NCBI GenBank assembly: GCA_025336685.1
Contig: GCA_025336685.1_4717.1
DNA length: 64,000 bases
Strand: one strand, 5' to 3'
Source of the DNA: Escherichia coli
Lineage (GTDB): Bacteria > Pseudomonadota > Gammaproteobacteria > Enterobacterales > Enterobacteriaceae
Made by a program: the position numbers and the translations under genes
Shown here: positions 1 to 64,000 of the stretch, piece by piece
How the letters are laid out: each line of letters starts with the position of its first letter
How positions within the stretch are numbered: the stretch's first letter is position 1
Notes under the pieces: model-generated
The model's input: the letters and a program-made list of their open reading frames with translations, nothing else
The model's database searches: none
What the model was told of the DNA's origin: nothing

Positions 1-321
1 GACAGGTAATATCTCAGAGACCTTGGTTAGTGTATCTAAGGTTTCGATCTCGATGGGCCAGCGGTGCTGTCCGCCAGGCCAAATACCCAGTTTACCAAGA
101 TCGACGCGGTTATAATAGATGTCGACAGAGTTCACCAGCCCTGAACCCGGTTGGGGATGCACGGTTAACTTGCTGTTACGCTTGTACCCTGTGCTTTCAG
201 AAGCCTCACCGATAACCAGTTTATCCAGCGTTACGCCTCGAGCGTCGAAATCGCTATGCTTTCGAATCAGCCGAAAGAGGATTTCTTTCGATTCTAACCC
301 TAGGATTTCACTGTACTCCAT
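1..321 (-). CDS. hypothetical protein, 5' part only (ORF continues past window start)
   Basis: ATG at 321-319 preceded by GGGGTG SD; open frame with no stop down to position 1 (107 codons translated by hand); not in ORF track because no stop in window. Confidence 0.6.
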   Translation of the reverse strand, partial: MEYSEILGLESKEILFRLIRKHSDFDARGVTLDKLVIGEASESTGYKRNSKLTVHPQPGSGLVNSVDIYYNRVDLGKLGIWPGGQHRWPIEIETLDTLTKVSEILPV

Positions 322-336
322 TTAACACCCCTTAGG

Positions 337-546
337 TTACGGTAGGATTTCTGCGCCCGTCGGGCCTGCCTTACGAGCTTCCAACGCACCAAGGTCGTAT
401 TTCAACGTCAGCGTATCGTTGGTGGTAAATAGGTTGTGGTAAGTCGAAATCAGATCGGTAACCTGTGCGCCTACGATCTCGTTCATGTCGAAGGCAGAAC
501 CTTGACCATCATCAGCACGAACGATTTTGTCGCCAGCAGAGACCAT
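337..546 (-). CDS. small hypothetical protein (69 aa)
   Basis: ORF track; ATG start; stop abuts start of next minus gene; separate from 616-1221 (in-frame stops between them). Confidence 0.4.
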   Translation of the reverse strand: MVSAGDKIVRADDGQGSAFDMNEIVGAQVTDLISTYHNLFTTNDTLTLKYDLGALEARKAGPTGAEILP

Positions 547-615
547 CCCAATTTCAGAAATAACCGCGCAGTACTCTTCAATTACCCGGAGAGTTTAGCC
601 ACATTGAGATATTCG

Positions 616-1221
616 TTAATATCCTGATGGTGTCCAGACCAAAGAGACTCCAGCTATAATCGTAGTACTTCCGGTCGCTACCAGAATTCCTGTTGTTGGA
701 ATATCCGGTCGGGGCGGGTTGAGGTTCTTGTCGGTCGGATGCCATTCGATAGTCTGAGCAACACCATCGATGTACTTGGTATATCGCATGGAGCGGACAA
801 CGTTATCGAAATCGATGCGACGACCGTAATAACAGATGTACTTTTTACCGTTTTCCAGCGTCTCAATACGACGTAACCCAAATCTAGCACGTTCGTCCGT
901 GGTCAAATCGTTACCAACTTCACGCATCACGAAAGGTTTGATTTTCCATGGTGAAAGATCGCTTGCTTCGTGAGCGATCGGCATCGAGGAAGGGATGCCG
1001 TTAGCGTTGCGGATGAATTCGTGACCTTGGTTGCCGATACAGAAGTAACGTACAGCAGGATTACCCTCGGGGTAAATCTTTGATTGAATCTGAAGCTTTT
1101 CGTTCAAGGTGCTGTGTTCTTCCCACGCATGAGGAAGACCGAGCGTAAGGTTCGTTTGTACTTGACCGCCGATAATCGTACGGACGATACGATCGGTAGC
1201 ACGGATTTGTGTAGAAGCCAT
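616..1221 (-). CDS. hypothetical protein (201 aa)
   Basis: ORF track; ATG at 1221; tight spacing with upstream gene. Confidence 0.7.
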   Translation of the reverse strand: MASTQIRATDRIVRTIIGGQVQTNLTLGLPHAWEEHSTLNEKLQIQSKIYPEGNPAVRYFCIGNQGHEFIRNANGIPSSMPIAHEASDLSPWKIKPFVMREVGNDLTTDERARFGLRRIETLENGKKYICYYGRRIDFDNVVRSMRYTKYIDGVAQTIEWHPTDKNLNPPRPDIPTTGILVATGSTTIIAGVSLVWTPSGY

Positions 1222-1237
1222 GTCTTTTCCTATTTAA

Positions 1238-2089
1238 TCAGTTATATTGCATCAACAGGATACCGCCGTAGTTCGTGCAGTAATCTTGGCTAAGCGTAAC
1301 GATAACAGCGTTAGCGAACGCAGGGTTAACAGGATAACCCTGTGCGATAAGTTCTGTTGTTTTACCGGTTGCGAGTACGGTAGCCCCGTAAAGGTTGTTT
1401 TCGTCTTCACGACCGTTATAAACCCATGGGGTTGGCGCAACGTTGTTGAATAAGCTAACCATTGCGCTTAGGTTACCACCAACCTTTAACCCGGCAAGAT
1501 CGGAACGGATTGCTGTGCAGTCTATAGCGTAACTGTAGACCAACGCTTGGATACGATTTGCGGTGTAGTACGGGAAATTGAGACCGGCCATCACCGTGGT
1601 CTTCATCATCCCCGCAATATCGCGCGCGCTATCGAGGAGGTAGAATGTAACACTTCCCGTCCAAGCCAATCCGGTTGTTTTCAATTCTACGACATGAGGG
1701 AATGGGTATTCATTCCCTCGAACAATCGGAGAATCGACGCAGCTATCCCGATCGATAACGATTCCGTACGTCGATTGGATCAGAGGGATAAGATCGTGCG
1801 TTGTTTTAACCCCGGCGTCGATAGCAAGCTTCGGTTCCATTCCCAAGAAGAAGTCTTGGATAGGGATACGATCGTACCACACGTAGCTGCTTTCACGGTA
1901 TTGTGCTGGCGTTACTGTTGCCGAAGGCGATACCTTAGCGCGGGTGTTCCGTTTATACGCATGGTTTCCGTTTTCAGCAGCATCCGTGATCTCAAGCGCA
2001 TCGAAGTTAAAGTCGAAGTCAGGATTGGCAGCCTGAATAAGTTCGGCGACCAGTACTTTAGGACTTTTGTTTAACAATTTCTGACTCAT
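1238..2089 (-). CDS. hypothetical protein, tandem paralog family with LAWTGSV motif (283 aa)
   Basis: ATG with AGGAA SD; shares LAWTGSV and C-terminal Y..G.P.. segments with the adjacent 2100-3035 gene. Confidence 0.8.
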   Translation of the reverse strand: MSQKLLNKSPKVLVAELIQAANPDFDFNFDALEITDAAENGNHAYKRNTRAKVSPSATVTPAQYRESSYVWYDRIPIQDFFLGMEPKLAIDAGVKTTHDLIPLIQSTYGIVIDRDSCVDSPIVRGNEYPFPHVVELKTTGLAWTGSVTFYLLDSARDIAGMMKTTVMAGLNFPYYTANRIQALVYSYAIDCTAIRSDLAGLKVGGNLSAMVSLFNNVAPTPWVYNGREDENNLYGATVLATGKTTELIAQGYPVNPAFANAVIVTLSQDYCTNYGGILLMQYN

Positions 2090-2099
2090 TGTTTATTCC

Positions 2100-3035
2100 T
2101 TAGCCTTGTTCTTCTGGAGAACGACCCTGGAGGCTTGCGGTATGTCCGTCGACGTTGTAATAGAAAATCAATGGACCGCCGACAGCAGTACAGTAGTTTT
2201 CATCCAGACTGATCTCGATACCGTATTGGTAACCTGCTCGTGCTGGAATACGTCCGCCTAACTCGCCGTTGAAAGCCACTTTAGCGTTATACAGGTTATA
2301 CGGTGCGATGTTGTCGTCTAATACCCAACGATCGGCGGTCATTTCAGCCAGAAGATCGGCGACCACCACATCGCTAATGACCGTACCTGTTACCAGCGAA
2401 GCCAGCAACTCACCGTAATCGGAAGTATCACGACTGTAGCTGTAGATTTCACCGCTAGCGCGTACGCCTTGTCCGAAGAACTTAAGACCATCAAGCTCTT
2501 TGATTGCGATAATATCATCAAGATTCGGTACACGCGATTTCATCAAGATACGAACACTTCCCGTCCAAGCCAGGCAATCAGATACGACACGGAGCAATTG
2601 TCCGTTAACGGTATCCCAGTTAAGTTCGTCGTTGACAATTTCTTCTGCGGTAAGGCCGAGACCGAAACGTTCTTTGATGATAGGCCAGATATCACGCATC
2701 TTGGTGGCATCTGGTGCATCGATAAGAATAGGTGCTACGTTACGTAGATACGCACCGATGTTAATACGATCGTAATACAGCGTCGTCGAACCTTCGTAAT
2801 CGTCTAACTCGGTAAGCTTAGCGGTTGCCGTTGCCGTAATCTGGGTATCGCGCTCGTAGGCGCTTTGGTTGGTGGTTGGTGTCCCTAAAACCAATAATTC
2901 AGGGGTTAGAACATGTTCTCCGTTCTGAGGTGGGTTATCGTGGTTGATAAGACCATACACGAGATCGGATGAGGGTAAAGAGACGTCGACCGGGTAAAGT
3001 TCGGTGTCGTCAATAGTTGTTACCGTATCACTCAC
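2100..3035 (-). CDS. hypothetical protein, tandem paralog of 1238-2089 (about 311 aa)
   Basis: ORF track gives GTG at 3047 without SD; second GTG at 3035 is preceded by GGAGG at 5 nt, so start placed there. Confidence 0.75.
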   Translation of the reverse strand: MSDTVTTIDDTELYPVDVSLPSSDLVYGLINHDNPPQNGEHVLTPELLVLGTPTTNQSAYERDTQITATATAKLTELDDYEGSTTLYYDRINIGAYLRNVAPILIDAPDATKMRDIWPIIKERFGLGLTAEEIVNDELNWDTVNGQLLRVVSDCLAWTGSVRILMKSRVPNLDDIIAIKELDGLKFFGQGVRASGEIYSYSRDTSDYGELLASLVTGTVISDVVVADLLAEMTADRWVLDDNIAPYNLYNAKVAFNGELGGRIPARAGYQYGIEISLDENYCTAVGGPLIFYYNVDGHTASLQGRSPEEQG

Positions 3036-3094
3036 GGTGACCTCCACGCCAGGAATTAATTAAAAAAGACTTTACGATTTGCTGCGCTATCACG

Positions 3095-5506
3095 TTAAGC
3101 GTCCTCGATAGGCAAAGGTTTAACAATCAAACGATTGAGCGGATTCGATAGACGCATACTGACAGGCTTATACGCAACATGATTCGTCTCACTTAGAACC
3201 GCTGACCTGAAACGACCATTCACCTGTTTGTAGATTGGATCTATCCAAAGACCTTGAAGGTCGCGCTTACGGAAACGTTGTTCGAACGGTTTGATCGGGT
3301 TTATGGTCAGCCCATGCAGCGACTCCGACAGTAAACGCTCACGAAGGTCGCGTGGTGCCCGACCCGGGAACGGTGCAAGCCACAAACCATCGAGTGGGTT
3401 TTTACGGAAACGTAACGAGATGGGATCACTGATGACTTGTGCCCAATATTGCGTACTGAATCGAACCGTTTGGGTATTCTCGTAACCGCTACAGTCACAC
3501 CAGGTTGGTTTCGGAGGTGCTTCCAAACTTTCAACCACCGATTCGCGCCAGTTCGTCATCGGGTTGTTATCATGTACGAATTTGATAACTTCCGTAGCCT
3601 GGTTATCCGTATCATGAACGTTTGCCTGTGCCCAGTCTTCCCACAGTTCTTCACTACCACTTACTAAACTCGAACCAAGACGAACGGCGATTTTGTTTAG
3701 TGGTTTGATTGGATCACTGTTGATTGTCTGGATAAAATGGATGGTGTAACTACTCAATGTCTTAAGCAGCTGCAGCATTCCGTATTGAATATCCTTAAGA
3801 CTGGTGACATCTTCCAAATCTTGACCGGTGGCCTTTGTGAAGATATCGAGAGCCAGAATTCCCGCCTCTTCTTGACTGATTGCGTCAAGCTCCCAATCCA
3901 TCGCTAAGAACCATTCCTTGTAAAGCTGCCCAATACCGAAGTCGACACCAACATCCATGTAAAAGTTTTCAACGATGGCTTCAGCCATACCTCGAGCTTG
4001 ATAATGCTCTTGGAGCTGGTACATGAACTGATGACGACGCCAGCCCTGGTAGATCTCGGTAACGACGTTGAGAAACTCTTCAGTACTGACGACCGGACGC
4101 AATGTTACTTGCTTATCCAAACACCACCAGATCAGTTTATCGGGAATGATAGCGGGATCGGTAATGCTACGGAGATGGTCGAATGTCGGTAGCGTTAACA
4201 CCCTGACATGGTTAGCATGGATCTTAGGTACTTCAATCAGCGTCATGCCCATCGAATAGTTCAGCAAATACAAGAACAGCTTGTATGCATCTTTCATCGA
4301 CATCGTCATGGTATCACCCGTCACCGGGTTGGTTGTCGTTAACCGTGACTGGTACATGCCTATAGCGCTAAGATGAATCCATTCGTTCAGTAGGAAATCA
4401 TACTTAGGATACAATTCACTGTCTGTAAGGTCTTCCGCTTCACTTTCCAACACCTTGGTCGTTAAGGTGTTGTTGTCATGCATCGACATTTTCTCTATCG
4501 TGCGGTTAAGCTCGGTATAATACTCCGCTTCGTTATCCCGCGCTAAAGGGAACTGTTGCTGCATCACGGTGGTGACCTTACGCCTTACCGTGCCGTTGCC
4601 GACGATCTCTTGAAGGTTAAGTGGTTTACGCTCCATGTAAACGGTAGGTTTTAACGTCTGAGGTATCTCGGAAGCGTCTTGTTTGATCGAGAACGCACCG
4701 ATTGGAATTCCACGTTCGGTTAATACCTTTTGAATGAGCTTATCGTAGTTTTCCGTTCTGCCCATGTTTCTTTCAACGTAAGCAATGTTACGATAAAACC
4801 AGAGCATTTGAGATTCGGTCATGTATCGCTCGAATCGATCAAGACCTTGATGGCTTGCCAGATAACTCCAGATATGGAAGCTATGGGCATAATGGGTATG
4901 ACAGTTTTCCCAACGAATACCTTTTATCATCTCAGGTATTTGTGTGAATAGAATGGCGTATAACGCAGGCCAATGAAGCATATCGACGCTTTCATACGCC
5001 GGGTGTTCCCAACGTCTAAAGTAATCATCGATTTCTTGCTGTAAGCGTGGAATAAGATTGGCCTCGCGCGATTCAACCTCTCGTGTATCGTACCAGAGAA
5101 TCTCATGATTGCGTGCCGCAATTGCTTTCTCGATATCGATGGGGTTAAGGATACCCAAGATCAACATACGTTGTTCTGGATACCGCGCAATTAAACGATT
5201 GAAATAATCTCCGCCGTACGCGTATTCCCTTGCTGTCATGCGATGTCGTAACATGTTTTCCTTGGTGAACTCGATCTCTTCGAGCGTATCCAGGGAATTT
5301 ACGGTCATCATTGTCTGACAAGGATGATACTCGCCAGCGAGATTCATGTAGTATAACCACGTGCGTGGGTCGTCCCCGACGGCCATCTGGTAGACTTCGG
5401 AAACCTTGAGGTTTAACCGTTCTGCCGTGATGTCGCTTTTAATAATCAGGGTGTCCGTTAGACGCTGCACGCTTTCCGAATAAAGCTGATAGTCAGTGTT
5501 GGACAC
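3095..5506 (-). CDS. large hypothetical virion-associated protein with C-terminal tandem peptide repeats (about 803 aa)
   Basis: Long ORF; ORF-track start 5575 is TTG without SD; GTG at 5506 preceded by GGAGGA; C-terminus carries repeats RFRKNPLDGLW / RFRKRDLQGLW. Confidence 0.75.
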   Translation of the reverse strand: MSNTDYQLYSESVQRLTDTLIIKSDITAERLNLKVSEVYQMAVGDDPRTWLYYMNLAGEYHPCQTMMTVNSLDTLEEIEFTKENMLRHRMTAREYAYGGDYFNRLIARYPEQRMLILGILNPIDIEKAIAARNHEILWYDTREVESREANLIPRLQQEIDDYFRRWEHPAYESVDMLHWPALYAILFTQIPEMIKGIRWENCHTHYAHSFHIWSYLASHQGLDRFERYMTESQMLWFYRNIAYVERNMGRTENYDKLIQKVLTERGIPIGAFSIKQDASEIPQTLKPTVYMERKPLNLQEIVGNGTVRRKVTTVMQQQFPLARDNEAEYYTELNRTIEKMSMHDNNTLTTKVLESEAEDLTDSELYPKYDFLLNEWIHLSAIGMYQSRLTTTNPVTGDTMTMSMKDAYKLFLYLLNYSMGMTLIEVPKIHANHVRVLTLPTFDHLRSITDPAIIPDKLIWWCLDKQVTLRPVVSTEEFLNVVTEIYQGWRRHQFMYQLQEHYQARGMAEAIVENFYMDVGVDFGIGQLYKEWFLAMDWELDAISQEEAGILALDIFTKATGQDLEDVTSLKDIQYGMLQLLKTLSSYTIHFIQTINSDPIKPLNKIAVRLGSSLVSGSEELWEDWAQANVHDTDNQATEVIKFVHDNNPMTNWRESVVESLEAPPKPTWCDCSGYENTQTVRFSTQYWAQVISDPISLRFRKNPLDGLWLAPFPGRAPRDLRERLLSESLHGLTINPIKPFEQRFRKRDLQGLWIDPIYKQVNGRFRSAVLSETNHVAYKPVSMRLSNPLNRLIVKPLPIEDA

Positions 5507-5533
5507 GATCGGTCCTCCAAGGAGCCAGTGTAA

Positions 5534-8440
5534 ATGAACGATATAAATAAAGGGCGCGTCGCCCTCGAACGTCAAATGAGCAATAATGACGTTGCGAAGG
5601 CACTCATGAACAAATTTGTCGCTCCTGCTCCGCAGTCACGTCTTTATAATACACGTGATGCGGAAGGAGCGAGCGGTCGTTTCGGGTTAGTTGTTCCCGA
5701 CCAAATGACGATGAACACGGTTACGCGTGCGACCGCGACAAACATCGAGGATAATAAAAACATCCTCGAGTTGTTCCCTGAACTTAAACGCGTGATGCAG
5801 ATCTACGTTGCCGCGTTGACGAACCCTAACGATCTTAAGACGGTCGAGATGTTTATCGATAGCGAAGATTTCCCGGGTAGGGTCGCAGAAATCGTTCAGC
5901 CGATGATCGATACCATCGACACGCATTTTAAGAATATCTATAAAATAAAGACGCTTATCCCTCGTATCATCGAAGACGTCTTCTTTATCAAGGGCAGTTA
6001 TAACTTCGTTGTTCTGCCAGAAAGCACGCTCGACCGCGCTATTAATGGTAACGGTCAACTGAAACTTGAAGAATACGGGTTTAGAGACAACCATTTCGCA
6101 AGTTGGGGGCTTTTAGGTAACGACAGTCGCAAACGTCACGAAAATCAATTACCTTCGACGGTCTCGATGGAAGATTATTTCTCGGGCGTTAATGAAACCA
6201 TACCGTACGATCCCGTTGTCCGTATAGACAGCATTAAGTTTACCAATACCCTGCTTCGTGATAAGGACGGTAAATTCATTGAAGCGAAGATCGATATTCC
6301 GGATATGGTTACGGTTGTCGATAACCCAGATATTCTCCGCATGCCTATTTTGCATCAACGTCGAGCAGCGACAGCGGTGCAACGCGCGTTACGCACGAAC
6401 ACGTTAGGAGGTAGTGGTTTGGTAACACTGTCAGGTGATCCAACCCTAACCGCTAACCGACGTGAGCTGTCGCAAGAACAGGTTAACGAGATTTGGAATA
6501 AACTCAACATCCAACGTCACACCAAGGTATCTCCCGTTTACGCGCTGGCAACCCCAGATACGCTTGATCGTCAAAGCGTTGGCCATCCTGGTGTGATGCA
6601 CGTACCACCTGAGGCATTAGAACCCGTACATGCACCAGGTGATCCGGAGAACCATATCGGGTATTTAGTTCAGTTGGATGAGTTTGGTTATCCGGTGCGT
6701 TTGGTTGAGGATGCTGCGTATTACAAGCAGTTGGAAGGTCGGTTGTCGAAGATCACCGCGGATATCGCGGGTACGTCAAGCAACGGCATGGCGAGCGAGA
6801 TGATCGGTGCGGCCAAGAACATGATCCAAGGTACGTCGTGTAATCAAGTAGACATGTCGGCCTTCGTGTCATCGTACGAATCATTGATGCAACGCTACAT
6901 CGTTGAACGAATCGTCAACGGTTATCTTGGTAGTGCGGTGGAGATCGGTGCGACATCATCGTTTTACCTATCGATGCTTGCTCGCAGTCTCGCCCACAAG
7001 CAGACCCGTGTTTTGTTTATTCCTCGAGAGATGGTGACATACATCGCTTATGAATACAACAAATACGGTATTGGTCGTTCACTGCTTGAAAGTACGAAGA
7101 TGATCTCGTCGCAACGAGCCATGCTCATGGTTCAAGAACTGATGGCGAAAATCAAAAGTTCGTTGAACTATACGACGCTAAGTGTAATGCTTGAAGATAC
7201 CGACAGAAACCCGGTCGATACCGTCGAACAGGCACTACATAGTTTCGCTCGCGTCTACCAGTCTGGTTTCCCGTTGGGTGAAACTAACCCAATGGACATC
7301 ATCAACGCATACGAACGAAGCTCGATTCGATTGAAGGTTGAGGGGAATAACCCACGCTTCCCGAAATTGAATACGGACGTCAGCGTTGAGCAGCGTAACT
7401 ATCAGTCTCCTGATAATGAATTGATGGATCGTTACCGTCGTGACCACTTCATGGGTTTGGGAGTTTCTCCAGAGATTATCGATACTTCCTACCAATCTGA
7501 ATTCGCGGCTTCTGTGATTACCGCTAACGCGATGCAAGAGAAGCAGTTCACGGTTTGTCGTGAGGTTATCACGAACGGATTAACTGATCACATCAAGAAG
7601 TACACGGCTTACAGTCCTGTATTGTTGACGTCGCTACGAAACACGGTTCGTGCGAACATGTCTAAGCTCTCCCAAGCACAATTGAAACAGCTTTTTGGTA
7701 GCGATTTCGAAAACGGCGTTATTCGTAACGTTAATGCTTATCAGGAGATCGACGACCAGTCAGCAACAATGGACCTGGATTATTCTAAACCGGAAGTTCA
7801 GGAAGTTATTGCCGATGCTTATGTATCCATGTTCTTAAACAGTCTGCAGGTGCGTTTACCGAACAGCAATGCTCGCCGCCTTGAAGATCAGGTACGTGAA
7901 TATAATCAGTACAAGGAAGCGATTACAGCGCAACTTGATGATTATTTAACGCCTGATTACGTCATGGGTCTGGGTGGGGTTGATGAAACAACACTGCAGA
8001 TGATCCGTGCATGCATTATTGGTACCGCGATGCGTACATGGGCAAAAGAGAACAACTTCAATCAGGAGCTGGCTGATCTCTTCAGTCTCGACGATAAGAA
8101 GAATGCCGTGCAAGATTGGAAACGTGCATCCATGGAACATATTGAAATCATGGGTAAATGCATGGGTGATTTTGCATTGTATATTCAGAATCTGACGAAG
8201 AAGATTGAAGAGAAGATGGGAGATCAAGCACAGGACGGCAGCGTTTCATCTGATGGTTCTTGGTCGTCTGATTCAAGTAGTGATACCGGTTCTTCTGATG
8301 ACTTTGGCGGTGATGATTTCGGGGATACCGATTTCGATACCGAAACGATGGAGGAAACCTCAACAGAGGAGACAACCACGTCTGAGGATACGACTACCGA
8401 TACAACGTCAGAAGACGAGACTTCAGGTGATATTGTCTAA
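5534..8440 (+). CDS. large hypothetical protein with acidic S/T/D/E-rich C-terminal tail (968 aa)
   Basis: ATG at 5534 with GGAG SD 9 nt upstream; 2.9 kb ORF; last ~70 aa low-complexity acidic. Confidence 0.85.
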   Translation: MNDINKGRVALERQMSNNDVAKALMNKFVAPAPQSRLYNTRDAEGASGRFGLVVPDQMTMNTVTRATATNIEDNKNILELFPELKRVMQIYVAALTNPNDLKTVEMFIDSEDFPGRVAEIVQPMIDTIDTHFKNIYKIKTLIPRIIEDVFFIKGSYNFVVLPESTLDRAINGNGQLKLEEYGFRDNHFASWGLLGNDSRKRHENQLPSTVSMEDYFSGVNETIPYDPVVRIDSIKFTNTLLRDKDGKFIEAKIDIPDMVTVVDNPDILRMPILHQRRAATAVQRALRTNTLGGSGLVTLSGDPTLTANRRELSQEQVNEIWNKLNIQRHTKVSPVYALATPDTLDRQSVGHPGVMHVPPEALEPVHAPGDPENHIGYLVQLDEFGYPVRLVEDAAYYKQLEGRLSKITADIAGTSSNGMASEMIGAAKNMIQGTSCNQVDMSAFVSSYESLMQRYIVERIVNGYLGSAVEIGATSSFYLSMLARSLAHKQTRVLFIPREMVTYIAYEYNKYGIGRSLLESTKMISSQRAMLMVQELMAKIKSSLNYTTLSVMLEDTDRNPVDTVEQALHSFARVYQSGFPLGETNPMDIINAYERSSIRLKVEGNNPRFPKLNTDVSVEQRNYQSPDNELMDRYRRDHFMGLGVSPEIIDTSYQSEFAASVITANAMQEKQFTVCREVITNGLTDHIKKYTAYSPVLLTSLRNTVRANMSKLSQAQLKQLFGSDFENGVIRNVNAYQEIDDQSATMDLDYSKPEVQEVIADAYVSMFLNSLQVRLPNSNARRLEDQVREYNQYKEAITAQLDDYLTPDYVMGLGGVDETTLQMIRACIIGTAMRTWAKENNFNQELADLFSLDDKKNAVQDWKRASMEHIEIMGKCMGDFALYIQNLTKKIEEKMGDQAQDGSVSSDGSWSSDSSSDTGSSDDFGGDDFGDTDFDTETMEETSTEETTTSEDTTTDTTSEDETSGDIV

Positions 8441-8469
8441 ACGGACGTAAAAAAATAACACATAGTTAA

Positions 8470-8505
8470 CCTTCTCCCCAACCCGATGAGGGAAGGGGAG
8501 AAGGG
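8470..8505. terminator. GC-rich hairpin between convergent genes (CCTTCTCCCC...GGGGAGAAGG), member of the junction hairpin family
   Basis: Inverted repeat read directly; lies between stop of 5534-8440 (+) and stop of 8517-8798 (-); followed by CTATG. Confidence 0.5.
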
Positions 8506-8516
8506 CTATGCGCTAT

Positions 8517-8798
8517 TTAATTATTTCGAGAGGTTAACCACGATTCAATTGCGGTGAGGTTGCATTTCAGTTCACGCCAACTAGGGTGTGGTGGGATCAC
8601 AGCACCTTTGTCAATTACGGTTAGCTGAACCTGGTATTTCTGTTGCATACGTGCTACCGTATCGCTTACCGAGAGGAAAAGCTGGTAACGTTCGTACGCT
8701 GTCAGTTCGCGGTCCTGATAAACCGCGTAGGTGGCTAACGTAACTTCGCGTAAGTCCTTTGCGTCCACAGAGACGGTGATGAGTTTATATTGACTCAT
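8517..8798 (-). CDS. small hypothetical protein (93 aa)
   Basis: ATG at 8798 with AAGGAAA SD. Confidence 0.6.
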   Translation of the reverse strand: MSQYKLITVSVDAKDLREVTLATYAVYQDRELTAYERYQLFLSVSDTVARMQQKYQVQLTVIDKGAVIPPHPSWRELKCNLTAIESWLTSRNN

Positions 8799-8817
8799 AC
8801 GGTTTCCTTATCGACTA

Positions 8818-8840
8818 GGGTATTGCAAACTACAATACCC
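8818..8840 (-). promoter_or_regulatory. hairpin GGGTATTG-loop-CAATACCC immediately upstream of the SD of 8517-8798
   Basis: 8-bp inverted repeat between stop of 8861-11419 and start of 8517-8798; no U-tract. Confidence 0.3.
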
Positions 8841-8860
8841 GTCATCGGATGATAACTTAA

Positions 8861-11419
8861 TTACTGCTCTTCACGTTCCAACAGATACTCGGAAGCGGTA
8901 ATACCGTTTACCGTACGTACCGCTTTCAGACGAGTATCGTCACTCAGAATCACGGTAACAGACTGCAGACCTTTTACTTTGGTCTCGAAGGTCTTGAATA
9001 CCTGATCCAGCATACGAGCAATGCTTGGGTTGGTTGCAGCCGATGCGTGAGTGTAACCGTTCTGGTTCAGCTTCAGAATCTTGGCGTTGGTTGGTACACG
9101 AAGAACAACATGCGGACGCATTGCGAACACACTGTGGTTAAACCAGTAAGCATCGTTACTATCTTCGTCAGTGACGATGTCTGGATTAACACGCATGTCT
9201 TCGGTAGCCGCACCCGCCAAACGACGTTCGATTTCGTCAGCATCCAGAGAGCCGTCCTTCTCCAGTTCTGCACGATACTCACTCATGGCAACCAGATGAC
9301 GTTCACGATTCGCTGCAGATTTTTCGTGAGCGGCTTTCAGGTAGTCATGCATGTTGTACAGTTCTGCCATGGAAAGACGAATGTTCCACTGACCTTCGCC
9401 GTCACGATTGCAGTAGAGACACTTCAGCATGTTGACCCAGGTGTAGTAGCAATTGGAGAACTCATCTTCAATGAACTTCTGATCCATTTTAAGATCGTGA
9501 ATCAGCCAACCGGACAGTTCTCCGATATCATCAACGAAGCTAGAAATGGTGGTTTCAGAGAAGTTCTTCGGTACGATACGTTTGATCAGCTTGTTAACGT
9601 CTTTGGTCATGCTATCATTCAGGAAATGCCAGATACGCAGAGGAATGACATCACGATACTGTTGCATGATCTGACGATAAGCTTTGATATCGTCGCTACG
9701 ACCTTTATCAATAGACAACGCGTCCAGGAATTCATGGATAGCATCCAGCTCTTTGTCGGTATAGGTTCCCAGATAGGAATTGACCGTGGCAAGGAATGCT
9801 AATGCGTCGTTTTGGTTGACGTCGGTGTTGGTCTGCTGAATGATCGCTACTGCAGCTTTGGTTTCAGCATCCTCAACGCTTGACGCTGCGATTGCGTCGG
9901 TAACAGTAAACAGTTTCATTTCGCGCTGTTCGCCGACAACGATCGGTTCGCGTTGAACCGGTTTGTTAAGACTAACGCGAACAACTTCTGCTTGCGCGAT
10001 ACGATCCAGTTTTACCATTTCCTGCTCCGCCATACGACGAGCGGTCGGATCTGATTCAAGTTCGATGTATTCCACTTCTTCCTCCGTGAGGGATGTAATG
10101 TCAACAATGGTTTCATGAAGAATTCCGTTTTCGTCGATACGTGCTCGACGAGCGAAGTGTCTGAAGTCATACAACGTTGGCCAGCGACAATTAGGCGCAT
10201 AGTCTTTGGCCTTCAGACGCATCTGCATAAATTCTTCATGTTGAACAACACGACCGTAACGCTTAGCATCTTCGGTCGCATCAATTGGATTAACGGTCTT
10301 TGTTACCGTAGCAGAACGAGCCGTACGAATGGGTTCCGGTTTAGTCTGCACTGGTTCAGGTTGAACGGATTTCTGTTGTCCAGCCTTAACATGCCATTCG
10401 GGTTCTTCGTACCGTTCAGCAAATTGCTCGGCTGCTGCAAAGATATCATTGATACCACCAATATCTCCTTCTGGATTCGTCGAATATATCCGTGGTTGCG
10501 GTGCCTCGTAACGCGGCGCTGAGGTAGCAGATGCGTCGTTAACGACAGGATCGTCATCGCCAACATCATACAAACGGTTGAACGCACAATCCTTCGAATC
10601 GATGTACGATGGAGTTTGTGGTTGGATAACCGTCGGTCGAGGCTGTGCGCCGTATCCCGGCATTGTTGGAGCCATACCACGCATAACTGCTGGGTTAGGT
10701 TGGTATTGTGGTTGTGGGTAGGTTCCGCCATACGTGGGATATGCAGGCTGTTGCGGTTGACCGTACCCACCACCAACCATCGCATTTGCTTGCGGTCCAC
10801 GGTAAGTCATCCCCAGTTGCATCACCTGTTGCTTCAGACCGCGGGACTTCTGCGCTATTTGTGCTAGACTCCCACTTTTATTTAGCTGCGTGTACTTATT
10901 CGCGGCTTCCGGGTTAATGCGCGATAATTCAATCGCACGATAATACTCCGGGTATTGATTGGCTTCAAAGAGCCACGTTACAAGGTGATACAGCGCAACT
11001 GTGCTCACAGCAGCAGAGACGATCTGGTCGTTGGACGCATTCTGCGGCATCGGGTTGATGTAAGAGAATACGTTCCAGCAACAGTCTTCAACAAGCGATT
11101 CCATCATCATGTCGTTATTGGTGTAACGTGAGACGAACTCGGTTTGTATTTTATCCTGTTGGGCGAAGTCTTTCAGGACATTGAAGACAGCTTGACGGAT
11201 TTTGACGATCGTCGCTTCTTGGGTGATGAAGTTATAGTTCTGCTGATATGATGGTTGCTGGTACTGTGGTGGTTGATAGGTGTTATTCGGGTATGCGCTG
11301 TACTGCGGTTGCTGGTACTGTTGTTGGCGAACCTGTTCAGCCGCATAATTAATCGTACTCGCATAAGGGTTTTCGTTGTAGCCCATTTGCTGATACATGT
11401 TGTTACTGCCATTATACAT
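8861..11419 (-). CDS. large hypothetical protein with Q/Y/P/G-rich low-complexity regions (852 aa)
   Basis: ATG at 11419; N-terminal 60 aa and an internal segment are QQPQY/GYGQPQ-type low complexity. Confidence 0.85.
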   Translation of the reverse strand: MYNGSNNMYQQMGYNENPYASTINYAAEQVRQQQYQQPQYSAYPNNTYQPPQYQQPSYQQNYNFITQEATIVKIRQAVFNVLKDFAQQDKIQTEFVSRYTNNDMMMESLVEDCCWNVFSYINPMPQNASNDQIVSAAVSTVALYHLVTWLFEANQYPEYYRAIELSRINPEAANKYTQLNKSGSLAQIAQKSRGLKQQVMQLGMTYRGPQANAMVGGGYGQPQQPAYPTYGGTYPQPQYQPNPAVMRGMAPTMPGYGAQPRPTVIQPQTPSYIDSKDCAFNRLYDVGDDDPVVNDASATSAPRYEAPQPRIYSTNPEGDIGGINDIFAAAEQFAERYEEPEWHVKAGQQKSVQPEPVQTKPEPIRTARSATVTKTVNPIDATEDAKRYGRVVQHEEFMQMRLKAKDYAPNCRWPTLYDFRHFARRARIDENGILHETIVDITSLTEEEVEYIELESDPTARRMAEQEMVKLDRIAQAEVVRVSLNKPVQREPIVVGEQREMKLFTVTDAIAASSVEDAETKAAVAIIQQTNTDVNQNDALAFLATVNSYLGTYTDKELDAIHEFLDALSIDKGRSDDIKAYRQIMQQYRDVIPLRIWHFLNDSMTKDVNKLIKRIVPKNFSETTISSFVDDIGELSGWLIHDLKMDQKFIEDEFSNCYYTWVNMLKCLYCNRDGEGQWNIRLSMAELYNMHDYLKAAHEKSAANRERHLVAMSEYRAELEKDGSLDADEIERRLAGAATEDMRVNPDIVTDEDSNDAYWFNHSVFAMRPHVVLRVPTNAKILKLNQNGYTHASAATNPSIARMLDQVFKTFETKVKGLQSVTVILSDDTRLKAVRTVNGITASEYLLEREEQ

Positions 11420-11454
11420 TTCTTACGATCCTTTTTATTTTATTCGGTTATGTG

Positions 11455-13251
11455 TCAATCGATTATGTCACGATCGTTAATTTCTACAATTTCTTCATCG
11501 AATCGACCGACGTCTTTCTTCAAGCCTGCATTTGTTGCTGCAACGTCATTTGCGATTTGTGGGGTAACGATTAACCGACCACGCTCATCGATAGGTGCGT
11601 ACATACTGAACTTCTGACGTCCGGTTGGTTCGGAGTGTGGAAGATTCAGATAGCTTGCACAGAACGGGATGGAACCACTAACCAAACGACTCTCGTCAGC
11701 CAATGCAGCACCGCCTGCGTTTTGGCTCTGGAGAACAACATGCGTGCTCACTTTGAACAGCATGCAATCACCAGGTGACTGAATCGATGTTGCCACTTTC
11801 TCACGTTTATCACGATTGCTCTGGATATTGAGAATCGCTTCCGTTGCAACTTGATTTCGCAACGCCTTCTGTACATCGCGATTGGTCATCTCTTTACGGT
11901 TGTTCTGTCGTTTACCACGTTCCGTGGTTTTAAGATGGAACCCCAGTTTAAAGATGCTTTTACGCACATCCTCCATGACATATTCCAACACCATCAATTC
12001 CTTACCGAACATCGTCGTGGTATCAACACGACTCATTTCGATAGTAACATTGTCAATCAGATACGCCATAAATTCGTAGAAGTCGTCGCAAGGAATATTT
12101 TCCTGTTTGAACTTCTTCTGTTGAATTTCGTCAACGTAAAGATCGAGACTGTCGATGTGGTGGTTTACATCACGCAACAAACGCGCATCCGCATTGTTGT
12201 TATTAAAGATAATCAAACCGAGTAATGTACGCCAATGGTCTGGCGCATTCGCGAACTCTTCAACCGGATAGTCTTCCGGGAAACGATCGTAATAACGGTC
12301 GATGAGATATAAGAACGCACCGACAAGGCCAAGAACAATACGTTCCGTACCTCCACGTCTTACAGCGATTTGAATATCAGGATGTTTATAACGTACAGCG
12401 TTAGCGCTACGGCTTTTACCGCTTTTGCTGATACTAAAGCCTTTAGGAATAACCCCCATGGTGCGATAGATTACCCATTGGTCGCGCGGAAAATCACGTT
12501 CAGCAAGGTTCCGTCCGGTTACGGCTTCGACACCTGCAAAACGTCGGAAACATTCACCCACCCCATACTTCGCAAAGAGATAATGACCCAGTGTGGTTAC
12601 GCTGGTGTGGTTGATGTTGTCACCGTTCACTTTACTTTGTTTGGTAAGATGATAGATTTGCGACCAGGGTAACGACAGATAATGACGATAATCGATACCC
12701 GTTGGTGTATCATTGCTCAGGAACTGATACGGTGTACGTTTAACCGTGATTTTGTCACGCGGAAGCATGATGAACGCCATGTCTTTCGTGTAACTGATTA
12801 CAGGGTCAGCGAGCACCGCACTGAGAATGAAGTTCGCACCACGTAGACGCATTTTACCACCCTGACCTACTGCGGGCAATAGGAGAGGATGTCGGATAAT
12901 GCAGTAGTCCTTTCCCGGCTCACGGCGGTCACCTGATTCCATCGCACCGTACCAGCGGAATTCTAGCATCACCATAAACACGTCGGAAGGTGCAAGGTCG
13001 AAGGTCAGCTTACCGCTATCCTTCCCTTTGGTTTTCTTTCCTCCGCTTAAGTAGTGGAACTGTTCGCGGGCCATACAACGACGTAGGCCATGATACACCA
13101 GATCCTTAGGTAAACTATCTTTGCTGTTCCGCCAAAGACGATCAACATAGGACTCAACATCTTGCATCTTATCGACGACGATGTTGCGTGCTATCTTCTC
13201 GTTCATCTTCGGTGCAAGCTCAGCGACAGCTTTGCAGAATCTAGGATCCAT
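11455..13251 (-). CDS. hypothetical protein (598 aa)
   Basis: ATG at 13251 with AGGAG SD. Confidence 0.85.
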   Translation of the reverse strand: MDPRFCKAVAELAPKMNEKIARNIVVDKMQDVESYVDRLWRNSKDSLPKDLVYHGLRRCMAREQFHYLSGGKKTKGKDSGKLTFDLAPSDVFMVMLEFRWYGAMESGDRREPGKDYCIIRHPLLLPAVGQGGKMRLRGANFILSAVLADPVISYTKDMAFIMLPRDKITVKRTPYQFLSNDTPTGIDYRHYLSLPWSQIYHLTKQSKVNGDNINHTSVTTLGHYLFAKYGVGECFRRFAGVEAVTGRNLAERDFPRDQWVIYRTMGVIPKGFSISKSGKSRSANAVRYKHPDIQIAVRRGGTERIVLGLVGAFLYLIDRYYDRFPEDYPVEEFANAPDHWRTLLGLIIFNNNNADARLLRDVNHHIDSLDLYVDEIQQKKFKQENIPCDDFYEFMAYLIDNVTIEMSRVDTTTMFGKELMVLEYVMEDVRKSIFKLGFHLKTTERGKRQNNRKEMTNRDVQKALRNQVATEAILNIQSNRDKREKVATSIQSPGDCMLFKVSTHVVLQSQNAGGAALADESRLVSGSIPFCASYLNLPHSEPTGRQKFSMYAPIDERGRLIVTPQIANDVAATNAGLKKDVGRFDEEIVEINDRDIID

Positions 13252-13290
13252 TACTCACTCCTTTCAGAAAGTTGCTTAAGCAGATTAAAG

Positions 13291-14724
13291 TTACTTTTTC
13301 GATGACGCCTTCTCAAGAATCTTGAAAAAGGTCATACCTATACCGACAACAGCCGCGGTTATACTCGCAGCGGCTTTCCAAACATCGACGTTACGTTGAC
13401 GTCGTGCTTCTTCCGCTTCACGTTGTCTTTTTGCCTCTTCATCACGTCGACGTATCTCAGCAGCAAACTCGTCATGCTTACGTTTGGCTTCTTCGTCTCG
13501 ACGACGAAGTTCAGCGACGAATTCTTCATGTTTGCGTTTAGCCTCATCATCACGACGTTTTAAATCAGCTTGATAATCTTCGTGTATTTGTCTACGTAGA
13601 TCATCTTGACGTTTCATTTCGGCTTGGTGTTGTTCCATCCTACGTTTTTGTTCGTCTTTAAGCTGATCGAGTTCGGCTTTATGTTGTTCGTCGCGCAGCT
13701 TTGCGTCGGCGCGATGCGCTTCATGCATCTGTGCGATAACTGCCTTGTGTTCATCCGCCATACGTCGCATTTCAGCCATCACCCCTTTAAGGGTTTCTTC
13801 TGACGACTTACGTTCGTAGCTGCGTTGGTCGAAATCATTTTTGTAGGCTTCTTTTTGGATGGGATCGCGCCAATGCAATGCCGATTCACGCGTCGGAAAA
13901 ACATTGTACTTCCACATCTCTTTTTCCAAATCTTCGACCGGTACGAAGATGGAGTCATTATTCCCGAAGGTAACCAACATACCTGGCGCGCCTGCTCCAT
14001 TCGTTGGTTTTATTTCGAACGCTTTCCCCAGCACGTTAACCCATAGGCTATACGGATTATGAAAGTCGGGTGGCGTCCAGTGGATAGTGAGTTGCGTTCC
14101 GAGAATCCGGAAACCCTCTGTCTTTCCTGTTAAACTACGCGCACATGTTGCGATGTAGGGGTGATCAATCCCTTTCGTAACATGGTCTGCGCTTTTGTAT
14201 TCTCCTTTAACTTTTACGATTGCCACGTTGATTTGCGCGACATAAATAGGTTGATTAAAGTTCAACGTGTTGAGGTCAATTTGACATATCTCGTCCAGCG
14301 TATCGTACCAGTCTTGCTGGTCTAATAGACGCGGTATTTTCTCTGTGTTAACGATGCGACGGATATGCGGTTTCCTTATCGCGTAACCTGTACCATTTTT
14401 AACACGGAGTATATCCCGACGTCTACCCGCGTAGACGAAGTTTCTGAATGCACCATTCGCATTAGATACGTCATGGCTGTCAACTATTACAGGACTACGA
14501 AATTTTGAACGTCGTACGATCCTGAATGTATTACTGTCCTCAACTCTACCAGGAATGTACTGGAACATATTGTCGGAGGTGATAACCAACACGGTATGGC
14601 CGGATTCATTAATACATGCCCACCCTAATTCCAGGTCATACAACGGTTCAGCATAACCGTCAATGCGATATGCGTACCATCCCCACGGTTCGAACGCGGT
14701 ATCACATATTGGCATGGAGGGCAT
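13291..14724 (-). CDS. hypothetical protein with C-terminal charged coiled-coil repeats and a terminal hydrophobic helix (477 aa)
   Basis: ATG at 14724 with GGAGGTGA SD; three RRRDEEAKRKHxEFxAE repeats then WKAAASITAAVVGIGMTFFKIL. Confidence 0.85.
   Translation of the reverse strand: MPSMPICDTAFEPWGWYAYRIDGYAEPLYDLELGWACINESGHTVLVITSDNMFQYIPGRVEDSNTFRIVRRSKFRSPVIVDSHDVSNANGAFRNFVYAGRRRDILRVKNGTGYAIRKPHIRRIVNTEKIPRLLDQQDWYDTLDEICQIDLNTLNFNQPIYVAQINVAIVKVKGEYKSADHVTKGIDHPYIATCARSLTGKTEGFRILGTQLTIHWTPPDFHNPYSLWVNVLGKAFEIKPTNGAGAPGMLVTFGNNDSIFVPVEDLEKEMWKYNVFPTRESALHWRDPIQKEAYKNDFDQRSYERKSSEETLKGVMAEMRRMADEHKAVIAQMHEAHRADAKLRDEQHKAELDQLKDEQKRRMEQHQAEMKRQDDLRRQIHEDYQADLKRRDDEAKRKHEEFVAELRRRDEEAKRKHDEFAAEIRRRDEEAKRQREAEEARRQRNVDVWKAAASITAAVVGIGMTFFKILEKASSKK
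13407..13572 (-). repeat. imperfect tandem DNA repeats (about 45-48 bp unit) encoding the charged peptide repeats of 13291-14724
   Basis: Repeated cgtcgacg...ttcttcatg...gcgttt units visible; coordinates approximate. Confidence 0.4.
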
Positions 14725-14874
14725 CGCTCACCTCCATCAGATTGAAAATTATCATGCATAACGCATTTCCCTTTTCTTGTTCTTATCAAACTGACAGCCG
14801 ACGGTTTCCAGTATCGCCCCCAGCGCGAGAACGACCTTACGTGTTGTCTATGCCTTATTAATCGCAGGCTTCTG

Positions 14875-14894
14875 TCACCTAGGTAATGTAAGCG
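14875..14894 (-). promoter_or_regulatory. conserved motif TCACCTAGGTAATGTAAGCG (minus strand TACATTACCTAGGTGA), putative phage promoter
   Basis: One of 4-5 copies of the GGTAATATAG-type motif; about 150 nt upstream of the 13291-14724 start. Confidence 0.35.
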
Positions 14895-14932
14895 TCAAAT
14901 TTTTTCTATTCGCAACGATAAACGGCATAAAT

Positions 14933-14960
14933 CTCCCCCAACCCTTACGGGCTGAGGGAG
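14933..14960 (-). terminator. imperfect GC-rich hairpin (CTCCC..CCC-TTAC-GGG..GGGAG) flanked by CATA/TATG, downstream of the capsid-candidate gene
   Basis: Inverted repeat read directly; same architecture as the other junction hairpins. Confidence 0.4.
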
Positions 14961-15057
14961 GCTGACTTATGTATCACGGTGCCGGATGAATGTCCGCAAT
15001 GAAACCATCCGCAACGTTGTCGTCAAGAATATCATCCAACGAAGCAGCTACGGTAGT

Positions 15058-17280
15058 TCAGTTAGTCTGAACAGGCAGCTTGATGTTTTCGGTGTAGACC
15101 TTACGCAGGTTCACAACGTTAATCAGACCCAGCAGCGGGCAGTTGTTAACGAAGCGGCAGCGAGGCTGAACCATGGTTTCTTTAGAAACCTGACCGTTAC
15201 GGGTAACCTGAGCAACAGATACCAGTTCCGGTACGTACAGGAACATACCGAAGGTCAGCGGATCCGGAGAACCCTGGATACCACGAGACAGGGTCACGAA
15301 GATCTTATCACGCAGCAGAACGTTCGGGTTATCTACAACCACGAAGTTGAAGCTTACACCAACGGTACGGAAATCACCATCGGTCTGCAGGAACTGCGGG
15401 ATGTAGTTGTCAGTTGCTACCACGCAACGCGGTTTCTCATCAGCGTTGGAAGACAGCAGCTGCAGAGCTGGCTGATAACCAGACTCGGAGTACATGCGAT
15501 ATGCCATCTCACGAATCACGTTCATGATCGCAGCGGACACTTCAGCACGACGTTCTGCAGTGGTGGTGCCCTGAACAGATTTCGCCAGGTCCAGATTGAT
15601 TTCTTCGAACCACGGACGGATCAGGTAACGACCGAAACCTTCGATCTGGATGTCACCGAACTGACGGAAGCGAGAGGTCGCAACCGCTTTCAGTGCATCT
15701 TTGTAGCTGAACAGTTTCTCAACCATCAGGTTGTCGAAACGTGCGTTAGCAGCTTGGATCAGAACGTCCAGGTCAGCAGCGTTTTCTTCCCAATCCAGCG
15801 GACGAGGAATGGAGAACGGAGCCAGCAGGCCGATTGCATAACGCTCTTGCTTCATGTTGAAGTCAAGGTGTTTACCACGTTCACGACGGTTGCTGTTGTT
15901 ACGGCGAATACGCAGTTCGTAACCAACCAGTTTGAAGCTCAGGTCGTCAGCCAGGTCTTTAAATTCTTGGCTCTTACGCGGCTGTTCGATGTTGTCCTGA
16001 TCAACCAGGCGATACAGTTCAGCGTTAGCACCGTTAACACGCAGACCTGCTTTCTCTACGTTGGAAGAACCGTAAACTTCGATAGCCAGCTGAGCAGCAG
16101 ATTTCGCATCGATGATGTCCTGCAGCGCTTCGGCTTTCGCACCTTTAACGTCAACGGTGTTCTCATCAACGAAGATGGAGTGGGTGTCGAACGCCAGGGT
16201 CATTTTGCGGAAGTCGCCTTCCAGGGATTTCTGGAAACCGTTGGTAATCAGACCGGATACGTCGAACGGAACGTAAGAGGTCTTGCTGTGCTTGGCTGAT
16301 TTGATTTCCACCAGGATTTTGGTCAGCGTGATCTGAGCATCCAGCGCATCGGTGTTGTCGCTGTAACCGTTAGCCAGAATGCTATCGTCTTCAGCGATAC
16401 CGATCATGTCGATCAGTTTATCAACAGCCAGGTAAGACGTTTTGTAAGTTACGCCTTTAATCTCGATGTCGCGCGGAGCAACGATAGTTTTGTCAACGAA
16501 GTACTGCGCGTTAGCATCGTCGGCACGATAGATCGGATGCAGATCGGTCACGTCGTTGGACAGAACGTCGTTGTACATGAACGCATCCAGCAGCGGACGA
16601 CGTACCCAATCAGCCGGAGTACCGTCAGCGTTACGACGCAGGTGGTTGAACACCAGCGGACGACGGAAAGATACGTCGTAACCGATCTGGTTCGGAGCCA
16701 GAACGATGGTGTTGTACAGTTCGTTACCCATGCGGCTCAGACGAGAAGCCTTCACGTTGAACACAACGGAGTACGGCATCATGTCACGCAGTTCTTTCTG
16801 GTCGTAGGACAGCTGAACCAGTTCTTCAGATTCGCAACCGCAGGAATCAGCAGCCATCATGACGAAGTTAGAGCTGTCAACTTCACGGCCAGACGGAGTG
16901 GTGCTGATGTTCATGGAACGTGCTTGTTTAGCATATTCTACCGGGTTGCCATGAGCCAGCATGATCAGTGCTGCTGCACGAGCCTGCTGTGCGTTCATGG
17001 TGAACAGCTGTTCTTCAATACGCTGCTTCTCTTCCGGAGTGGTGGTTTCGAAGCCCAGCATGGACAGAACCGGTTCTTCTGCTTTACGGATGTCGCTGCT
17101 GAAGCTCTTAACATCCATATCGTTAACCAGTTTGTCCATGGATTTGAAATCAACCTTAGAAGCAGATTCCATAGACAGGAAGGTGTTCTCCAGACCTTTG
17201 TCTGCTGGTTTGCTACCATTAGCGGTCAGGAACTGGCGAGTGGCCGCGACCTGTTGGCTAAGAAGGGTTTTATCATTCAT
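15058..17280 (-). CDS. candidate major capsid protein (740 aa)
   Basis: ATG with AAGGA SD; codon usage sharply optimised (CTG, CGT, GGT, ACC, AAC) relative to neighbours; size fits jumbo-phage capsid proteins; N-terminus has SME|S-type motifs; function by inference only. Confidence 0.85.
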   Translation of the reverse strand: MNDKTLLSQQVAATRQFLTANGSKPADKGLENTFLSMESASKVDFKSMDKLVNDMDVKSFSSDIRKAEEPVLSMLGFETTTPEEKQRIEEQLFTMNAQQARAAALIMLAHGNPVEYAKQARSMNISTTPSGREVDSSNFVMMAADSCGCESEELVQLSYDQKELRDMMPYSVVFNVKASRLSRMGNELYNTIVLAPNQIGYDVSFRRPLVFNHLRRNADGTPADWVRRPLLDAFMYNDVLSNDVTDLHPIYRADDANAQYFVDKTIVAPRDIEIKGVTYKTSYLAVDKLIDMIGIAEDDSILANGYSDNTDALDAQITLTKILVEIKSAKHSKTSYVPFDVSGLITNGFQKSLEGDFRKMTLAFDTHSIFVDENTVDVKGAKAEALQDIIDAKSAAQLAIEVYGSSNVEKAGLRVNGANAELYRLVDQDNIEQPRKSQEFKDLADDLSFKLVGYELRIRRNNSNRRERGKHLDFNMKQERYAIGLLAPFSIPRPLDWEENAADLDVLIQAANARFDNLMVEKLFSYKDALKAVATSRFRQFGDIQIEGFGRYLIRPWFEEINLDLAKSVQGTTTAERRAEVSAAIMNVIREMAYRMYSESGYQPALQLLSSNADEKPRCVVATDNYIPQFLQTDGDFRTVGVSFNFVVVDNPNVLLRDKIFVTLSRGIQGSPDPLTFGMFLYVPELVSVAQVTRNGQVSKETMVQPRCRFVNNCPLLGLINVVNLRKVYTENIKLPVQTN

Positions 17281-17304
17281 TGAAAGTATCCTTTACAGAA
17301 TTAA

Positions 17305-17314
17305 CTTATATAAG
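17305..17314 (-). promoter_or_regulatory. palindromic CTTATATAAG box about 25 nt upstream of the capsid-candidate start, putative promoter element
   Basis: 10-bp AT-rich palindrome in the 150-nt leader of the most codon-optimised gene. Confidence 0.3.
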
Positions 17315-17429
17315 TCGGTCGATAGACCATAGCGTACACGCGTGCATGCGCCACTATAGTATCAGTAAACACTTACCGTTATTGAGGTCGTGATACAACA
17401 CTAAAAATGCCGCATAACTTTTCCCTACG

Positions 17430-17834
17430 TCACAAACGACGCAGGCGATAATGGATGGAACGATTGGTGCAATATGAACGGAACAGCGGCAATTGCGCAA
17501 CTTCCGCAAGACTCATATTAATTCGCAGGTGTTCAATAACGGCGCTGTAGTTATCAGCAATACGATCGCTCAATAACTCTTCTGCCAATAAAGGAAGACA
17601 ATCGACAACAATCGCGATCACATCCTCATTAACATAACGCACCCGAACACTCAACGGACGTTTGTCTGGGTTGTAAGTTGGATCCGCCAAACGACGTTCA
17701 ATATCACGCGGATAGCTCGTCAGTAAATGGTAATAACCATTGTCATAACGATTGATGTACTCACACAGCACACCAACGTTCTTCTCTGGCGGTAAACCTG
17801 TTTCGTCATAGTGGATACGCAAACATACCACCAA
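17430..17834 (-). CDS. hypothetical protein, C-terminal ORF of a possibly frameshifted gene (134 aa)
   Basis: ORF-track start is TTG; overlaps 17806-18051 in another frame; no in-frame ATG near the 5' end. Confidence 0.45.
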   Translation of the reverse strand: MVVCLRIHYDETGLPPEKNVGVLCEYINRYDNGYYHLLTSYPRDIERRLADPTYNPDKRPLSVRVRYVNEDVIAIVVDCLPLLAEELLSDRIADNYSAVIEHLRINMSLAEVAQLPLFRSYCTNRSIHYRLRRL

Positions 17835-18051
17835 GCAGGTTGTTAAGATGGACCGCAGGGTTCGCTTGTTCGTGTTCTTTCGTGATGAAGAAAGGCACGT
17901 TCTGGGCCGCGAAATAAAAACCTACATCATTGGGCGATAGTATGCCGAAAAGACTTTTAGGATCCAATAACACCTGTAAGTCATCACGCGCATTTCGAAT
18001 AATCGCGTGTTCTACCCAATTCGGAACGACGAGATATCGGAGTTCCTTCAT
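17806..18051 (-). CDS. hypothetical protein, N-terminal ORF of a possibly frameshifted gene (81 aa)
   Basis: ATG start; 3' end overlaps the 5' end of 17430-17834. Confidence 0.45.
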   Translation of the reverse strand: MKELRYLVVPNWVEHAIIRNARDDLQVLLDPKSLFGILSPNDVGFYFAAQNVPFFITKEHEQANPAVHLNNLLGGMFAYPL

Positions 18052-18090
18052 TATGATTACCTCTTTGCAAGTATCGAAAGGATTGAGTCG

Positions 18091-19701
18091 ATGGACCCAA
18101 AACAGATAGCCATTAAGATTATTACGTTACTGTTTCGTAACGCACAATTGAACCATCCCGATCCCAGTACGATCGACCATGTTAAATCCGTCTTAGATAA
18201 AGTCGAACCCCCGAAAAACCATCTCGCTACGGACATAGATAGAGAGGTTTTCAACAACCTGATGAATACCATTCATTGGATGTTGGAACAACCGTTATCG
18301 GAACCTTTCGACAAACAACAGTTGTTACAAAGGATACGTTTAGATTGCCTTGAGCAAAGCAATCTTTACGAGATTCTTGCCGACGGACTGTACGATATCG
18401 AAGACGATGCTCATATCAGTAAGGTCTGTTCGCTTTATTACAACGAATTGCGTAACCTGATTACCCGCCGTCGTGTTTTCGAAACCTTTAGAAACACGTA
18501 CATGGATATCAGTAACGGGCGACTTGGGGATAAAGAATTTTTCGACGCGATGGCGAATTTGAAATTATCGCTTGACAGTATCGAAATGGATACCGAAAAT
18601 CCCGAAGAGATGTCGTGTATGGTTGATGGCTTTATTGCTGACAGCGAAGACGATATCGAGAAAGTCGAACGTATGTTCGTTAAAGCGATGGAACGTAACA
18701 GTCCTGAAGGTGGGTTTGTAACCGGCTGGCAAGGTTTTAATAAAATGTTGGGGTCGGTCGGCGTTTTACGTCGCGGTACCTTAGGACTGATTGGTGCGAT
18801 GCAGCACCGAAATAAATCGGGTGTGTTGTTAAAACTGTTCACGCATCTGGCATTGTACAACAAACCTCATTTCTTTTTTCCGGAGCGAGCAAAGAAAGCG
18901 TTACTGATTCATTTGTCAACAGAAAACGAAGTAGAAGAAAACACGCTTCAGATATACAAGAACATGCGAGAACAGGAAACAGGCGAATATGTCGATATTC
19001 GTAAGATTGACCCTCGCGAGGCATCACGTTATGTGTTGAAGGTGTTCAACGATGCGGGTTTCTCTGTTTGTATGCGTCGTGTTGACGGGATGAGTTACAA
19101 ACAACTCGCTAATCTCATCGACCATTTCGAACGCATGGGTTATGAGGTCATGGCGTTGTTCATTGACTATCTGAAAATGTTCTCATCGGAAGGGCTGGAT
19201 AGAAATGGACCGACCGGCGCATGGCTCCAAGAACTCTTCAACAAAGTTCGTAACCTCTGCAGTGTTAAACGTATTTTAGGTATGACCGTACACCAGCTGT
19301 CATCCGACGCGAAGATGCGTGCACGTGACGGTAACGATGAAGAGTTTGTTGACCAAGTCGCAGGCTTAAGTTACTGGGATGGTTGTAAAGGGATTGACCG
19401 TGAGATCGATCTTGAAGTGATTGTTGATATCGTTAAGGAGCCAGGTAAACGTCAAAGCTGGCAGGTCTTTGCGTTAGGGAAAGACCGTCAACCGGATAAC
19501 GGTTCAACGAAACCTGAGGATAAACATTTCACAATGCCATTCCAAACCATCGGGATGCTTCCTGATGATTACGGTAAGAAAGCAGTATACTGTCGTAAGG
19601 TTGGTGGACAACCAGTCTCCGAGGGAGGTAAAGGTCCGTGGAACAAGTTCGATGAAAACGCAGCACCAAGTAATGAATTACAATTTGATTTAGAATTTTA
19701 A
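18091..19701 (+). CDS. DnaB-like helicase homologue with atypical P-loop (about 536 aa)
   Basis: ATG at 18091 with AGGA upstream; P-loop-like GAMQHRNKSG, Walker-B-like LFIDYLKMF, H3-like GMTVHQLS; assignment by motif only. Confidence 0.75.
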   Translation: MDPKQIAIKIITLLFRNAQLNHPDPSTIDHVKSVLDKVEPPKNHLATDIDREVFNNLMNTIHWMLEQPLSEPFDKQQLLQRIRLDCLEQSNLYEILADGLYDIEDDAHISKVCSLYYNELRNLITRRRVFETFRNTYMDISNGRLGDKEFFDAMANLKLSLDSIEMDTENPEEMSCMVDGFIADSEDDIEKVERMFVKAMERNSPEGGFVTGWQGFNKMLGSVGVLRRGTLGLIGAMQHRNKSGVLLKLFTHLALYNKPHFFFPERAKKALLIHLSTENEVEENTLQIYKNMREQETGEYVDIRKIDPREASRYVLKVFNDAGFSVCMRRVDGMSYKQLANLIDHFERMGYEVMALFIDYLKMFSSEGLDRNGPTGAWLQELFNKVRNLCSVKRILGMTVHQLSSDAKMRARDGNDEEFVDQVAGLSYWDGCKGIDREIDLEVIVDIVKEPGKRQSWQVFALGKDRQPDNGSTKPEDKHFTMPFQTIGMLPDDYGKKAVYCRKVGGQPVSEGGKGPWNKFDENAAPSNELQFDLEF

Positions 19702-19726
19702 ACGCAAAAAAAAAGATTGTACGGTT

Positions 19727-19758
19727 CCCTCCTCCAACCCGTAAGGGAAGGAGGAGGG
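19727..19758. terminator. junction hairpin CCCTCCTCC-AA-CCC-GTAA-GGG-AA-GGAGGAGGG between convergent genes
   Basis: Perfect 9+3 bp stem; A9 run 12 nt upstream gives a U-tract for the minus-strand transcript; followed by TTATG. Confidence 0.55.
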
Positions 19759-19773
19759 TTATGACCGCGGTGG

Positions 19774-20100
19774 TTAACTTATTGTCATAAATTCGCTTGG
19801 TGAGAATTTCCAACCATTCTCATTGAGAAGTGTGTTGAGTTTCGCTGCGACAATAAGCCATGCATGCATAGCCGTTATGTCGTATTGGCGATTCACTCGA
19901 CGTTGGTTTTCGATATTGATTTGCTCCTGTTCAGTGATGTTTGGATAGAGTGAGATAGCGCTGGGCTTACCCAGCGCGCTAGCCATCACCGCAGTACATT
20001 CACTGATAATGTTGTTTAAGTGGTAGTTGTATACCGTTCCGCGCATGACGCGATGACGGCATTCGATAATAGCGTCGTAAATGATTTCTCGAGTAATCAT
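19774..20100 (-). CDS. hypothetical protein (108 aa)
   Basis: ATG at 20100. Confidence 0.6.
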   Translation of the reverse strand: MITREIIYDAIIECRHRVMRGTVYNYHLNNIISECTAVMASALGKPSAISLYPNITEQEQINIENQRRVNRQYDITAMHAWLIVAAKLNTLLNENGWKFSPSEFMTIS

Positions 20101-20106
20101 GATAAC

Positions 20107-20508
20107 TTAAAACATGCGTTCGTTTTTAGCACGGGCAGCCATTACCAGATCGTAGATACCTGCGGTTCGTAAACATTCGTCGTAGTAACGATGTGCGCCT
20201 TCCTCAGCCATCCATGATAACCCACGGCTATCCGCAACGATAACCAATTTGTTATTGTTGAATGCACACACCACACGGTAAGTCGCGTTGTTATTCGGAT
20301 CGCGAGTGATCAGCTCATAGACACCGTTAACAGGTTTACTGAATTCGCCATTTAACGGGACGAGTTCGGTAGTACCTTCAGCAAACGTTACGTTGATCGG
20401 AGACGGATCTTTAGCGATAACAGTATATTCCACATTGTGTTCTTTACTGGTCATAATGCCGAAGTAAGAACTGATAGGGGAACGTGGTACACTAAGAATA
20501 TTAAACAT
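20107..20508 (-). CDS. hypothetical protein (133 aa)
   Basis: ATG at 20508 with AGAGGA SD. Confidence 0.7.
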   Translation of the reverse strand: MFNILSVPRSPISSYFGIMTSKEHNVEYTVIAKDPSPINVTFAEGTTELVPLNGEFSKPVNGVYELITRDPNNNATYRVVCAFNNNKLVIVADSRGLSWMAEEGAHRYYDECLRTAGIYDLVMAARAKNERMF

Positions 20509-20578
20509 GAGAGTTGTCCTCTTAATTGGATTTAGATTGTTGGATATGTAATCGGGAAATGAAAACGCTGTTTCGGTT

Positions 20579-21148
20579 TTAGACGATATGTGACCAGGTG
20601 GTAAGCACGCCGCTTGCGAATTCGAGCTTAAGACGTTTACCGATAAGTTGTTGTTGAATCATCTTTTCAGTGATACGTCGATCATGCTGAACAGCTTTAT
20701 CAAACGCTTCTTTCGCTTCGGCTTGGTAGAAGTTCGTTTCTTCGTTGTCGTCGATATCTTCGAGAGCGTCATCGTCAACATCAGCAAGCTTTACTCGACC
20801 GTTTTCATCAGGTTGTTCTGCAGGTTCGTTGTCATAAGGCGTGTCTTTTGTTGGTGCGACACGATGATGCAACTCGACCTGTGTTAACATGATCTCCATC
20901 TCACCATCGATAGGGATGATTTCATCGGCGCAGCCGTTTTCGGTCAGCTCTCGACTTTCTAGCAATGTCGTGGTAACAGAGAACACCTCTTCAACAGGAA
21001 CCTCATCATCGTCGATAGTGTTAACCGTATTGCTGGTAACTTCGGCAACGACCATCAAATCAAATGCGTGAGGATCGCCTGGCATTTTGATTCCTGGGAG
21101 TTTGTTGAGATACCAAGGATCGAGAATCATGATTTCTGGATTAAACAT
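20579..21148 (-). CDS. hypothetical acidic protein (189 aa)
   Basis: ATG at 21148; D/E-rich. Confidence 0.7.
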   Translation of the reverse strand: MFNPEIMILDPWYLNKLPGIKMPGDPHAFDLMVVAEVTSNTVNTIDDDEVPVEEVFSVTTTLLESRELTENGCADEIIPIDGEMEIMLTQVELHHRVAPTKDTPYDNEPAEQPDENGRVKLADVDDDALEDIDDNEETNFYQAEAKEAFDKAVQHDRRITEKMIQQQLIGKRLKLEFASGVLTTWSHIV

Positions 21149-21215
21149 CGTTTTACCTTTCTATGTTAGGTGGATTGCGGATAGAAGAATCAATGCATAG
21201 ATTGATCGTTCTTTG

Positions 21216-22118
21216 TTAGAAATTATTGCCGAACCGGTTATGGTTGTATGGTTGGTAGTGTCCGTAATTGCCTGGGAAGCCACCATACGTCGTAGGCTCC
21301 GGTTTAGGGACTTCCATAATCGGATTTTTAGAATTGATCGCCATCACGTAAAGGGTTACGGGTGATGCTGCGTGGCCCATTTCGACGACCACACGGCGGA
21401 TATAATCAATGTATGCTGTTATTGCAGGCGTCAGTTTGTCTCCTTCGGTAGTTATAACGGTGCCGTCGGAAAGAATCTCACGAACCGCGCACCATTTACC
21501 AAGATGAACTCCTTGCTGCGGCTTTACTCCAGCAGAGATAGAGAGATAGGTATCGTACGTCGTTTGATGATACGGATGACTATAAATAGATTCCGCTTTG
21601 TTTTCGTCTTTCCCTAAGTACTCGCCTTGCTTAGGAGTATGAGTTGATATCATATCGGTATTTTCCACGAATGTCTTTCCTTCGAGTTGTTTGATTAATC
21701 GTTTAACCGATTCAGTTATGTTGTTGTGTCTAGGGATCAGCTTTAAGTAAACAGTCGGTAACTGGATTGTTGACCCATCACTACTGCGCGGATAAGATAA
21801 TTTGTAAAACTGTTCAAAAATCCGCCGTAACGCTTCGTTGTCTGAAGTTGCCAATTTAACATAGGAGCATCGTCCTTTAGCATTGGGATTGTAGAGAAGG
21901 AGAATAACGTCTTCGTCAGTACGTGTATCCTGAGGATGACAAGCGATGTAGTGAATGGGAATAGCCGTATCTTTTTCGTCTCCCGGTTTGATAGACAATG
22001 AAAAATCATGAGTTTCTTTTAACGTTCGTAACGTGCAGGATGCGTCGTCACTATTAAGTAAGAACACACCGAAACGCACGCTTTCGTATGCTGACGGGTC
22101 GCGTATTAATAAGGTCAT
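21216..22118 (-). CDS. hypothetical protein, tandem paralog family with HP.H.TYD.YL motif (about 300 aa)
   Basis: ORF-track start 22196 is TTG; ATG at 22118 has AGGAG SD at 7 nt; shares HPYHQTTYDTYLSISAGV with 22204-22977. Confidence 0.8.
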   Translation of the reverse strand: MTLLIRDPSAYESVRFGVFLLNSDDASCTLRTLKETHDFSLSIKPGDEKDTAIPIHYIACHPQDTRTDEDVILLLYNPNAKGRCSYVKLATSDNEALRRIFEQFYKLSYPRSSDGSTIQLPTVYLKLIPRHNNITESVKRLIKQLEGKTFVENTDMISTHTPKQGEYLGKDENKAESIYSHPYHQTTYDTYLSISAGVKPQQGVHLGKWCAVREILSDGTVITTEGDKLTPAITAYIDYIRRVVVEMGHAASPVTLYVMAINSKNPIMEVPKPEPTTYGGFPGNYGHYQPYNHNRFGNNF

Positions 22119-22203
22119 GTTCGGCTCCTTGATTACGATAAGGATGATTGCGGTTTTGTGGTGCTGGTAGGGCCCTAAACAAAGGAACCCTACCAATATT
22201 AGG

Positions 22204-22977
22204 TTATTCAGGATCGGCGTAGAAATGGTGAGGATAGCCGGAGTACGATCCTGCGTTACCGGCTATGGATTCTTTCTGGGAATCGACGACGAGCGCATAG
22301 AACTGTCGGGAATTTGTTAGCGTTGAGAAATAAGCGGAAAGGACTTTTTCATTCAACGCATCGCAAGGTAGACAGGTGCGACCGCAAAACGTAACGATAC
22401 GGCCGTCAGGATAGATCTCACGAATCATTCTCCACTCACCGATATCCACTGGTGATGGTGCTGCTACACCACCTGTTATCGTTAAGTAACGATCGTACGT
22501 GGTATGGCATTCAGGATGAATATAGATCGGCTTGTTCGTTTCGACAGGTTCCGAAGTGTCTCGACGACTAAGGAGTTCAACGACTTCAAGATAAATCGTT
22601 GGTAGATCGCGGAGAATACCGGTGTTACGACGTTTCTTTGTGATTCGCGGACGAATCTCGTTAAGAGCGTATTCGAGCTTACGTTCAGCTTCGTACGCAT
22701 CGAGTTTTATTAGGTGGCCCGGTTCATCGGAATGATCCTGAGTTATGTAAACGAAATACGTGTTGTCTTTTGCAGCGCGAAAGATTCGAGCGACCTTAAA
22801 TGTTTCTACAGTGCGATAACCAAGGCGCGATTGATTTTCCACAGGAGAAAATATCCAATGTCGTCCTTCGTCCGCCCCAACAATTTCGTTGAAACTATCC
22901 GTTTGTTCTGGGACCTGGTAGTCAGCCATTAATGTATCAAGAGCGTCATCGGCCAGTTTGGTGTAAATATCTGTCAT
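22204..22977 (-). CDS. hypothetical protein, tandem paralog of 21216-22118 (257 aa)
   Basis: ATG at 22977 with GAGGA SD; HPECHTTYDRYLTITGGV motif. Confidence 0.8.
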   Translation of the reverse strand: MTDIYTKLADDALDTLMADYQVPEQTDSFNEIVGADEGRHWIFSPVENQSRLGYRTVETFKVARIFRAAKDNTYFVYITQDHSDEPGHLIKLDAYEAERKLEYALNEIRPRITKKRRNTGILRDLPTIYLEVVELLSRRDTSEPVETNKPIYIHPECHTTYDRYLTITGGVAAPSPVDIGEWRMIREIYPDGRIVTFCGRTCLPCDALNEKVLSAYFSTLTNSRQFYALVVDSQKESIAGNAGSYSGYPHHFYADPE

Positions 22978-23032
22978 GTTTGTATCCTCGGTTGTTAAGA
23001 GAAATTTACAATGATAACAGTAACCGTTGCTA

Positions 23033-23054
23033 TCACCTAGGTAATATAGTCGCG
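23033..23054 (-). promoter_or_regulatory. conserved motif TCACCTAGGTAATATAGTCGCG (minus strand CTATATTACCTAGGTGA), putative phage early-type promoter
   Basis: Exact TATATTAC on the minus strand about 60 nt upstream of the 22204-22977 start; motif recurs at 14875, 58090, 58255. Confidence 0.4.
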
Positions 23055-23091
23055 AAATAAACTGGAGTAATACGCTTAAGACAGTATAGAA

Positions 23092-23123
23092 CCCTCTCCC
23101 TTCCCTTACGGGTTGGGAGAGGG
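23092..23123 (-). terminator. junction hairpin CCCTCTCCC-TT-CCC-TTAC-GGG-TTG-GGAGAGGG
   Basis: Perfect inverted repeat immediately after the stop of 23128-24495; inverse orientation of the 37018 copy. Confidence 0.5.
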
Positions 23124-23127
23124 AATA

Positions 23128-24495
23128 TTAAACGGTTGGGCGAACGGTATTGTCTTTTTCTGGTGCGATCCATAACGTGACCGTACCATGACATGTCCAT
23201 TGTGGTTCACGTACAGAAGAACCTGCCATCGTCACAGCGCAATCGGTACGCATAATGACCCCGTATGCTTCGCAGAGATTGTTATCCTGCATCCACACAA
23301 CTTTAGCAGGCATGCCGGGATACAACAAGTCCATGTTTGCGTATTCCCACACCAACTGCATCGTTCTACCACGTAATCCGGCAGTATTGCTTAATTCACG
23401 CCATCGGTTATCGGTTACGCGTCCCATCCCTTTCGCCACCTTCACGTTATCGCTACGCTCTTCAGTTACGTACTCGCTAACGTTTACAGTACGGCTGATT
23501 ATTGTATCGCCCCCTTTTGATAATGTCATCCCCTGACTCATCTGACTTGCCGAAACAAAACGCCCACCCGCATTACCTAACAACGAAGCCGCGTTATTGA
23601 CGTCGCTTACCGACGCCCCTCTCGTACATGCAATTTCCACGTATTTGTCACGATTGATCCAGGTCTTGTCCATGCCTGGAAACATATCGGCAGGATAGTT
23701 GTAAAAGATCGCCGTGCGTCGACCGTCAGAGAAACGGGTTTCGTCGTAGAGAGGATAAATATACAGATACGGGGATTGATAATAACAACCGACATCTGCT
23801 GAATAAATACCGACCTGGTTCTGGATTTTATCTACAAGATCCATTGCGTTGGTACCGTGCGGAAGAATAAGCAACTTGAATGGGTTGTCGTTATTCGGTG
23901 CAACAATATCCACACCCTGCATTTTGAATCCGGTGTCAGCTTCAACCGCAGAAAGTATCTTGCTGAATTCAAGGCGCAACACATCCAGCACTTTCGATCC
24001 GGTATAGTTCTCACCGGTTTCCGATTGCATGAAGCTTTCAAGAACAGGATCGAACAGTTGAAATTGAAGGTCGACCATTTGTTCGTAGTCTTTCTTCGAA
24101 GAATCGGTTGCGGTACGTTCGTCGGTAGCAGACATACGACTGTCTACGGTTGTTAAACAGACCGCCCGGTAGACATAAGCCTGTGCGGCATCGTCTACGG
24201 TTTGGCGTTGTCCGCGCATCAGGCTGTACGCCTGCACGATGATGCGCATTTTAAGTTGTTGTTGGTACGGTAGAATGTATTTTCCGTAACTGCCTGGTGG
24301 GAACTTTACAGAGATATAAAGTTCATCCCCTGCGTTACGTTCATAGTCTCGATACGTGTGGACTTGAGTCACTAAAGGAACAGACACCGTCATTGACGGC
24401 GTGATTAGTTCCGCGGTGACTTTATACGCAACAGCAACAGCTTCCTGCGCAAACGTACCGATATACCGTCCTAACGGCGTCTGTTTGTAATCCAT
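23128..24495 (-). CDS. hypothetical protein (455 aa)
   Basis: ATG at 24495; 2-nt gap to upstream gene. Confidence 0.85.
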   Translation of the reverse strand: MDYKQTPLGRYIGTFAQEAVAVAYKVTAELITPSMTVSVPLVTQVHTYRDYERNAGDELYISVKFPPGSYGKYILPYQQQLKMRIIVQAYSLMRGQRQTVDDAAQAYVYRAVCLTTVDSRMSATDERTATDSSKKDYEQMVDLQFQLFDPVLESFMQSETGENYTGSKVLDVLRLEFSKILSAVEADTGFKMQGVDIVAPNNDNPFKLLILPHGTNAMDLVDKIQNQVGIYSADVGCYYQSPYLYIYPLYDETRFSDGRRTAIFYNYPADMFPGMDKTWINRDKYVEIACTRGASVSDVNNAASLLGNAGGRFVSASQMSQGMTLSKGGDTIISRTVNVSEYVTEERSDNVKVAKGMGRVTDNRWRELSNTAGLRGRTMQLVWEYANMDLLYPGMPAKVVWMQDNNLCEAYGVIMRTDCAVTMAGSSVREPQWTCHGTVTLWIAPEKDNTVRPTV

Positions 24496-24497
24496 GT

Positions 24498-25103
24498 TTA
24501 ACGACCCCGTTGCTGTTGTTGAATGATGAATTCTTCGATCTTCGTGCCACGGAATTCGCTGTGACGAACTGCTTGCAGCTGTTCTTCAACGGTTGGACCA
24601 GCGTGGAGACCACCACGACGTGCGCGATTGATGCCAATACGACGACGTTGACCGATTTCACGCAAACGTGAAGATAATCCGCTCATTTCGGTTGGGTCTT
24701 TAATACGACCGCGTGCAACGTTCCACAGACCACCCATGAACTCTTCGAGAATACGGCTGGCTTCGAGAGACGGTACGCGTGCGTTAGGGTCGTTTTCGAG
24801 ATTGTATTTAACGTATTCCGTGTGTTCCAGAAGTAACATGAACATCTTCATGGCGTTCACGTCGGGATTTGCAATACGCATAGGGACACCACGAGAATGT
24901 TTTTCAGCAGCCTGCGGTACCGTGAGTTGTGCGGGCACCTCTTCGTTCATGGTCATATCGTCGATTTCTGCAACCCCTGAAGAGTAGACACCGCTGACCT
25001 CATTGGTGTAGTTATCCACCATGAATTTACGGGGAATCCAGAATTCGAATTTACGTTCAAATAGACGTTTGGTTGGAGTATCTTTAACGTGTTGTAGACT
25101 CAT
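24498..25103 (-). CDS. hypothetical protein (201 aa)
   Basis: ATG at 25103 in ATGA overlap with upstream stop. Confidence 0.8.
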   Translation of the reverse strand: MSLQHVKDTPTKRLFERKFEFWIPRKFMVDNYTNEVSGVYSSGVAEIDDMTMNEEVPAQLTVPQAAEKHSRGVPMRIANPDVNAMKMFMLLLEHTEYVKYNLENDPNARVPSLEASRILEEFMGGLWNVARGRIKDPTEMSGLSSRLREIGQRRRIGINRARRGGLHAGPTVEEQLQAVRHSEFRGTKIEEFIIQQQQRGR

Positions 25104-26416
25104 GGTTCAATAGCTCCTGCTCGTAACAGCATAATAACGAACGGTGTGAAATAATAACGATCTAGCGGAGAAAGCAACGGTAACGCGTCAACCATCTGTT
25201 TCAATGCTGGATGACTGATCGCTTTCTCGTCGACCATATCACGCACCATACTCTCAATGATTGTCATTGGGGCTTGGTTGCGATAGAAAGCCTCTGTGAA
25301 AACGTAGTACGGATCGTCTGCTACCGATGGAAATAGCGGAACGTCATCGTATTCCATCGATGTATGATTGGTCACCAACGGGTTCGTCGGTGGTGTGTTT
25401 TCAGGCACAGCCAACTCTTTACCTACGTCTTCACCGAGCGATGTGGCCGCAGGCCACATACAGAATCGCGCCCCGCTAAAACGAATCCCACCTGCAGCCG
25501 GGTACTGATAGAAACGCTTTGTTGACAACAGTGTGAATTTCACCGTCAGTCGCGCCTCGTCTTCCCGACGTCCGTCCATGACCCATTCAAAGACAGAAAT
25601 CGCATTCGCTTCCTGGCTATCATCTACATTAAGACGTCCGAAGTTCCATGAGGGCTTTCCTTCAAGCGACGACCATAATTTCGTAAACGCGTTAACACAC
25701 CAGGGATCGTAGGTTGCAGCATCCTGACCAGGAACAAGCAGTGTGTTTAATTCACGGCTGTAAAATTCGTGGTAATACGCATGACAAAGTCCCAGCGCAC
25801 GACGGAGATAATCATACTTGCGATTGTATTTCTCCGTTGCCATTACGGGGTGTTTTCCGTGCTTTAACTGGTCTTGGTCGTATAGTGTATCCTCAACGAT
25901 TTTCGCTTCCAGTTCGATAAGCTGTTTTTCGTCAAGAATACGCTGGAAGGAAATGTCGCATTCGTAAGCCGGTGCTAAGCTGATGTTCTTCGGCGTGATT
26001 CTGGTGATAGTGTACACTGCGATACGATGATCGAGACCGGAGATTAACAGCATGTTACCTAAAAGCGGAACGGATACTGCCGGAAGTATACACGTACCCT
26101 CGGATTGAAAACGTGCGGTGCCGCTGTCGTACGAGGGTGTCAATGACGACATTAACTTGATAGGGTAATGTCTGATACGACGATACTGTTGTTCGGCAAT
26201 ATCACGGTTAGCTTGAAAACTACTTTGTTCATCATCACGACCGAGAATCTGTTCGTAATAATCACATTCTACGGAATAACCGGATGCGTAATTCACCAGT
26301 CCGATTTGACTATTATATTGCTCATCCACCACCGCAGAACGATAAACATCGTCGCGAGCCTTCGCGGGCTGTTGGGGGTTGATGATGGGTTTCGCGGGCT
26401 TCTTAGCGAGCGCCAT
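25100..26416 (-). CDS. hypothetical protein (438 aa)
   Basis: ATG at 26416 with AGGAG SD. Confidence 0.85.
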   Translation of the reverse strand: MALAKKPAKPIINPQQPAKARDDVYRSAVVDEQYNSQIGLVNYASGYSVECDYYEQILGRDDEQSSFQANRDIAEQQYRRIRHYPIKLMSSLTPSYDSGTARFQSEGTCILPAVSVPLLGNMLLISGLDHRIAVYTITRITPKNISLAPAYECDISFQRILDEKQLIELEAKIVEDTLYDQDQLKHGKHPVMATEKYNRKYDYLRRALGLCHAYYHEFYSRELNTLLVPGQDAATYDPWCVNAFTKLWSSLEGKPSWNFGRLNVDDSQEANAISVFEWVMDGRREDEARLTVKFTLLSTKRFYQYPAAGGIRFSGARFCMWPAATSLGEDVGKELAVPENTPPTNPLVTNHTSMEYDDVPLFPSVADDPYYVFTEAFYRNQAPMTIIESMVRDMVDEKAISHPALKQMVDALPLLSPLDRYYFTPFVIMLLRAGAIEP

Positions 26417-27968
26417 AGCGTTTCACTCCTACGATGGTACCGACAAGAATTCTCGGTACGAATAAACTACGATGTTTGAACCATGAAGCGGTTGTTGGGA
26501 TACGTTTGATGGCTTCGATAAGCCCGATTAGCGTATAACATCCCCGGCTGTTCTTCTTAGGCCAGTACTTTTTATCTAAACCTAATACTGCAAACAGTTC
26601 ATCCACCAGATTGGGATAACAACACAACGCTTCAAGCGTCTCAACCTGTAACTGACTTAAATCTAACAGTATCGCCAGACGAACGTGGTAATCACTCCGT
26701 AAGTCTAACGGATCTTTCGCTTCAAGATCACCAACATCGGTTAATGTCCATGCGTCTCTTGCGTAGCGGTATTTACCCTTCCAAACCTCAAGGAAAAAAG
26801 GAGATTGGTAATGACATTTTGACCATTCTGGGTACTCGCGGAACCACCGAACAAGATCGGGATGGAATTCACCTTCTTCAGCTAACGCGTCCAACGTCAC
26901 CAACAGGTTAGGTTGTTCAGGATCGATAGCGAGCAGCGCGGTGAAAAGCGTGCTTGATGGAAGCTCGGTCTCCACGCTCGATGGAGGCAGCCATTCATCC
27001 AAATCGGGATACCGATACGCTTGAATCGATGCACCCTGTTCCGGCAAGAACGAATCACGAAGAATGTCCTGATACTGCACCACCATACCACCACGACGTG
27101 CACGGGATTTATCGCGCACCGAGAGGCTCGGTTTGTAAAGGTACTCTTCGGGGAGTATCTGCTGGTGTACTTGAACCGGATACCGCGCTACGATGTGTGT
27201 TGGTGTGTCGTACGTGTAACGGTAAGAGAATGTAGCGTTGTACGAAGAACTGTTCTCATTCTTCTCTGGCTTCGGAGCGTCAGTGAAATCAAATTGACCA
27301 GAGATCTCTTCTTGCATTTCCCTGATAACCAATTTAACGCTCTTACCGTCACCTGCGACTGTCGTCATGGTGGTTGCACGGTTGTCGAACCCGTCTCTAA
27401 GGTATTCGCTGAACTTATCCTTGTAACCCGCTATTGCTTCTCGGTGTGTGTGAATAACTTTTAACAACATGAGAAACTGTGTTGGGATCGCATAGCTGTA
27501 TTCGGCGCTAAGAAAGGCGGCAACATGCTGACTTGTGAGCAACCGTTTCATGTCGTACCACCAACGTTCGGCGGTGACCTGATCCTCGAACCGTTTGGTG
27601 ATCTGCATGGTCGCAACCATCGTACTGTAGACAGGTACTAACGATACGCCAAGGTTACGGTCTTCAAATACTGGAAGACTGTTTCGTTTGTAAACGGTAT
27701 CGTACATGGACGCCTGTTCTTCAGGAACAACGTTAAGCTCAATTTGGATAAACCCGTCAGCAGGCCCCTTTACATCCTGATCAACAACTTGCGGTGGTTG
27801 CTCGTTCGCAGCACTCATTTTAGCGTGAAGAGCTTCCCCTCGAAAAAGAATGTTCTCCCGATTATAATCCCACCCGCAAAGCTCGCTGATCTGCCGTAAC
27901 ACCGCGATTGCAACTGGACGTGTTACCGTCGCGTATACGTCATTGATTTTTCGATCAAGTTTAGGCAT
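26403..27968 (-). CDS. hypothetical protein (about 521 aa)
   Basis: ATG at 27995 has SD too close; ATG at 27968 has GAGGA at 8 nt and reduces overlap with upstream gene. Confidence 0.8.
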   Translation of the reverse strand: MPKLDRKINDVYATVTRPVAIAVLRQISELCGWDYNRENILFRGEALHAKMSAANEQPPQVVDQDVKGPADGFIQIELNVVPEEQASMYDTVYKRNSLPVFEDRNLGVSLVPVYSTMVATMQITKRFEDQVTAERWWYDMKRLLTSQHVAAFLSAEYSYAIPTQFLMLLKVIHTHREAIAGYKDKFSEYLRDGFDNRATTMTTVAGDGKSVKLVIREMQEEISGQFDFTDAPKPEKNENSSSYNATFSYRYTYDTPTHIVARYPVQVHQQILPEEYLYKPSLSVRDKSRARRGGMVVQYQDILRDSFLPEQGASIQAYRYPDLDEWLPPSSVETELPSSTLFTALLAIDPEQPNLLVTLDALAEEGEFHPDLVRWFREYPEWSKCHYQSPFFLEVWKGKYRYARDAWTLTDVGDLEAKDPLDLRSDYHVRLAILLDLSQLQVETLEALCCYPNLVDELFAVLGLDKKYWPKKNSRGCYTLIGLIEAIKRIPTTASWFKHRSLFVPRILVGTIVGVKRYGAR

Positions 27969-28344
27969 CGGTGTCGTCCTCGCTAATTTCACCATATCCT
28001 TGTTGTCGATATCCGGTATAATGAATCAGACTGCTCTGTAGAAGCTCTTTAACGAGCCCTAGACGCGTTTTATCTGCTTCATTGGACGTTTCCATTAATG
28101 TTTCTATTTCGTTGTTTAAAACAGCGTATAGCGCTTCTAACGGCAATCCTTGGATGATTGGTTTGCTGGTGCCTTCTGGCAATGCCGCAACAGGAATCTG
28201 CACGACGGTTTCACGCGCGGTATGCGGGTTAATACGACAAATGTACATACCTGGTACTGAATGTCGCGGACATACCGCTACCAAGCATGTCTGTTGTTGC
28301 GCACCGTTAAGTGCGAGGGGTAGAAATTTTGCTTCACGTGTCAT
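27961..28344 (-). CDS. hypothetical protein (127 aa)
   Basis: ATG at 28344 with AGGAA SD. Confidence 0.7.
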   Translation of the reverse strand: MTREAKFLPLALNGAQQQTCLVAVCPRHSVPGMYICRINPHTARETVVQIPVAALPEGTSKPIIQGLPLEALYAVLNNEIETLMETSNEADKTRLGLVKELLQSSLIHYTGYRQQGYGEISEDDTDA

Positions 28345-28395
28345 CGCAGATTCCTGTTTGAAAGATAAGATATCACATGATGGTCGACAGCATAA

Positions 28396-28417
28396 AGCCC
28401 ACCCCGAAGGGCGGGCT
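28396..28417 (-). terminator. intrinsic-terminator-like hairpin (GCCCACCC-CGAA-GGGCGGGC) followed on the minus strand by UUUAUGCUG
   Basis: Stem-loop directly after stop of 28433-31798; U-rich tract after stem on the coding strand. Confidence 0.55.
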
Positions 28418-28432
28418 GTTTATGCGTACGGG

Positions 28433-31400
28433 TTACTTGTAGGCACCACAATGTGCTTTGATGAGGAAAAGCACCGCTTGCATCGGTTTATTGAACTGTT
28501 GCCATAACGTCAATGCCGGATGGAACAACCAATCTTCCAGGCCAAGAACAATACCGTAGTTAACGACATTATTAACATCGTTCTCAACGTTGAGTTCGCT
28601 ATCCAGGAATTTATCGATTGAACGCAGGGCCTGCATGGCGTTGTCGGCAATAAGCCACGCTTCATGCGCTTCACGAGCCGCACGCAGCAATGCTTCCAGT
28701 TCGCCGGTGCTGGCTACCGGTAACTCCTCACTGGTGAGGTCGTCAGAAACCGTAAACTGACGGTTGATACCAGTGTAGATCCACTGCATCAGTTTCGCTG
28801 CTTCCTCGTTCGGGTTGTTACGCGTTGTCGCATAGGTCGCGCTCATTTTCACGATATGCGTTTCACCAAGATACGCTTTGGACCCAACGCCTTTACGATC
28901 GCTGTCTTTCCACGGTTGTACGGTAGCGACCATGAGCTTATCCCATTTCTGAATAGGAATACGCTTCAGACCAACAACCGATCCGGCGGATGTTTCGGAC
29001 TGGTTGCTCTTCCGCACTTCGCTGAGCTCACGATCGATAGCAACGATTAATTCACGCGTCATGTTACCAAGCATTTTGATTTCACCCAACGCAGCGATGA
29101 GCTTCTTCACATCGGTAATAGGTTCACCACCGATGGTAAGATGACGGATGAAACGTTTCAGAATAATCCGTTCTGCTGCTGGGTTACCACGACGCGCTTT
29201 AGCCAACGCTTGCTGTGTTTCGGCGAACAGCTTATCCCATGGAGCCGTAGCGGCGGTATAGTAACGGTGGTTGGTTTCAATCCAGTTACCGATACGGTTG
29301 ACCGCACTCTTAACGGTATCCATGAACCCTTCCATCGCAATTTCGGTGGCTTCGACGTTACCCTGGAAGTTATCAGGACCGATCTCGCGTGCCGCTACCA
29401 GAATACCTTCCACTGCACTCACCGCGTGACGACCGATAGCCAGATTTCGCTGCGCTTCTTCAGCACGCTCAACGAATTCCACTACCGCAGGATCGTCAAC
29501 GATTTCCGCCTCGGCAACAACACGTGTACCTGCATCGCCTTCCAGTGTCTCGATAGTGACAACCGGATCGTTTTCACCAGCAACATCCTGGTACTCTTCC
29601 TGTTTGAGTTCGCCGTTATCGGCCGCTGCGACAGCGGTGAGTATACGGACGGTAACATCACCGAGTTCTTTCGCAGCGAATCCGTAGACGGTACATGCTG
29701 TTGTCGCAAAGTTCATCAGTGTGCGTGTGCGTTTAACGATGTAGCCAACGCCGTAGTCACTACCGTTCTTATCGATGTCGCGGATTAACCGTTCAGCTGT
29801 CTCCTGAAGTTGTGTAGCTGCTTTCAGAAGGTCTTCGTCAAACAGTTTCGTTGACGCATCGATCAGCATATCGACGCTAACGTTAGACGGTACGGCATCA
29901 TCCTGCTGTTTCATGGCGCTAAGTTCATCACGGAACTTACGAATACCGTCTAAAGCGGCGTCGGCGCTATGTCCGAACGCGGCCACGCCAGACATTGTTG
30001 TTGCTGTCAGCATGTCCGTATCAGCGTTTGGACTTTCGCCTTCTTTAAGATCCTTCAGCTGGTCGAAGAACTTACGGGATGCTTCAGCGATACGTTTGCT
30101 GTCTTTTACCGCGTTTACGATTTTATCAACCGATTTAGCGTCGTTCGCAAGCAGCGTGTCGAGTTTGTTCCATTCGATGTCGACTTTCTTTTCATCCGAA
30201 GTATTACTCGGTGGAGGAAGCAGTTTCATCACTGGTGCTGTGCGTTGTTCTTTGGTGAGCTTACCAGCCTTCTCTTCGATTTTCTTTTTATTAACACCGA
30301 AAAGTTTTCTTAGGCGTGCCACGATTGCTTTTAAGAACTTCACAACCGCTTCGTAAACCGATTTCAGAATCTGTTTAAAGCGACCTGGCTGCTTTTCCCC
30401 GTCTTCCAGATTGAGATCGCTATTTAGTGCGATATCAAGCTGTTTGTACGATTCCATGATGTATTCGTCTTTGATTTCAGGACGAATCTCGAAGCTTTCC
30501 ATCGGACCCTCAGCCGGACGGAATTCCATTTTCAGTTCGCCTTGCAGAGTAGGGTCGACAATGGCGATAGCTTCACCCTGACCATCAGCGTTAAAGCGCT
30601 CAGCGTAACGAGTACGACGAACAATAACACTCTTATCCCCATCAAGACGACGTACCACCATGGTGCCAGGAATGTACGGTTGTTCTGTTTCAATGACGGT
30701 TACATCTGTTTCACCTTCACCGAGAATAACAGAAGTGCGCTGTTCAACAACAGGAACATCTAATACACCGCGGGCTTCCAGCTCTTGATGAATTTCGAAC
30801 GACTCTTGTTTCAGATCTTCATCTTCTTCGTTTTCGTCGTCTTCATCGTCACCTTTGGTGGTTTTGGTGTCGGTAGCATCAGCATCCGTGTCTGCGTTGG
30901 TAGCTTCTTCGGACGCAGGTTCGGTGGTGCCGTCCTCGGTAGGCGTTTCATCAGCGTTATCGACGTCAACATCACCTTGCAGTTCTGTTTCCTGAGCAAC
31001 TGCTTCGGCTTTCTGCTCACCGGTGTTACCGTCATTAGCGTCGACAGCAGGTTGTTCGTCAGCGACGGTATCTTCAACCTTTTCTACTTTCTCCACGACA
31101 CGTTTAATCACGGTGACTTTGATGGGTTCTTCCGTTGTTTTGGTTTCTGGTGTTGCGTCGGCTACCGCAGGTGCTGTTTCAACAACAGGTTCTGCTTTTT
31201 CCGGTTCGACGACACTACCTTTAACACCTTCGGTGGTTTCTGCAGGTTGCGCTGCCTGTTCGATTTGTGCCGGATTGGTCGGATCGATGGCATTAGCCGC
31301 ATCCTGAATCTTGTTCTTCAGGTTGTCACGGTCAGCGCTAACGGTCGGGTCATTGGTCACTTTCGGTGCCGGTGTTTCGGTCGGCGCGTTTGCCGGATAC

Positions 31401-31798
31401 GGGTTCTTCGGCTCTTCACCAGGTGCGGTTGGTACCGCGATCAGAACGAACGGTTGAACATCGTTACCGTCTTCCATGGTCACGCCACCGTTGCTCGGCG
31501 TGAAACGGATTCGCAAGCTACCATCAATAGGACGGGTAACAATAACAGCACGTACGACATCCTCACCGTTTTCATCCGTGCTACGAATCACACGAACGGC
31601 GTCATCAACAGTAGCCCCTTCCTCGAGCGTATCTGATTCGATCGTCGCTTCGATGCTGTCTGGTCGTGCCGCTGTAGGTAATGCGATCACTTGCTCTTCT
31701 TTATCGGTAGAAAGCGTTGCTTTGACTTCGATAGGTGTATCGCCGCTTTCCAGGTTAAGATGCGACTTACGCATCAGATCAGCTAACGATTTTTTCAT
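28433..31798 (-). CDS. very large hypothetical virion-associated protein with internal duplication and acidic T/D/E-rich linker (1121 aa)
   Basis: ATG at 31798 with GAGGAA SD; repeated RxxIVxRxxDG..R(I/M)xFxP segments; contains MESFE/IMESY motifs shared with the head-internal paralogs. Confidence 0.9.
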   Translation of the reverse strand: MKKSLADLMRKSHLNLESGDTPIEVKATLSTDKEEQVIALPTAARPDSIEATIESDTLEEGATVDDAVRVIRSTDENGEDVVRAVIVTRPIDGSLRIRFTPSNGGVTMEDGNDVQPFVLIAVPTAPGEEPKNPYPANAPTETPAPKVTNDPTVSADRDNLKNKIQDAANAIDPTNPAQIEQAAQPAETTEGVKGSVVEPEKAEPVVETAPAVADATPETKTTEEPIKVTVIKRVVEKVEKVEDTVADEQPAVDANDGNTGEQKAEAVAQETELQGDVDVDNADETPTEDGTTEPASEEATNADTDADATDTKTTKGDDEDDENEEDEDLKQESFEIHQELEARGVLDVPVVEQRTSVILGEGETDVTVIETEQPYIPGTMVVRRLDGDKSVIVRRTRYAERFNADGQGEAIAIVDPTLQGELKMEFRPAEGPMESFEIRPEIKDEYIMESYKQLDIALNSDLNLEDGEKQPGRFKQILKSVYEAVVKFLKAIVARLRKLFGVNKKKIEEKAGKLTKEQRTAPVMKLLPPPSNTSDEKKVDIEWNKLDTLLANDAKSVDKIVNAVKDSKRIAEASRKFFDQLKDLKEGESPNADTDMLTATTMSGVAAFGHSADAALDGIRKFRDELSAMKQQDDAVPSNVSVDMLIDASTKLFDEDLLKAATQLQETAERLIRDIDKNGSDYGVGYIVKRTRTLMNFATTACTVYGFAAKELGDVTVRILTAVAAADNGELKQEEYQDVAGENDPVVTIETLEGDAGTRVVAEAEIVDDPAVVEFVERAEEAQRNLAIGRHAVSAVEGILVAAREIGPDNFQGNVEATEIAMEGFMDTVKSAVNRIGNWIETNHRYYTAATAPWDKLFAETQQALAKARRGNPAAERIILKRFIRHLTIGGEPITDVKKLIAALGEIKMLGNMTRELIVAIDRELSEVRKSNQSETSAGSVVGLKRIPIQKWDKLMVATVQPWKDSDRKGVGSKAYLGETHIVKMSATYATTRNNPNEEAAKLMQWIYTGINRQFTVSDDLTSEELPVASTGELEALLRAAREAHEAWLIADNAMQALRSIDKFLDSELNVENDVNNVVNYGIVLGLEDWLFHPALTLWQQFNKPMQAVLFLIKAHCGAYK

Positions 31799-31813
31799 AA
31801 AGCGTTATTCCTC

Positions 31814-32920
31814 TTAAAAGTAATATTTCAGCGCCTCGCGAGAGACATCAAGCATAGCCGCCGTTGAATTCGTAAAGAACTCGGCATAGCCCACAAGCGG
31901 CACCTTGATCCACGCGGTATACGCTGTAAGGTATCGAGAAAGGGCTACCATAGCATCATCAGAAGCAGTAGTAACTGACAACTGACCTTGTTGACGATAA
32001 ACGTCGTTAAGTTTCGCTTGTAGATTCCCTGCAATTTCGAGTAACTCGTTGGCGTACTTTTTACGATGGTAACTAACCAGCAAATCAACGCCCGTATTCA
32101 CAGACTCGAGCAACACACCAACTTGTTCTAATGTTGGCATTGTAACCACCATATCCCGTTCAATGGACGGCACATCCTGGACTTCAAACCGTGCGGATTG
32201 AATAGCGAGGGATTGTTGAATTGAACCAGAACCTGAGGTGGTAACCTGATCGAGTCGTAGCGTACGGTTGCCCAGTAACGTTACGTTGACAAGTCTCGAT
32301 TCGTTCAGCGTACTGTAGACTTTATGCAATAACGTATACGCATCACGATTAATCACATCGATTAATGCGGTATCCGTCTGTTTTAAGATAATGTCGAGTG
32401 CTCTATCTAACGTATTAGCGAACTGCTTGAAATCATCACGGAATGACGAAGACAAGAGATATTCGGCGATTGCCAAATTCTGTTTGTATAGCGTATTCCC
32501 GGTTGTGAAATCGAACCCAAAACTGTTCCCATACCGTAGGTGCGGAGCCAACGTCGACGTAGCTTCGAAGCTTTGCGCGATAGGTTTACGACCAACGGCT
32601 TTTGTGTAGTGACGGCGGATGTTACTGAGTTCGAGTTGTAGTGCGCGACTACGATCGATAAACCGTGCGATAAACGCAGTAATGTTCCGCAACGTTGTCC
32701 AGATTGCATCGATGATAGCTTTGATGATTTTCATCGCAAGCTGATTGTACGATTCCATCGTGAGGAGATCAGCACTTTCTGTGGTATAACCGGTCGTCGG
32801 AATACCGCCCGCTTGCTGATAAATAAGCTGATGAATTTGTCGTTGCGTTGCTGTCTCTGGCACAGGTAATGTCTTTAACAAGCTTAACGCTTGAATCTGT
32901 CCGTCATAGGTCTGCGGCAT
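31814..32920 (-). CDS. hypothetical protein with LTMESY motif (about 368 aa)
   Basis: ORF-track start 32971 overlaps upstream gene by 68 nt; ATG at 32920 has GAGGAA SD at 8 nt. Confidence 0.8.
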   Translation of the reverse strand: MPQTYDGQIQALSLLKTLPVPETATQRQIHQLIYQQAGGIPTTGYTTESADLLTMESYNQLAMKIIKAIIDAIWTTLRNITAFIARFIDRSRALQLELSNIRRHYTKAVGRKPIAQSFEATSTLAPHLRYGNSFGFDFTTGNTLYKQNLAIAEYLLSSSFRDDFKQFANTLDRALDIILKQTDTALIDVINRDAYTLLHKVYSTLNESRLVNVTLLGNRTLRLDQVTTSGSGSIQQSLAIQSARFEVQDVPSIERDMVVTMPTLEQVGVLLESVNTGVDLLVSYHRKKYANELLEIAGNLQAKLNDVYRQQGQLSVTTASDDAMVALSRYLTAYTAWIKVPLVGYAEFFTNSTAAMLDVSREALKYYF

Positions 32921-34205
32921 TGCTGGTTTCCTCAAGTTCGAGATGCGCATCAAGATAATCATTAAGACCATCGATGACGTCGCAGACAGTTAACAGGAAT
33001 CGGGCAAAAGCGACCGCCTGGAAGCCGACGACGTTACGCGCGATACCTACACGTTGAACGATAGCGGATGATGCGGTATCGTTGTTATCCATCTGTTGTA
33101 GTAAACGCTCGTAAGGTTGAATCCATTCGTCCTGGTCGGCAAGGCTTGCTTCAAGACAACGTTTAAATTCCAACTGTCGTAGCGTAGACCATAATGTACT
33201 TAATGCGTTGATGATCGCGTTGGTTCCGTCGATAACATCGTTTAACGGTAAGAAACGGAATCCGTCTTTTGCTGATTGGAAAGGTACAGCTTCCCACACA
33301 ACGCTGAACTGCGTTCCTGATGTGTCTTCGATGTTGTGTAATTTAAGGTAGGAAGCACCAACAGGAACGTCAACGACCAGATCGTCTGTTCCGGTAGGTG
33401 TTAACGGCTTCTCGCATAACGCATCGTTGATGACCTCGAGAATATTCTCCCAACAGGCTTCGTTTTCTGCAGCGATACCTTCTTTGTTATCCACTGATGG
33501 TGCTTTTAGTAGCTGCATTAATAACGGATCGAGTTGACGATGCCATGTTGCGAGTATCCCTGTGTTCGTTACGATGTTTTCTGCGGTTTGTTGTAAATCA
33601 GCAATACTGCTTACCGCACCGCCTTTCGGATGAAGATATCGCCAATTGTAAGGAAAGTTCTCCCAGAATGCGTTATCTTCATTAACATCGTATTCAGAAA
33701 TAGTTTTCAACGCAGCCGCTTTCTTTAATAACGGCTTCACCTGACGAACGAATCGACGATAACAGCGATTGCAGATATCGATCGCGTAGCGGTATAACTC
33801 GTTCATGTAAAGCCATAATGCACGGGTTGCTTCTTTTGCGGTCTTGTCAAAACTTTCCATGTTCAAGCTCATCCCGCTGGAAGTTTCCTCTTCCATACCT
33901 TCGATGATGTGGTTTGGATCCATCCCCATCCCGGCTGCTGCGGTCGATGCGATATGTTTGATCGTGCTGATATCGCGTTCTTCAGCCTCAGTCATATCTG
34001 GGATAATATCCAACCTGAGTTTATTTAATGTTTGAAGGTGTTGTTCACCTTCTTTCATCACCATGTTTGTTTCGTCGATTGAGTGAAACTGGTTCTCAAT
34101 ATTACTGGCATCGAGAATATTGCCAGCGATACCGAACGATTCTACAGGTTCATCATCAATCCCTTGAAACAACGATGTCATGGGTTGTTGCAACACGTTT
34201 TCCAT
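32904..34205 (-). CDS. head-internal (inner-body-like) protein paralog (433 aa)
   Basis: ATG with AGGAG SD; acidic N-terminus, conserved ISTIKHIASTAAAGMG and NMESFDK segments shared with the three genes upstream. Confidence 0.85.
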   Translation of the reverse strand: MENVLQQPMTSLFQGIDDEPVESFGIAGNILDASNIENQFHSIDETNMVMKEGEQHLQTLNKLRLDIIPDMTEAEERDISTIKHIASTAAAGMGMDPNHIIEGMEEETSSGMSLNMESFDKTAKEATRALWLYMNELYRYAIDICNRCYRRFVRQVKPLLKKAAALKTISEYDVNEDNAFWENFPYNWRYLHPKGGAVSSIADLQQTAENIVTNTGILATWHRQLDPLLMQLLKAPSVDNKEGIAAENEACWENILEVINDALCEKPLTPTGTDDLVVDVPVGASYLKLHNIEDTSGTQFSVVWEAVPFQSAKDGFRFLPLNDVIDGTNAIINALSTLWSTLRQLEFKRCLEASLADQDEWIQPYERLLQQMDNNDTASSAIVQRVGIARNVVGFQAVAFARFLLTVCDVIDGLNDYLDAHLELEETSNAADL

Positions 34206-34311
34206 TTGGGACTCCTACGTAGGGAAATCTTGGCGGGTGATCATGTCCGCCATTTACCTTCTGAACCGTTGATTCAGAAGTCAAAAGATAACCGGATACC
34301 GGCGTCATAAA

Positions 34312-34343
34312 CCTTCCTCCTTCCCTTACGGGTTGGAGGAAGG
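34312..34343 (-). terminator. junction hairpin CCTTCCTCC-TT-CCC-TTAC-GGG-TTG-GGAGGAAGG
   Basis: Perfect inverted repeat after the stop of 34354-35643; flanked by CATAAA and TTATG. Confidence 0.5.
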
Positions 34344-34353
34344 GATAGGGTGA

Positions 34354-35643
34354 TTATGCTTTTTCGGTCGCTGCGTTGAAGTATTTCGCAGCAGCAAATA
34401 CAGCATCCGCATACTGACGTACAGAGGCACGGAGGATCTTAGTTCCTAATACAGAGCTTAAACGAGCCATTTCTGTTACAGCTGTGATATAAGGACGTAC
34501 GGTTTCACGATCAGCCTCAGGTAACTTGTCGAGCATTTCGCCCCACTTCGTTTTGATCTGCATTCCGTTGAGTTTAGCGTCTCGTCCTACAGAGCGCGCC
34601 AAACTTTCAACTTTATGCAAATACGTCGGTTCCACCATACGGAATGCCTTCAGATATGCAGTCAATGCGCTTTTCAGCTCATTCCCATCGTGGAAAATAT
34701 TCGCATTTTCGATTTTATCTGTTACGGTGTCAACAACTTCAATATGAACATCCTTCACCAAAGCACATGCTTTAACGACATCCTTCTCTTTTTCTAGCGC
34801 ATCCAACCCTTTAACGACATATTGTTTTCCACCACTTTCTGGAAGTCTGAACGCCCTCAGTGCGGCTTTAGTGGCCTGAAGATACTCGTCTAGGACACGA
34901 TCAAGCGTTGTTAAATCAGTTAGGACATTAATGTCGTAGTTGATATCGCCGATCTTAGTAAATAAGAAATCTGATATCGTCGCACTTGCAGCCAGTTGTT
35001 CGATATGTTTGCTAACGGATGCCGCATCAACAGATTTTGCGTTCGGGAACATATTAACCATATTCCCGGTAGGCTTCTCTAGTTGTTTGATCTGACGTTC
35101 CCCTTTATTGACTTCGGATGCAATTTTGGTGATCTCAGCATAAGCCAGAACGAGATTCTTGAACAACATCTGGAACAGTTTGAACAGTTGCTCAGCAATA
35201 TTTGCAATGATTACCCAAACTGCGTATAACGCTTGTGCTGCGCGTTCTTTAAAGCCTTCCAGTACGATAGCCTGTCCTTCCACTAATTTATCATTAGCCT
35301 GGAACATGTCTTCATCAGACATCCCCAGGTTTGCTGCTGATGTCGAAGCGATCTGACGGATAAGTGCGACGTCGCTCACACGTGCTTCCGAGATCGTTGG
35401 TGCGATCATGTACGCTGTATCTTCCAGCGTTGCTGAGGTACGCACTGCAATTTCAGCCAGTTCGCTGGATTCATCGATTGTCTCGTCGGTATGTCGAATC
35501 ACCAACTCAACTTCACCCTCTTCAATTTCTGCGTTAGGATCGTGTTGCTCCGTCGGAATCGTCGCGAGAAGATCTTCGGCGCTGAGCAATGCGAGTTCGA
35601 ATGCGTTTTTATTGACGTTGTCAAAAAGAGAAATACGTGCCAT
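34354..35643 (-). CDS. head-internal (inner-body-like) protein paralog (429 aa)
   Basis: ATG with AGGAA SD; VSDVALIRQIASTSAANLG and IVLEGFK segments. Confidence 0.85.
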   Translation of the reverse strand: MARISLFDNVNKNAFELALLSAEDLLATIPTEQHDPNAEIEEGEVELVIRHTDETIDESSELAEIAVRTSATLEDTAYMIAPTISEARVSDVALIRQIASTSAANLGMSDEDMFQANDKLVEGQAIVLEGFKERAAQALYAVWVIIANIAEQLFKLFQMLFKNLVLAYAEITKIASEVNKGERQIKQLEKPTGNMVNMFPNAKSVDAASVSKHIEQLAASATISDFLFTKIGDINYDINVLTDLTTLDRVLDEYLQATKAALRAFRLPESGGKQYVVKGLDALEKEKDVVKACALVKDVHIEVVDTVTDKIENANIFHDGNELKSALTAYLKAFRMVEPTYLHKVESLARSVGRDAKLNGMQIKTKWGEMLDKLPEADRETVRPYITAVTEMARLSSVLGTKILRASVRQYADAVFAAAKYFNAATEKA

Positions 35644-35652
35644 GTTAGTTCC

Positions 35653-36969
35653 TTAACCTTTGGTATAGGCTTTAACGAGAGTGTTGATAAATGAAGTCAG
35701 TGCGCGAAGATACTGGTACGCGAACTGGTTTTCAATACGGTTCTCTTTACCGCAAAGCAGAATCGCGCGCTTAACGAGCTTAGGATAGATCTCGATGTAC
35801 GGTTGGTAGCTTGCATCAAAATTCTGCTCGTTGAAGCGTTTCATGGTGATTTCCTGGATACGCTCCATGGTGCGAATTTTATTGCGAGAGAATATCTCAG
35901 AGAAAGCACGTCCGCGTTTTGTTACCATCAACAGATCTTTCGCGAACGTCAGTTGTCGAACGCTACGCAAATCGTCAGGTGTTGGTAGGACGTACGTTTC
36001 TGGATCGTTATCCCATTCAACATCTTCAACGACAATATCCAAGTCGAGGTAACGTTTAACAGCATCGATGATATTGTCTTTTGACGCATCGAATTCTTTC
36101 AAGAAGACTGCGCCGTTGATGTAGCGGATACGTTTTCCGGAAACCGTTGGGGTGATAACGTCAGCACCTTCCACAGAACCACGATTTTCCAGCGTCGATT
36201 TGACAGCGTTCAAGAAAGTCAGATAATCAACGGGAAGTTTTTCAACCTTATCTAAATGGAAGTCGATGATGTTTAATCCTAACCCATCAATAACTGAATA
36301 ACCGTCCGATTTAAGGAACATCTGATTGAAGGTATCGATGTTGCTTTTCAGCGTGTCTACACCACCAACGTTGTTACGGTTAGGGAAAAGTGTTCGCCAC
36401 TCTGCTTTAAACGCGACCTCTTTATTTTCCGTGTATTTGCCTTTGGGCATTTGTTCGAGGGCTGCAATAGCTTTCTGAAAATTGCGTGTCTCGTCATAAA
36501 CAAGATGGGTAAGCTTCTCGAAGGCTGCTGCCAGAGTCAGGGCAATATCAACGATGATATCCCAGATCTTTTTCATGGCTTTTACAACGGTGTCTTTAAA
36601 CCCTTCAACAACCAAAGCTTCTCCAATCTCAACACGGTCGGTTGGAGTCAGCAATGCTTCGGAGGGCAAGCCCAAAGCAATCGATGCGGATTCTTGAATG
36701 TTACGAACCAACGCAACATCACTGTAGTTAGCCGATTCGATAGTCGGGGCAACATCAAAACTGATTTCCCGCAGTGCTTCAACAGCAGGGAAAGCACGAT
36801 CAAGTGCATCTTCATGTTCGTCGATTGTCGCCAAACGTAACTCAACACCATCAGCATCGATGACTTCAGCGGTAGGCTCCACAGCAAGCGCTTCAGCAAC
36901 AATAGGATCTTTTTCAAACGCTTCGAGGCTGATATCGCCTTGGGTCGCAAATAGCGGTATGTGTACCAT
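35653..36969 (-). CDS. head-internal (inner-body-like) protein paralog (about 438 aa)
   Basis: ORF-track start 36993 is TTG; ATG at 36969 has GGAGA SD at 7 nt; YSDVALVRNIQESASIALG and LVVEGFK segments. Confidence 0.85.
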   Translation of the reverse strand: MVHIPLFATQGDISLEAFEKDPIVAEALAVEPTAEVIDADGVELRLATIDEHEDALDRAFPAVEALREISFDVAPTIESANYSDVALVRNIQESASIALGLPSEALLTPTDRVEIGEALVVEGFKDTVVKAMKKIWDIIVDIALTLAAAFEKLTHLVYDETRNFQKAIAALEQMPKGKYTENKEVAFKAEWRTLFPNRNNVGGVDTLKSNIDTFNQMFLKSDGYSVIDGLGLNIIDFHLDKVEKLPVDYLTFLNAVKSTLENRGSVEGADVITPTVSGKRIRYINGAVFLKEFDASKDNIIDAVKRYLDLDIVVEDVEWDNDPETYVLPTPDDLRSVRQLTFAKDLLMVTKRGRAFSEIFSRNKIRTMERIQEITMKRFNEQNFDASYQPYIEIYPKLVKRAILLCGKENRIENQFAYQYLRALTSFINTLVKAYTKG

Positions 36970-37017
36970 GTGTTGTCTCCAGTAATGATTCAAAAGATAA
37001 ACCTGAGCGGCATAGAA

Positions 37018-37049
37018 CCCTCTCCCAACCCGTAAGGGAAGGGAGAGGG
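37018..37049 (-). terminator. junction hairpin CCCTCTCCC-AA-CCC-GTAA-GGG-AA-GGGAGAGGG
   Basis: Perfect inverted repeat after the stop of the codon-optimised 441-aa gene; flanked by CATAGAA and AATATG. Confidence 0.55.
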
Positions 37050-37071
37050 AATATGTCAGTTTATTAACTGA

Positions 37072-38397
37072 TTACTGCTGTGCTGCGTCAGCCGGTTTCT
37101 CGGCCGCCTGGCCGCCGTACTCTTTCAGCATTTTAGCAGCGCCATCCAGGACAGCGTTACCTGCCTGAACACCGTATTTCATCAGACCAGTCTGTGGGTT
37201 CACGTAGCAGGAACGTGCGTCTTTCAGTGCAGACAGTACAGCTTGAACACGCTGTTTTTCCTGAGCGGAAACTTCGCCTTTCTTAGACAGATCAGCTTCC
37301 ATTGCGTCGCCGAATTTAACAGCGTCTTTGAAGCCCTGGGATTTCTTACCGATGTTGCCTTTCAGCGCCAGCAGTTTGTCAGCCAGTACTTCAACACCGC
37401 TAACCGCAGCGGCCAGCTGATTCAGGGACAGGACGGTAGCTTCAACTTCTTTTGCTTCACCGGAGCGTTCCCAGGTTACTTTACCATCGTTGGCTTTGAA
37501 ACCCCAGCCCGCAGGACCAGCAACGTCAGCAATCGCCGGAGCGTTCAGTTTATCGGCGTACTCGGTGTGAGATTTAGCAACAACAGTGTTGACGAATTTA
37601 TCAGCACGATCGTCAGCAGCCTTCATTGCTTTCTCGAAGGTGTCGGCGATTTTGGTCGCACCGGTAACCAGATCGTCGCCACCGATGTAACCTGAAATGC
37701 CACTACCCAGGGTAACTTTGGCATTTTTAGCAGCGCCTTTACGCTTGGCGATCATTTCTTTCAGTTTAGCAGCGCGTGCTTTCAGTTTGGTCGCGCCGTC
37801 GAAGATGCGATCCATGAACTTCACGAAGGTTTCCCAGGAAGTTTTCAGGAAGTTCTTGATGGTTGCCCACAGTTTCTGCCACCATTTTTGTTCTTCCAGG
37901 AAGATCATGTTGGTTGCATCGTAACGGGAAGCAGAACCACCGAAGCTTTCGAAGGACGGCATGGTTTCCGGCAGTTTGAAACCGATAGTACCACACAGGC
38001 GTTTCAGGTTACGCATGTGTTCCTGAGCGGTTTGTGCAGACATACCACCGTCTTTCAGGTAGCTTTCGGTTGCAACAACGGTTTCCGTCAGTTCATCCAT
38101 GGCTTCATCCATGGCTTCTGCGGTTTCGTCGTCTTTTGCAATTTCGATAACAACAGCGTCAACCTGCTCGATATCGCCACGAACTTCGATAGCCAGTTCG
38201 GTTTCAGCTGCAGTATCTTCAGCGATTTCAGCGCGTTCGGTCAGTTCAGCTACAACGGTTTCATCTGCTGCTGCTGCGGCATCAGCTGCCGGTTCTGCTT
38301 CAACGGTTGCCGCTGCATCCGGATCGATCTCAGCAGCCAGTTGAACCAGCTGTGCGTTAGATGGATTTGCGACAAGACGATCAAAAATAGAAGGCAT
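37072..38397 (-). CDS. abundant head-internal protein paralog, codon-optimised (441 aa)
   Basis: ATG at 38397 with AAAGGAAA SD; strongly optimised codon usage like the capsid candidate; Ala/Glu-rich acidic N-terminus; SFESFGG motif. Confidence 0.9.
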   Translation of the reverse strand: MPSIFDRLVANPSNAQLVQLAAEIDPDAAATVEAEPAADAAAAADETVVAELTERAEIAEDTAAETELAIEVRGDIEQVDAVVIEIAKDDETAEAMDEAMDELTETVVATESYLKDGGMSAQTAQEHMRNLKRLCGTIGFKLPETMPSFESFGGSASRYDATNMIFLEEQKWWQKLWATIKNFLKTSWETFVKFMDRIFDGATKLKARAAKLKEMIAKRKGAAKNAKVTLGSGISGYIGGDDLVTGATKIADTFEKAMKAADDRADKFVNTVVAKSHTEYADKLNAPAIADVAGPAGWGFKANDGKVTWERSGEAKEVEATVLSLNQLAAAVSGVEVLADKLLALKGNIGKKSQGFKDAVKFGDAMEADLSKKGEVSAQEKQRVQAVLSALKDARSCYVNPQTGLMKYGVQAGNAVLDGAAKMLKEYGGQAAEKPADAAQQ

Positions 38398-38422
38398 AAT
38401 TTGTTTCCTTTACAATAAATTG

Positions 38423-38438
38423 CACATTAGCTAATGTG
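38423..38438. promoter_or_regulatory. perfect 16-bp palindrome CACATTAGCTAATGTG about 25 nt upstream of the 441-aa gene start
   Basis: Exact palindrome read directly; adjacent second imperfect inverted repeat (TTAAGTG...CACTTAA). Confidence 0.35.
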
Positions 38439-38461
38439 GCTTAAGTGAGCCATTAGCCCAC

Positions 38462-38992
38462 TTAAAAGCCCTTAAAACCCGGTGCCATAGGTTGCCCAAA
38501 CACCGCATTCAAAGTACATATGATGTCCTGGATGCCATTGTCCCAATGGAGCCAAGTACGCACCATCTCTTCGTCTGACAACGTGATATAACTCATAAGT
38601 TTACCGCTGCTTTCCAGACGTTGGTGCGAACTTAGCGACTGACGATCTGACCAGTTATCAATCAGTTGACCAGCGATCTGAACGTTCGTGTCTCGTCTAC
38701 CTGTGTGAATGAACCGCAGTGTATCACGGATAAACTCCAGACTGGTGAAGTTCAGATTTGGGTTATGGCTGTTCATTTCCACCCAGTCGGTAATGGGGTA
38801 CATCAAACGATAAAGGGTAGAAAGAACCTGACGCTCGTATTTCCAGTCATCGAGAGGAGTACCGTCGACCAGACGCTGATACAAACTAACAACGTCGCGA
38901 TCGTAGTTCTCCTGACGTTTTACGCCGTTAACCGGAAATCCGAAGAATCCGGTACCGTATAACGTTAAAGGGACGTCACGAAGTGCACTCAT
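38462..38992 (-). CDS. hypothetical protein (about 176 aa)
   Basis: ORF-track start 39124 overlaps upstream ORF by 135 nt; internal ATG at 38992 forms an ATGA overlap with the upstream stop. Confidence 0.7.
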   Translation of the reverse strand: MSALRDVPLTLYGTGFFGFPVNGVKRQENYDRDVVSLYQRLVDGTPLDDWKYERQVLSTLYRLMYPITDWVEMNSHNPNLNFTSLEFIRDTLRFIHTGRRDTNVQIAGQLIDNWSDRQSLSSHQRLESSGKLMSYITLSDEEMVRTWLHWDNGIQDIICTLNAVFGQPMAPGFKGF

Positions 38993-39465
38993 ACAGCCGC
39001 CTCTTCTTTTCGTTTGATGTCGTAACGAAGTTTCTTCAGTCGCTCTTCGTGATATTCGATCTGCTGCTGGATTTTTGGATCGTTGCCCGCATTCTGTTGC
39101 TTTTGCTTCAGTGACAAAATCCAATACTCCAACGCTTGGGCTTCTTCTTTGGCTGCTTGTAACGACGCTTCTTCACGTTCGCTGCGCCAGATGCGATAAC
39201 GGTAAATAAGCGTGTTGGTCATTTGAGTGTCGGACCATGAACCCATGCGCATCGGGTCAGTATTACCCGCGTTGTACAACCCATTACCAACACCGTCTTC
39301 ATCAGAAACCACAACATCCGGGATTTTATCCAACCCAGCAAGGATCTGTTGTTTCTGTCCACACAGCACCTCGGTGGCAATGGCGAAACCGTACATGTTG
39401 GCGGTCAGGTAAGCAATCTCGTTTTTGGTGAAGAACTCACCAAGTGCTTTATCACCACCTGGCAT
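38989..39465 (-). CDS. hypothetical coiled-coil protein, intact 3' ORF of a frame-disrupted gene (158 aa)
   Basis: First ATG at 39465; frame stays open without a start for 66 further codons upstream to 39663; codon usage optimised. Confidence 0.6.
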   Translation of the reverse strand: MPGGDKALGEFFTKNEIAYLTANMYGFAIATEVLCGQKQQILAGLDKIPDVVVSDEDGVGNGLYNAGNTDPMRMGSWSDTQMTNTLIYRYRIWRSEREEASLQAAKEEAQALEYWILSLKQKQQNAGNDPKIQQQIEYHEERLKKLRYDIKRKEEAAV

Positions 39466-40121
39466 GCTTTCGCAGATGACTGTCGCACGAAGCAGCGTAC
39501 GAGCGTAGCTAACGTAGAAGCCCAGGGACTCAACAAGACGTACCAGAGCGGCTTCTTTGAAACTCAGACCGTCGGCAGCAACATCGATTTCCAGGTTTTT
39601 GTTAACACGTTTAACAATTTCTGGAATCAGATCAACAGCATTACGTAGCGCTATGAACGTTTTCTACCCAGCTTCCAGAGCGAACGCGGGTTAAACGCTG
39701 ATGCAGATCCTTGTCAGCGAGTTTCCATAAGGCGCTTTCCCTTTTGGAGAAGCGGAGCGGATGTCTCGTAGGCGGAATCGCGGTGTTGTTGATTTCGTCA
39801 CGGATCGATTCAAGTGCGTCAGCAACACCGGCAGGTTTAAAAGCGGCTTCAAACTGCGAATGAATTCTTTAAAATCAATTGCCATGAGTGAGCAATTCCG
39901 CGCTATTTCGAACAGGTTACGTGTGTTAACGAATCTGTGGGACGTTTCCGGTACGGAGGCCTGGAGGATCGTCAGAAGATCAACCCGAGGTTGACGAACT
40001 GTTGATTTTTCCAGCTGTTTGAAGCTTACTGTGGTCCCTTGATCCAAGCTGTGGAAATAGAAGGTCACCATCTCTTCAGCTTGTCGATGATGATCAACTG
40101 CATTGCAAGGGCTTCAGCCAT
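39466..40121 (-). pseudogene. frame-disrupted 5' region of the gene ending at 38989 (at least two frame changes)
   Basis: Three minus-strand frames each carry protein-like open stretches (40121-40065, 40071-39691, about 39880-39664) separated by frame switches; ATG at 40121 lies 13 nt after the upstream stop. Confidence 0.4.
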
Positions 40122-40133
40122 GACTTTCACGTG

Positions 40134-41021
40134 TTATAGCCGACAAACGACGTCCGATTCATGCCTGATGGCTTCCTGGTTAGCCTTAGAGATGATATAG
40201 GTGGAGGCGATTGCTCCAGAAGAAGGGATCTTTGTGCTCGCTGCAGCTTTTGCGGCATTGATGCGCGCAGCATTAACAGCCTTGCGGATACCCTCTTTAT
40301 CCATACGTGAGATTCGTTTGTGTTCACGAACCAGGTCACTAAGCAGGATCATGTCGCTCCAGAAAGACAGCTCACCCGCCATCATGCGATGCCAACGTGC
40401 TCGCCAGGTGTTCTGTGGGCCGCCGATCGCTAAAATCGACGCAAGCACTTCCGCTGGTGAACTTGCAATACGCATGCTGATGTTCAATGGCATTTTCATC
40501 GTTGCCTGACCATCGGTCAGCGTCACGGTTAAGAACTTGCCGGTGACCGCGTTTGCATCTTTGTTCAGCAATTCGATCGCTGCGTCGCTGGCCCCAACAT
40601 CGAGGCTATTTTTTTGTTTCCCCAGCAGGTTGAATCCTTTGTCATCAAGGAAAACAAGGCTTTTGCTATCCGCACTTTCCAGTGCTAATTTAACAGCCTT
40701 ATCCATCATGTTAGCGTTACGGTTTGGATTCACACGACCCAGCGTTTTATCGACACTGATATTACCCACCTGCATGATGGTGTTCAACGCCAGTAAATAG
40801 AACCCGGTATACATATTTTCAGCGGTGCGCATGCAGTTGCCTAACGCATTGCGTGCGTCGCTATAATACAACTCACGTTCAAAGATCAACGGCGCGATAA
40901 CGCGTGAAGGTTGTGAGAGTTCAACCAGCGAACCTGGCTGGATAAGTTTATTAACTTCGTAGACTTTAGCGATACCGGACGCAACAACGTTAACAGCGTC
41001 GGCAATTTCTGATGCTACCAT
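40134..41021 (-). CDS. hypothetical protein (295 aa)
   Basis: ATG at 41021 with AAGGA SD. Confidence 0.8.
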   Translation of the reverse strand: MVASEIADAVNVVASGIAKVYEVNKLIQPGSLVELSQPSRVIAPLIFERELYYSDARNALGNCMRTAENMYTGFYLLALNTIMQVGNISVDKTLGRVNPNRNANMMDKAVKLALESADSKSLVFLDDKGFNLLGKQKNSLDVGASDAAIELLNKDANAVTGKFLTVTLTDGQATMKMPLNISMRIASSPAEVLASILAIGGPQNTWRARWHRMMAGELSFWSDMILLSDLVREHKRISRMDKEGIRKAVNAARINAAKAAASTKIPSSGAIASTYIISKANQEAIRHESDVVCRL

Positions 41022-41055
41022 ATTGAAATCCTTATTTACAAATAAAGGAAAGAAA

Positions 41056-41265
41056 ATGTCTAATTACTACGACCAAGCTATTCAAACCATTCAGGAAGAT
41101 AATGCGTCGTTAACACCCGAAGCTGTGGAGGCAGCGGGCAATGCGGTGTTATTCACTGATTCAGATTGGGCAATGGCGCGGAAGAATATTCGTACCAGTG
41201 TCGGTCAAGGGACATACGGACAGTATCGCCAGACGGTATCGGAATGTGTCACCTATTCCGGGTAA
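41056..41265 (+). CDS. small ORF (69 aa), possibly the 5' part of the downstream gene joined by a +1 frameshift
   Basis: ATG with AAAGGAAAG SD only 34 nt from the divergent start at 41021; overlaps 41141-42259 by 125 nt in another frame. Confidence 0.35.
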   Translation: MSNYYDQAIQTIQEDNASLTPEAVEAAGNAVLFTDSDWAMARKNIRTSVGQGTYGQYRQTVSECVTYSG

Positions 41266-42259
41266 CAGTCCGATTCCGATTAACCGCGATCATGCCGGTA
41301 TTACCTTCTTCACACGACCTAATTTACATCTTACCGACGCGAACTTAAAACGAGATCGACGTTTGTGGTCGTTACGTACGGATAACCCTAACAGTATTCA
41401 GGCTGTTGTCCGTGACTACTTGGACCCTGTGGGTGCCAGAAAGCGGAACCATCGAGGACGTGCCATCGTCGATGAGCGCAATCCATTCATAAGTATACTG
41501 ACGGACAACCTGACGGATATCAGCGGTTTCAATGACATGGAAATGCAGGTCTATCAGGGTAAACCGGGATTACGCCAAGAAACCGTTGTGATGGCTGACG
41601 GTTCAGTGGATATGTTTCAACCCTATAACCTGAACGCGACGTTCAAGAACATCATGGGTAACCCCATCATGTTCCTTCATTATATTTGGTTGATTTACAT
41701 CGCTGGTGTGCATAATGGTGAACTGACGCCAAGCCCTCAGGCCATCATCGACAATGAAATGGATTACTGGACAAGATGTTATCGTATCATCCTGGATCCG
41801 ACTGGGATGTATGTTCGTTATATCTTCGCACCGACCGCGATGTTTCCTGTCGGGTTACCGACTGGTAATATGGCTAACTACAGCATCGATAAACCCTTCA
41901 CGCAAGATAACGAACGTATCACTATTCCATACCAAGCGGTTGGTAACAACGCATTCGATGAAATTCTGAAGGATGAATTCAATCGACTTGTCCTGATGTT
42001 CTATTACGGTGAGAACGATACCCGTACGTTCCTTGAAGATGAGGAGTTGGTACCTATTTCACCCTACGAGCGTCGAATCATGTCGTATCGTGTCGATATG
42101 TATCCATTTATTCATCCGTTGACCTCAGAGCTTCTTTGGTTCGTACCCGCTGATGCTTACAACGAATTCTATCTGGATCTTGAGCCATCGGCGTTACCAC
42201 CGGATACGTTCAGTCGCGATCTTGTCCGTACCACCATTCCGCAAAATTACGAGGGATAA
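41141..42259 (+). CDS. hypothetical protein (372 aa)
   Basis: ATG at 41141 with GGAGG 9 nt upstream; first gene of a plus-strand cluster. Confidence 0.7.
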   Translation: MRCYSLIQIGQWRGRIFVPVSVKGHTDSIARRYRNVSPIPGNSPIPINRDHAGITFFTRPNLHLTDANLKRDRRLWSLRTDNPNSIQAVVRDYLDPVGARKRNHRGRAIVDERNPFISILTDNLTDISGFNDMEMQVYQGKPGLRQETVVMADGSVDMFQPYNLNATFKNIMGNPIMFLHYIWLIYIAGVHNGELTPSPQAIIDNEMDYWTRCYRIILDPTGMYVRYIFAPTAMFPVGLPTGNMANYSIDKPFTQDNERITIPYQAVGNNAFDEILKDEFNRLVLMFYYGENDTRTFLEDEELVPISPYERRIMSYRVDMYPFIHPLTSELLWFVPADAYNEFYLDLEPSALPPDTFSRDLVRTTIPQNYEG

Positions 42260-42262
42260 TAA

Positions 42263-43378
42263 ATGAGCGTAACCAACAAAGATCTTGCTGAACAGCTCAA
42301 TCGCTATATGCTTTCACCCATTGAAATGCAGGCTGTTGCAAGCGATATGATCCGTTTGGCTTCCGATGGTGAGTTAACCCTGGTTGACCCCAGCTGTCCG
42401 TTTGTTTATCTGCTGGAGGTTGCAACGGCGACGGCTGCGAACCAGAACGCGCGGGATGAATCCCGTGTTCGCGAACTGTATCCGAAACTTGCAACCAACT
42501 GGAGCCAGCTCTATCGTTGGATGTATGACGAGTCGTACGTCGGACGTTTCGCAATGCCGGGTAAAACGGAAATCATTTATTCGTTAGGGTATCAGGAAAT
42601 CCTCGATCGTGCTGTAGAGATTCCAAACACCGCCGCATCCGATGATTTAAGCCGTTCTTACAGCCGTAAGTTAGTGATACCACGTACGACGGTGTTTACG
42701 GTAGCCGGAATGGATTTCGGGCTGCATTATCCCATCGAAATCCAAGTGCAGGCGCACGACCAGATACGCGTTGTTTATAACACTGATAACATCAGCCCGC
42801 TGCAAACCTTGGAGAGTAACCAAGTTGAGTATGGTGTTGTTCGTGTAAAAGCGGGTAAAGTGTTGGTGATGCGTATCCCACTGTTCCAGTTTAAAACGCT
42901 GGTAAAAGATGTGCCGTTTAACAGCGTTCACGGGATGAACAGCAGCATTACCTTCGAAGATCAGTTTTACCATTGTCGTGCGTACATGTCGTCGGATAAC
43001 GATACCTGGACGGAGATAGCGACAACCCACAGCCAGCAGATCTACGATCCGTTAACACCGACCATCGCGTTACAAGTAGAAGGGAACAAACTTAACTGGC
43101 GTGTTCCTGAAATTTATTTGTCTCAAGGTACGATGGATAAAAGCACCATTCGACTCGAGGTGTTGACGACGAAAGGGAAAATCAGCGTCGACCCGTCTGA
43201 TTACGACGTGACTGATTGGAAAGATAATTACATCGATCTGTCACCAAAAGCCGAACAGAAATACAGTGCGCCGCTAAGTGCGTTCAACATTAAAGGGATT
43301 TATAGTGAAGGGGCGTTGTCGGGTGGACGATCTGCGTTAACATTCGAGGAACAACGTGAACGCGTTATGGCGAAGTGA
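42263..43378 (+). CDS. hypothetical protein (371 aa)
   Basis: ATG with GAGGGA SD; 3-nt gap to upstream gene. Confidence 0.85.
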   Translation: MSVTNKDLAEQLNRYMLSPIEMQAVASDMIRLASDGELTLVDPSCPFVYLLEVATATAANQNARDESRVRELYPKLATNWSQLYRWMYDESYVGRFAMPGKTEIIYSLGYQEILDRAVEIPNTAASDDLSRSYSRKLVIPRTTVFTVAGMDFGLHYPIEIQVQAHDQIRVVYNTDNISPLQTLESNQVEYGVVRVKAGKVLVMRIPLFQFKTLVKDVPFNSVHGMNSSITFEDQFYHCRAYMSSDNDTWTEIATTHSQQIYDPLTPTIALQVEGNKLNWRVPEIYLSQGTMDKSTIRLEVLTTKGKISVDPSDYDVTDWKDNYIDLSPKAEQKYSAPLSAFNIKGIYSEGALSGGRSALTFEEQRERVMAK

Positions 43379-44712
43379 ACAAAACCGGAGTACCGATCAC
43401 GGGAACACAGGTAGAGCTGGTGCTTCAAGATGCGGGTTATGGGATGGTAACCACTATCGACAACGTAACCAATCGTTCGTTCCTGGCAACCCGAGATTTA
43501 CCGCAATTGAGCGACAGCGTGCCGCAAGCCGGTTCGTTGATGGGGTCTTTCTATACTTCAGCCGCAGCGTTGGTGAAAAGTAAGTTTGTCGCCGATAACG
43601 GCGATCGTATCACGATTAAACCGGACTGTCTGTATCGCGACAGTAACGGAAGTATCGCACTGTTGTCGGACGATGAAATTGACCGTATTAATGCAGGTAA
43701 CTCTGATGCGAAGTTGAACGCGGTAAACAACGCCATGTTGTTTTACAGCCCGTTTCATTACGTGTTGGATGCGACAAGCGATTTCGACATTCATGCTTAT
43801 TACCTGGATGCTCCTAAGATCGGCACACAAGCATTCCTCGACGCGAACGAGACAATCCCGTTAACCGCTATGGTGACCGGATACCGTCTGGATCGTATCG
43901 CTGAAGGATATCGTCTAAGCCTCATTGTAGAAGGTAACGACGCATGGAAGGCGCTCGACGATAAAAACGTGCACGTGCAGCTGGGGTTCAATCCGCGGGG
44001 TGAGGGTGATTATGCGACGATGTTAGCATCACCGACAACCGATGAACAAGGTCGTCGTTTGTTCACCTTCGATATCACCACGAATTATGATTTCACGCGA
44101 ATCCTGGCCGATGATTCCACGGCGTATGAACCATATATCGCATTGACCTCTTTCTCGATGTATGAATCGACACCGCGGGATTACTGGGCATCACTGCAGC
44201 AGTATTTGGAAATCTTCCATGTGGTGACGGATTATGCGCCGGAAGATGTCGACGGTATTTTACACAGTGCTTCCGATAATTACCTGGTTAAGAAACTTAC
44301 GCTTCAAAATGGGTATTGTTTCTACCGTGAACGTCTCACCGCAACCTTTGGTTATGATCTGGATGGTCTTTGGATGCGCTCTCGTACGGTAGCCTCGGAG
44401 ATTACGTATAAACGTTACACCGAGAACATTCCGTGGGTGTATGAAGAAGATATTCCAGCGACGGATGAGACCGGTTCGGTTATCATTGAACAAGGTGATG
44501 ACGGTACGCTGTCAGTTAAATACCTGCATCGTAAAGGTGACCCGAAATTAAACAGTGATGGAAGCCAAGCCTATCGTTATCTGAAAGGCGACATCATGAA
44601 AGATAATTACGGTAATCCGATCCTGTCGATGAACGTGAAGTTCTGCGTAGCCTGGACATGTTCTTTATTGATGCGTCGTATCTGCTTTAGCGAACGATAC
44701 GGACGTGATTGA
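43375..44712 (+). CDS. hypothetical protein (445 aa)
   Basis: GTG start overlapping upstream stop (GTGA); start uncertain. Confidence 0.8.
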   Translation: MNKTGVPITGTQVELVLQDAGYGMVTTIDNVTNRSFLATRDLPQLSDSVPQAGSLMGSFYTSAAALVKSKFVADNGDRITIKPDCLYRDSNGSIALLSDDEIDRINAGNSDAKLNAVNNAMLFYSPFHYVLDATSDFDIHAYYLDAPKIGTQAFLDANETIPLTAMVTGYRLDRIAEGYRLSLIVEGNDAWKALDDKNVHVQLGFNPRGEGDYATMLASPTTDEQGRRLFTFDITTNYDFTRILADDSTAYEPYIALTSFSMYESTPRDYWASLQQYLEIFHVVTDYAPEDVDGILHSASDNYLVKKLTLQNGYCFYRERLTATFGYDLDGLWMRSRTVASEITYKRYTENIPWVYEEDIPATDETGSVIIEQGDDGTLSVKYLHRKGDPKLNSDGSQAYRYLKGDIMKDNYGNPILSMNVKFCVAWTCSLLMRRICFSERYGRD

Positions 44713-45257
44713 GTATCGTAACACGATTCCTACGCAGCTTATCGGAGTGGATCAAGAACGATATCATCACATTCAGGAATTTCTGTTATGAGGAAACAGA
44801 GATTTCACTGTATCCTAAACAATCGTTGGGGTATGTGGATGTTATTGTCGAAAACGGATTGGAAACAACGCTTCCTGCCGCTCTATCGTTCAACGTGACG
44901 CTTTACTTACCAGCTAAGCAATACGCGGATTTGGATCTCCGTCAAGTCCTTCAAGCGATGGTATCGAAAGTCATCAACGAATGCTTAACGTCCCGTACGG
45001 TGGCTAAAGCAGAAATGATCGCGATGATTCGTGAGGAGGGTGGTGACGACATCCTTAACGTTGAAATCGATGATTTTGGACCAGGTAAGAACCTCAGTGT
45101 TTATACTGCGAAGAACGATGGTGTTCGCTGCGCGGTGAAGAAAGAGCTTTATGTGAAAGCGGATGGTATCTTGTCCGTACGTGAAGCGATCGATGTAAGT
45201 TTTGTGAAACATGCACAAAGCAACAGTTCGGCATTAGCGCAAGGCCTTCGTGTCTAA
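44709..45257 (+). CDS. hypothetical protein (182 aa)
   Basis: TTG start overlapping upstream stop (TTGA); no in-frame ATG until aa 88; start uncertain. Confidence 0.65.
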   Translation: MSIVTRFLRSLSEWIKNDIITFRNFCYEETEISLYPKQSLGYVDVIVENGLETTLPAALSFNVTLYLPAKQYADLDLRQVLQAMVSKVINECLTSRTVAKAEMIAMIREEGGDDILNVEIDDFGPGKNLSVYTAKNDGVRCAVKKELYVKADGILSVREAIDVSFVKHAQSNSSALAQGLRV

Positions 45258-45278
45258 AACAAAATAGCATGAGCATAA

Positions 45279-45310
45279 CCCTCCTCCAACCCGTAAGGGA
45301 AGGAGGAGGG
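45279..45310. terminator. junction hairpin CCCTCCTCC-AA-CCC-GTAA-GGG-AA-GGAGGAGGG between convergent genes
   Basis: Identical to the 19727 copy; flanked by CATAA and AATATG. Confidence 0.55.
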
Positions 45311-45319
45311 AATATGTTG

Positions 45320-48112
45320 TTATCTTACGTTGCTGCTATTCTGCTGTTCGCTGAACCAACAGTACACCTTGAGATCGGTACCGTATTTCAATGCGATATA
45401 CGCATTCAGTGCGGCACAGAACAAAGACGCGAATGCCCATATCAGTGAAGGATCAACATCTTCCGTTACCACCCGGGGAGTATTATCCGGTTCCCATGAT
45501 GGAGAACTGTCCATGAACGTCGTGTACCATTCCCGCCGTTGTTCTTCAGTGGTAAAGTCACTATGAGGCTCCAGCGCTTCTTTTGCCAGACGTCGATATT
45601 CGAACACATACGTTGCGAAAGCCGATGAGTTACCAGATTCGCCTTCATAGTTCGGATCCACCGCACAACAGAGTTCTGTGGAATTTAACAAAGCAATCGC
45701 TTGTATGATGCTGTCGGCAGTGCCTGCACTATAGAGCTCGATAGACCGCGAAAGCTTTTCACAGAACGTATTTAACGCGGTAGGATTGGACACCTGAAGG
45801 TCGAGGCCTAATGTCCACGGATAGTTACTGAACACACCCGTAAACCGCGGCATAACACCCAACAGATGTTGTCCGATTACGGCACGGTTATAAACAGCCC
45901 GGTTATAGACTTGAAACGCAGCCTCCAAGGCTTGGTTATAATGACGACGAAGTTCATCACGCGAGTTGCGGAATCTGTTTGCCGCAAGACTTGTGGCTGC
46001 GACGCTACAAACATCGTAATCGGTGGACGAGAGCACGGTTTCGTTAAGATCGAACGCTTCCTGTTTCAATGTTCCGCTAACCGCTGTCGCTTCGCTGTTT
46101 GCTTTATCGACAACAGTACTCAAAGCGTTGATGTAACGTTTAGCTCGGACCTCCAACCATTGTGCGATGCCGAGAATATCCACCGCAGCTTTAGCAAGAT
46201 CGCGGGCGTTCACGATTTCGTTCTTCAACGCACCTAAACCTTTATTCTCAGGCGAAGAGGCTTGTTGACGAATCATGCTGTTCAACATGGTAAGCAGATT
46301 ATCCAACTCATGCCCACTGACCTTGTTACGCGCATCGGTAACTGGTCCTTGCAGGAATTTACGGCAACCGTCGTTGTATCGAATCAGTTTATCCACATCG
46401 ATAGATTCGTTCGTGGATTCCTTGAACTGATCCTTCAATTCTTCACGGTAGTCATGGATTTCACTTGCGAGATTATCGATAGTGATGCCGTTATGTCCAA
46501 GAAGAACTTTATTGAAGTTACCTTTCTCGAATGCAAGAGCAAGACCTTCACGAATCTTAGCGAGTTTATCCTGATCGAGTTCGCGACCGTTCGATAGCTC
46601 TTTCACTTCCGAGCTGATTAGTGCCGCAACGTTACCCAGATTGTCGGTAACCCCTTTGAACGCTCCCGACCAGATCGTTCCTGCTCCAGCGTATTTCGCA
46701 ATGGTCTGAATACCGACGGTGTGCAACGACGCTAAACGTTTCTTTGTGCCTTCGGTAAGCAGAGCGTCTTTAGCTCGCGTAAGTTGACTGTTATTCGCTT
46801 CCGCCTGCTGAATCGCTGCTTTCGCACTTCCATTACGCCAGCTCTTAACCAGCCAATCAACCAAACGTTTTAGGATATTGACGGTGTATTCCATTGTCCG
46901 CCGTAACGTTTCCCACGCGCTTTCTGCGGTATAGATGCCGTACCCTTCCATCTTCGTTGGGTCAAAGAAACCTTCCTGCACGAGATCAGTACGTGTGTAG
47001 CCATCAGCAGCTTCTACTTCCGCCTGGGTTTTATCCCAGAAGTCGTCGCTCTTTGCAGCAACCGCTGTATCTTTAACGTCCAGGATGATCTGACCAACCG
47101 TTTGTGCAAACAGCAAGGCCGCACGTACCGATTGTGCGAACATCCGCTGATATTTGATTCGAACGCATTGCATCTGGGTTAGCAGATTCAGTTGTGCGAT
47201 CCCATCCAAGGTGCTATCCTGAGCAAGCCCTTCGGCTTTAGCGATAACCTGTTTTACACGTTCAGCGACATCACCGTACTGCTGGCAAACATCCCGCAGA
47301 ATACGTGCCGCGAAGACCCCGGTACCGATATAGTTCAATAGGTCTTTTAACGACCATTCGGTCGGGCAATCGGTCGGCGCAATAGGGAGTAAGCAACCAT
47401 CACCGTCCATGAATCTCTCTAATGCGCTAATATCCTGATTTTCTACGCTCATGGGGATATCGACATCAGCCGCTTGCGGATCCAGCATCTGTTGTAGGAT
47501 GTTGGTATCGGCTTGTACAAGCGTCACAAGCGCTTGGCTGTGTGCGATTATTGGTAACGCAGGTGACCATACTGCAGCAAGCTTGTCGGCGTGACGTTGA
47601 ATGGCGTACCCCATATCCTCGATCACATCGGGATGCTCGATAACCCCCTGAAGCGTTTGATGTAGCTCACTGAGTTGCTGAGACAGATCGACCATCATGG
47701 TGTTGAAGGTTTCGCCATCCTCTTTATGGTTGTCCAGACGCTCGAGTTCATGTCGAAGCAATGTGACGAGCTGTCCGCTGCCTTCTTGCTTCAGCTTGCT
47801 TTCCATTAACGTAATGGCTTTATCGACGATCCGACACGCTTCATGAAAACCGGTTGTGGAAGGAAGCTCTGTCCATAACGCCAGCGGTTTACCGTCAAGG
47901 GCTTCCGACATCGATAACGAAAGCATAGACAGTTGTTGACGTGATACTTGCTGTTCACGGTGTAATGTTTCTTTTAACGCCAGGAGATCGTCAAGAAACG
48001 CGCCGTTAAGGGTGGTCGTACGTGGTGTTGAATTAATACCGTCAGTTAACGATTCAAGCACCAGGAGACCGTTATCAGCTGAAGAGAGTCCCGCGGCAAG
48101 ATATTTGTTCAT
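45320..48112 (-). CDS. large hypothetical virion-associated protein (about 930 aa)
   Basis: ORF-track start 48169 is GTG inside the hairpin region; ATG at 48112 has GGAG SD; N-terminal LLVLES motif. Confidence 0.85.
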   Translation of the reverse strand: MNKYLAAGLSSADNGLLVLESLTDGINSTPRTTTLNGAFLDDLLALKETLHREQQVSRQQLSMLSLSMSEALDGKPLALWTELPSTTGFHEACRIVDKAITLMESKLKQEGSGQLVTLLRHELERLDNHKEDGETFNTMMVDLSQQLSELHQTLQGVIEHPDVIEDMGYAIQRHADKLAAVWSPALPIIAHSQALVTLVQADTNILQQMLDPQAADVDIPMSVENQDISALERFMDGDGCLLPIAPTDCPTEWSLKDLLNYIGTGVFAARILRDVCQQYGDVAERVKQVIAKAEGLAQDSTLDGIAQLNLLTQMQCVRIKYQRMFAQSVRAALLFAQTVGQIILDVKDTAVAAKSDDFWDKTQAEVEAADGYTRTDLVQEGFFDPTKMEGYGIYTAESAWETLRRTMEYTVNILKRLVDWLVKSWRNGSAKAAIQQAEANNSQLTRAKDALLTEGTKKRLASLHTVGIQTIAKYAGAGTIWSGAFKGVTDNLGNVAALISSEVKELSNGRELDQDKLAKIREGLALAFEKGNFNKVLLGHNGITIDNLASEIHDYREELKDQFKESTNESIDVDKLIRYNDGCRKFLQGPVTDARNKVSGHELDNLLTMLNSMIRQQASSPENKGLGALKNEIVNARDLAKAAVDILGIAQWLEVRAKRYINALSTVVDKANSEATAVSGTLKQEAFDLNETVLSSTDYDVCSVAATSLAANRFRNSRDELRRHYNQALEAAFQVYNRAVYNRAVIGQHLLGVMPRFTGVFSNYPWTLGLDLQVSNPTALNTFCEKLSRSIELYSAGTADSIIQAIALLNSTELCCAVDPNYEGESGNSSAFATYVFEYRRLAKEALEPHSDFTTEEQRREWYTTFMDSSPSWEPDNTPRVVTEDVDPSLIWAFASLFCAALNAYIALKYGTDLKVYCWFSEQQNSSNVR

Positions 48113-48127
48113 AAAACACTCCGTTGG

Positions 48128-48158
48128 CCTAGGGGAAGGCTGAAAACCTTCCCCTAGG
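48128..48158 (-). terminator. hairpin with perfect 12-bp stem CCTAGGGGAAGG / CCTTCCCCTAGG
   Basis: Between stop of 48172-50967 and start of 45320-48112; divergent member of the hairpin family. Confidence 0.45.
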
Positions 48159-48171
48159 GTTATAAACACAA

Positions 48172-50967
48172 TTAAGCTAATTTACCGAAACCGGCTTTCT
48201 GCAGTTTCTCGTTGATGATTTTCGCTTCAGCGAAGACGTAATCACGATACGCAGTGACTAACCCATCCACCCGTGAACGCAAGGCTTCTTCGAAGCTATA
48301 CCACGCAGCGATTTCACGAATCTGTGCGTTGATATAATCAACGGTTGAGCGAAGCTCGGTTGCATTTTCTTGCGGAATGGCTTTCACCTGGCGAGCAACG
48401 TCATTTAAACGACGGAACTGTGTTTCGATTTCTTTAAACTTACTGTCGGCAAGTTTGCTGAATTCGTCACCGGAACGGGTGAATAACAGATAGCTGTTGC
48501 CGTCAAGCGCTGTCGCTAACTGCTGAAGAACGTTGGTATCCGGATACACAGGAGTACCGCTTTGCAGTACTTTCTCACCGAATTCCGCGAAGTCCTTCGG
48601 CGGTAAGTGCGCAGACGTTGTTAACTCGTTGAAACGGAAAGTCAGCGAATTATCATACAGCATCCGGTACGCTTCCATACCCTGTTGCATGGTACCGGCC
48701 AGGTTAGCCAGACGCGGAGCAATCTCACCCTCTTTAGCGCGTTTCTGGTCTTCTAACGCCCCTTCGAGTTCTTTACACTGGTCGTTCAGATACACGATAC
48801 GATCGGGACGCAGACGACGCATCTCACGAAGAATAGTATCCAGCTTACCTTCCTGGAAATAACCCAACGTTAAAGACGTACACGCTTGCTGAAGACGATC
48901 GAACACCGGCAAGGTCACCATCTCTTTACGGATACCATCAACAATCGCAGAAACAGCCGAAAGTTTCTGTTCGGTGGTTAATGGGGCGTCAGAGACCGAC
49001 TTGCTGGGCGCGCCAACAACGTTACGCATTGCGTCGGTATCCTCGGTTTTATCAACCTCTTTACGAACATTCTCATCAGGAACATAAACGTTCGCGTTAC
49101 GTTTCGCCTGCTTGATGGCGTCGTTGGCTGCTTTTTCGGTGGCCGCTACGCTATCGGCACGTTTCTTCAAGAGTTCGATAATCCAGAGCAACAGACGACG
49201 AATCGCGGTATAGGCCGTCGTGATGATGACACCGATAACAGCCATCTTCATGATACCGAACGATTCCATGGTCGGCTCTAACGCCTGGTCTGGCATATAC
49301 CGTTCACGCAGTTCCAGATAGATCTGCTCATCTGGTTTGCTGATCTCACCACGATGCGAAGTCCGATAGATGGCTTCGTCAATCTCAACAAGATCTTTGC
49401 GTGCCTGACGGTCTGTTTCGGTCAGATAAGCGCAGCCGGATACATCGTCTTCAAAACTTTCGAACTTGAAAAAGTCATTGACATCGATCTTGATCTTCTT
49501 CGCTTCATTATCGACATCAATAAAATCTTTTTTCTGTGCTTGATATTCCGCTTTGATGTCGTTCACCGGCTTCAACGCACGTTCTTTTAATGCCTGTACG
49601 ATCTGTTTCCAGTCAGCGTCGCGCTCAAGAACAAGGAAGTAATTCTTGAGTTCAAAAGCACGGTAACGCGCAACGAGTTGTTCTACCTGAACATGAGCGA
49701 GTTGCACGTCCATCAGCCAACGCGACATTGCCGAGATCAAACGACTATAAGCAAGTAATGTTTGATACGTCAGCTTCATGTGCTTTTCGTACAGCTCAAT
49801 ATCGCCGTCTTGAATATCAGCCGTCGGGTTCATTTCCTTCGTTGCTTTGAAGATTTGTTCGGCTTCATTTAAAGTCTGTTCGAATTTGACTTCATTAAAC
49901 GCGTCGAACGGCTCAGCCAACACCGCCATTCGATCGCGAAGTTCACGAACCCAGGCGTCTTTATTGTTGCGAATAGCTGCGTCATCGTGAAGTTCGGTTT
50001 GATGTTTCTGTACCCATTCTTCGACGATATCAGCGGCGGCAACAATTCCGGTACCATCGGAAACTAACGGAACAACTCCAGCAAGTACGCCTACACATGC
50101 CGGAGTTTTCCAGTAATCGTTCAAAGCGTTTCTGAATTCAACGATGGATTGTACGTTTGGTACCATATCCAAAAACGTACTGCCGTTACGGCTCATTGTC
50201 GTTACGATATCAGCGAATTCCTTCTGCTTGGCGGTAACAAAAGGAACCAGGACCATAAGCCATTCAGCAACCGATTTCGCTTTTTCTTTCAGGTTCTTGT
50301 CTGCGATTTCTTTAAGACTAATCGCACCACCATAACCTGCAAGCTCTTTATATACGTCGCTAAGTGTCATCTGTTTATCCAACATTTCTTTGAAACGTGG
50401 ATAATCAGCACCTAACGCATCGATAATATCGTTGATTACGTCGTCGGTTGTCGCGATAAACTTCTTCGTATCGACGTTTGAATATTTCCAGACGTACCGT
50501 ACGGCTTTCTTGATTCCTGCAAAGATAAACGCCCAAATACGCTTGATGAGTTCCCAGACTTTCTTCGCGCCATCGACAAACAGTTTAGAGACCTTGGCAA
50601 CGAATCCTTCCTGTACCAACTCAACGCCGTTACGTGATGGGATTTCGGTGAAGAAAGCATCCGGTAGTTGTTTCGGGAACGCGTCGCCAAGACGCATACG
50701 CAGTTCGGGTACATCAGCACGAGAAATACCCCGTGTTACTAACTGTTCGTGAAGACGAACGTTTTCTTCGCCAGAGGTCACGAATTGGTTAACATCGAAG
50801 GAAACCATCGCTTCCTGATCTTCGGTGGTGACGACGCTTGAACCATCGCTGGTTTGGATGTCTTCGTCAGGGAACGCCATGAGCATACCGTGACGCATTT
50901 CAACCACTCCGTAATCGGTTGCTAAACCGAATTCGTTGTGGTCAGGGGTAATAACTGGGATACTCAT
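48172..50967 (-). CDS. large hypothetical virion-associated protein (931 aa)
   Basis: ATG at 50967 in ATGA overlap; N-terminal VELVQEGFVAK...KKVWELIKRIW segment resembles the head-internal paralog motif. Confidence 0.9.
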   Translation of the reverse strand: MSIPVITPDHNEFGLATDYGVVEMRHGMLMAFPDEDIQTSDGSSVVTTEDQEAMVSFDVNQFVTSGEENVRLHEQLVTRGISRADVPELRMRLGDAFPKQLPDAFFTEIPSRNGVELVQEGFVAKVSKLFVDGAKKVWELIKRIWAFIFAGIKKAVRYVWKYSNVDTKKFIATTDDVINDIIDALGADYPRFKEMLDKQMTLSDVYKELAGYGGAISLKEIADKNLKEKAKSVAEWLMVLVPFVTAKQKEFADIVTTMSRNGSTFLDMVPNVQSIVEFRNALNDYWKTPACVGVLAGVVPLVSDGTGIVAAADIVEEWVQKHQTELHDDAAIRNNKDAWVRELRDRMAVLAEPFDAFNEVKFEQTLNEAEQIFKATKEMNPTADIQDGDIELYEKHMKLTYQTLLAYSRLISAMSRWLMDVQLAHVQVEQLVARYRAFELKNYFLVLERDADWKQIVQALKERALKPVNDIKAEYQAQKKDFIDVDNEAKKIKIDVNDFFKFESFEDDVSGCAYLTETDRQARKDLVEIDEAIYRTSHRGEISKPDEQIYLELRERYMPDQALEPTMESFGIMKMAVIGVIITTAYTAIRRLLLWIIELLKKRADSVAATEKAANDAIKQAKRNANVYVPDENVRKEVDKTEDTDAMRNVVGAPSKSVSDAPLTTEQKLSAVSAIVDGIRKEMVTLPVFDRLQQACTSLTLGYFQEGKLDTILREMRRLRPDRIVYLNDQCKELEGALEDQKRAKEGEIAPRLANLAGTMQQGMEAYRMLYDNSLTFRFNELTTSAHLPPKDFAEFGEKVLQSGTPVYPDTNVLQQLATALDGNSYLLFTRSGDEFSKLADSKFKEIETQFRRLNDVARQVKAIPQENATELRSTVDYINAQIREIAAWYSFEEALRSRVDGLVTAYRDYVFAEAKIINEKLQKAGFGKLA

Positions 50968-51404
50968 GCATTCTCTCCTTGCAGTGCGTTAGCGAAAGCT
51001 GTTGCAAGTTGCGCAACCAGTTTCGGATCAACGCCTTCGATAACGTCAGGAAGCCCTGCGGTTTCTTGGTCACGAACAGCGGAGGCTAATAACAACATAG
51101 TTTCGGGTGCGGTCGGCTCATGTACCATGCGGTAACGCAGACACCAGAAGTAGCGAGCAACGTCTAACGCATCAGCCAGCCCAATAACCAGTACCTTGTT
51201 CAGCTTATCCAACCCTTCACGGATTTTAGGGAGATGTTCACGAACGAAAATGCTGTCTGCAGTCAGATCTTCTTTTTCAGCGAATACTGGCATGCTGTAA
51301 CCAGCAATGTAACCTGCGGCAATACTTAATGCACGGGTCTGTTGTTCGGCCGGGAAATCACGAACCAGGTCTTTCAGCTGAACGGCGAAATCAGAAATAT
51401 TCAT
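50964..51404 (-). CDS. hypothetical protein (146 aa)
   Basis: ATG with AGGAA SD. Confidence 0.75.
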   Translation of the reverse strand: MNISDFAVQLKDLVRDFPAEQQTRALSIAAGYIAGYSMPVFAEKEDLTADSIFVREHLPKIREGLDKLNKVLVIGLADALDVARYFWCLRYRMVHEPTAPETMLLLASAVRDQETAGLPDVIEGVDPKLVAQLATAFANALQGENA

Positions 51405-51436
51405 GTTAAATTCCTTTACAGTAAAAATAGAAGAGA

Positions 51437-52747
51437 TTAGGCGATAATGGAATCAAGAGTCGCTGCTGTTTTGAACAGATCGCTGTTCATTGTAGAAGAA
51501 AGGACTTGCTGAATTTCTTCCTGTTTAACTGCTTTACGAACCCCTGGACGAAGGATAAGCGTAACCATCTGTGAAAAGGTACGATTATTGTTCATCACAC
51601 TCAGCGTTTCATCGATTGTTTTGATGGTATCCAACGTCATGGAACGAACATCGCTTGGAACATCACGATCTTTCAGACGTATGATTAAATCTTGTTTGAT
51701 TTTACGGAATCGTTCCATGTCGTTATCGTAAATGCTGTATGTCGGATCCAACCAAACAGAAAGCGCGGTTACAGCGATAACAACCAACACGCCGATAGCA
51801 CCAACAGAAGCTAAACCTAACGCCATCATAGAAGCTATAGTAGCATCCATGATGAAGGAGAGCCAGAACATCGTTTTGGACTTCATGGAATTGGTGCCAT
51901 AAAGCCGATACATTTTAGCAAGCCCGCTAACGAGATACTCCCCACTACCGTGACGCGTAGCGAACTGATCAGCCATGAATTCGGAAGCAACGTCGGTATA
52001 TCGTCCAGCGTTGTTTACATTTCGTAATTGCATCGCTTTGTTAGACACGTAAACCGTGTACCAGACACTACCATCGTCCGAATCGCCGATTTTGTTTACG
52101 TCGACGTTAGTATCCAGCGTTTTGTTTAACGCTTTAGCCAGTTCGATACGTTTTACCTTATCGGTTGTCCCCAACAGTTCGCGCTGCACGGTCATGATTG
52201 AGGCTTCGACACGAACCGTTTCCGACAATGTTTCAAGGAAAGTAAATGCATGACCGATTTCATGCAGCATTATGGCTGCTTTTTCTTCCGGAAGAAAGGG
52301 TTCTGTCGCTGTTAGCAGTTCATACGTGATGGCAGAACGAATCTTCAACTCCTCAAAGATACCGTAAGCGCGACCTTTTTCTAAATCGACGTAACCGACA
52401 GGTGCATCTTTAATCTTCTTAAGAAGTGCGACACCATCGACACCACGCATCCATAACCGATGATAGTCTGCCAGGATCGTGTTGTTTGTCGAAATATCCG
52501 GCGGGTACACGTAGGCATTCATCTGGCCCATTTTCACGTCGACCGAGAATTCGATGTTCAACCCAGTATAGCGTTTAACCATCTCGGTTAAATGACCGTC
52601 CTTGAAAACGTTTAAAACATCTTTTTTATCCAGTCCCTGTTTGCTTCTGAAGAACTCGGTCATTTCCTTGAACAAGGAACCATCCTGAAACTTGATGGCC
52701 TCCATCGTTAATTCGTCATGACCATACACGCGTTGTAGTAATGACAT
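51437..52747 (-). CDS. putative membrane-associated zinc metallopeptidase with HExxH motif (436 aa)
   Basis: AAIMLHEIGHAFTF (HExxH) about aa 160; two hydrophobic helices near aa 290-330; family not assignable by eye. Confidence 0.8.
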   Translation of the reverse strand: MSLLQRVYGHDELTMEAIKFQDGSLFKEMTEFFRSKQGLDKKDVLNVFKDGHLTEMVKRYTGLNIEFSVDVKMGQMNAYVYPPDISTNNTILADYHRLWMRGVDGVALLKKIKDAPVGYVDLEKGRAYGIFEELKIRSAITYELLTATEPFLPEEKAAIMLHEIGHAFTFLETLSETVRVEASIMTVQRELLGTTDKVKRIELAKALNKTLDTNVDVNKIGDSDDGSVWYTVYVSNKAMQLRNVNNAGRYTDVASEFMADQFATRHGSGEYLVSGLAKMYRLYGTNSMKSKTMFWLSFIMDATIASMMALGLASVGAIGVLVVIAVTALSVWLDPTYSIYDNDMERFRKIKQDLIIRLKDRDVPSDVRSMTLDTIKTIDETLSVMNNNRTFSQMVTLILRPGVRKAVKQEEIQQVLSSTMNSDLFKTAATLDSIIA

Positions 52748-52759
52748 TATACACTCTCT

Positions 52760-52775
52760 AAATTTACGTAAATTT
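52760..52775. promoter_or_regulatory. perfect 16-bp palindrome AAATTTACGTAAATTT just upstream of the metallopeptidase RBS
   Basis: Exact palindrome within the 220-nt divergent intergenic region; operator-like. Confidence 0.35.
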
Positions 52776-52968
52776 AAGGGCTAATGGATCGGCTGGCCGC
52801 ACCAATCACAATGTGTTCGTTGCTATGCAACGGCATTCATAGAAATACCTTTTGAGTGTAGCATTACCATTCACACCCCAAGCAATAAGAGCGGTCGGTT
52901 AAAAACAACAGAACGTGAGGATGATATAGAAAATCACCTTTTAACACTTATTACGAGTTTATCAAGCC

Positions 52969-54138
52969 ATGAGCGAACAAGAACGAAAACCTAAGAAGAA
53001 ACTGCTCGGTATTCAATGTCGACACATCAGCTATAACGAAGCGAACGATGGTAGTAAGAACGACCTCATGATCGCAAAAGAGATCATGTTCTTCGATGAT
53101 AATACGCAAGCGACGAACCTTCGCTTCTTTGAGAATTACAAACGTCCGTTTTGGGTGACGGTAGAGAGTAAACGTAAGAACAAATATAAAAAGGAAAGCG
53201 AGAAGCTCTCGCATGTGCGTCGCTACGATGTCCGCCAAAGCGAACTGGTTGAAAAGATCAGCTCGGTACTTTATAAAAGACGTGCTGACGATAACACCCG
53301 TTTACAGCAGCTCGCACGGAGTCCCTACCTCTATGGCACGGACGTTAGCGCCAGCTGTTATTTAAAAACCCAATATAATACAAAATGGCCGGAATACGTC
53401 GATAAATTACCCGCTTCTATCGCCTGTTTCGATATCGAAACCGACGTTGTCCATGGACACGGTAAGATCGTCTGTATGTCTATTACAATGGGATACAATG
53501 CGATACTTTGCTATACCAAGGACTTCGTTGGTCATATTCCGAATGCGATTGAGAAAACCCATGAGAAGATCCGATATTACCTGGCCGAACGTCTGAACAC
53601 CAAAGAAGATCCTCACGCGTTCGAAAAATATCAGTACGATGTTCGAATCGTAGAAAGTCCGGCGCAAGCGGTCATCCAATGCATGCAGAAGGTTCACGAA
53701 TGGCAACCGGATTATCTCCTTGGCTGGAATATCGCGTTCGATATTCCGCGCATGCTCCAGGCACTGAACGAGGAAGGGTATCGTCCCGAGGATGTTTTCT
53801 CCGATCCTCGCGTACCCCCTAAGTATCGTATTGCTCGCTGGGTACCACCGAAAACCGACAAGGTATCTGCTTCGGGTCGTAAAACCAACCTTACCCTCGA
53901 GCAGACCTGGCCGATGTTTTATACGATGGCTACGTATCAGGTTATGGATGCGATGTGTGGTTATAAGTTCGTTCGTTTAGGAAGACCGGATGAGGGACGT
54001 TACTCACTCGATGCGGTATTAGAGCGAAATAAATGCCATACGAAATTAAAAGCAATTCCTGGTACAGAAGGGTTCACAGAGCTCGCCTGGCACGAAAGAG
54101 ATGCAAACGAACCATCAAATCGACTACGGCGTATATAA
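52969..54138 (+). CDS. family-B DNA polymerase fragment: N-terminal 3'-5' exonuclease domain (389 aa)
   Basis: Exo I CFDIETD, Exo II YLLGWNIAFD, Exo III-like YQVMDA; weak SD. Confidence 0.8.
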   Translation: MSEQERKPKKKLLGIQCRHISYNEANDGSKNDLMIAKEIMFFDDNTQATNLRFFENYKRPFWVTVESKRKNKYKKESEKLSHVRRYDVRQSELVEKISSVLYKRRADDNTRLQQLARSPYLYGTDVSASCYLKTQYNTKWPEYVDKLPASIACFDIETDVVHGHGKIVCMSITMGYNAILCYTKDFVGHIPNAIEKTHEKIRYYLAERLNTKEDPHAFEKYQYDVRIVESPAQAVIQCMQKVHEWQPDYLLGWNIAFDIPRMLQALNEEGYRPEDVFSDPRVPPKYRIARWVPPKTDKVSASGRKTNLTLEQTWPMFYTMATYQVMDAMCGYKFVRLGRPDEGRYSLDAVLERNKCHTKLKAIPGTEGFTELAWHERDANEPSNRLRRI

Positions 54139-54292
54139 CCTTTGGGATAACCAGGGTATCGAGGCGTTGGACCAGAAAACGAACTATTCTGACATCCCTA
54201 TTCGTTTGGCGGCGTCAGTTTGAAGATTTCAGTTCTAACCCTAAACGTATCTGCGACAAACTTTCTTCGTTTATCTTAACCGTGGGGAAGTC

Positions 54293-54712
54293 ATGGGATG
54301 CACTGCCGACGACATGACCCAGGAAGAAGATAAGTGGGTTATCTCACGAACCGGACATATCGTCACATTACCGTGCGATCTCATGGCAGACAACGGCATT
54401 CATCTCTTCTGGGATATGCCTAATCTGAGAAGTTATATCCGTCTATTCGTTGCAGACCTCGACATAAGCAGTTCATATCCAAATGGGCAGATCCTGCTCA
54501 ATCTATCCAGAGCCTGTGTTTTCCGTGAGCTATCACGCATTGAGGGCGTCTCTGACTATCAATTCAGGAAGTTAGGTATCAACTTTATTACCGGAGGTAA
54601 AACGAACGCTGTAGACTTCTGTAGAATCGTTTATAAAGCACCATCGATGTTTGAACTCTTAGAGCATTTCGATGCGACGCGTCCGAAAGAGGAAGCGCGG
54701 ACCATCGAATGA
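54293..54712 (+). CDS. family-B DNA polymerase fragment carrying motif A (139 aa), separated from the exonuclease ORF by frame changes
   Basis: VADLDISSSYPNG matches pol B motif A (DxxSLYPS); no motif B or C before the stop at 54712. Confidence 0.55.
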   Translation: MGCTADDMTQEEDKWVISRTGHIVTLPCDLMADNGIHLFWDMPNLRSYIRLFVADLDISSSYPNGQILLNLSRACVFRELSRIEGVSDYQFRKLGINFITGGKTNAVDFCRIVYKAPSMFELLEHFDATRPKEEARTIE

Positions 54713-54777
54713 TTCAAGTGATACGATAAGGGTCATCCCGTTGATCCTCGCCTAACAAAAAGAAAACGCATGCGAAG

Positions 54778-54809
54778 CCCCTCCCCCTGGCGGAAGCCGG
54801 AGGGAGGGG
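54778..54809. terminator. GC-rich hairpin with GGAA loop followed by TTTTATGTGTTTTTAATT; bidirectional terminator
   Basis: Between stop of the polymerase fragment and stop of 54828-55277; T-rich tracts on both sides. Confidence 0.55.
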
Positions 54810-54827
54810 TGGAGGTTTTATGTGTTT

Positions 54828-55277
54828 TTAATTATTGTTGATGGGGTTATCGTCCGGCTTATATTCGATGCCGTAGGCGACGTAACGGTCTGTCGTATGG
54901 ACGACAAGCGAGATGGGGAAATCATAATGCGTGGTTTTGTCTCGGACGAGCTGAGTAAAGAGATCCATATAACGTATTAAGTCTTCACTGGTGTAATCAG
55001 AAGGGAAGAAGACGTCGATGGTTATTGAATCTTCATAGAGGCGTATAACCAACTTATCCAGAAGGTCGGCATATTGGTTAGCCGGGGTGACGTCCAGCTC
55101 ACAGATATCACGATCTCCTTCGTCTCGTGATACCCACATCATGGTATCCTGTAATGAGGTTTCAAGGATCTCGAAAATGCATTTTGCTGTAAGTTTTAGT
55201 TTATTTGTTACGTCATGGTTAGGTGAATAATGGTCACGGATGTTTTTCACTGCGTCTTTGATAGAGAAAGTCATCAT
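54828..55277 (-). CDS. small hypothetical protein, paralog of 55288-55797 (149 aa)
   Basis: ATG with AGGAG SD; shares ILETSLQD / LLESSLQD segment with next gene. Confidence 0.75.
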   Translation of the reverse strand: MMTFSIKDAVKNIRDHYSPNHDVTNKLKLTAKCIFEILETSLQDTMMWVSRDEGDRDICELDVTPANQYADLLDKLVIRLYEDSITIDVFFPSDYTSEDLIRYMDLFTQLVRDKTTHYDFPISLVVHTTDRYVAYGIEYKPDDNPINNN

Positions 55278-55287
55278 TGATGCTCCT

Positions 55288-55797
55288 TCAAATGAAATTA
55301 ATACGTGCGGCTGTCGAAACGAGTTCGCTTGTAAAGCAATGCTTACCGTCGGTATTTACCGTGTGAGTAAGTTTACAAGCCTTAGTGGTTGGGTTAGCGC
55401 CAATGACCAGGACGGTCGTCATATCGAACAGTTCCACACGTTGGAGAAATGCCGTATCGGCTACCTTCTGTAAACCGGTTGCTTCAAAATCGATGTGGTC
55501 GTTAAGCGATACCAATTGGATTTCAATACGTTCTTTGAAAAGTTTAAACGTTACTGAAAACCGATGAGGTTCGGTATTAAACCATAAAGGTCCGCGTTGG
55601 AAGTGCTGATATGCTTCATTCGTGTTGTTCTCGAAAACCCAGTAGTCGTGGACAAGAGAAGCGTCTTGTAACGAGGATTCCAGGAGATCAAACGTCTTAT
55701 TTATTGCTTTCTCAAGCATAGGTGCTAGTGAACCCGGGTATCCAGCAAATGCTGTTTCGGCAATCGATTTTATTGATACGATGTTATTCTGGTTCAT
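55288..55797 (-). CDS. small hypothetical protein, paralog of 54828-55277 (about 169 aa)
   Basis: ORF-track start is TTG; ATG at 55797 has AAGGAA SD at 8 nt. Confidence 0.75.
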   Translation of the reverse strand: MNQNNIVSIKSIAETAFAGYPGSLAPMLEKAINKTFDLLESSLQDASLVHDYWVFENNTNEAYQHFQRGPLWFNTEPHRFSVTFKLFKERIEIQLVSLNDHIDFEATGLQKVADTAFLQRVELFDMTTVLVIGANPTTKACKLTHTVNTDGKHCFTSELVSTAARINFI

Positions 55798-55801
55798 TTC
55801 T

Positions 55802-56281
55802 TTATTCCTTGTTGGATTCTTCAATGTGCTTGGTGTCGTAGGACAGATGCTGAATTAATTTTCGAGGTTCGATGAATATACGACATGTGATAAACACATC
55901 AGGATCGTATTGTTCCACGCAACGTCCGAAGGCTCGTTTTGCGGACTGACGCATCAAGGCTAATTCCTGATCGTTCATCTCATCATCAAATTCGATGTGT
56001 ATCGTGATTTTATCGGGAAATAAATAGATAGAGTAATCGCTACCGATATCACCGTCGTCAAAACGATAATCGTTGTGGTAATGGTGGAGTTTACCTTCGT
56101 GTATCGTCTGGTACCACCCGACGACACTATCAAGACCCATACCCAGGCGTCCGAATGCTTGGTTAATAATATCCTCGACGACGGATGCGGGCGTGGGACC
56201 ATGGAATAAACGATCTAAGCGCTTTTTCATTGATTTGTCGGTTTTCACATTCATTGTTTCTTTTCCTGTTATAATCGGCAT
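55802..56281 (-). CDS. small hypothetical protein (159 aa)
   Basis: ATG at 56281 lies 4 nt after the hairpin whose 3' arm (GGGGAAGGG) would be its SD; alternative ATG 27 nt downstream. Confidence 0.7.
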   Translation of the reverse strand: MPIITGKETMNVKTDKSMKKRLDRLFHGPTPASVVEDIINQAFGRLGMGLDSVVGWYQTIHEGKLHHYHNDYRFDDGDIGSDYSIYLFPDKITIHIEFDDEMNDQELALMRQSAKRAFGRCVEQYDPDVFITCRIFIEPRKLIQHLSYDTKHIEESNKE

Positions 56282-56284
56282 ATA

Positions 56285-56317
56285 GCCCTTCCCCGGCCTT
56301 GATGGCTAGGGAAGGGT
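56285..56317 (-). terminator. junction hairpin (CCCTTCCCC...GGGGAAGGG) abutting the start of 55802-56281
   Basis: Inverted repeat; flanked by CATATAG and GTATG; may occlude the RBS of the downstream gene. Confidence 0.4.
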
Positions 56318-56474
56318 ATGTTTACGTGTAATTACTCTGACGTAAGCGTCTTTATGCGTGTCGAAAAGTCTGTTGACGTTAGATTTGAATGAGTATTCTG
56401 CCGTCATTATTCTACCTTAATGGTTTAACCGACACGTGTCCCCACTTAACAAGGGACACGATATCGTTGATTAA

Positions 56475-56969
56475 TTATTCTTCTGTGTTTTCATTGTCAG
56501 GATCGTAGTGGAATTCGAACAACCCTGAACCGTCATGTCCGTTGATTGTGAGTATAACAGGCATATCGAATCCTCGGACGCGAGAATGAAAACACTGGGC
56601 TAATTTTAGTTTGGCATATGCCGCTATTTCATTGACGGCAATACACGACTCACCTGTTATACTGAGTATAACGTCGATACTAACAATGTTGTCGTGCAAC
56701 GCAAAACGCCAACGATCGATACGAGTATTATCTTTAGCGGGTGTCTCGTTGACGAGATAGACTTTATCGTCAACTGACAAAGCAGGGCTCCAGCAACGTT
56801 CGTTTATTAAATTCGCCTGGAGTTTTAGTACCGTCTGATCGATAATATCCCAACACGCAACCAGTGTGGTGTCGGGCACTGAACAGAGAAGGGCGAGCAC
56901 TTTATCCTTTATTTTAAGTGCTTCCGCTGAGCGTCCGCAAATACCATGCATTTCAACCTTCTTATCCAT
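56475..56969 (-). CDS. small hypothetical protein (about 164 aa)
   Basis: ORF-track start is GTG; ATG at 56969 preceded by AGAGGTGA. Confidence 0.75.
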   Translation of the reverse strand: MDKKVEMHGICGRSAEALKIKDKVLALLCSVPDTTLVACWDIIDQTVLKLQANLINERCWSPALSVDDKVYLVNETPAKDNTRIDRWRFALHDNIVSIDVILSITGESCIAVNEIAAYAKLKLAQCFHSRVRGFDMPVILTINGHDGSGLFEFHYDPDNENTEE

Positions 56970-57012
56970 ATTCACCTCTTTCTTAATCTAAATGTTAGTT
57001 GGGGTGGGATGC

Positions 57013-57615
57013 TTACATGCTTTCTAGCATATTGACGATCATGGAACCCATACCGAAACTCGGTCTCTCGCCAATGTACTCAGCAAGCTGACGATGAACG
57101 TCTTTTGGATTCCCTTCTTCACCGTCGGCGTCGATGTAAACCGAAAAAGAAAATGACTCGCAATCCACGCTGATAACCAGACGACGCTCATTGCGTTCCT
57201 TGAGTGTGTCGACAATAGCTGCTTTCAGTACTGCGATCGCGTTCATCGCGTGCAAGATATCCCCATCGGGTTTCGGCAGATCGATCTTTTCTTTCAGATC
57301 GATATTGATGTTGGTTACAATTGGATTGAGGTCGACCTTGACATAATCGTTAGGGTACATGCGAATAATCGCACGATCGATATCTGAACCGTAAAAGTCA
57401 ACACGTGGCTTTAACACTTCTTTGTTTGGATCCATGTTTTCATCCATACCCGCCTGTAGAAAGCGTTCTACGTTATCCAATTCACGATAGATTGCTGCTT
57501 CGATTTCTTTCAGATAGTTGGCTGCGGTTTCATGTTCTTTACGCAGCTCGTCTTTAAGGAGCTGTACGGTGGTTTCACTGGAACGAATACTGTTTGCGAA
57601 TTGGGTAATTGACAT
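57013..57615 (-). CDS. hypothetical protein (about 200 aa)
   Basis: ORF-track start is TTG; ATG at 57615 has AAGGAA SD at 7 nt. Confidence 0.75.
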   Translation of the reverse strand: MSITQFANSIRSSETTVQLLKDELRKEHETAANYLKEIEAAIYRELDNVERFLQAGMDENMDPNKEVLKPRVDFYGSDIDRAIIRMYPNDYVKVDLNPIVTNINIDLKEKIDLPKPDGDILHAMNAIAVLKAAIVDTLKERNERRLVISVDCESFSFSVYIDADGEEGNPKDVHRQLAEYIGERPSFGMGSMIVNMLESM

Positions 57616-57668
57616 ATCGAATTCCTTAAATTCTCTTGAGTTCAATTAATGATGAAAAGCTGTAAAAA

Positions 57669-57686
57669 GGTGGGGCGAACCCCACC
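57669..57686 (-). terminator. rho-independent terminator: GGTGGGG-CGAA-CCCCACC followed by U5 on the minus strand
   Basis: Perfect 7-bp GC stem with tetraloop, flanked by A5 on the plus strand; sits 25 nt after the stop of 57712-58134. Confidence 0.7.
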
Positions 57687-57711
57687 AAAACGTCAGACAC
57701 ACGCAGGAAAA

Positions 57712-58134
57712 TTAATTCAGTGACGTGTACAACGCATAACGACTGTAGATCTCAACCGCCGGTCCGTTATGCGTTAACAGACCATCTCGGTTGTAGTATT
57801 GGAAAAATGAATAACGTTTGTCGAAGTGATAAACGAAAGCAATGTCTTTGTCAAGACCTGTGATGCGCGGTCTGTTTTTATCTAGCAATGCTTTGACTTT
57901 TAACAGTGTTGCCGCACGTGCTTTAACATTAGGGATTAATCCATCACAGTCGATATAAACCGTGTAACCTGTTTCAGATGTTGCGACGGTTGTATTGCGA
58001 TTGACGCGGAAGATTTTTGTTTTGTATGTATCATCTTCAAGAATTGGGTTTTGTTTTTCGTATTTTCGTTTACGCAGAAATTCTACAACGGTAATATAGT
58101 TAGCGGTGATATGTCCGGTTATAGCTTGTAACAT
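57712..58134 (-). CDS. small hypothetical protein (140 aa)
   Basis: ATG with AGAGGA SD; no internal Met; contains a coding-embedded copy of the GGTAATATAG motif at 58090-58105. Confidence 0.75.
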   Translation of the reverse strand: MLQAITGHITANYITVVEFLRKRKYEKQNPILEDDTYKTKIFRVNRNTTVATSETGYTVYIDCDGLIPNVKARAATLLKVKALLDKNRPRITGLDKDIAFVYHFDKRYSFFQYYNRDGLLTHNGPAVEIYSRYALYTSLN

Positions 58135-58201
58135 CTTGACATCCTCTTATATTGGATTGATTGCAGTTATCTTAAATAGGCGATAAGATATCTTGCTCTT
58201 A

Positions 58202-58274
58202 TCACCTAGGTTGCGTTTTGTTAATAACAAAACGCATCGCCTTAGTGACCTATGTCACTAAGGTAATATAGCCG
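58202..58274 (-). promoter_or_regulatory. composite regulatory region: TCACCTAGGT half-motif, perfect 25-bp palindrome, 10-bp hairpin, then full GTCACTAAGGTAATATAGCCG motif
   Basis: Palindrome TGCGTTTTGTTAA-T-AACAAAACGCA at 58212-58236 and inverted repeat CCTTAGTGAC/GTCACTAAGG at 58240-58263, both read directly; TATATTAC on the minus strand. Confidence 0.4.
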
Positions 58275-58314
58275 TGAAATAGACTGCGTTAACAAGAAAT
58301 AAAACAGCATAAAA

Positions 58315-58358
58315 CCTCCTCCCCCATCCTACAAGAGGACGGTGGGAAGAGGGAGAGA
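58315..58358 (-). terminator. imperfect GC-rich junction hairpin after the stop of 58361-58762
   Basis: CCTCCTCCCCC...GGTGGGAAGAGGGAG with mismatches; flanked by CATAAAA; weakest family member. Confidence 0.3.
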
Positions 58359-58360
58359 GA

Positions 58361-58762
58361 TTAAATGTCGTGGACGGCATTGCCGTTTAACCAGCAATAC
58401 AGCTTAACGCGACACGGATACCGCTTCGTTGCAGCAGCCATTTCACCGCGTAAACGCTGGTAGATTTCATCCTGGTGTTCACGTTCGATGGGGTAATCAG
58501 CCCAGCATTCGATCATGACGTCACCATTAGTCAGAATCGTCGTACGCATCCTGTCCTGGACTCGACGATCTTTCCCAGCATTAGGGAAATACATCCCTTC
58601 AGTACGAATAAGGTCACCACAGGGCATGACTAACCATTCGTTCGTTTTGCCGGTATTCTTATAATCCGTTACAGCTTGCATTGCGGTGTCAACGCTAAAA
58701 GAAACATAATTCCAAACGGGGGTCCAACGATAGATTGCGGGTTGTTCAAGTGTTTCGTTCAT
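58361..58762 (-). CDS. small hypothetical protein (133 aa)
   Basis: ATG at 58762. Confidence 0.75.
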   Translation of the reverse strand: MNETLEQPAIYRWTPVWNYVSFSVDTAMQAVTDYKNTGKTNEWLVMPCGDLIRTEGMYFPNAGKDRRVQDRMRTTILTNGDVMIECWADYPIEREHQDEIYQRLRGEMAAATKRYPCRVKLYCWLNGNAVHDI

Positions 58763-58816
58763 GAGGTGCTTTTCCTATTTTTTATTTTCTGCACAGGATA
58801 AATTCAACGGCATAAA

Positions 58817-58848
58817 GCCCTTCCCTGCCCTTATATGGGGCGGGAAGA
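58817..58848 (-). terminator. junction hairpin (CCCTTCCCTGCCC-TTATAT-GGGGCGGGAAG) flanked by CATAAAG and TTTATG
   Basis: Imperfect inverted repeat; same flank pattern as the 28396 and 56285 copies. Confidence 0.45.
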
Positions 58849-58977
58849 GTTTATGACCGTAATGAGAATCTCTCACGACAAGCTCACGACGATTATCGCA
58901 TCACCCCGCGAGTGAGGGAGATCAGGATCACCTCCTACGTCGTAACGACAGTAATCCCGTTAACGCCACCTTAGGCA

Positions 58978-59616
58978 TTATGCAAAGCGACGCATGTAAC
59001 CCGCCAGATAGTTACGCGTATCGAAGTAGGCGATTTCAGGAATTGCGATATTAAGGTCGATAGCGCGGATTTCAACTTGGCGACGGCTTTCATCATAGAT
59101 CGCATCCATCAGACGCAGTACTGTCAGGAAAGCCATGCGGGTATGGTAGTCCAGCGGCATGTTATCGATACCGCGATACAGATAACGGTTTGCGTTGAAC
59201 GCCCCTTCGCGGTTATCTTTCCAGATCTTCAGAATATCAGCAAAGGCGGTGCGGAAAACCTCAGGATTATCCACATCCAGTAACGCACGGAAAGCAGACA
59301 TTAAAGATCGCTGATGACGGATCAAGGACTGCGGCGTTTGCGGCATGGTCGGACCCATTTCTTCCGCATATTTCTGGAACGGGGCAACCAGGGTTGCGGC
59401 ACGAGAAGCAACGATAGTGTTAGCCGGGGATTCACTCACCGCTGGTTTTGCAGGCTTTTCTTCAACGGTGGTTTCCTTCTTCTCAACAGCAACCGTTTCC
59501 GGTTGTGCTACAACGTTGTTGATTGGAGCAGCAGCCACACCATTTTCCGCGGTGGTCTCTACTGCTGTAATCTTTTCTTCCATTTGTGCGGAACGTTGGT
59601 CTTTATTCTTGCTCAT
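58978..59616 (-). CDS. hypothetical protein (212 aa)
   Basis: ATG with AGGAAA SD. Confidence 0.8.
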   Translation of the reverse strand: MSKNKDQRSAQMEEKITAVETTAENGVAAAPINNVVAQPETVAVEKKETTVEEKPAKPAVSESPANTIVASRAATLVAPFQKYAEEMGPTMPQTPQSLIRHQRSLMSAFRALLDVDNPEVFRTAFADILKIWKDNREGAFNANRYLYRGIDNMPLDYHTRMAFLTVLRLMDAIYDESRRQVEIRAIDLNIAIPEIAYFDTRNYLAGYMRRFA

Positions 59617-59641
59617 GTCTATTTCCTTTCATTTAACAAGG

Positions 59642-60943
59642 TTAACTAATGTAAAGTTCAGGATCGTAAGGCGCTAACGATACACTGGCGTTATGCATTG
59701 CTTTCATCATAGTGTTCATGAAAACGTTGTTTACACCAGTGATCTCTGCCCCGATCGCGTCTGGGGTTGGAGCCATCGCGTTACCGCAACAGGTAGCACA
59801 GTATTCCAACGGACCCGCCTTACAGCGTTGAGGATCGCGTAACTTGATGGTTTGTCCTTCCAAGGAAGCGAATAATTCAGCATCAATAAGTTTAAGCGCT
59901 GCGCCGTCGATCATGTAACGGCCGACAAGTAGCTTATCTTTGATGTGGTCGCGGTTTACCGTGAACAGAATATGTTCTTGGGTGCCGCAGTCGTCCATCG
60001 TGATTTTAAGGTTCTGTGTTGCACGTTGCGATTCTTTAGCCGTTTGTCCAGCTAAAGCGGTCAACGCACCACGTGAGAACGAACCAGCACGTGCACTGTT
60101 GTTGTACTCCGCCCAATGGTCGACGCGCATCCCTTCGGCCAGGCTGTGTGTGATAACGTTACGTTTACCAGGGTCAACGAAGTCGGCTTCAACCCCCATC
60201 ATGATGTGCGTTTTCTTTCGAGTATTACCGAAACTCTTACCTGGGTTAATATAGAACCCTTCCGATTCATCACCCTTAAAGGATTCCTTATCCATTTTGG
60301 TTAGCGTGGCTTCGAGTTTAATCAGTTCTTCAGGGGTGAACTTACCTTCCTCTTGTAAGCGTGCCAACTCTTTATCACGATAGGCAATAATATCATCATC
60401 AACCGTTAACGCTTTATCGCTCATCGATGGCACAATCAAACGGTTGATAGCGGTTAATGCGCTGATATTGTTGGTGAATTTCTTCACTTCGCTTGCGTAC
60501 AGCGGACCAATCGGACGCTCGTTAGGATCGGGTATTCCCTCTTCAGGGTCGTCTGCTACGCGTGGCGCAATCAGCGATTCTAGTGTGCCGCTGGTTAACC
60601 GTCCTGCCTGATATTCAATCTGAATACCGAAAGCGTCATAAAGGACGTACATATTGAACAACGCTTCACCGAAGGTTGTGGTGGTTGTGTTCTTAACCGA
60701 CGGTAGATCACCAGGTGCAAGCTCCAGCGGCTCCCAGAAATTCAACAAGGGTTTTGTTGGTTCTGTTTCCCATTGGTGTTCTTCACCGTCGATGGTAACC
60801 GTAACGATGTTACCTTGACGACGTAATTTAGGCTGATATTTCTCAGCGCCGCCTTCCGTAAAAGCAAATGCGTCGTTAATCCACTCAAGATAACGGTAGT
60901 GCCCTTCACGCAACGCGTAAAGGAAATAATCACGAGGTGTCAT
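59642..60943 (-). CDS. hypothetical protein (433 aa)
   Basis: ATG with AGGAG SD; C-terminal CATCCG...AIGAEITG...NTMMKAMH segment. Confidence 0.85.
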   Translation of the reverse strand: MTPRDYFLYALREGHYRYLEWINDAFAFTEGGAEKYQPKLRRQGNIVTVTIDGEEHQWETEPTKPLLNFWEPLELAPGDLPSVKNTTTTTFGEALFNMYVLYDAFGIQIEYQAGRLTSGTLESLIAPRVADDPEEGIPDPNERPIGPLYASEVKKFTNNISALTAINRLIVPSMSDKALTVDDDIIAYRDKELARLQEEGKFTPEELIKLEATLTKMDKESFKGDESEGFYINPGKSFGNTRKKTHIMMGVEADFVDPGKRNVITHSLAEGMRVDHWAEYNNSARAGSFSRGALTALAGQTAKESQRATQNLKITMDDCGTQEHILFTVNRDHIKDKLLVGRYMIDGAALKLIDAELFASLEGQTIKLRDPQRCKAGPLEYCATCCGNAMAPTPDAIGAEITGVNNVFMNTMMKAMHNASVSLAPYDPELYIS

Positions 60944-60956
60944 GTAACAACTCCTT

Positions 60957-61829
60957 TTAAACGTGGGTCAGGTCACCGTGACGTGAAACGAACTCTGATA
61001 ACGCTCGGGTTGCTTCTTTGGATTCTTCAGCCATCGGGAAGTTTGTGGTAACAAGCTCTCGTAGGACAGGAATGATTTCATTATCTTCGAGATCGGAAGC
61101 TAACGCGAATGCGATCAGTTCTTGGGCGTACGCATACGGCTGCTGACGTAATGCGGTAAGCTGATTCCGACACTGCGACATGAGCAGGTCCAGTGGAACC
61201 GCTATTGTACCCCCTTCATCAATATACTGACCGAATACCGGTGGGAACGCATCGCTGATTACACGAATTCGTCGACGGATGCGATCAGGAACCTGGACGT
61301 TTTCTTCGTCGGCGATATTTTCGCTGTCTTTCTCCAGCTTCTTGGTTAACACCTGCTGGATACGTGGGAGCAAGCTTGAATGCACGAAACTGATTAATGA
61401 TGCTACGTCCACAGCATCGACACCGTAAATATAATGCGCGCATTCCGCTAGCGCTTCAGCTGCGGTGTAGTCTTCATCTTCAACGATGGCGAGTAGAAAA
61501 GCGGTATCGTCATGTGTTTCCAGGTCTAATAACGTAGACGCCAGTGCATGAAGATATTTCAGACTATTCAGAGATAGTTGCCCTTCGTTAATTCGGATCC
61601 CGAAGGCGAGCAATTGTTGTTTATAAAGTTCGATACATCCGTTTGTTAAGATAGTATCTAATTCGTTTAAATCGTATTGTTCCCCAGCACCTGACAACAT
61701 CGTACTACAAAACGTTTCCAGTTGCTCGCATTTAAAATCTTGGTATAAACGATACATGCAGTGCTGTAACAGCGTACGCCTTGTTTCAGGGATCTTACCT
61801 TCTAACAAAGCCAAGACGGAATCAATCAT
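60957..61829 (-). CDS. hypothetical protein (about 290 aa)
   Basis: ORF-track start is GTG; ATG at 61829 has GGAG SD at 6 nt. Confidence 0.8.
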   Translation of the reverse strand: MIDSVLALLEGKIPETRRTLLQHCMYRLYQDFKCEQLETFCSTMLSGAGEQYDLNELDTILTNGCIELYKQQLLAFGIRINEGQLSLNSLKYLHALASTLLDLETHDDTAFLLAIVEDEDYTAAEALAECAHYIYGVDAVDVASLISFVHSSLLPRIQQVLTKKLEKDSENIADEENVQVPDRIRRRIRVISDAFPPVFGQYIDEGGTIAVPLDLLMSQCRNQLTALRQQPYAYAQELIAFALASDLEDNEIIPVLRELVTTNFPMAEESKEATRALSEFVSRHGDLTHV

Positions 61830-61925
61830 ATCCACTCCGATGCGGTAAATGTCTACTAGCTCTCATAATCTATTGAAGAAACTACCAGCTTACGCCAACT
61901 TAGATTAATCAGGAGTAACCATCCC

Positions 61926-62399
61926 ATGCCAGTTTCATCCAAACCAAGAAAAAAATCAGTAGGAAAACCTAAAGCTCAGGAAACAACAGCAATTCGTTGG
62001 GACGAGTTACGTGAACCTATCGAAAACTGCGAATTGTTATTAGGCACCCTGGGTGCGGCTATTTACCAGGCAACACAACCTTGCCGTTTACGATTAACCC
62101 AAAACAAGCGTGATGAGTTCGTTGCGTTATCAACAAGTACGAATAAAGATCTGACCGAACTTCAAACCGAGTTGACGACGATCAAGAACTCCATTACGCC
62201 GATGTATGGTAAAGAAGTCGATGAACAAAGTATTCTGTTACAGTACAACTACGGGATGTCGTTAATGAATATCCTGGAACGTGCATCCGATATTCTGCGT
62301 CCTGACGTTGCACGCCTGAGCCAACTGCGTGTTGAAGGGATGGAGAACCAGATCCGATTCGCTAACAGTGTTAAATCTCAAGGAGCCACCGAAGCATGA
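61926..62399 (+). CDS. hypothetical protein (157 aa)
   Basis: ATG with AGGAG SD; divergent from 60957-61829. Confidence 0.75.
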   Translation: MPVSSKPRKKSVGKPKAQETTAIRWDELREPIENCELLLGTLGAAIYQATQPCRLRLTQNKRDEFVALSTSTNKDLTELQTELTTIKNSITPMYGKEVDEQSILLQYNYGMSLMNILERASDILRPDVARLSQLRVEGMENQIRFANSVKSQGATEA

Positions 62400-64000
62400 G
62401 CGAACAAGAAAAAGAAGTCGTGACGAATCAGGAAGCCACCGAGCGTTCAGAGCCGTCCGTTGAAACTACGATTCCGGCAAGTGAGGGTAAAGACGAAGCC
62501 GTCGCTACCGAAGGGGATGTAGCGGCTCCAGAAGCAACCCATGAAGAAGAACCATCACATCCGCCGCTGGTCGATTTCTCGAAGGCGACGATACGTTTCC
62601 AATGCGAAGACATTCGTCCTAAGAGTCCGAAGAAAACAAAACGTCAACCGTTGGTGTTACCGCTGTATTCTCCGCGTGTACAGACAGCGTATTACAAGGA
62701 ATACATCAACGAAGCAATGGATACCGTGCAAGCCATTGTCGCTCAACGCGGTAAACCTTCGGACGAGCAATTTGATAAATTCAGTAAAGCGGTAGTGCAA
62801 TCGGTTGCTGATGGGCAATACCAACCGCGCGGGCCAGCTCATGATCGTGCGTTGGAGCGTAAGGGCAGTCAGTGGACTAACGTACCTGTAGACTCATCGG
62901 GTGTTGGTCGCGTTATTCCCGGCATCCCACAACCGAACCATATTCCTGATGATGTCGAAGCGCCGCTGACAGGAACCGACGCAATCTATTTTGCAATCCG
63001 CAATACGAAATCGGGCGCACCTGCGGTAATGCCGTTATGGCATAGCGGTATTAAGCTGCAGTTCAATCCACCGTCAAATGAACGTGTCGCAATTATGCAT
63101 GAACGTATAGCACGCGATAAAATCCTGGGTGGGCGTGATAGTACCGGTTTCCTGTTTTCGGCAACCTCGATTATCACCATGAAGCACGCAATCGAATTAG
63201 CGTTAGAATGCTGTTACATGGCCAACGTACCGAACCTGGATATCCAGCGTTTGAAAGACATTATCCCGGTTACCGATGTTCCGGCACTGTTGTTGAACGT
63301 GCTGGTAACCATGTACCCGTACGGGTATCCTTACGTGCAGACCTGCTATCAGAATCCAGAAACCTGCGACTATCGTGTTGAAGATACCGTAAGCTTTGCG
63401 AAGCTCTATCAAGTTGACAACAGCGCAATTACCAAACGTATGCGACAGATCATGACCGAAGGTCCGGTCATGACCGATGAACTTTTGCGTGAGTATGCGA
63501 ACGAGCTGGGCGAAACAAACTCCCGTACGCTGGATCTGTCCGACAACGGTTCTGTTATCATTGAGCTTGAAGTACCGAAGATTTCACGTCAGATCGCCAT
63601 GGGCGAACGCTGGTTAAGCGATACGCTGGAAGATCTGCGTGATATTCTATCGCGTCCGTCAATGACCGAAGAAGAGCGTGATCGTGTTATTCGTGAGCGT
63701 CAGTTCTATAGCTGGATGCGTCAGTATGATGCATGGATCAAATCGATGCATGTGTCGGTAAACGGCACCATGCGTCGTGTAAGCGATGCAGATACGGCAA
63801 CGGTATTAGCACAGCTGTCTCGTGACAGCGACCTTCGTGAACGCTATATCGATGGGTTGATGCAATTCATCGGCGATTCGACGATTGCGCTCGCAGCGAT
63901 GCCTGCCTGGAAATGTCCGAAATGTAATACCGATATTGCTGACAATCTGCGTGACCAGAAATACTACGATCTGATTGCTTTGGATGTACCCCAGCTTTTT
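62396..64000 (+). CDS. hypothetical protein, 3'-partial (more than 535 aa; continues past window end)
   Basis: ATG at 62396 in ATGA overlap with upstream stop; frame checked by hand open to the window end; optimised codon usage; absent from ORF track because no stop in window. Confidence 0.85.
   Translation, partial: MSEQEKEVVTNQEATERSEPSVETTIPASEGKDEAVATEGDVAAPEATHEEEPSHPPLVDFSKATIRFQCEDIRPKSPKKTKRQPLVLPLYSPRVQTAYYKEYINEAMDTVQAIVAQRGKPSDEQFDKFSKAVVQSVADGQYQPRGPAHDRALERKGSQWTNVPVDSSGVGRVIPGIPQPNHIPDDVEAPLTGTDAIYFAIRNTKSGAPAVMPLWHSGIKLQFNPPSNERVAIMHERIARDKILGGRDSTGFLFSATSIITMKHAIELALECCYMANVPNLDIQRLKDIIPVTDVPALLLNVLVTMYPYGYPYVQTCYQNPETCDYRVEDTVSFAKLYQVDNSAITKRMRQIMTEGPVMTDELLREYANELGETNSRTLDLSDNGSVIIELEVPKISRQIAMGERWLSDTLEDLRDILSRPSMTEEERDRVIRERQFYSWMRQYDAWIKSMHVSVNGTMRRVSDADTATVLAQLSRDSDLRERYIDGLMQFIGDSTIALAAMPAWKCPKCNTDIADNLRDQKYYDLIALDVPQLF

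Follow-up and report, generated by a model that had tools for sequence, protein, structure and literature searches.

We find that the 64-nt spacer separating the gp59 and gp58 homologues of a phage closely matching Goslar holds two inverted repeats of different kinds, one (H1) constrained in structure and the other (H2) constrained in sequence. Our tentative reading, to which we would give a little less than an even chance, is that this spacer is a two-part mRNA leader module, in which an H1 hairpin is combined with a sequence-specific H2 near the ribosome-binding site of gp58. The stretch of DNA analysed (the window) is 64,000 nt long and shares 97% identity with Escherichia phage vB_EcoM_Goslar, a jumbo phage that forms a nucleus, and homologues were assigned by mapping the Goslar genes onto it. 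The features of the locus are as follows:

38462..38992, minus strand: gp59 homologue, vertex-complex protein (PhiKZ_gp91 family, PF25618)
38398-38461, minus strand: spacer from gp59 to gp58, 64 nt, holding part of H1 and H2
38439..38469, minus strand: hairpin H1, 13 pairs, UU bulge, loop of 3-5 nt, dG -16.8 kcal/mol
38423..38438, minus strand: palindrome H2, CACATTAGCTAATGTG, perfect, 16 bp
38424..38437, minus strand: 14-nt core of H2, ACATTAGCTAATGT, identical in L033, L034, RAY, L109 and L083
38406..38414, minus strand: TGTAAAGGA, a 9-mer holding the Shine-Dalgarno sequence (SD) AAGGA (38406-38410)
37072..38397, minus strand: gp58 homologue, 441 aa (PF12699 / phiKZ-type internal head protein)
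36970..37071, minus strand: spacer from gp58 to gp57, with a CCTCC-type hairpin and then TTCTATGCCG

The first-pass annotation had suspected that this leader belongs to a very abundant protein, and this is borne out in Goslar, where gp58 is the dominant PF12699 protein at ~2150 copies per virion, gp57 is present at ~50 copies, and gp59 is assigned to the vertex-binding complex (preprint 10.64898/2026.04.21.720040). Given these figures, expression must climb steeply at the gp59-gp58 spacer, and we count this requirement for gp58, ~40 times that of its neighbours, in favour of the RNA leader module. The control of stoichiometry in nucleus-forming jumbo phages is largely obscure, and their mRNAs must exit a protein shell; H2 would be a concrete and mutable handle on the problem.

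Other spacers of this genome carry units of a G+C-rich hairpin and T(T)TATGC(C/T)G, which fit a terminator plus a phiKZ-type late promoter (nvRNAP), a TATG motif that overlaps the transcription start (PMC7598289). One such unit lies after gp58, where the hairpin and TTCTATGCCG at 36970..37071 are likely a terminator plus TATG late promoter bounding the gp58 cistron; the gp59-gp58 spacer has none. H1 and H2 resemble these units in being inverted repeats in late virion gene spacers of the same genome, and differ in being A+U-richer, unique in sequence and without a following T(T)TATGC(C/T)G; neither repeat fits the G+C-rich 'CCTCC' hairpin plus TTTATGC pattern, as had been noted at the outset. 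We found no phiKZ-type late promoter in the spacer, the only TATGs being at the start codon overlap and at -93. An internal late promoter at the latter was considered and rejected, as this TATG is lost in the relatives L033 and L034, and the matching TATG of the capsid leader is lost in L030. Scans for sigma-70 promoters and intrinsic terminators over 35000-42000 made no call at the site, and their overall counts equalled those in shuffled sequence; a search of Rfam 15 matched no family, the only hit being a sub-threshold isrG on the other strand at 38250-38357 (16.7 bits, gathering threshold 100). A literature search found no transcription start map for Goslar, and it is from the operon structure that we infer transcription of H2 in the window.

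Along the minus strand the order is 5'-H1-H2-SD-ATG-3', and the sense RNA reads ...GGGCUUU-UAA-GUGGGCUAAUGGCUCACUUAAGCC-ACAUUAGCUAAUGUG-CAAUUUAU-UGUAAAGGA-AACAAAUU-AUG. Both repeats described in the first-pass annotation, the perfect 16-bp palindrome and the inverted repeat TTAAGTG...CACTTAA (38441-38447 / 38459-38465), are present where it placed them, although they are not nested, as it had called them, but tandem and 2 nt apart. Its placement of the pair between the upstream stop codon and the SD holds for H2 and fails for H1, as the TAA stop of the gp59 homologue (38462-38464) lies inside the H1 5' arm on the sense strand. The TTAAGTG/CACTTAA core of H1 lengthens to 10-nt arms (38441-38450 / 38456-38465, 90% complementary), and an outer GGCU/AGCC stem brings the total to 13 pairs. 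As an RNA monomer H2 folds into 6 bp around an AGCU loop, which makes a weak stem (dG -3.1 kcal/mol); as a 16-bp RNA homoduplex it has a predicted dG of -22.9 kcal/mol. Its 3' end is 8 nt before TGTAAAGGA and 25 nt before the ATG (38395-38397), and the SD is 8 nt 5' of the ATG. There are three copies of TGTAAAGGA in the window, every one just upstream of a start codon, and in the leaders of both gp58 and the major capsid gene it lies at -17 from the ATG.

The 86-nt leader folds better than its shuffles to a moderate degree (z = -2.4), and its minimum free energy structure does not always include H2. Four perfect palindromes of at least 16 bp occur in the window, compared with 1.17 +/- 1.1 in Markov shuffles, and H2 is therefore not significant as a palindrome by itself; its significance comes from conservation and not from length. 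No further copy of the 16-mer was found in the window with up to three mismatches allowed, and H2 is single-copy in the Goslar genome also. A switch in which the H1 apex (GCUAAUG) pairs with the 5' half of the palindrome was considered and set aside, as it is available in the window haplotype only and absent in the Goslar and L007 variants.

The first-pass annotation had named conservation in related phages as a check, and we find it in two forms, with H1 kept as a structure and the palindrome kept as a sequence. For H1, we compared 10 distinct spacer versions from metagenomic and isolate contigs with gp58 85-100% identical, and 13 sequences of the Goslar group define the following block:

38323..38623, minus strand: low-diversity block, -225 to +75 of the gp58 ATG, in 13 Goslar-group sequences

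The H1 apex is the sole interruption of this block and the peak of diversity in the 1.1-kb alignment (pi = 0.26), and yet pairing is held in 98% of cells across the 10 variants, compared with 21-42% when the partners are slid by 1-3 columns. Compensatory changes occur at two adjacent pairs (U-A to C-G and G-C to A-U), with one-sided toggles at three more (A-U/G·U, G·U/G-C and U-A/U·G), and since each G·U pair would correspond to an A·C mismatch in the opposite strand, selection acts on the sense-strand RNA of H1. Its stability stays between -13 and -17 kcal/mol across the Goslar group, and in L033 and L034 its place is taken by hairpins that are unrelated to it and less stable (-7.8 kcal/mol in L033, -3.1 in L034). 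The stem of H1 would suit an intrinsic terminator in its 13 pairs and stability, whereas that of H2 would not; however, H1 has no U-run on its 3' side, where GCCACAUUAG follows, and a consensus terminator scan is silent at 38398-38470. H1 is thus not a canonical terminator. H2 is followed by CAAUUUAUUGU, which is only loosely U-rich. Nor does either repeat resemble a T7-type RNase III site, for which an irregular stem of ~20 bp or more is typical, with 13 pairs in H1 and six in H2; the two stems could conceivably stack coaxially. H1 is an RNA structure free in its sequence, and its most likely role is to insulate or stabilise the RNA where the gp59 cistron ends.

H2 behaves differently. Within the Goslar group it has a single polymorphism, A or G at its second base (the first base of the core), giving an A-U or a G·U pair; the whole stretch from H2 to +60 is invariant in this group, and conservation at this range is thus not specific to H2. 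The relatives L033, with gp59 and gp58 homologues 70% and 45% identical, and L034, with homologues 52% and 39% identical, are more informative, as ACATTAGCTAATGT is identical at 14 of 14 positions in both and the remainder of the 65-nt spacer has diverged, including the H2-to-SD stretch, which differs in length and sequence. In L034 the outer C-G pair is replaced by A-T, and a perfect 16-bp palindrome is retained. Overall, pair variation in H2 comprises A-U to G·U exchange at one pair and C-G, A-U, U-A or A·A at the outer pair. Further afield, the corresponding gp59-gp58-type junctions of PhiEaH1, LucasX, Moabite and RAY have an 11-37 nt spacer without the 14-mer. PhiEaH1-type contigs have, at the junction between the gp91-like and internal head protein genes, a different perfect palindrome of 12 bp, CTCTTGCAAGAG(G), the 3' arm of which is the SD, and the junction palindromes of distant relatives take in the SD: CTCTTGCAAGAGG, and in one contig CTCTTAGCTAAGGG, which has the core TTAGCTAA in common and includes one U·G pair.

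The same 14-mer also lies in front of a different gene. ACATTAGCTAATGT is found 30-32 nt ahead of the start codon of chimallin, the nuclear shell protein, in Erwinia phage RAY (Agricanvirus), in Ea35-70, Simmy50 and other close RAY relatives, and in two metagenomic contigs, one of 287 kb from IMG/VR and one of 31 kb. The match between RAY and L033 continues into the flanks, to 18 nt in all (GCAACATTAGCTAATGTA). The lead to these loci came from loose scans of IMG/VR and GTDB (CATTAGCTAATG...AAGGA), which returned mostly chance matches in A+T-rich coding DNA; the lead itself (L083, L109 and L278) was confirmed with tighter patterns. By chance the 14-mer is expected about once per 1000 genomes of such size, and its occurrence in the leader of a top-expressed gene is far less likely. 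In the RAY-type phages it is 25 nt downstream of TATATTAC, which we take to be a match to the phiKZ early-promoter consensus, and in RAY and L109 it sits between TATATTAC and the ATG, such that the 14-mer would be inside the transcript. H2 and its copies in other phages lie at a constant distance of 25-33 nt ahead of the start codon. A literature search for the 14-mer found no paper containing it.

A comparable arrangement precedes the major capsid gene in the window:

17304..17315, minus strand: capsid-leader palindrome ACTTATATAAGT, perfect, 12 bp

The capsid leader has the same layout as that of gp58, with a hairpin GGTCTATCGACC, then ACTTATATAAGT, the 6-nt TAATTC and TGTAAAGGA, and in relatives with 68-72% capsid identity the GGTCTATCGACC hairpin covaries and ACTTATATAAGT is unchanged. 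RAY-type phages, with a capsid ~32% identical, have AACTTATATAAGTT. Among 32 IMG/VR capsid loci surveyed, the arms ACTTA(T)/(A)TAAGT recur in many lineages, across genera at 28-32% capsid identity, separated by 0, 2, 3 or 5 nt and showing a compensatory A-T to T-A change plus a U·G pair; perfect palindromes of different sequence occur in other lineages. The palindrome of L346 has AT in place of TA at its centre and is still self-complementary. The phiKZ capsid leader has TCCTACGTAGGA, which includes the SD, that of 2050HW has TAAATAACGTTATTTA, and that of PhiEaH1 an 18-bp palindrome. Perfect palindromes of at least 12 bp number 10 in 855 nt within the 45 nt upstream of capsid starts, as compared with 20 in 52.5 kb of the capsid genes plus downstream sequence, a 31-fold enrichment among loci that share ancestry and represent 3-4 independent origins. 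Few Goslar palindromes of at least 12 bp lie within ~35 nt of a start codon, and the capsid gene, gp58 and chimallin (AATGACGTCATT) each have one of them; a second Goslar copy of AATGACGTCATT has no adjoining ribosome-binding site and is 61 nt upstream of an early-type motif. Transition-type asymmetries between the arms of related elements are G·U on the sense strand in five of six cases, the sixth being C·A (window CCCTACGTAGGA versus Goslar TCCTACGTAGGA).

The first-pass annotation had thought of H2 as a possible dedicated operator. This part of its proposal is not supported, given the same 14-mer in the chimallin leader of RAY-type Erwinia phages and analogous palindromes before the capsid and other genes; on sequence comparison, the gp58-leader palindrome looks like a member of a class of elements and not a private operator. 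Ribosome-binding-site-proximal palindromes in Chimalliviridae appear to be such a class, hitherto undescribed, and their link to expression level draws on few genes in an opportunistic survey.

In the leader module that we favour, it would be the pairing alone of H1 that matters. H1 would close the gp59 cistron, with the stop codon in its 5' arm, could be a barrier to exonucleases or read-through, and may keep upstream sequence off the ribosome-binding site. H2 would be a short A+U-rich stem-loop (or self-complementary duplex) ahead of TGTAAAGGA whose sequence matters, as a putative site at which a phage factor, or else the translation machinery, sets gp58 output by recognising it. In favour of this module we also count the covariation of H1, the unchanged H2 core in L033 and L034, its recurrence in chimallin leaders, the abundance of palindromes before capsid starts, and the SD within the junction palindromes of distant relatives. 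We infer that H2 acts as RNA, is read by a factor, and affects translation or stability and not transcription. If so, H2 could be used to seek the factor that reads it and could be transferred to engineered phages or expression cassettes, and the division between a structure-constrained H1 and a sequence-constrained H2 guides the choice of informative mutants.

The main rival to the RNA leader module is a double-stranded DNA operator at H2, where a dimeric phage-encoded protein in the phage nucleus blocks or activates transcription into gp58, which we regard as unlikely. It would account for a perfect dyad, central AGCT included, of a length within the 12-20 bp expected of such sites, and for strict sequence conservation across lineages that extends to the loop positions. 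A hairpin loop does not demand central dyad symmetry, as a DNA duplex or RNA homoduplex would, and the dyad runs through the centre (AGCT, TATA or ACGT) in many independent cases, the self-complementary replacement in the L346 capsid element being one point for the operator; duplexes of either type are favoured accordingly. The second AATGACGTCATT copy in Goslar, upstream of a promoter-like motif and outside a leader, also favours reading at the level of a duplex, and the low stability of the H2 monomer (-3.1 kcal/mol in the window, -1.4 in L034, and -0.7 for ACTTATATAAGT) weakens the RNA hairpin and is to the operator's advantage. However, Goslar and the window have one copy of H2 each, with no promoter recognised nearby, one site serves different genes in different genera, and the palindromes of other genes lack a consensus, such that many regulators would be needed. 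The position of the element is also tied to the SD and ATG in genes of apparently different promoter classes and phage polymerases, as chimallin follows an early-type motif whereas MCP and gp58, being virion genes, are presumed late, which argues that H2 acts in the transcript. The 0-5 nt spacing tolerated between the arms of the capsid-gene element, where an operator would have fixed half-sites, argues for a fold-back hairpin over a dimer site, and the asymmetries, five of the G·U type against one C·A, favour action as RNA. Together these three points make us lean toward RNA. A resemblance of the palindrome to CRP, LexA or Fur boxes was discarded for mismatches in arm order or spacing, and because the phage nucleus generally keeps host factors out.

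We consider it decidedly unlikely that H1, with or without H2, is a partial terminator or pause site for the phage RNA polymerase, or a site of processing or 5'-3' protection that leaves gp58 with a stable monocistronic mRNA, with H2 static merely because a marginal A+U stem cannot drift. H1 is certainly stable, sits precisely where the cistron ends and shows the pattern of change seen in terminator stems. RNase E typically acts in A+U-rich single-stranded RNA beside stems, a context seen here, and the U-rich CAAUUUAUUGU comes after H2; 32 of the 132 terminators reported for the 201phi2-1 transcriptome are without a sequence motif (PMC11512511). Nevertheless, H1 lacks a U-tract and drew no call in the terminator scan, it dwindles to -7.8 kcal/mol in L033 and -3.1 in L034, where H2 is identical, and terminating ahead of the most abundant product would be counter-intuitive without a following promoter, of which none is recognisable. 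Stasis of a marginal stem also fails to explain the identical 18-mer in the non-orthologous chimallin leader of RAY. Very unlikely, in our view, is that H2 and the invariant block downstream are all or part of a promoter for the non-virion RNA polymerase, giving a short-leader gp58 transcript. The need for gp58 expression far above that of the upstream genes, the invariance from H2 to the ATG in the Goslar group and the presence of TGTAAAGGA at the same distance from the ATG in the capsid leader would suit it, as would the poor definition of middle and late promoters in phiKZ-like phages (PMC7598289), but no TATG late motif is suitably placed, the H2-to-SD sequence is not kept in L033 or L034, different genes have different palindromes, and in RAY and L109 the 14-mer is downstream of the early-type TATATTAC. 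That H2 is a chance or neutral remnant, such as a by-product of template switching or a moved regulatory cassette, seems to us extremely unlikely: about one 16-bp palindrome is expected per 64 kb, and template-switch mutagenesis could be the source of the hypervariability at the H1 apex, yet this reading must contend with 14/14 identity at 39-52% protein identity in an otherwise diverged spacer, with the recurrence of the 14-mer in RAY-type chimallin leaders, and with the 31-fold palindrome enrichment in capsid-gene leaders.

Returning to the RNA leader module, the element is best filed as a variant of phage leader stem-loops or operators. Phage RNA translational operators include the coat protein-replicase hairpin of MS2 and Qbeta, the T4 gene 43 operator, which is upstream of the SD, and the T4 RegA sites. 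H2 resembles these as a short mRNA stem-loop at or near the ribosome-binding site with conserved stem and loop sequence, which by analogy could control the output of one cistron within a polycistronic message; it differs in that it is clear of the SD and AUG (the element of the distant relatives covers the SD), serves different genes in different genera, is self-complementary at its centre and has a weaker stem. Stabilising stem-loops include the 5' hairpins of E. coli ompA and the RNase III-site hairpins at the ends of T7 mRNAs, to which H1 is similar in its stability, its location at a cistron boundary upstream of a strongly expressed gene and its structure-only conservation; unlike these, H1 overlaps the upstream stop codon, and its 13 pairs are too short and regular for T7-type RNase III. 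Dyad DNA operators include those of lambda and P22, the P2 Ogr site TGT-N12-ACA and the Mu C sites. H2 is like these in being a perfect, sequence-conserved dyad of 14-16 bp, and unlike them in its single copy, the lack of a recognisable promoter nearby or of a cross-gene consensus, and the variable half-site spacing of the capsid-gene element. PeSLs are mobile promoter-early/stem-loop cassettes of T4-type phages. The parallel is a short stem-loop sequence upstream of non-orthologous genes, with the RAY copy following an early-type motif, although the window copy is without an early-promoter motif, and the sole sign of mobility is the sharing of 14-18 nt.

We speculate, as something of a long shot, that ACATTAGCTAATGT, ACTTA..TAAGT and their relatives are a vocabulary of palindromic tags in the leaders of the most-made proteins, which could include the capsid, internal head and nuclear shell proteins of nucleus-forming jumbo phages. 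Such tags would be read by a putative conserved phage factor, for example for mRNA export or privileged translation, or act through homoduplexes, in which case mRNA-mRNA pairing could be a concentration-dependent brake.

The 3' arm of the palindrome also contains an AUG that could open a mini-ORF, a candidate that we rejected for want of an SD and for its variable length and keep in mind only as a faint prospect. This AUG is missing from the PhiEaH1-type and L359 elements; the mini-ORF has five codons in the Goslar group, six in L033 and five in L034, and in RAY and L109 it is just AUG-UAA.

Among 13 Goslar-group sequences, almost no variation, even at synonymous sites, is seen in a 300-nt block around the gp59/gp58 junction (window positions 38323-38623), which takes in the final 160 nt of the gene for the vertex-complex protein gp59 and the opening 75 nt of that for the abundant internal head protein gp58; the exception is the apex of H1, the variable hairpin overlapping the gp59 stop codon. 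This invariance could be due to an extended regulatory region or to recent recombination.

Further palindromes, in the leaders of capsid and other genes and in one cluster around a divergent spacer, are as follows.

17304-17315, minus strand: 12-bp palindrome ACTTATATAAGT, upstream of the major capsid gene SD
about 34215-34226: CCCTACGTAGGA, in the leader of the gp055 homologue, the counterpart of TCCTACGTAGGA
Goslar 60909-60920: TCCTACGTAGGA, in the gp055 leader
phiKZ AF399011, about 118250-118261: TCCTACGTAGGA, in the major capsid gene leader
RAY NC_041973 247604-247634: AATACGATCGTATT and TTAATTTCATGAAATTAA, in the gp298 leader
52282-52297, 52759-52776 and 53426-53441: three clustered long perfect palindromes

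RAY-type phages and many IMG/VR contigs, at only 28-32% capsid protein identity, retain the capsid-leader palindrome ACTTATATAAGT, either in the form AACTTATATAAGTT or with a short spacer between the same arms. The SD-containing palindrome TCCTACGTAGGA is identical in the Goslar gp055 and phiKZ major capsid gene leaders, and its 201phi2-1 counterpart is TCCTGCGTAGGA. The two perfect palindromes of the RAY gp298 leader abut one another just upstream of the SD; gp298 (451 aa) follows gp295-gp297, downstream of a gp91-like gene. Of the window's four longest perfect palindromes, three are grouped within 1.2 kb around the divergent gp067/gp068 homologue spacer, and one of these, the 18-bp TAAATTTACGTAAATTTA, lies inside that spacer; the gp068 homologue is the DNA polymerase.

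Long spacers and the region upstream of the chimallin (nuclear shell protein) gene contain motifs like TATATTACCTAGGTGA and CTTACATTACCTAGGTGA, resembling TATATTAC, the core of phiKZ early promoters (those of the virion RNA polymerase).

Window 14725-15057, 58135-58360 (minus); Goslar 172960-172990; RAY 181619-181626: TATATTACCTAGGTGA/CTTACATTACCTAGGTGA-like motifs
Goslar NC_048170 172929-172940 and 142859-142870: 12-bp palindrome AATGACGTCATT

Both Goslar copies of AATGACGTCATT are in spacers (two found, ~0.014 expected by chance): one precedes the chimallin ATG by 30 nt, and the other lies in the gp159/gp160 spacer, where it precedes a TATATTAC motif by 61 nt.

Within the window, the G+C-rich 'CCTCC' hairpins almost always have T(T)TATGC(C/T)G after them; these hairpins occupy the following spacers.

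36970-37071, 34206-34353, 28345-28432, 14725-15057, 56255-56496, 58135-58360 and 58763-58977, minus strand: CCTCC hairpin spacers
8441-8520, 19702-19773 and 45258-45319: further CCTCC hairpin spacers

The combined unit is repeated throughout the Goslar genome, and it fits an intrinsic-type terminator joined to a late promoter of the phiKZ type, with TATG at the start site.

Two segments (21149-23127 and 54454-55801) are without counterpart among the mapped Goslar genes. Relative to Goslar, about 2 kb replaces or expands the gp047 region, and the region of gp069 (a NUMOD1/HNH endonuclease) and gp070 also differs, which suggests that mobile endonuclease-type genes have been gained or lost. In DNA identity to Goslar, two homologues fall below the genes beside them, which stand at about 93-98%.

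34354-35643: homologue of gp056, a PF12699-fold paralogue, only 78%
48172-50967: homologue of gp065, only 86%

Both genes may be locally fast-evolving or recombinant.

Follow-up and report, generated by a model that had tools for sequence, protein, structure and literature searches.

Does the minus-strand region upstream of the head-internal paralogue cluster in this Escherichia coli draft assembly hold a broken gene, and, if so, what broke it? The window, by which we mean the whole 64,000-nt stretch of DNA analyzed here, had been described in an earlier note as containing a single ancestral gene of about 370 codons disrupted by at least two frame switches. The observations behind this proposal are reproducible. 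The ORF at 38989–39465 on the minus strand encodes 158 aa from an ATG at 39465, and its frame remains open upstream to 39663, where it is closed by a TAG at 39666–39664; the 66 codons of this start-less extension include no ATG, GTG, or TTG. Protein-like stretches, the quoted FEAAFKPAGVADALESIRDEINNTAIPPTR among them, are present in all three minus-strand frames between 39664 and 40121, and we could trace such pieces up to about 40165. They correspond to residues about 301–368 of gp61 and residues 1–80 of gp60 of phage Goslar, and they are not products of chance given that they are 90–100% identical to continuous proteins of relatives.

The window is collinear with the genome of Escherichia phage vB_EcoM_Goslar, a chimallivirus jumbo phage, with an overall nucleotide identity of 93–96% (also given as about 94%) that amounts to 96% over positions 38400–41100 and to 90–95% over nearly the entire window. 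The Goslar counterpart of the region is composed of two genes: gp061 (YP_009820746.1, 368 aa, PHROG phrog_3239), annotated in the record as weakly similar to phiKZ ORF089, and, after a 39-nt spacer, gp060 (YP_009820745.1, 300 aa, PHROG phrog_3187). The stop of gp060 overlaps the start of gp059, which encodes a protein with a Pfam PhiKZ_gp91 vertex-binding domain, and the phiKZ_IP paralogues gp058–056 are found farther downstream. The same order of a gp61-like gene, gp60, and a PhiKZ_gp91-like gene, with phiKZ_IP paralogues downstream, is found in the window. Neither a Pfam family nor, by sequence search, a solved structure was found for gp60 or gp61. The two genes are already characterized in Goslar and are not new: both proteins are packaged in the virion (more than 200 copies of gp61 and about 140 of gp60), are injected into the host along with the phage genome, and co-localize there with the early-infection vesicle, and AlphaFold predicts that they form a heterodimer (bioRxiv 10.64898/2026.04.21.720040).

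Projection of the Goslar codons onto the window places the start of the gp61 orthologue at 41021 and its ancestral stop at 39928–39926; the gene is collinear with Goslar to codon 288, and codons 289–368 are dispersed across three frames. The gp60 orthologue extends from an ATG at 39885 to the stop at 38989, comprising 300 codons before the damage, and its frame shifts at codons 16, 40, 50, and 80; the original frame is regained from about 39651 (net −6) and is kept through to the stop. What had been read as one gene of about 370 codons is in fact the last 80 codons of gp61, the 39-nt spacer, and the entire gp60 gene, a count that follows from the Goslar annotation and from alignment with nine further related genomes. 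The profile matches are consistent with this layout. Goslar gp60 covers positions 5–298 of the 301-position phrog_3187 profile and the 158-aa ORF only positions 156–298, so that the ORF does not represent the whole family of about 300 residues, and the N-terminal 80 residues can be retrieved from the window only by crossing shifted frames. Goslar gp61 covers positions 14–372 of the 372-position phrog_3239 profile and the 295-aa ORF of the window positions 14–293; residues 1–288 of this ORF are orthologous to Goslar gp61, the final 7 are out of frame, and the continuous ORF of about 370 codons that is typical of this Goslar gp61/phiKZ gp89-like family is absent. The features are collected in table 1.

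Table 1. Coordinates (window positions) of the features of the gp61–gp60 region and of the other damaged genes.
Feature	Position	Strand	Description or evidence
gp59 orthologue (PhiKZ_gp91 vertex-binding protein), intact neighbor	38462..38991	−	100% amino acid identity to Goslar
158-aa ORF, gp60 codons 143–300	38989..39465	−	phrog_3187 match
66 start-less open codons, gp60 codons 81–142 in the original frame	39466..39663	−	
gp60 5' part, codons 1–80, ATG 39885–39883	39650..39885	−	Alignment, codon projection
gp61–gp60 intergenic spacer	39886..39925	−	Alignment with relatives
Scrambled gp61 codons 289–368, ancestral TAA 39928–39926	39926..40166	−	Alignment with Goslar and eight relatives
Lesion patch, 13 indel events and 20 substitutions	39650..40166	.	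Alignment with relatives
Truncated gp61/phiKZ gp89-like ORF, 295 aa	40134..41021	−	PHROG phrog_3239, tblastn with Goslar gp61
gp42-like gene (capsid vertex-binding complex)	17813		+1 insertion, window-unique, splits the gene
gp62-like gene (tail-tube initiator, Pfam Phage_TTP_15)	41219		−2; pieces of 80 and 372 aa
gp63-like gene (baseplate wedge, 997 aa in Goslar)	43375, 44625, 44685, 44747		Pieces of 371, 445, and 182 aa
gp68 (DNA polymerase in the Goslar annotation)	54095–54262		170-nt patch; +1, −6, −2, −1, and substitutions
gp32-like gene (baseplate wedge)	569–670		Patch of ~100 nt; window-unique indels and substitutions, frame restored (net 0)

For comparison, we gathered two IMG/VR genomes, six metagenome contigs, and one further complete genome (L027), together with two short contigs retrieved by the exact 158-aa product (L005 and L006). 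The lesions were aligned with eight relatives that are 87–94% identical to the window, and no relative found is closer to it than about 94%. The genes of the relatives are continuous, with 368 aa for gp61 and 299–300 aa for gp60; L027, a ninth relative that is 85% identical to the window, has genes of 368 and 299 aa. The gp60 protein cluster formed at 90% identity comprises 175 members, found on hundreds of contigs; of the 15 that are listed, 14 are 300 aa long. The homologues are therefore not genuinely short: Goslar, nine other related genomes, and the 175-member cluster all contain continuous orthologues. The 158-aa product itself is identical to an annotated E. coli protein (NCBI MCT7382388.1/WP_260974239.1, locus tag N5V64_19265) and to ORFs on two metagenome contigs that differ from the window at synonymous sites. 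No exact match is on record for the 295-aa ORF, the gp56-like product, or the gp58-like product of the window, an exact 46-mer across three of the indels is absent from viral_contigs and genome_contigs, and megablast found no near-identical genome among complete E. coli genomes or plasmids. As a separate observation, Goslar-like contigs of ~240 kb with an identical or near-identical gp60 are found in hundreds of assemblies (NCBI, Logan, and ENA) labeled as E. coli, Shigella, Salmonella, and Enterobacter isolates, which suggests that enteric isolates frequently carry this group of jumbo phages or that their sequencing is frequently contaminated by it.

The damage is concentrated in a 517-nt patch (39650–40166) in which 13 indels and 20 substitutions, 33 changes in all, are found in none of the eight aligned relatives, which agree with one another at all 33 positions. 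That the frames are disrupted relative to continuous orthologues is thus borne out, but "at least two" switches is a large underestimate: between 39654 and 40159 the window differs from Goslar by twelve deletions of 1–4 nt and one 2-nt insertion. Eight window-unique deletions fall in the gp61 remnant (40159, 40142, 40129 [4 nt], 40083, 40005, 39982, 39959, and 39913), which also bears clusters of substitutions in the alignment with Goslar and the eight relatives. The spacer contains the insertion and a cluster of four substitutions at 39896–39901, and the 5' part of gp60 has four window-unique deletions (39843, −1; 39772, −1; 39740, −2; 39654, −2; net −6) that produce stops in every frame. About half of the indels lie outside homopolymers, and several adjoin clusters of substitutions that resemble miscalls, for example GAGCGTAAG to AGGCATGA and GCA to CTG.

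The patch ignores gene boundaries: it starts within gp61, spans the spacer, and ends at codon 80 of gp60. Its edges are sharp. Window-unique states are found in 40 of 535 alignment columns (7.5%) within the patch, in 2 columns of the 661 nt downstream (0.3%), and in 4 of the 855 nt upstream (0.5%). The 220 gp60 codons downstream of the patch are pristine, including codons 81–142, which are practically free of window-unique changes yet are untranslatable as the sequence is written; the edge of the patch is therefore not set by selection. As a neutral yardstick, we used the frequency of window-unique substitutions at 4-fold sites of the intact flanking genes (1.2%), which predicts about 6 substitutions in 517 nt compared with the 20 seen (P about 6e-6). 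Window-unique indel events number 18 in 11.6 kb, and 13 of them fall inside the 517 nt (P about 2e-14), where fewer than one would be expected, a rough estimate rather than a computed figure. A whole-window census of unique substitutions against three relatives was uninformative, as natural mosaic divergence swamps the signal; hence the analysis was restricted to indels and to the region aligned with the eight relatives.

The gp60–gp61 patch is not the only damaged segment. A tblastn search of the window with 49 Goslar proteins recovered 46 orthologues, six of which are frame-broken (gp42, gp60, gp61, gp62, gp63, and gp68), all by window-unique indels; the other 40, among them ORFs of 800–1100 codons, have no frame-breaking lesion. 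Outside the patches, the parts of the broken genes stay 89–100% identical in protein. The gp68 reading frame is divided into pieces of 389, 94, and 139 aa by a patch located 200–360 nt upstream of an intron insertion site, and the patch in the gp32-like gene resembles that of gp60/gp61 in texture. The Goslar tail tube is initiated by gp62, the baseplate wedge includes gp63 and gp32, and gp42 belongs to the capsid vertex-binding complex (bioRxiv 10.64898/2026.04.21.720040). A genome in which all these genes and the polymerase are broken could not make virions on its own.

The window differs from Goslar in several further places. Its DNA polymerase gene lacks an intron (junction at 54456); in Goslar and in two relatives from IMG/VR, ~1.8 kb is inserted at this site (L018 11498–13300). 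The inserted DNA has an ORF for an HNH/NUMOD endonuclease (Goslar gp069) and matches the Rfam group I intron model RF00028 with 44.7 bits (E 1.5e-9), short of the gathering score of 50. The junction reads FVADLDISSSYPNG and resembles motif A of B-family polymerases, and the short downstream polymerase exon of Goslar appears to be unannotated. Pfam recognized none of the DNA polymerase fragments of the window, and the gene was identified as a probable polymerase from the annotation of its Goslar counterpart and from a motif-A-like sequence, DxxSSYP, found at the intron-less junction. A 1.7-kb segment (21248–22973) that is absent from Goslar replaces most of gp047 and contains two minus-strand ORFs (21216–22196, 326 aa, and 22204–22977, 257 aa), neither with a Pfam match. 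The gp56-like paralogue at 34354–35643 has only ~75% protein identity to Goslar gp56 and matches a second allele group (P0038–P0046) with 93% identity, whereas its neighbors are 96–98% identical to Goslar; judged by its sequence, this copy may be an internal head protein that is mosaic or hypervariable. Goslar gp56 itself has a PF12699 fold by AlphaFold prediction (bioRxiv 10.64898/2026.04.21.720040). Finally, a 53-nt intergenic insertion relative to Goslar (58206–58258) contains two short inverted repeats (TTGCGTTTTGTTAATAACAAAACGCA; CCTTAGTGAC..GTCACTAAGG).

We consider it probable (roughly 0.7) that the disruption of gp60 and gp61 represents a local low-quality consensus in a draft assembly, a technical cause that we infer rather than demonstrate. 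A 517-nt stretch of low accuracy inside an otherwise accurate draft would break both genes; it might derive from reads that are noisy or give very low coverage, for instance in a long-read bridge that was left unpolished, and the real phage would carry intact genes of 368 and 300 aa. We favor this reading because the changes are private, exceed the neutral rate, and are dominated by deletions, the edges of the patch are sharp and its flanks accurate, and genes of essential function are hit at random. The spectrum of twelve deletions to one insertion, all short, is error-like and unlike that of natural indels. The changes are confined to a single record, ignore gene boundaries, and recur in essential genes, as expected of an error patch. 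Several points weigh against a technical cause. The errors are unevenly spread where a purely noisy technology would be expected to scatter them evenly, so that the technical reading must assume a cause that acts in patches; the 158-aa product was deposited at NCBI in this form (MCT7382388.1); four of the broken genes are adjacent (gp60–gp63), which could suggest a regional biological event; and gp60 may be subject to natural N-terminal knock-outs, given the nonsense alleles of L005 and L006. The main alternative takes the lesions as real: the contig would then represent a Goslar-like genome that is defective or helper-dependent, carried for example in an E. coli culture, and that was altered in several patches by a localized mutagenic event such as error-prone repair synthesis or the import of a damaged segment. 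The sequence was deposited and annotated with the 158-aa ORF, the ~240 kb Goslar-like contigs of many isolate assemblies indicate that persistence in culture is common, and clustering is also expected of a localized mutational process. Even so, we regard real lesions of this origin as unlikely. With six genes broken, including those for the tail-tube initiator, a baseplate wedge protein, and what is annotated as the DNA polymerase, such a genome would be non-viable alone, yet 40 other genes are without a frame-breaking lesion and there is no diffuse decay; a donor paralogue is lacking, and we know of no phage process that yields 33 changes in 517 nt dominated by 1–2-nt deletions. Gene conversion from a decayed paralogue was rejected, as the patch matches one place in Goslar; no repeats were found in window positions 38000–46000, and neither Goslar nor the window contains another copy of the region. 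Programmed ribosomal frameshifting or recoding was also rejected, given 13 shifts, none of them present in the eight aligned relatives, all of which have continuous ORFs.

A different way to accept the lesions is to assume that the phage can do without the N-terminal half of gp60 and the C-terminal tail of gp61 and that the C-terminal 158 residues of gp60 are made from Met143. The 158-aa ORF is intact, and its protein is identical in two other contigs despite synonymous differences; in L006, a stop in place of Glu141 (TAA, 760–770), two codons before Met143, yields adjacent ORFs of 140 and 158 aa, and in L005 (1–60) Tyr39 is replaced by a stop, with both contigs retaining the same 158-aa C-terminal ORF. 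These contigs are, however, subject to ascertainment bias: a search by the exact 158-aa product could find a gp60 allele only if it was interrupted before Met143. In addition, the L005 contig has 4.4x coverage and ends 36 nt from the stop. There is also no obvious Shine–Dalgarno sequence before the ATG at 39465, nearly all relatives, in hundreds of contigs, retain 299–300 aa, and a split would leave the supra-neutral rate and the other broken genes unexplained; we therefore judge such natural streamlining highly improbable. Nor would we assign much more weight, as very unlikely, to the related conclusion that the lesions are genuine and mark a natural Goslar-like lineage that lacks the gp61 C-terminal tail and the gp60 N-terminal half and makes the 158-residue domain from Met143. 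The nonsense alleles in the two metagenome contigs are a hint of such a lineage, and the lost parts of gp60 and gp61 might form the interface of the predicted pair. Least credible is the single-gene model of the earlier note, in which a few frameshifts turned one gene of ~370 codons into an ordinary decaying pseudogene. The frame disruption relative to continuous homologues is genuinely in the sequence, but there are two genes, each with its own start and stop, plus a spacer, and there are 13 indels. Decay is limited to a patch that ends inside gp60 and leaves 220 downstream codons pristine, and its rate is above neutral. The lesions of an ordinary pseudogene would be spread over the whole untranslated part at no more than the neutral rate; their confinement to a supra-neutral patch over the spacer and mid-gp60 instead points to a localized error process.

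On the preferred reading of a poor local consensus, the broken gene is most likely not a real biological feature, and the value of the finding lies mainly in quality control: several short unreliable patches generate false pseudogenes in the window, including those of the DNA polymerase and the baseplate genes, and other frame-based findings in the window should be compared with relatives before they are interpreted. Were the lesions confirmed, parts of gp60 and gp61 would be shown to be dispensable, a moderately interesting point for the biology of ejected proteins in chimalliviruses.

Low-accuracy consensus patches of draft and hybrid assemblies are characterized by errors dominated by 1–2-nt deletions, by nearby miscalls at about 6–7% of positions, by sharp edges between accurate flanks, and by random hits on genes of essential function. 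Compared from sequence alone, the patch in the window is like them in its deletions, miscalls, edges, and flanks, as are the other patches in striking genes of essential function. Set against Goslar, the gp61 orthologue has residues 1–288 collinear at ~94% identity and the same divergent arrangement with the gp62-like gene; unlike Goslar gp061, its last 80 codons are scrambled by the eight deletions and its ORF ends after 295 codons. The gp60 orthologue occupies the same gene position as Goslar gp060, codons 81–300 are collinear and near-identical, and residues 143–300 correspond to the 158-aa ORF; Goslar gp060 is continuous, whereas codons 1–80 in the window are spread over three frames by four deletions, and the sequence as written therefore yields no full-length product.

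Follow-up and report, generated by a model that had tools for sequence, protein, structure and literature searches.

The interval 41056-42259 of the window, the whole 64-kb stretch of DNA that was analysed, is one gene for the tail tube initiator, a protein already characterised in Goslar-like and phiKZ-like jumbo phages, and as written it is divided into two overlapping ORFs by a 2-nt deletion that is private to the window. In all likelihood, this deletion is an error of sequencing or assembly, and nothing about it is programmed. The loss of GA between 41217 and 41218 interrupts the tail-tube-initiator gene at codon 55 and shifts the remaining 346 codons into the +1 frame, which yields both the 69-codon ORF1 and an ORF2 that begins with 26 out-of-frame filler codons (Table 1). 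Locally poor sequence or assembly quality would be the source of the patches of private indels and private substitutions that are observed in the window.

Table 1 Features of the tail-tube-initiator locus and of its two neighbours, in window coordinates
Feature	Position	Strand	Details
Single gene, orthologue of Goslar gp62 / phiKZ gp88, tail tube initiator	41056-42259	+	401 codons with GA restored; interrupted as written
ORF1	41056-41265	+	ATG 41056, TAA 41263-41265, 69 codons
Shine-Dalgarno sequence of ORF1, AAGGAAAG	41045-41052	+	
ORF2	41141-42259	+	ATG 41141, 372 codons
GGAGG ahead of the ORF2 ATG	41127-41131	+	
Imperfect 15-nt direct repeat, CCTATTCCGGGTAAC / CCGATTCCGATTAAC	41252-41284	+	encodes PIPGN/PIPIN
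Window-private 2-nt deletion	41217-41218	+	window ACATAC^GGACAG (41212-41223), relatives ACATACGAGGACAG; GA missing
Patch of four window-private substitutions	41097-41175	+	41097 and 41098 (AG/GA swap), 41163, 41175; shortly before the deletion
TGG in frame 2	41174-41176	+	from private A>G at 41175, which gives I40M in the frame of the gene; TAG in the ten relatives compared
gp61 homologue, truncated	40134-41021	-	295 of 368 codons; private indels
gp63 homologue (phiKZ gp87-like baseplate wedge)	42263-45257	+	997 codons in Goslar; three frames, private indels

The window derives from a Goslar-like jumbo E. coli phage, with about 95% identity to vB_EcoM_Goslar. A megablast search with the window matched only Escherichia phage vB_EcoM_Goslar (MK327938 / NC_048170), with which the window is colinear over Goslar positions 28372-92441, and megablast against complete E. 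coli genomes and PLSDB plasmids gave no match. Identity to Goslar is 97.9% over 40900-42300 and about 93-95% across the remaining window. In the gene equivalent to Goslar gp62, the window and its relatives are 97.4-98.3% identical, which points to a distinct strain, and no identical intact twin is found among these relatives.

With regard to the identity of the gene, Goslar exhibits a single CDS over the same interval (Goslar_00062, 67766-68971, 401 codons), annotated as weakly similar to phiKZ ORF088. Once the GA is put back, the repaired translation shares 99% identity with Goslar gp62 over its full 401 residues. It matches the structure PDB 11lx_AJ, 'Tail Tube Initiator Protein gp62', with 99% identity over 1-401 (E=1.7e-275) and PDB 9xqs_I, 'PHIKZ088', with E=1.7e-50. 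Residues 34-371 of the repaired protein match the Pfam family PF23971 (Phage_TTP_15) with 265.9 bits for a cut-off of 27, and the protein also matches phrog_3196 (E=2e-93). The gene neighbourhood is conserved, with the gp61 homologue divergent upstream and the wedge gene gp63 downstream. Family match, structural homology and neighbourhood are therefore all those of a tail tube initiator, and only the single uninterrupted frame is missing from the window.

The phiKZ gp88 protein is the tail tube initiator, which forms a six-copy ring connecting to the tube and starts tube assembly (PMC13250141), and Goslar gp62 was identified as the tail tube initiator in a cryo-EM study (bioRxiv 10.64898/2026.04.21.720040). 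In these phages, the six-copy ring lies atop the baseplate hub and the tube protein stacks on it (PMC13250141; bioRxiv 10.64898/2026.04.21.720040). Mass spectrometry of Goslar virions detected gp62 at its full 46.2 kDa. The closest known equivalent of the window gene is Goslar gp62 (YP_009820747.1 / QBO63855.1; PDB 11lx chain AJ), which shows the same synteny, a 34-nt gap separating it from the divergent gp61 homologue and the gp63 wedge gene coming next. The window copy differs from it by the absence of GA at codon 55 and by four or five amino-acid changes (N15D, I40M, S81A, I270T, D368A). phiKZ gp88 (PHIKZ088; PDB 9xqs chain I) is of the same PF23971 family and aligns across the junction, residues 46-383 of the repaired protein corresponding to chain residues 11-345, but at 349 aa it is the smaller protein, with no counterpart to the first ~35 residues of the Goslar type.

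The layout described in the earlier note was verified on the sequence: the coordinates, both Shine-Dalgarno sequences, the 34-nt gap between the divergent minus-strand start at 41021 and the start of ORF1, the 125-nt overlap of ORF1 and ORF2, the +1 frame of ORF2 relative to ORF1, and the repeat are all as reported. The note had placed the junction in the repeat, at 41230-41290, which is not where the homology changes frame. The switch from frame 1 to frame 2 occurs at codon 55, between 41217 and 41218, about 35 nt upstream of the SPIPGNSPIP repeat. ORF1 thus comprises 54 genuine N-terminal codons followed by 15 out-of-frame codons (GQYRQTVSECVTYSG) and the TAA, and ORF2 comprises 26 out-of-frame codons (MRCYSLIQIGQWRGRIFVPVSVKGHT) followed by the genuine codons 56-401. 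The ATG and GGAGG of ORF2 are plain coding sequence (…AVEAAGNAV…) within the intact gene. SPIPGNSPIP is simply a motif conserved at the protein level, which the intact Goslar protein also has and the homologue P0002 has in part.

The comparison with relatives accounts for this layout. In the pairwise alignment of the window and Goslar, the GA gap at 41217|41218 is the sole gap in the gene, and tblastn matches Goslar residues 1-54 to frame 1 (41056-41217) and all later residues to frame 2. All 14 related loci that were retrieved (Goslar, 2 IMG/VR genomes, 6 ENA contigs and 5 further metagenome contigs) exhibit the GA and an uninterrupted frame, with CAAGGGACATACGAGGACAGTAT in every case. The possibility of an indel, which the earlier note had raised beside two others, is therefore borne out, as the window shows a 2-nt deletion relative to every relative examined. 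A pattern allowing 0-3 nt at the gap found no copy of the deleted junction in IMG/VR, metagenome contigs or GTDB genome contigs, where only GA-containing forms or nothing were obtained. The window-private variants around 41097 and 41175 are likewise absent from IMG/VR. Neither the ORF2 product nor the gp56 homologue nor the truncated piece of gp63 has an exact record in a gene-position collection.

More distant homologues lead to the same result. P0002, a protein of 420 aa with 68% identity, aligns as a single protein across the junction, where it reads …GRGTYEDSIARHYR…, and three homologues with ~35% identity (P0003 to P0005) also run across it. Residues 11-19 of phiKZ gp88 align to residues 46-54, which are in the ORF1 frame, and the alignment then proceeds in the ORF2 frame. 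The homologue alignment that the earlier note had proposed thus gives a single protein covering both frames, and homologues that start at the equivalent of 41141 with no similarity to the ORF1 peptide were not found. In PDB 36za, chain hB models Goslar gp62 residues 37-397 continuously, starting at D37; the break thus falls within the ordered, modelled region, to which residues 37-54, encoded in ORF1, also belong. Peptides such as TSVGQGTYEDSIAR would be expected of the intact gene.

The substitutions are also those expected of a single frame. Beyond the deletion, the differences from the relatives number 13-24 that are synonymous in the Goslar frame and 1-3 that are not; the 54-codon upstream part exhibits 2-3 synonymous and 2-3 non-synonymous differences, which are too few for a selection test. 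The overlap at 41218-41265 carries two substitutions, each of which is silent in frame 2 but alters the amino acid in frame 1. These counts, taken downstream of the deletion, show that selection probably acts on the full-length Goslar frame and that the gp62 gene is under strong purifying selection. The length of ORF2 depends on a further private change. In the ten relatives compared, a TAG closes the ORF2 frame after 11 codons from the 41141 ATG (the stop is codon 12), and the frame reaches the ATG and GGAGG in the window only because the private A>G at 41175 removes this TAG.

Four of the six private substitutions of the gp62 gene are found within ~120 nt upstream of the deletion, and the other ~1040 nt exhibit only two. 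By our own binomial estimate, the probability of finding at least four of six in the 162-nt N-terminal part is ~0.004. The private A>G at 41175 also yields a second exact copy of GGGCAATG (41136-41143 and 41168-41175), 32 nt after the first, and the AG/GA swap at 41097-98 brings that site closer to the GGAAGA at 41180. This second copy and the resemblance to GGAAGA may be a coincidence or may hint at the origin of local errors.

The gp62 gene is not the only one to be affected. The window has counterparts of 48 Goslar genes, of which 40 are intact, and indels break the frame of the other 8 (g32, g42, g47, g60, g61, g62, g63 and g68). At every position of the private indels in 39654-43375, at least three relatives agree mutually against the window, and in most of the window-private indel columns it is the window that lacks the bases. 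Private substitutions were counted in bins along an alignment of six sequences covering 36.1-43.9 kb: bins that contain private indels or border on them have 12, 12 and 4, the bin just ahead of the 43375 deletion has 10, and most of the rest have 0-5. A dense patch, 39654-40167, combines 24 private substitutions with about 16 window-private indels of 1-2 nt, most of which are deletions, and runs from the C-terminal end of the gp61 homologue into the N-terminal end of the gp60 homologue, the latter being truncated to 158 of 300 aa. In Goslar, both gp61 and gp60 are virion-packaged proteins that are injected into the host (bioRxiv 10.64898/2026.04.21.720040).

Several of the other broken genes encode structural or replication proteins. 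The gp63 homologue, which corresponds to a baseplate wedge protein in both Goslar and phiKZ (gp87) (PMC13250141; bioRxiv 10.64898/2026.04.21.720040), exhibits indels at 43375 (-1), 44625 (-1), 44685 (+2) and 44747 (+1). At 43375, the 1-nt deletion and adjacent substitutions (GCGGGTGTG > GCGAA-GTG) create the stop/start overlap GTGA. The homologue of gp32, an upper wedge protein, shows six indels relative to Goslar in 569-670, which reduce its ORF to 201 aa. The gp42 homologue exhibits a +1 insertion near 17813, and the homologue of the DNA polymerase gp68 exhibits seven indels within 54095-54262, its ORF being reduced to 389 aa. In one of the public contigs (ENA ERZ28658542 scaffold_426, 7210-10210), the gp63 homologue is likewise not one gene, being called as pieces of 100 aa and 530 aa; this is probably due to a scaffold gap, and indicates that public Goslar-like assemblies have local defects of their own.

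As the baseplate wedge proteins (gp32, gp63), the tube initiator and the DNA polymerase are all broken, the sequence as written is not that of a viable phage. As the private indels come in patches together with private substitutions and hit at least seven further genes, their most likely origin is locally poor quality of the sequence or assembly, and the lesions are most likely technical rather than present in the phage DNA. Against this reading, the deletion at 41217|41218 and several others lie outside homopolymers, a pattern that no single sequencing platform classically leaves. A few indel sites were inspected by eye for Dam/Dcm motifs, a possible nanopore error signature; none is present at 41217|41218, which leaves this idea unsupported. 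The value of the finding is one of quality control: the window is best regarded as holding patches of unreliable sequence, and other findings in it that depend on short ORFs, overlaps, split genes or apparent frameshifts, above all those in 569-670, near 17813, and in 39654-40167, 41097-41218, 43250-43750, 44625-44747 and 54095-54262, need to be checked against Goslar first. The split of the tube initiator itself teaches nothing new on recoding.

It is rather unlikely that the 2-nt deletion is genuine in the sequenced DNA and that a defective or minority genome, such as a non-viable variant in a metagenome or lysate, carries the gene as a pseudogene. The position of the deletion outside a homopolymer would fit with such a lesion, as would the fact that the window represents a distinct lineage with its own substitutions, and the sequence alone does not separate a real lesion from an error. 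Nevertheless, a genuine mutation must coincide with about 30 further private indels that break frames in no fewer than seven other genes, including that of the DNA polymerase, in a genome where 40 genes are intact and well conserved and where the gp62 gene is under strong purifying selection. Moreover, the lesions lie in patches of raised private substitutions, unlike what gradual decay would produce.

A split that is real and tolerated appears very improbable. In this case, the C-terminal 346 residues would be made alone from the 41141 ATG, by virtue of the private TAG>TGG change at 41175, and ORF1 would encode a separate 69-residue peptide. This private substitution removes the only frame-2 stop between the 41141 ATG and the deletion, which is readable as an adaptation, and its chance occurrence was roughly estimated at ~2%, if private substitutions are evenly spread over the gene. 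However, this ~2% test is post hoc, as the finding was chosen for its long overlap, and the change at 41175 sits in a four-change patch beside the deletion, which fits with a local error patch. The ordered residues 37-55 would be replaced by unrelated sequence, and the neighbouring genes are broken beyond such a rescue. More generally, there is little chance that the deletion is real in a viable phage that makes the initiator as two polypeptides or from the 41141 ATG; if it were, the ordered N-terminal strand, residues 37-55, would be dispensable or supplied in trans. The peptides specific to the split product would be …GTYGQYR… and MRCYSLIQIGQWR….

Programmed +1 ribosomal frameshifting, the second possibility raised by the earlier note, is hardly credible. 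It would join ORF1 and ORF2, for instance if the glycine tRNA slipped, in the manner of prfB, from GGG to GGU at GGG-UAA (41260-41265). GGG-UAA-C is indeed the only site of the overlap that allows P-site re-pairing in the +1 frame, and a stop codon comes next. However, the 14 relatives all do without a shift, and one continuous frame encodes the more distant homologues too. The homology switches at 41217/8, 45 nt upstream of GGG-UAA, so a shift at GGG-UAA would lose the conserved EDSIARRYRNVSPIPG and place 15 unrelated residues there instead, and at the switch itself, ACATAC|GGACAG, re-pairing of the P-site tRNA is impossible. No Shine-Dalgarno-like stimulator was found upstream of 41260. Neither conservation, nor a shift-prone site at the switch, nor a stimulatory element was thus observed, and we rejected this candidate. 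The trans-frame peptides expected of a shift at GGG-UAA would be …CVTYSG-NSPIP… and …CVTYSGNSPIPINR.

The likeness to prfB, which encodes the E. coli release factor 2, is limited to a short upstream ORF ending in a stop codon and followed by a downstream ORF in the +1 frame, GGG-UAA-C being superficially like CUU-UGA-C. In contrast to prfB, the two-frame layout is found in no relative, the upstream Shine-Dalgarno-like stimulator is absent, and the homology switches 45 nt before the stop.

That the two ORFs are independent genes overlapping out of frame, also proposed in the earlier note, can be dismissed with near certainty: each has a start codon and a Shine-Dalgarno-like sequence, but homologue comparison refutes this arrangement, as the ten relatives compared close the ORF2 frame by the TAG while their ORF1 frame runs for 401 codons, the stop of ORF1 being out of frame there, and as neither a family match to ORF1 alone nor a homologue of the first 26 residues of ORF2 was found, so the two ORFs are not both conserved.

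Other candidates were rejected as well. Transcriptional slippage does not apply, since no homopolymer run (typically at least 8-9 A or T) occurs anywhere in 41200-41270. A gene-60-style bypass was rejected because landing on the next GGA (41241) after the GGA at 41218 would miss the ORF2 frame, and no take-off and landing codons are matched in the right frame. An RNA element was rejected because the junction region has no match in Rfam and the local RNA fold is unremarkable (z = -1.65). A small hairpin around the stop of ORF1 has arms that, according to our reading of the alignment, are weakened by synonymous changes in the relatives.

Outside the initiator gene, the window departs from Goslar in several segments. 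At 54457-55790, the NUMOD1/HNH homing-endonuclease gene gp69 and gp70 of Goslar (about 81182-82967) are absent and other ORFs are present instead; the indel patch of the DNA polymerase gene lies directly upstream of this breakpoint. At 21216-22977, in the interval between the gp46 and gp47 homologues, the window carries ~1.7 kb that is extra relative to Goslar and that comprises two minus-strand ORFs of 326 and 257 aa, which are apparently paralogous and have the common motif HxxYHTTYDxYL…G.W…REI…DG. In PDB 36za, chain hB is labelled 'Tail Tube gp217', although its sequence is that of Goslar gp62 residues 37-397, which suggests that the label was misassigned, either in the entry as deposited or in the local copy of it. 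The homologues of gp56 (34354-35643) and gp65 (48172-50967) exhibit 75% and 85% amino-acid identity to Goslar, respectively, compared with 95-100% for their neighbours; both are intact, and they may be exchanged cassettes.

Follow-up and report, generated by a model that had tools for sequence, protein, structure and literature searches.

A predicted M48-type zinc metallopeptidase among the conserved head proteins of phiKZ-like jumbo phages

One open reading frame of the window (the whole 64,000-nucleotide stretch of DNA that was analysed) encodes a core virion component of the phiKZ-like jumbo phages, a member of a large and conserved family of head proteins, and comparison with its homologues and with known peptidases assigns it as a distant zinc protease of the M48 type (gluzincin) with intact active-site residues. 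[quoted passage not shown] Amino acid identity was 92% with Goslar gp067 (YP_009820752) and 22-26% with phiKZ gp84, PhiPA3 gp086, 201phi2-1 gp145 and SPN3US gp45, the homologies being full-length and these proteins all falling in the range of about 410-450 aa; the window protein belongs to the same family as Goslar gp067, phiKZ gp84 and SPN3US gp45, with no essential difference from them. A tblastn search with the window protein matched 212 phage records, 186 of them at a coverage of at least 80%, and the size of the family reached 3759 clusters at 50% identity. Nearly all the records of this family are labelled “hypothetical” or “virion structural protein”, and no functional or enzymatic description of the gp84/gp45-type proteins was found in the literature searched under gp84, gp084, and PHIKZ084. 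The present analysis assigns a fold, active site and maturation site to a large family so far carried as “hypothetical virion protein”, none of these being discussed in the literature searched. The CRISPRi-ART paper contained no data on Goslar gp67, the NCBIfam search with the window protein returned nothing useful, and the search of the single protein sequence against the PDB gave only a chance match to a photosystem subunit. The Avs5 activator JADA was also considered and was rejected, JADA being a different, early protein.

The HExxH that the earlier note had located at about residue 160 is real and corresponds to residues 162-166. H162, E163, G165 and H166 were invariant in 196/196 homologues, which are mainly representatives of 50%-identity clusters and otherwise share about 25-30% identity. 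The same invariance (196/196) was found for E256 and D260, in the sequence E256-x-x-A-D260, so that the third zinc ligand on which the call of a zinc metallopeptidase depended was also found. The HExxH, judged from the sequences compared, is therefore not a chance motif. Profile searches pointed to the M48 kind. When the family profile was run against the PDB, human ZMPSTE24 was matched (E = 0.005), with H162 and H166 aligned on H335 and H339, E256 on E415, and E163 at the corresponding glutamate position of H335-E336-x-x-H339. The hhalign comparison with E. coli HtpX gave a probability of 75% across the HExxH region, 25 of 34 family members matched Pfam Peptidase_M48 (PF01435) at E <= 1 (best E = 2.5e-5), and among the BFVD homologues are entries with the annotations “Zincin protease” (AR9) and “Peptidase M48 domain-containing protein”. 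The fold of the catalytic domain agrees with that of M48. Nevertheless, the sequence similarity to the proteins of MEROPS family M48 (Ste24/ZMPSTE24, HtpX, BepA, LoiP, Oma1) is marginal, since the window protein alone scored 11.4 bits against Pfam M48 (E = 0.29), under the cut-off of 20.3. Foldseek detected no significant structural counterpart in the PDB. As the catalytic centre (H162, E163, H166, E256, D260) is intact and absolutely conserved, we read the window protein as an active enzyme and not as a relic, and catalytic activity would be expected of it.

The membrane topology of HtpX/Ste24, with transmembrane helices ahead of the catalytic domain and around it, was not found in the window protein, whose sole hydrophobic segment (residues 291-334) comes after both zinc-ligand motifs. 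The hairpin formed by this segment thus follows the catalytic domain, instead of flanking it as in HtpX, and does not form a seven-helix chamber like that of Ste24. This topology is not universal within M48, BepA being soluble. Among M48 proteins, no counterpart was identified for the C-terminal helical domain of about 100 residues, and the window protein differs from them as well by its capsid packaging and by its targeting peptide, cleaved by the prohead protease.

Evidence for the presence of the protein in the virion comes from its orthologues. Mass spectrometry of CsCl-purified Goslar virions detected gp067 with 19 peptides and 47% coverage, and its abundance was estimated at 48 copies per virion, with a range of 32-76 (bioRxiv 10.64898/2026.04.21.720040, Table S4), these values having been measured on the 92%-identical orthologue and not on the phage of the window. 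For comparison, gp65, a protein of the capsid vertex-binding complex (VBC) with 55 copies, was estimated at 76 in the Goslar virion data. SPN3US gp45 was also found in virions by mass spectrometry, and the GenBank records of phiKZ gp84 and PhiPA3 gp086 annotate them as structural virion or head proteins. The idea that this protein is not a standard head or tail component is not supported, in view of the 3759 clusters of its conserved family, the detection of the Goslar orthologue in virions, and its VBC neighbours.

The N-terminus of the protein resembles that of a processed head protein. E16 is kept in 194 of the 196 homologues (99%), and S, A, T, or G is found two residues before it (P3) in 186 (95%), in agreement with the (S/A/G)-x-E after which the prohead protease cuts. 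SPN3US gp45 is a substrate of the prohead protease gp245 and loses a propeptide of 20 residues, which its authors likened to the T4 CTS; in our alignment, E16 of the window protein falls on E20 of SPN3US gp45, the mapped cleavage site. Moreover, a semi-tryptic peptide from Goslar virions, AIKFQDGSLFKEMTEFFR, begins at A17, right after E16, and the N-terminus of the window protein is identical to that of Goslar across at least the first 30 residues. In the AlphaFold2 model, residues 1-15 showed a pLDDT below 50. The uncleaved N-terminal peptide of Goslar gp067 would be VYGHDELTMEAIK, and the processed form starts with AIKFQ.

Table 1. Coordinates of the features of the window protein gene, its leader and its downstream neighbours (positions in the window).
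Feature	Position	Strand	Description
ORF	51437..52747	(-)	436 aa, intact; M48-like zinc metallopeptidase (predicted), head-packaged
HEIGH (H162-E163-I-G-H166)	52250..52264	(-)	aa 162-166; predicted zinc-binding and catalytic motif
E256-F-M-A-D260 (ExxAD)	51968..51982	(-)	predicted third zinc ligand (Glu) and supporting Asp
Hydrophobic helical hairpin, aa 291-334	51746..51877	(-)	candidate membrane anchor; hypervariable among close relatives
C-terminal all-helical domain, aa 340-436	51440..51730	(-)	invariant R346; near-invariant Y340, K359, Q413
Codons 1-16, MSLLQRVYGHDELTME	52700..52747	(-)	predicted N-terminal propeptide, capsid-targeting-like, removed after E16
Shine-Dalgarno GAGAG	52754..52758	(-)	abuts palindrome; 6 nt before ATG at 52747; conserved in Goslar, L006, L007
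Perfect 18-bp palindrome TAAATTTACGTAAATTTA (9+9)	52759..52776	(.)	one copy; conservation limited to Goslar-like phages
Small hairpin CGTTGC-ATA-GCAACG	52818..52832	(-)	near putative transcript 5' end
Candidate phiKZ-type late promoter ATTTCTATG (T-3 A T G+1)	52838..52846	(-)	TATG at 52838-52841; leader about 91 nt, palindrome inside
Downstream gene, 146 aa	50964..51404	(-)	Goslar gp66 / phiKZ gp85 orthologue, VBC protein; 99% identical to Goslar gp66
Next gene, 931 aa	48172..50967	(-)	Goslar gp65 / phiKZ gp86 orthologue, VBC protein; same position as SPN3US gp47

The two hydrophobic helices noticed before at about residues 290-330 were also confirmed, at residues 291-313 and 317-333 of the AlphaFold2 model, with Kyte-Doolittle means over 19 residues above 1.4 from residue 292 to 339 and a peak of 2.55 at residues 308-326. 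The hairpin is retained as a feature across the family; in some members, charges interrupt the hydrophobic stretch, so that no run free of charges exceeds 11-15 residues, and for this reason it is perhaps a protein-protein interface and not a membrane anchor. The segment coding for it is hypervariable between near-identical genomes, as 21 of the 33 amino acid differences between the window protein and Goslar gp067 are clustered in residues 301-330, together with 41 nucleotide differences, and the gene appears as a divergence hot-spot where the genomes are otherwise 99% identical. A diversity-generating retroelement was considered as the source of this variability and was rejected, as no template repeat was present within the window.

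According to the reading that we favour, expression of the gene would be late and probably driven by a TATG-type late promoter, and a targeting peptide of 16 residues would be removed from the product by the S80-family prohead protease of the phage, cutting after Glu16. The mature protein (Ala17-Ala436) would reside in the DNA-filled capsid in roughly 50 copies, which would match the stoichiometry of the five-fold VBC encoded by the two genes directly downstream. It would then exit the capsid along with the DNA and other ejection proteins, its hydrophobic hairpin would enter the host inner membrane or the membrane of the early-infection (EPI) vesicle, and the membrane-bound protease would cleave host or co-injected phage proteins as infection starts. 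We infer the ejection, the membrane insertion and the nature of the substrates. In favour of ejection, the authors who described the neighbouring genes SPN3US gp47 and phiKZ gp86 proposed ejection proteins as their products, and the hydrophobic hairpin is present family-wide. Chimalliviruses inject into a lipid vesicle, and the behaviour of the gene as a divergence hot-spot fits the expectation for a host-facing protein. Against ejection, the protein was not found in the set of injected phiKZ proteins that the EPI-vesicle preprint searched gives by name, and a copy number near 55, together with the operon partners, would suit a protein that remains bound to the capsid vertices equally well.

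Indeed, a protease that acts and stays inside the capsid constitutes a serious rival, and we regard it as possible. The protein would in this case be a peripheral, flexibly attached subunit of the VBC that trims or clears the peptide fragments left by the prohead protease, or that processes inner-body or ejection proteins at head maturation, and its hairpin would be an interface with gp65/gp66. The gene is located in an operon-like block with the VBC genes and in a conserved synteny, with a DNA polymerase gene on one side and gp85/gp86-type genes on the other, and the order gp67-gp66-gp65, conserved in phiKZ (gp84-85-86) and SPN3US (gp45-46-47), speaks for this reading, as does the estimate of 48 (32-76) copies of gp067, near the 55 of gp65 (gp66 being present in 110). 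In addition, unassigned density adjoins gp65 in the Goslar map, and the heads of phiKZ and 201phi2-1 are completely cleared of propeptide fragments, which calls either for some peptidase activity or for a way out of the head. Peptides and unfolded chains are the substrates of M48 enzymes such as Ste24, in keeping with such a task. However, the VBC models omit gp67 in Goslar and gp84 in phiKZ, gp84 is unmentioned in the phiKZ literature searched, and the processing of head proteins is already carried out by the S80 prohead protease. Furthermore, the rapid allelic turnover of gp67, compared with a gp66 at 99% identity, is hard to square with a tight structural partnership.

It is unlikely that the metalloprotease fold has been kept for a mainly structural role or for that of a non-proteolytic chaperone (compare the chaperone-like role of BepA), serving head stability or the organisation of the bolus of ejection proteins. 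The protein is a conserved virion component whose long C-terminal helical domain has invariant residues of its own (R346, with Y340, K359, and Q413), and none of the family members is reported to have proteolytic activity; yet all the metal-binding and catalytic residues are invariant in the 196 sequences, including the general base E163, which would be dispensable for a purely structural role.

A head-internal protease ejected with the DNA would have partial parallels in known systems. The internal proteins IPI, IPII and IPIII of T4, as well as Alt, likewise carry a short N-terminal peptide (10-20 residues) that is cut after Glu by the prohead protease, and they are likewise stored in the DNA-filled head. 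These T4 proteins are ejected with the DNA, whereas for the window protein ejection is a proposal only; they show no sequence relationship to it, are not metalloproteases, and lack a hydrophobic hairpin. The polyvalent proteins of phages and plasmids, with their zincin-like MPTase domain (PF18818), provide a case of a particle-borne zincin protease that is delivered with the DNA and acts early in the recipient cell. This concept is common with the role proposed here, but the family, the architecture and the phage groups differ, and PF18818 gave only a faint match in a single family member (E = 0.083).

It is more doubtful whether this role can be extended to the whole group, so that every phiKZ-like jumbo phage would inject a capsid-stored M48 protease, anchored through the hairpin in the inner membrane or in that of the EPI vesicle, which would cleave membrane or defence proteins of the host, or phage proteins injected along with it, and would be required for building or later opening the vesicle. 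If this were true, the hypervariable hairpin cassette would be the trace of an arms race against some host factor. The injected proteins of nucleus-forming jumbo phages are poorly understood, their DNA is within a lipid vesicle in seconds, and the field has yet to explain how this early-infection vesicle forms, persists and is finally left. Being conserved, with complete active-site motifs, a membrane-type hairpin and about 50 copies per virion, the gp67-type protein is a concrete candidate, open to testing, for an enzymatic function either early in infection or while the head matures.

A lysis-related enzyme, or a host-targeting effector expressed in the cytoplasm, with a repressor switching the gene through a palindromic operator over its leader, is very improbable, because although a membrane-acting enzyme could have such hydrophobic helices and an HExxH, the protein is a packaged virion component whose processing is that of a head protein, with neither a signal peptide nor a lysis-cassette context. 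The perfect palindrome described in the earlier note beside the ribosome-binding region is present, and it is 18 bp long rather than 16, AAATTTACGTAAATTT at 52760-52775 being the inner part of TAAATTTACGTAAATTTA, but the operator-type control suggested for it found no support. A single copy was detected in the window, even with 2-3 mismatches allowed, and one per genome among the Goslar-like genomes of IMG/VR. Its occurrence is at chance level, as 200 shuffles of the window that preserved its dinucleotides yielded at least one perfect 18-bp palindrome in 23.5% of cases, and two of the three 16-bp palindromes of the window are located inside coding sequence. The palindrome was found in Goslar, L006, and L007, and it was absent upstream of the orthologues of other genera (phiKZ, PhiPA3, SPN3US, and PCH45). 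In the relative L006, the palindrome and the Shine-Dalgarno sequence form a block that is fully conserved despite the divergence of the sequence just upstream, which would be in favour of an operator. Against it, no cognate DNA-binding protein was identified. Neither the half-site TAAATTTAC nor the motif ATTTCTATR was enriched in the window. As RNA, the palindrome folds weakly (-1.8 to -2.9 kcal/mol), and the structure of the whole leader was no better than that of shuffled sequence (z = -0.2).

The best candidate late promoter is situated about 60 nt upstream of the palindrome, which is thus probably part of the 5' UTR; this position and its restriction to Goslar-like phages leave operator control unsupported. 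This candidate promoter, ATTTCTATG, would correspond to the motif defined for phiKZ-type late promoters (PMC7598289). It is placed within a conserved block of the diverged intergenic region of L006; several other virion genes of the window are likewise preceded by TTTATG or TTCTATG, and phiKZ gp84 and PhiPA3 gp086 have CTTTATGA upstream. Finally, L006 keeps a stem at the place of the small hairpin, close to where the transcript would begin, with another loop and register (GCCGTTG-CAGCA-CAACGGC).

[quoted passage not shown] The protein falls into PHROG 2767, a group of unknown function (E = 1.4e-78), and a tblastn search recovered full-length relatives in 212 phage records, mostly phiKZ-like jumbo phages of Pseudomonas, Erwinia, Salmonella, Serratia, Ralstonia, Klebsiella, Vibrio, and other hosts, many of them labelled "virion structural protein". 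Orthologues include phiKZ gp84 (record note "structural head protein"), PhiPA3 gp086, 201phi2-1 gp145, EL gp052, and SPN3US gp45. A profile search on 1.84 billion representative proteins gave 3759 family clusters at E <= 1e-3, of which 1790 also passed E <= 1e-30; lengths were 410-460 aa in almost all of the best 150 of the 3759. Among viral predicted structures, the same full-length fold was detected in these jumbo phages (TM-score up to 0.83), with remoter matches to two Bacillus phage AR9 proteins annotated as "Zincin protease" and to uncultured-myovirus proteins annotated as "Peptidase M48 domain-containing protein". The family has been known for years as a virion protein (phiKZ gp84, SPN3US gp45), and relatives are already entered as zincin or M48 peptidase in a few database records; a literature search found no paper on what the protein does or on its fold, hairpin, or active site.

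The HExxH motif and the two hydrophobic helices that the earlier note had read in this protein are both present, the latter modelled by AlphaFold2 at residues 291-313 and 317-333, with a Kyte-Doolittle peak of 2.55 (19-residue mean); a hydrophobic hairpin in gp67 is strongly supported. In an alignment of 34 relatives (21-30% identity to the query) only 12 columns were invariant, including H162, E163, G165, H166, E256, and D260; in a set of 196 sequences, most of which stand for clusters at 50% identity, the six named residues plus G129 and R346 were 100% invariant. The third zinc ligand of M48 and related gluzincins comes from an E-x-x-A-D motif, which in gp67 reads E256-F-M-A-D260. The family profile matched human ZMPSTE24 in the PDB (E = 0.005), placing H162/H166 on H335/H339 and E256 on E415, and this alignment, together with the invariance of E256 and D260, speaks against an HExxH in a non-catalytic context lacking a third ligand. 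Pfam Peptidase_M48 was matched by 25 of the 34 family members (best E = 2.5e-5), whereas the window protein alone scored 11.4 bits, below the 20.3 threshold; hhalign gave E. coli HtpX a 75% probability across the strand-plus-HExxH region. These comparisons strongly support an absolutely conserved M48-type active site in gp67.

Features of the window around the gp67 gene
Feature	Position	Strand	Remarks
gp65 orthologue	48172-50967	-	931 aa; vertex binding complex subunit; second gene downstream of gp67
gp66 orthologue	50964-51404		vertex binding complex subunit; directly downstream of gp67
gp67 ORF	51437..52747	-	intact, 436 aa
Hydrophobic region	inside gp67 ORF	-	about aa 292-334; AlphaFold2 and Kyte-Doolittle
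HEIGH	52250-52264	-	aa 162-166, from gp67 ORF translation
16-bp perfect palindrome TTTCTTCCGGAAGAAA	52282-52297		inside gp67 ORF
GAGAG (Shine-Dalgarno)	52754-52758	-	directly after 18-bp palindrome; gp67 ATG six bases on
18-bp palindrome TAAATTTACGTAAATTTA	52759-52776		perfect 9+9 dyad, no spacer
Small hairpin CGTTGC-ATA-GCAACG	52818-52832	-	few bases past candidate transcription start
Candidate phiKZ-type late promoters (T of TATG)	28394, 34309, 37014, 58814, 52841	-	G+C-rich terminator-like hairpin, then TTTATG or TTCTATG; upstream of virion genes
Family B DNA polymerase gene	52969-54712	+	uninterrupted at the insertion point of relatives
16-bp perfect palindrome GTTTCGATATCGAAAC	53426-53441		inside polymerase ORF; covers FDIETD exonuclease motif codons

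Compared with cellular M48 enzymes, the hydrophobic hairpin of gp67 is placed after both ligand motifs, and the protein ends, beyond the hairpin, in a helical domain made up of about 100 C-terminal residues, with conserved positions of its own (R346 invariant; Y340, K359, and Q413 near-invariant). Overall, gp67 is best described as a capsid-internal protease of the M48 type whose architecture is distinct, and not as a new class.

Packaging of gp67 in the head at tens of copies is strongly supported. In Goslar virions purified on CsCl, 19 peptides, giving 47% coverage, were assigned to gp067 (YP_009820752; Table S4, bioRxiv 10.64898/2026.04.21.720040), and label-free quantification estimated about 48 copies per virion (range 32-76), the protein being unmentioned in the main text of that 2026 preprint. 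Trimming by the prohead protease, a phage S80-family enzyme that cuts after Glu, is likewise strongly supported. In SPN3US, cleavage of gp45 by the prohead protease gp245 is documented and removes an N-terminal propeptide of 20 residues, which the authors of that work likened to T4 capsid-targeting sequences. E20 of gp45 (…AVASE|SIGFQ) aligns with E16 of gp67 (…LTME|AIKFQ), in a column where Glu is also found in phiKZ gp84, PhiPA3 gp086, and the PCH45 orthologue, and in 194 of 196 homologues overall; two positions before it, S, A, T, or G is present in 186 of the 196, approximating the A-x-E / S-x-E sites reported for these prohead proteases (ASE-20, AVE-79, ALE-111, SQE-122). In addition, the Goslar peptide table assigns to gp067 the semi-tryptic peptide AIKFQDGSLFKEMTEFFR, whose first residue is Ala17 and which follows a Glu instead of Lys or Arg. 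Since at least the first 30 residues of the window protein are identical to those of Goslar gp067, and residues 1-15 have a pLDDT below 50, we conclude from all these data that mature gp67 begins at Ala17.

The gene is encoded together with those of the vertex binding complex, which is located at the non-portal vertices of the capsid, on their inner face, and whose subunits gp66 and gp65 are homologues of phiKZ gp85 and gp86, respectively (bioRxiv 10.64898/2026.04.21.720040). The view that a metallopeptidase would be an outsider among virion genes was thus not borne out, given these adjacent genes and the presence of the Goslar orthologue in purified virions. For subunits of the complex that had been modelled at 55 copies, the same label-free method gave about 76-79, so that the copy number of gp067 fits one copy per vertex-complex protomer. 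The Goslar map also contains unassigned density beside gp65 (bioRxiv 10.64898/2026.04.21.720040), whose link to gp67 is suggestive only.

The gp65 orthologue of the window shares only 86% identity with Goslar gp65 and has a strongly hydrophobic helix (…MKMAVIGVIITTAYTAIRRLLLWIIELL…). In SPN3US the corresponding position is taken by gp47, which is essential, has a predicted transmembrane helix, and is a candidate ejection protein.

Local variability of gp67 was evident among close relatives. In one Goslar-like locus (L007), gp66 and the DNA polymerase were 99% and gp65 91% identical to the window proteins, and gp67 only 47.5%, with its first 30 residues 100% and its last 14 residues 93% identical. 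In another (L006), the corresponding values were 97-99% for gp66 and the polymerase, 94% for gp65, and 78% for gp67. Against Goslar itself, 21 of the 33 amino acid differences in gp67 clustered in residues 301-330 of the hairpin (window 51758-51847), with 41 nucleotide differences in these codons versus 0-19 per 30-codon bin elsewhere in the gene. No template-like (DGR-like) repeat for the hairpin was found within the window. This pattern resembles the outcome of allelic exchange, or of strong diversifying selection, acting on gp67 and especially on its hairpin, with the catalytic residues fixed.

Regarding its role, we infer, with a probability of roughly 0.4, that gp67 is one of the ejection proteins: its hairpin would insert into the inner membrane or the membrane of the early-infection (EPI) vesicle, and the enzyme would cleave, as infection begins, proteins of the host or ones injected along with it. 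This reading is favoured by the hairpin being kept as a feature family-wide though its sequence is free to vary, by the rapid turnover of gp67 between close relatives, and by its neighbours, as SPN3US gp47, with its predicted transmembrane helix, and phiKZ gp86 were proposed as ejection proteins by their authors. The operon and the copy number favour its main rival, a capsid-resident enzyme on the vertex complex that would clear or trim peptides during head maturation and which we regard as somewhat less likely. A purely structural role is unlikely because the general base E163 is invariant, and the suggestion of a lysis-related enzyme found no support. The interest of gp67 would be considerably higher if a role in early infection were demonstrated.

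The palindrome described before the ribosome-binding region does exist and, at 18 bp, is slightly longer than first described, but the operator-type control proposed for it is unsupported. It occurs once in the window, even allowing 2-3 mismatches, and once per Goslar-like genome in IMG/VR; an 18-bp perfect palindrome arose in 23.5% of dinucleotide-preserving shuffles of the window, and none was found upstream of the phiKZ, PhiPA3, SPN3US, and PCH45 orthologues. As RNA it would form a weak hairpin paired by A·U throughout (-1.8 to -2.9 kcal/mol), and the leader overall folds no better than shuffled sequence. Furthermore, a second conserved intergenic block, AAGGTATTTCTATGAATGCC, contains TATG, matching the phiKZ-type late promoter core T-3 A T G+1 (PMC7598289); should transcription start from the TATG at 52838-52841, the palindrome would occupy approximately positions +63 to +80 in a leader of 91 nt and be transcribed, not overlapping the promoter. 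TTTATG or TTCTATG also stands ahead of several further virion genes of the window, in many cases immediately following a terminator hairpin, and CTTTATGA is found upstream of phiKZ gp84 and PhiPA3 gp086. Some constraint on the 35-nt palindrome and Shine-Dalgarno block is nonetheless plausible, as it is identical in Goslar and both relatives, despite an intergenic region otherwise rearranged and diverged in L006; the palindrome may be a clade-specific translational or protein-binding element. The small leader hairpin is possibly a 5' stabilising stem-loop.

Three 16-bp palindromes were counted in the window, and the two within genes (TTTCTTCCGGAAGAAA and GTTTCGATATCGAAAC) show that such dyads arise in coding sequence there. 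The candidate late promoters appear fused to the preceding terminator, and at about 2908-2926 of L006 the stem of the small leader hairpin is kept, with a different loop and register.

Finally, the neighbouring polymerase gene looks like an insertion-free (perhaps intron-less) allele, since it is uninterrupted where Goslar (locus L001, 9671-13270) and both relatives have, just before motif A (DLDISSSYPNGQ), an insertion of roughly 1.8 kb that contains a gene for an HNH/NUMOD endonuclease. Relative to Goslar, it shows an in-frame 6-nt deletion and three frame-shifting indels (+1, -2, and -1, at about 54097, 54217, and 54262), mostly in short homopolymers. These split the frame into pieces, each still encoding conserved protein, and probably reflect mistakes of sequencing or assembly, not a pseudogene.

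Follow-up and report, generated by a model that had tools for sequence, protein, structure and literature searches.

The N-terminal subunit gene of a split family-B DNA polymerase in a Goslar-like phage genome, with frame changes that are very probably errors in the record

Coding content and motifs of the polymerase locus

On the plus strand of the window, by which we mean the whole stretch of 64,000 nucleotides analyzed here, positions 52969 to 54712 encode the N-terminal subunit of a split family-B DNA polymerase, which comprises the N-terminal domain, the 3'-5' exonuclease, and motif A and is the orthologue of gp068 of Escherichia phage vB_EcoM_Goslar together with its second exon. As given, the gene is spread over several frames. 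An ORF of 389 aa in frame 1 (52969-54138, plus strand) is made of 376 native codons followed by a 13-codon out-of-frame tail; an open stretch continues in the second frame up to 54223 and another in the third frame up to 54317, and the second frame is used again in an ORF of 139 aa (54293-54712). This layout had already been described from the nucleotides alone (here, the sequence-only reading), and our analysis recovered the same ORFs and switches. A tblastn search with Goslar gp068 placed its residues 1 to 376 in frame 1 with 99.7% identity, and with one base removed and three restored, the conceptual product of the whole region is 581 aa long.

Exo I (FDIETD, 53428-53445, plus strand) contains D155 and E157, both invariant among the 40 homologues of the family that we aligned, and Exo II (WNIAFD, 53725-53742, plus strand), with the equally invariant N254 and D258, aligns to WNVESFD of RB69. 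Motif A (DLDISSSYPNG, 54455-54487, plus strand), in which D, Y, and P are invariant, aligns to FDLTSLYPS of the same phage. All three lie where the sequence-only reading had put them, but its choice for Exo III, YQVMD at 53935-53949, was mistaken, as both the alignment of the 40 homologues and the RB69 profile assign the invariant Y389-x3-D393 to YNLWD at 54134-54148 (plus strand), the counterpart of Y323-NIID327 in RB69 gp43. This motif is located in the second frame, just past the first frame shift, and the Yx3D signature of Exo III is found only in the repaired reading. A regular-expression scan of the six frames found no motif B or motif C in the ORF or anywhere in the 64-kb window, only short chance matches in noncoding frames, in agreement with what had been said of the region before. 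Motif B (Kx3NSxYG) and motif C (DTDS) are therefore not joined to the exonuclease in one polypeptide, as they would be in a complete family-B polymerase encoded by a single gene.

The repaired protein matches PHROG 3011 (DNA polymerase) over practically its entire length (E value of 1e-173, residues 8 to 574 on positions 5 to 570 of a profile of 576), so that the comparison with the polymerase fragments of phiKZ-like phages, which had been proposed as a check, came out positive. A database search gave 280 homologue clusters, mostly of 555 to 650 aa and all terminating in a common C-terminal block; one of them (P0001, an intact protein of 583 aa that represents 215 sequences) has 99% amino acid identity to the repaired product. 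A profile built from the alignment of 40 homologues matched RB69 gp43 with an E value of 5e-5, with Exo II, Exo III, and motif A lined up. The structure was modeled with AlphaFold for P0001 (99% identical) and gave a mean pLDDT of 83.7, with high values as far as approximately residue 460 and low ones in the palm fragment, a part that would need its partner. When this model was used for a fold search, the top 50 PDB matches were all PolB enzymes (RB69, T4, Pol epsilon, and Pol II), the best with an E value of 3e-13, over some 450 to 470 columns. Pfam yielded only a subthreshold match of the N-subunit to DNA_pol_B_exo1 (E value of 0.008), and a PDB search with single sequences returned no match either for the N-subunit or for gp244 of Goslar; family membership is thus based on PHROG, on the profile-to-PDB comparison, and on the fold search. 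Together, the PHROG match, the lengths of the homologues, the profile, and the fold matches show that the gene codes for the N-terminal domain, the proofreading exonuclease, and the first strand of the palm, which bears motif A, and that a conserved stand-alone protein of ca. 560 to 600 aa (PHROG 3011) naturally terminates at the 54712 stop, approximately 80 aa past motif A.

Downstream of the stop, between convergent genes, there is a GC-rich hairpin (54778-54809; -36.8 kcal/mol, z = -4.4) with a 14-bp stem, a GGAA loop, and tracts rich in U on either strand. It is kept in Goslar, where it is unannotated, and is probably a bidirectional terminator. A terminator had been predicted at this place; the strong hairpin is there, although a simple terminator scanner made no call on it. 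The stretch that follows is a variable array: compared with Goslar 81190-84820, window positions 54713-56340 are without the intron, the endonuclease, and gp070, and contain other small minus-strand ORFs of approximately 150 to 180 aa (54828-55277, 55288-55824, and 55802-56281).

Relatives of the window

Goslar was the sole megablast match to our queries (52900-54800 and two 25-kb blocks), with 93 to 95% nucleotide identity, and the window is collinear with positions 28372-92441 of its genome. Given this collinear match, we can assign the window to the genome of a Goslar-like chimallivirus, an E. coli jumbo phage, of which it is, by nucleotide comparison, a part. Goslar, which belongs to Goslarvirus, is a nucleus-forming jumbo phage of the phiKZ-like type. 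The close relatives used for comparison were drawn from ENA, Logan, and NCBI, and the lineage of the window is approximately 5% diverged from every available one and distinct from all of them. A megablast search of E. coli genomes and of plasmids was negative, as were exact-protein look-ups of three window proteins.

Goslar-like genomes of around 237 to 244 kb are common in public data (contigs L010 to L022), and among them are single contigs in the NCBI assemblies GCA_008106945.1, GCA_009290805.1, and GCA_025611195.1. Exact copies of the major head protein of the window were found in 118 collection blocks and those of its gp059 orthologue in 499. Positions 21216-22977 (minus strand), which adjoin the gp047 region, are a variable accessory island: within 1.7 kb that have no alignment in Goslar, they carry two ORFs, of 326 and 257 aa, whose C-terminal halves resemble each other.

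The catalytic half of the polymerase

In Goslar, the remaining polymerase motifs are found in gp244 (174314-176467, 717 aa), which matches the Pfam family PF20286 (Divergent Family B DNA polymerase, divDNApol) with an E value of 2e-204 and carries KLDNNSLSG as motif B and SDTDS as motif C. Fingers, motif B, motif C, and thumb are therefore made in this phage from a separate and distant gene, ca. 93 kb from gp068. The PF20286 partner gene of the genome studied here presumably lies beyond the window, and we can expect the N-subunit and the PF20286 protein to assemble into one polymerase. The proposal of a split polymerase with its C-terminal part encoded elsewhere, one of four offered by the sequence-only reading, which had made no choice among them, was thus borne out by gp244 and by the literature (PMC5105663 and PMC7824862). 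Another gene annotated as polymerase in Goslar, gp039 (orthologue in the window at 11458-13251, minus strand), was considered as the missing C-terminal half and rejected, as it is a homologue of phiKZ gp123, a subunit of the non-virion RNA polymerase (PDB 7ogp_E, E value of 1e-40).

A group I intron at motif A

The annotated product of Goslar gp068 is only 499 aa long and ends in ...FVAD, at a point where the ORF is cut by an insertion of 1,762 nt (81187-82948 of the record and 5567-7328 of contig L001). Within the insertion lie the gene of a NUMOD1/HNH_3 endonuclease (gp069) and a core that matches the Rfam model of group I introns (RF00028, 44.7 bits, E value of 1.5e-9, just short of the gathering score of 50 bits). 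The last nucleotide of exon 1 is U (GAU) and that of the intron is G, and joining GAT to CTC restores both DLDISSSYPNG and a protein of 583 aa. Judging from these features, the N-subunit gene of Goslar is predicted to be interrupted precisely within motif A, between D and L, by a group I intron that bears a homing endonuclease; neither this intron nor the exon 2 that follows it is annotated. The window and L016, a metagenome relative without the intron, represent intron-minus alleles, and in the window the three Ser codons immediately following the intron site on its 3' side are synonymously recoded (AGC AGT TCA versus TCT TCA AGC in Goslar).

Distant chimallivirus homologues (approximately 38 to 40% identity) are cut at the same position of motif A, with P0062, P0107, and P0119 ending in ...HVAD(LD), while P0090 extends a few residues beyond the cut. 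In contig L023 (4992-5325), an Intron_gpI match without an ORF comes directly after the stop and is followed by exon 2, and in L025 (5068-7336), such a match is accompanied by an HNH_3 endonuclease; both score 27 to 29 bits, below the gathering score. Since distant homologues are cut at the same position and have Intron_gpI matches there, motif A of the N-subunit gives the impression of a site to which introns home recurrently in chimalliviruses. This adds a new member to a well-known kind of element, the group I introns of phage polymerase genes; it is incidental here and, as biology, only mildly new. Goslar, with the intron, and the window phage, without it and with a recoded flank, make a natural pair for the study of intron-mediated competition.

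Frame changes in the polymerase gene

We aligned the gene with Goslar and with L016, the reference used beside Goslar for this purpose. The first change is a +1 insertion at 54095 (plus strand), where the window has CACGAAAGAG and the relatives CACGAAGAA, and which moves the reading from frame 1 to frame 2. Three deletions of 3, 2, and 1 nt follow at 54183-54193 (plus strand); with a net loss of 6 nt, they turn KTKDYSMTIP into KTNYSDIP and remove D406, which is invariant in the family. Two 1-nt deletions only 4 nt apart, at 54219 and 54223 (plus strand; GTCAG-TTTG-AAG in the window against GTCGGATTTGAAAG in the relatives), change frame 2 to frame 0, and a last one at 54262 (plus strand), which shortens a run of four T to three, brings the reading back from frame 0 to frame 2. 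All of them are private to the window. Hence, the three frame changes counted previously are real as switches of the reading frame, but they do not give the number of indels, as four events shift the frame (+1 at 54095 and -1 at 54219, 54223, and 54262) and the net -6 at 54183-54193 comes in addition.

At these sites, the Goslar-type state is GAAGA at 54095, KTKDYSMT, GGATTTGAAAG, and four T at 54262. The frame of the relatives is continuous throughout, in the 499-codon exon of Goslar, in the 583-codon gene of L016, and in P0001 (583 aa); even in P0002, with only 66% identity, the length is the same and the motif DFSSNPKRICDKLF is kept across the affected stretch. No independent copy of the frameshifted allele was found, and exact DNA patterns across two of the shift sites were absent from IMG/VR. 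The private indels of the window lie partly outside homopolymers, and several are deletions of 2 nt, which counts against an origin in error.

When the window is compared with L016 in the frame of the relatives, 60 codons differ synonymously and only 2 nonsynonymously, both of the latter upstream of the shift; within 54078-54300, the figures are 10 and 0. Codon changes private to the window number 39, of which the 6 nonsynonymous ones all overlap deletion sites. Downstream of codon 376, every clean private change is synonymous (14 of 14), for which our estimate of the probability by chance is approximately 4e-9, taking about one-fourth of random changes as synonymous. The density of substitutions in the polymerase patch is not raised. 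The fact that clean substitutions downstream of the shift are exclusively synonymous shows that the intact polymerase frame has been under purifying selection.

The same type of indel in other genes

Uncompensated private indels of 1 to 2 nt relative to Goslar were also detected in the orthologues of gp042 (at 17813), gp061 (eight deletions at 39959-40159), gp062 (at 41218; a tail-tube-like protein, PF23971), and gp063 (at 43372, 44622, 44685, and 44744), and the orthologue of gp060 has four more deletions. In relatives, these genes are intact, with lengths of 997, 401, 368, 300, and 206 aa: gp060 to gp063 in Goslar and six independent genomes (L017 to L022), and gp042 in Goslar and another six (L010 to L015). 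Every one of the indels in gp042 and gp060 to gp063 is private to the window when compared with Goslar, L010 to L015, and L017 to L022. Altogether, the window contains around 22 private deletions and 5 insertions, grouped in a few patches of 100 to 500 nt at 17.8, 39.65 to 40.16 (39654-40159), 41.2, 43.4, 44.6 to 44.7, and 54.1 to 54.3 kb.

Origin of the frame changes

We consider it highly probable that 52969-54712 is the N-subunit gene of a two-gene chimallivirus family-B replicase and that its frame changes are small indel errors in the record. The indels are private, the intact frame has been under selection, and the same type of indel is present in other genes, all of which leads to this reading. 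The changes at 54095-54262 would then be nonbiological, one of several local, deletion-biased error patches in the window, produced for example by an unpolished long-read consensus, and the real phage would almost certainly have one uninterrupted frame of 583 codons, as all its relatives do. Chimalliviruses are strictly lytic, and a lytic phage could not carry five broken conserved genes; neither would natural decay be expected to give only clustered small deletions amid purely synonymous substitutions. An origin in error, which is drawn here from comparison between sequences, is the most economical reading and the most likely one. Sequencing indels were among the options listed by the sequence-only reading, and this is the option that the private, clustered, and deletion-biased indels, found in four other conserved genes as well, came to support.

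The main competitor, which we regard as unlikely, takes the indels as genuine and very recent, in a defective or decaying Goslar-like genome (for example a nonviable variant or a remnant in a bacterial assembly) that would have lost the function of its polymerase N-subunit and of several structural genes. The indels are, after all, present in the sequence as given, Goslar-like contigs of around 240 kb inside NCBI bacterial assemblies (GCA_008106945.1 and GCA_009290805.1) prove that carried-over phage DNA exists, and a lineage distinct from every available relative leaves room, as far as comparison alone goes, for real private mutations. However, since every clean private substitution beyond the shift is synonymous, any inactivation would need to have been essentially instantaneous, and events of 1 to 2 nt, clustered and with a strong bias toward deletions, would need to have disrupted five conserved genes simultaneously. 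Natural decay also yields stop codons, larger deletions, and nonsynonymous changes, and in strictly lytic chimalliviruses there is no dormant state in which it could take place. An older pseudogene, in which the lineage would be losing its exonuclease subunit, deserves hardly any credence. At face value, the 389-aa ORF indeed has neither Exo III nor motif A, but codon differences run at 60 synonymous to 2 nonsynonymous over the whole gene, the part after the shift included, and the family is conserved across phiKZ-like phages (280 homologue clusters), and DNA polymerase genes count among the core genes of Chimalliviridae (PMC12908238). The suggestion of a decaying pseudogene is thus contradicted by clean substitutions that, beyond the first shift, are all synonymous in the intact frame.

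Programmed recoding, by ribosomal frameshifting or transcriptional slippage, that would join the frames into a full N-subunit strikes us as extremely improbable. Each alternative frame is open exactly over the stretch where it is needed, yet open alternative frames are also to be expected in an intact ORF that has recently acquired indels. Within 170 nt, four separate shifts, not all of the same sign, would be required, and direct reading of the sequence revealed no slippery heptamer and no long homopolymer at the sites. The shifts are absent from Goslar, L016, P0001, and P0002, where the frame is continuous, and with one uninterrupted frame in every close relative, the idea of programmed frameshifting raised earlier had to be abandoned.

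If errors in the record are the cause, the record is above all a quality flag: the apparent pseudogenes (the polymerase N-subunit, the tail-tube-like protein, and several virion proteins) should not be read biologically, and automatic annotation will mis-call the genes hit by indels. It is very unlikely, in our opinion, that the indels are real and that a Goslar-like genome persists with its exonuclease subunit truncated ahead of Exo III, its motif A placed on an ORF of its own (139 aa), and its tail and virion genes broken. Were this true, it would mean either a defective genome kept by coinfecting helpers or a novel way to read through multiple shifts.

Comparison with known split polymerases

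A split architecture is already known for phiKZ-like phages and is textbook knowledge for this phage family. A "split subunit DNA polymerase" is mentioned for phiKZ (PMC5105663, citing its reference 22), the PolB of group 1 jumbo phages has been described as divergent and without a fused exonuclease, the latter being encoded elsewhere (PMC7824862), a divergent PhiKZ PolB cluster has been listed (PMC7544198), and the core genes of Chimalliviridae include DNA polymerase genes (PMC12908238). The gene in the window resembles the split PolB of phiKZ-like phages and Chimalliviridae (N-subunit, PHROG 3011; catalytic subunit, PF20286 and PHROG 2927) in the full-length match of its N-subunit and in its stand-alone product of approximately 570 aa, and the partner is distant in the sister genome, Goslar; nothing substantive differs here except the frame errors. 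The N-subunit carries motif A, which places the break between motif A and motif B; in PMC7824862, the partner is described as no more than a stand-alone exonuclease.

The nearest counterpart is Goslar gp068 (YP_009820753) with its unannotated exon 2, which has the same genomic position and neighbors, 95% nucleotide identity, 99.7% amino acid identity over the first 376 codons, and the same C-terminal end (...EEARTIE) as the conceptual product of the window. In Goslar, however, the frame is continuous through 54095-54262 and motif A is split by the 1,762-nt group I intron, whereas the window has seven small private indels and no intron. In the fold of its N-terminal and exonuclease domains, the window protein agrees with gp43 of RB69 and T4, and Exo I to III and motif A align, with an identity of only ca. 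15%; in contrast, gp43 is a single chain of approximately 900 aa to which fingers, motif B, motif C, and thumb are fused. Other split PolBs, gene 43A/43B of a T4-like Aeromonas phage and PolB1/PolB2 of Methanothermobacter, are also made of two polypeptides that must associate, but they belong to other lineages and have other split points, and their genes are adjacent or nearby rather than ca. 93 kb apart.
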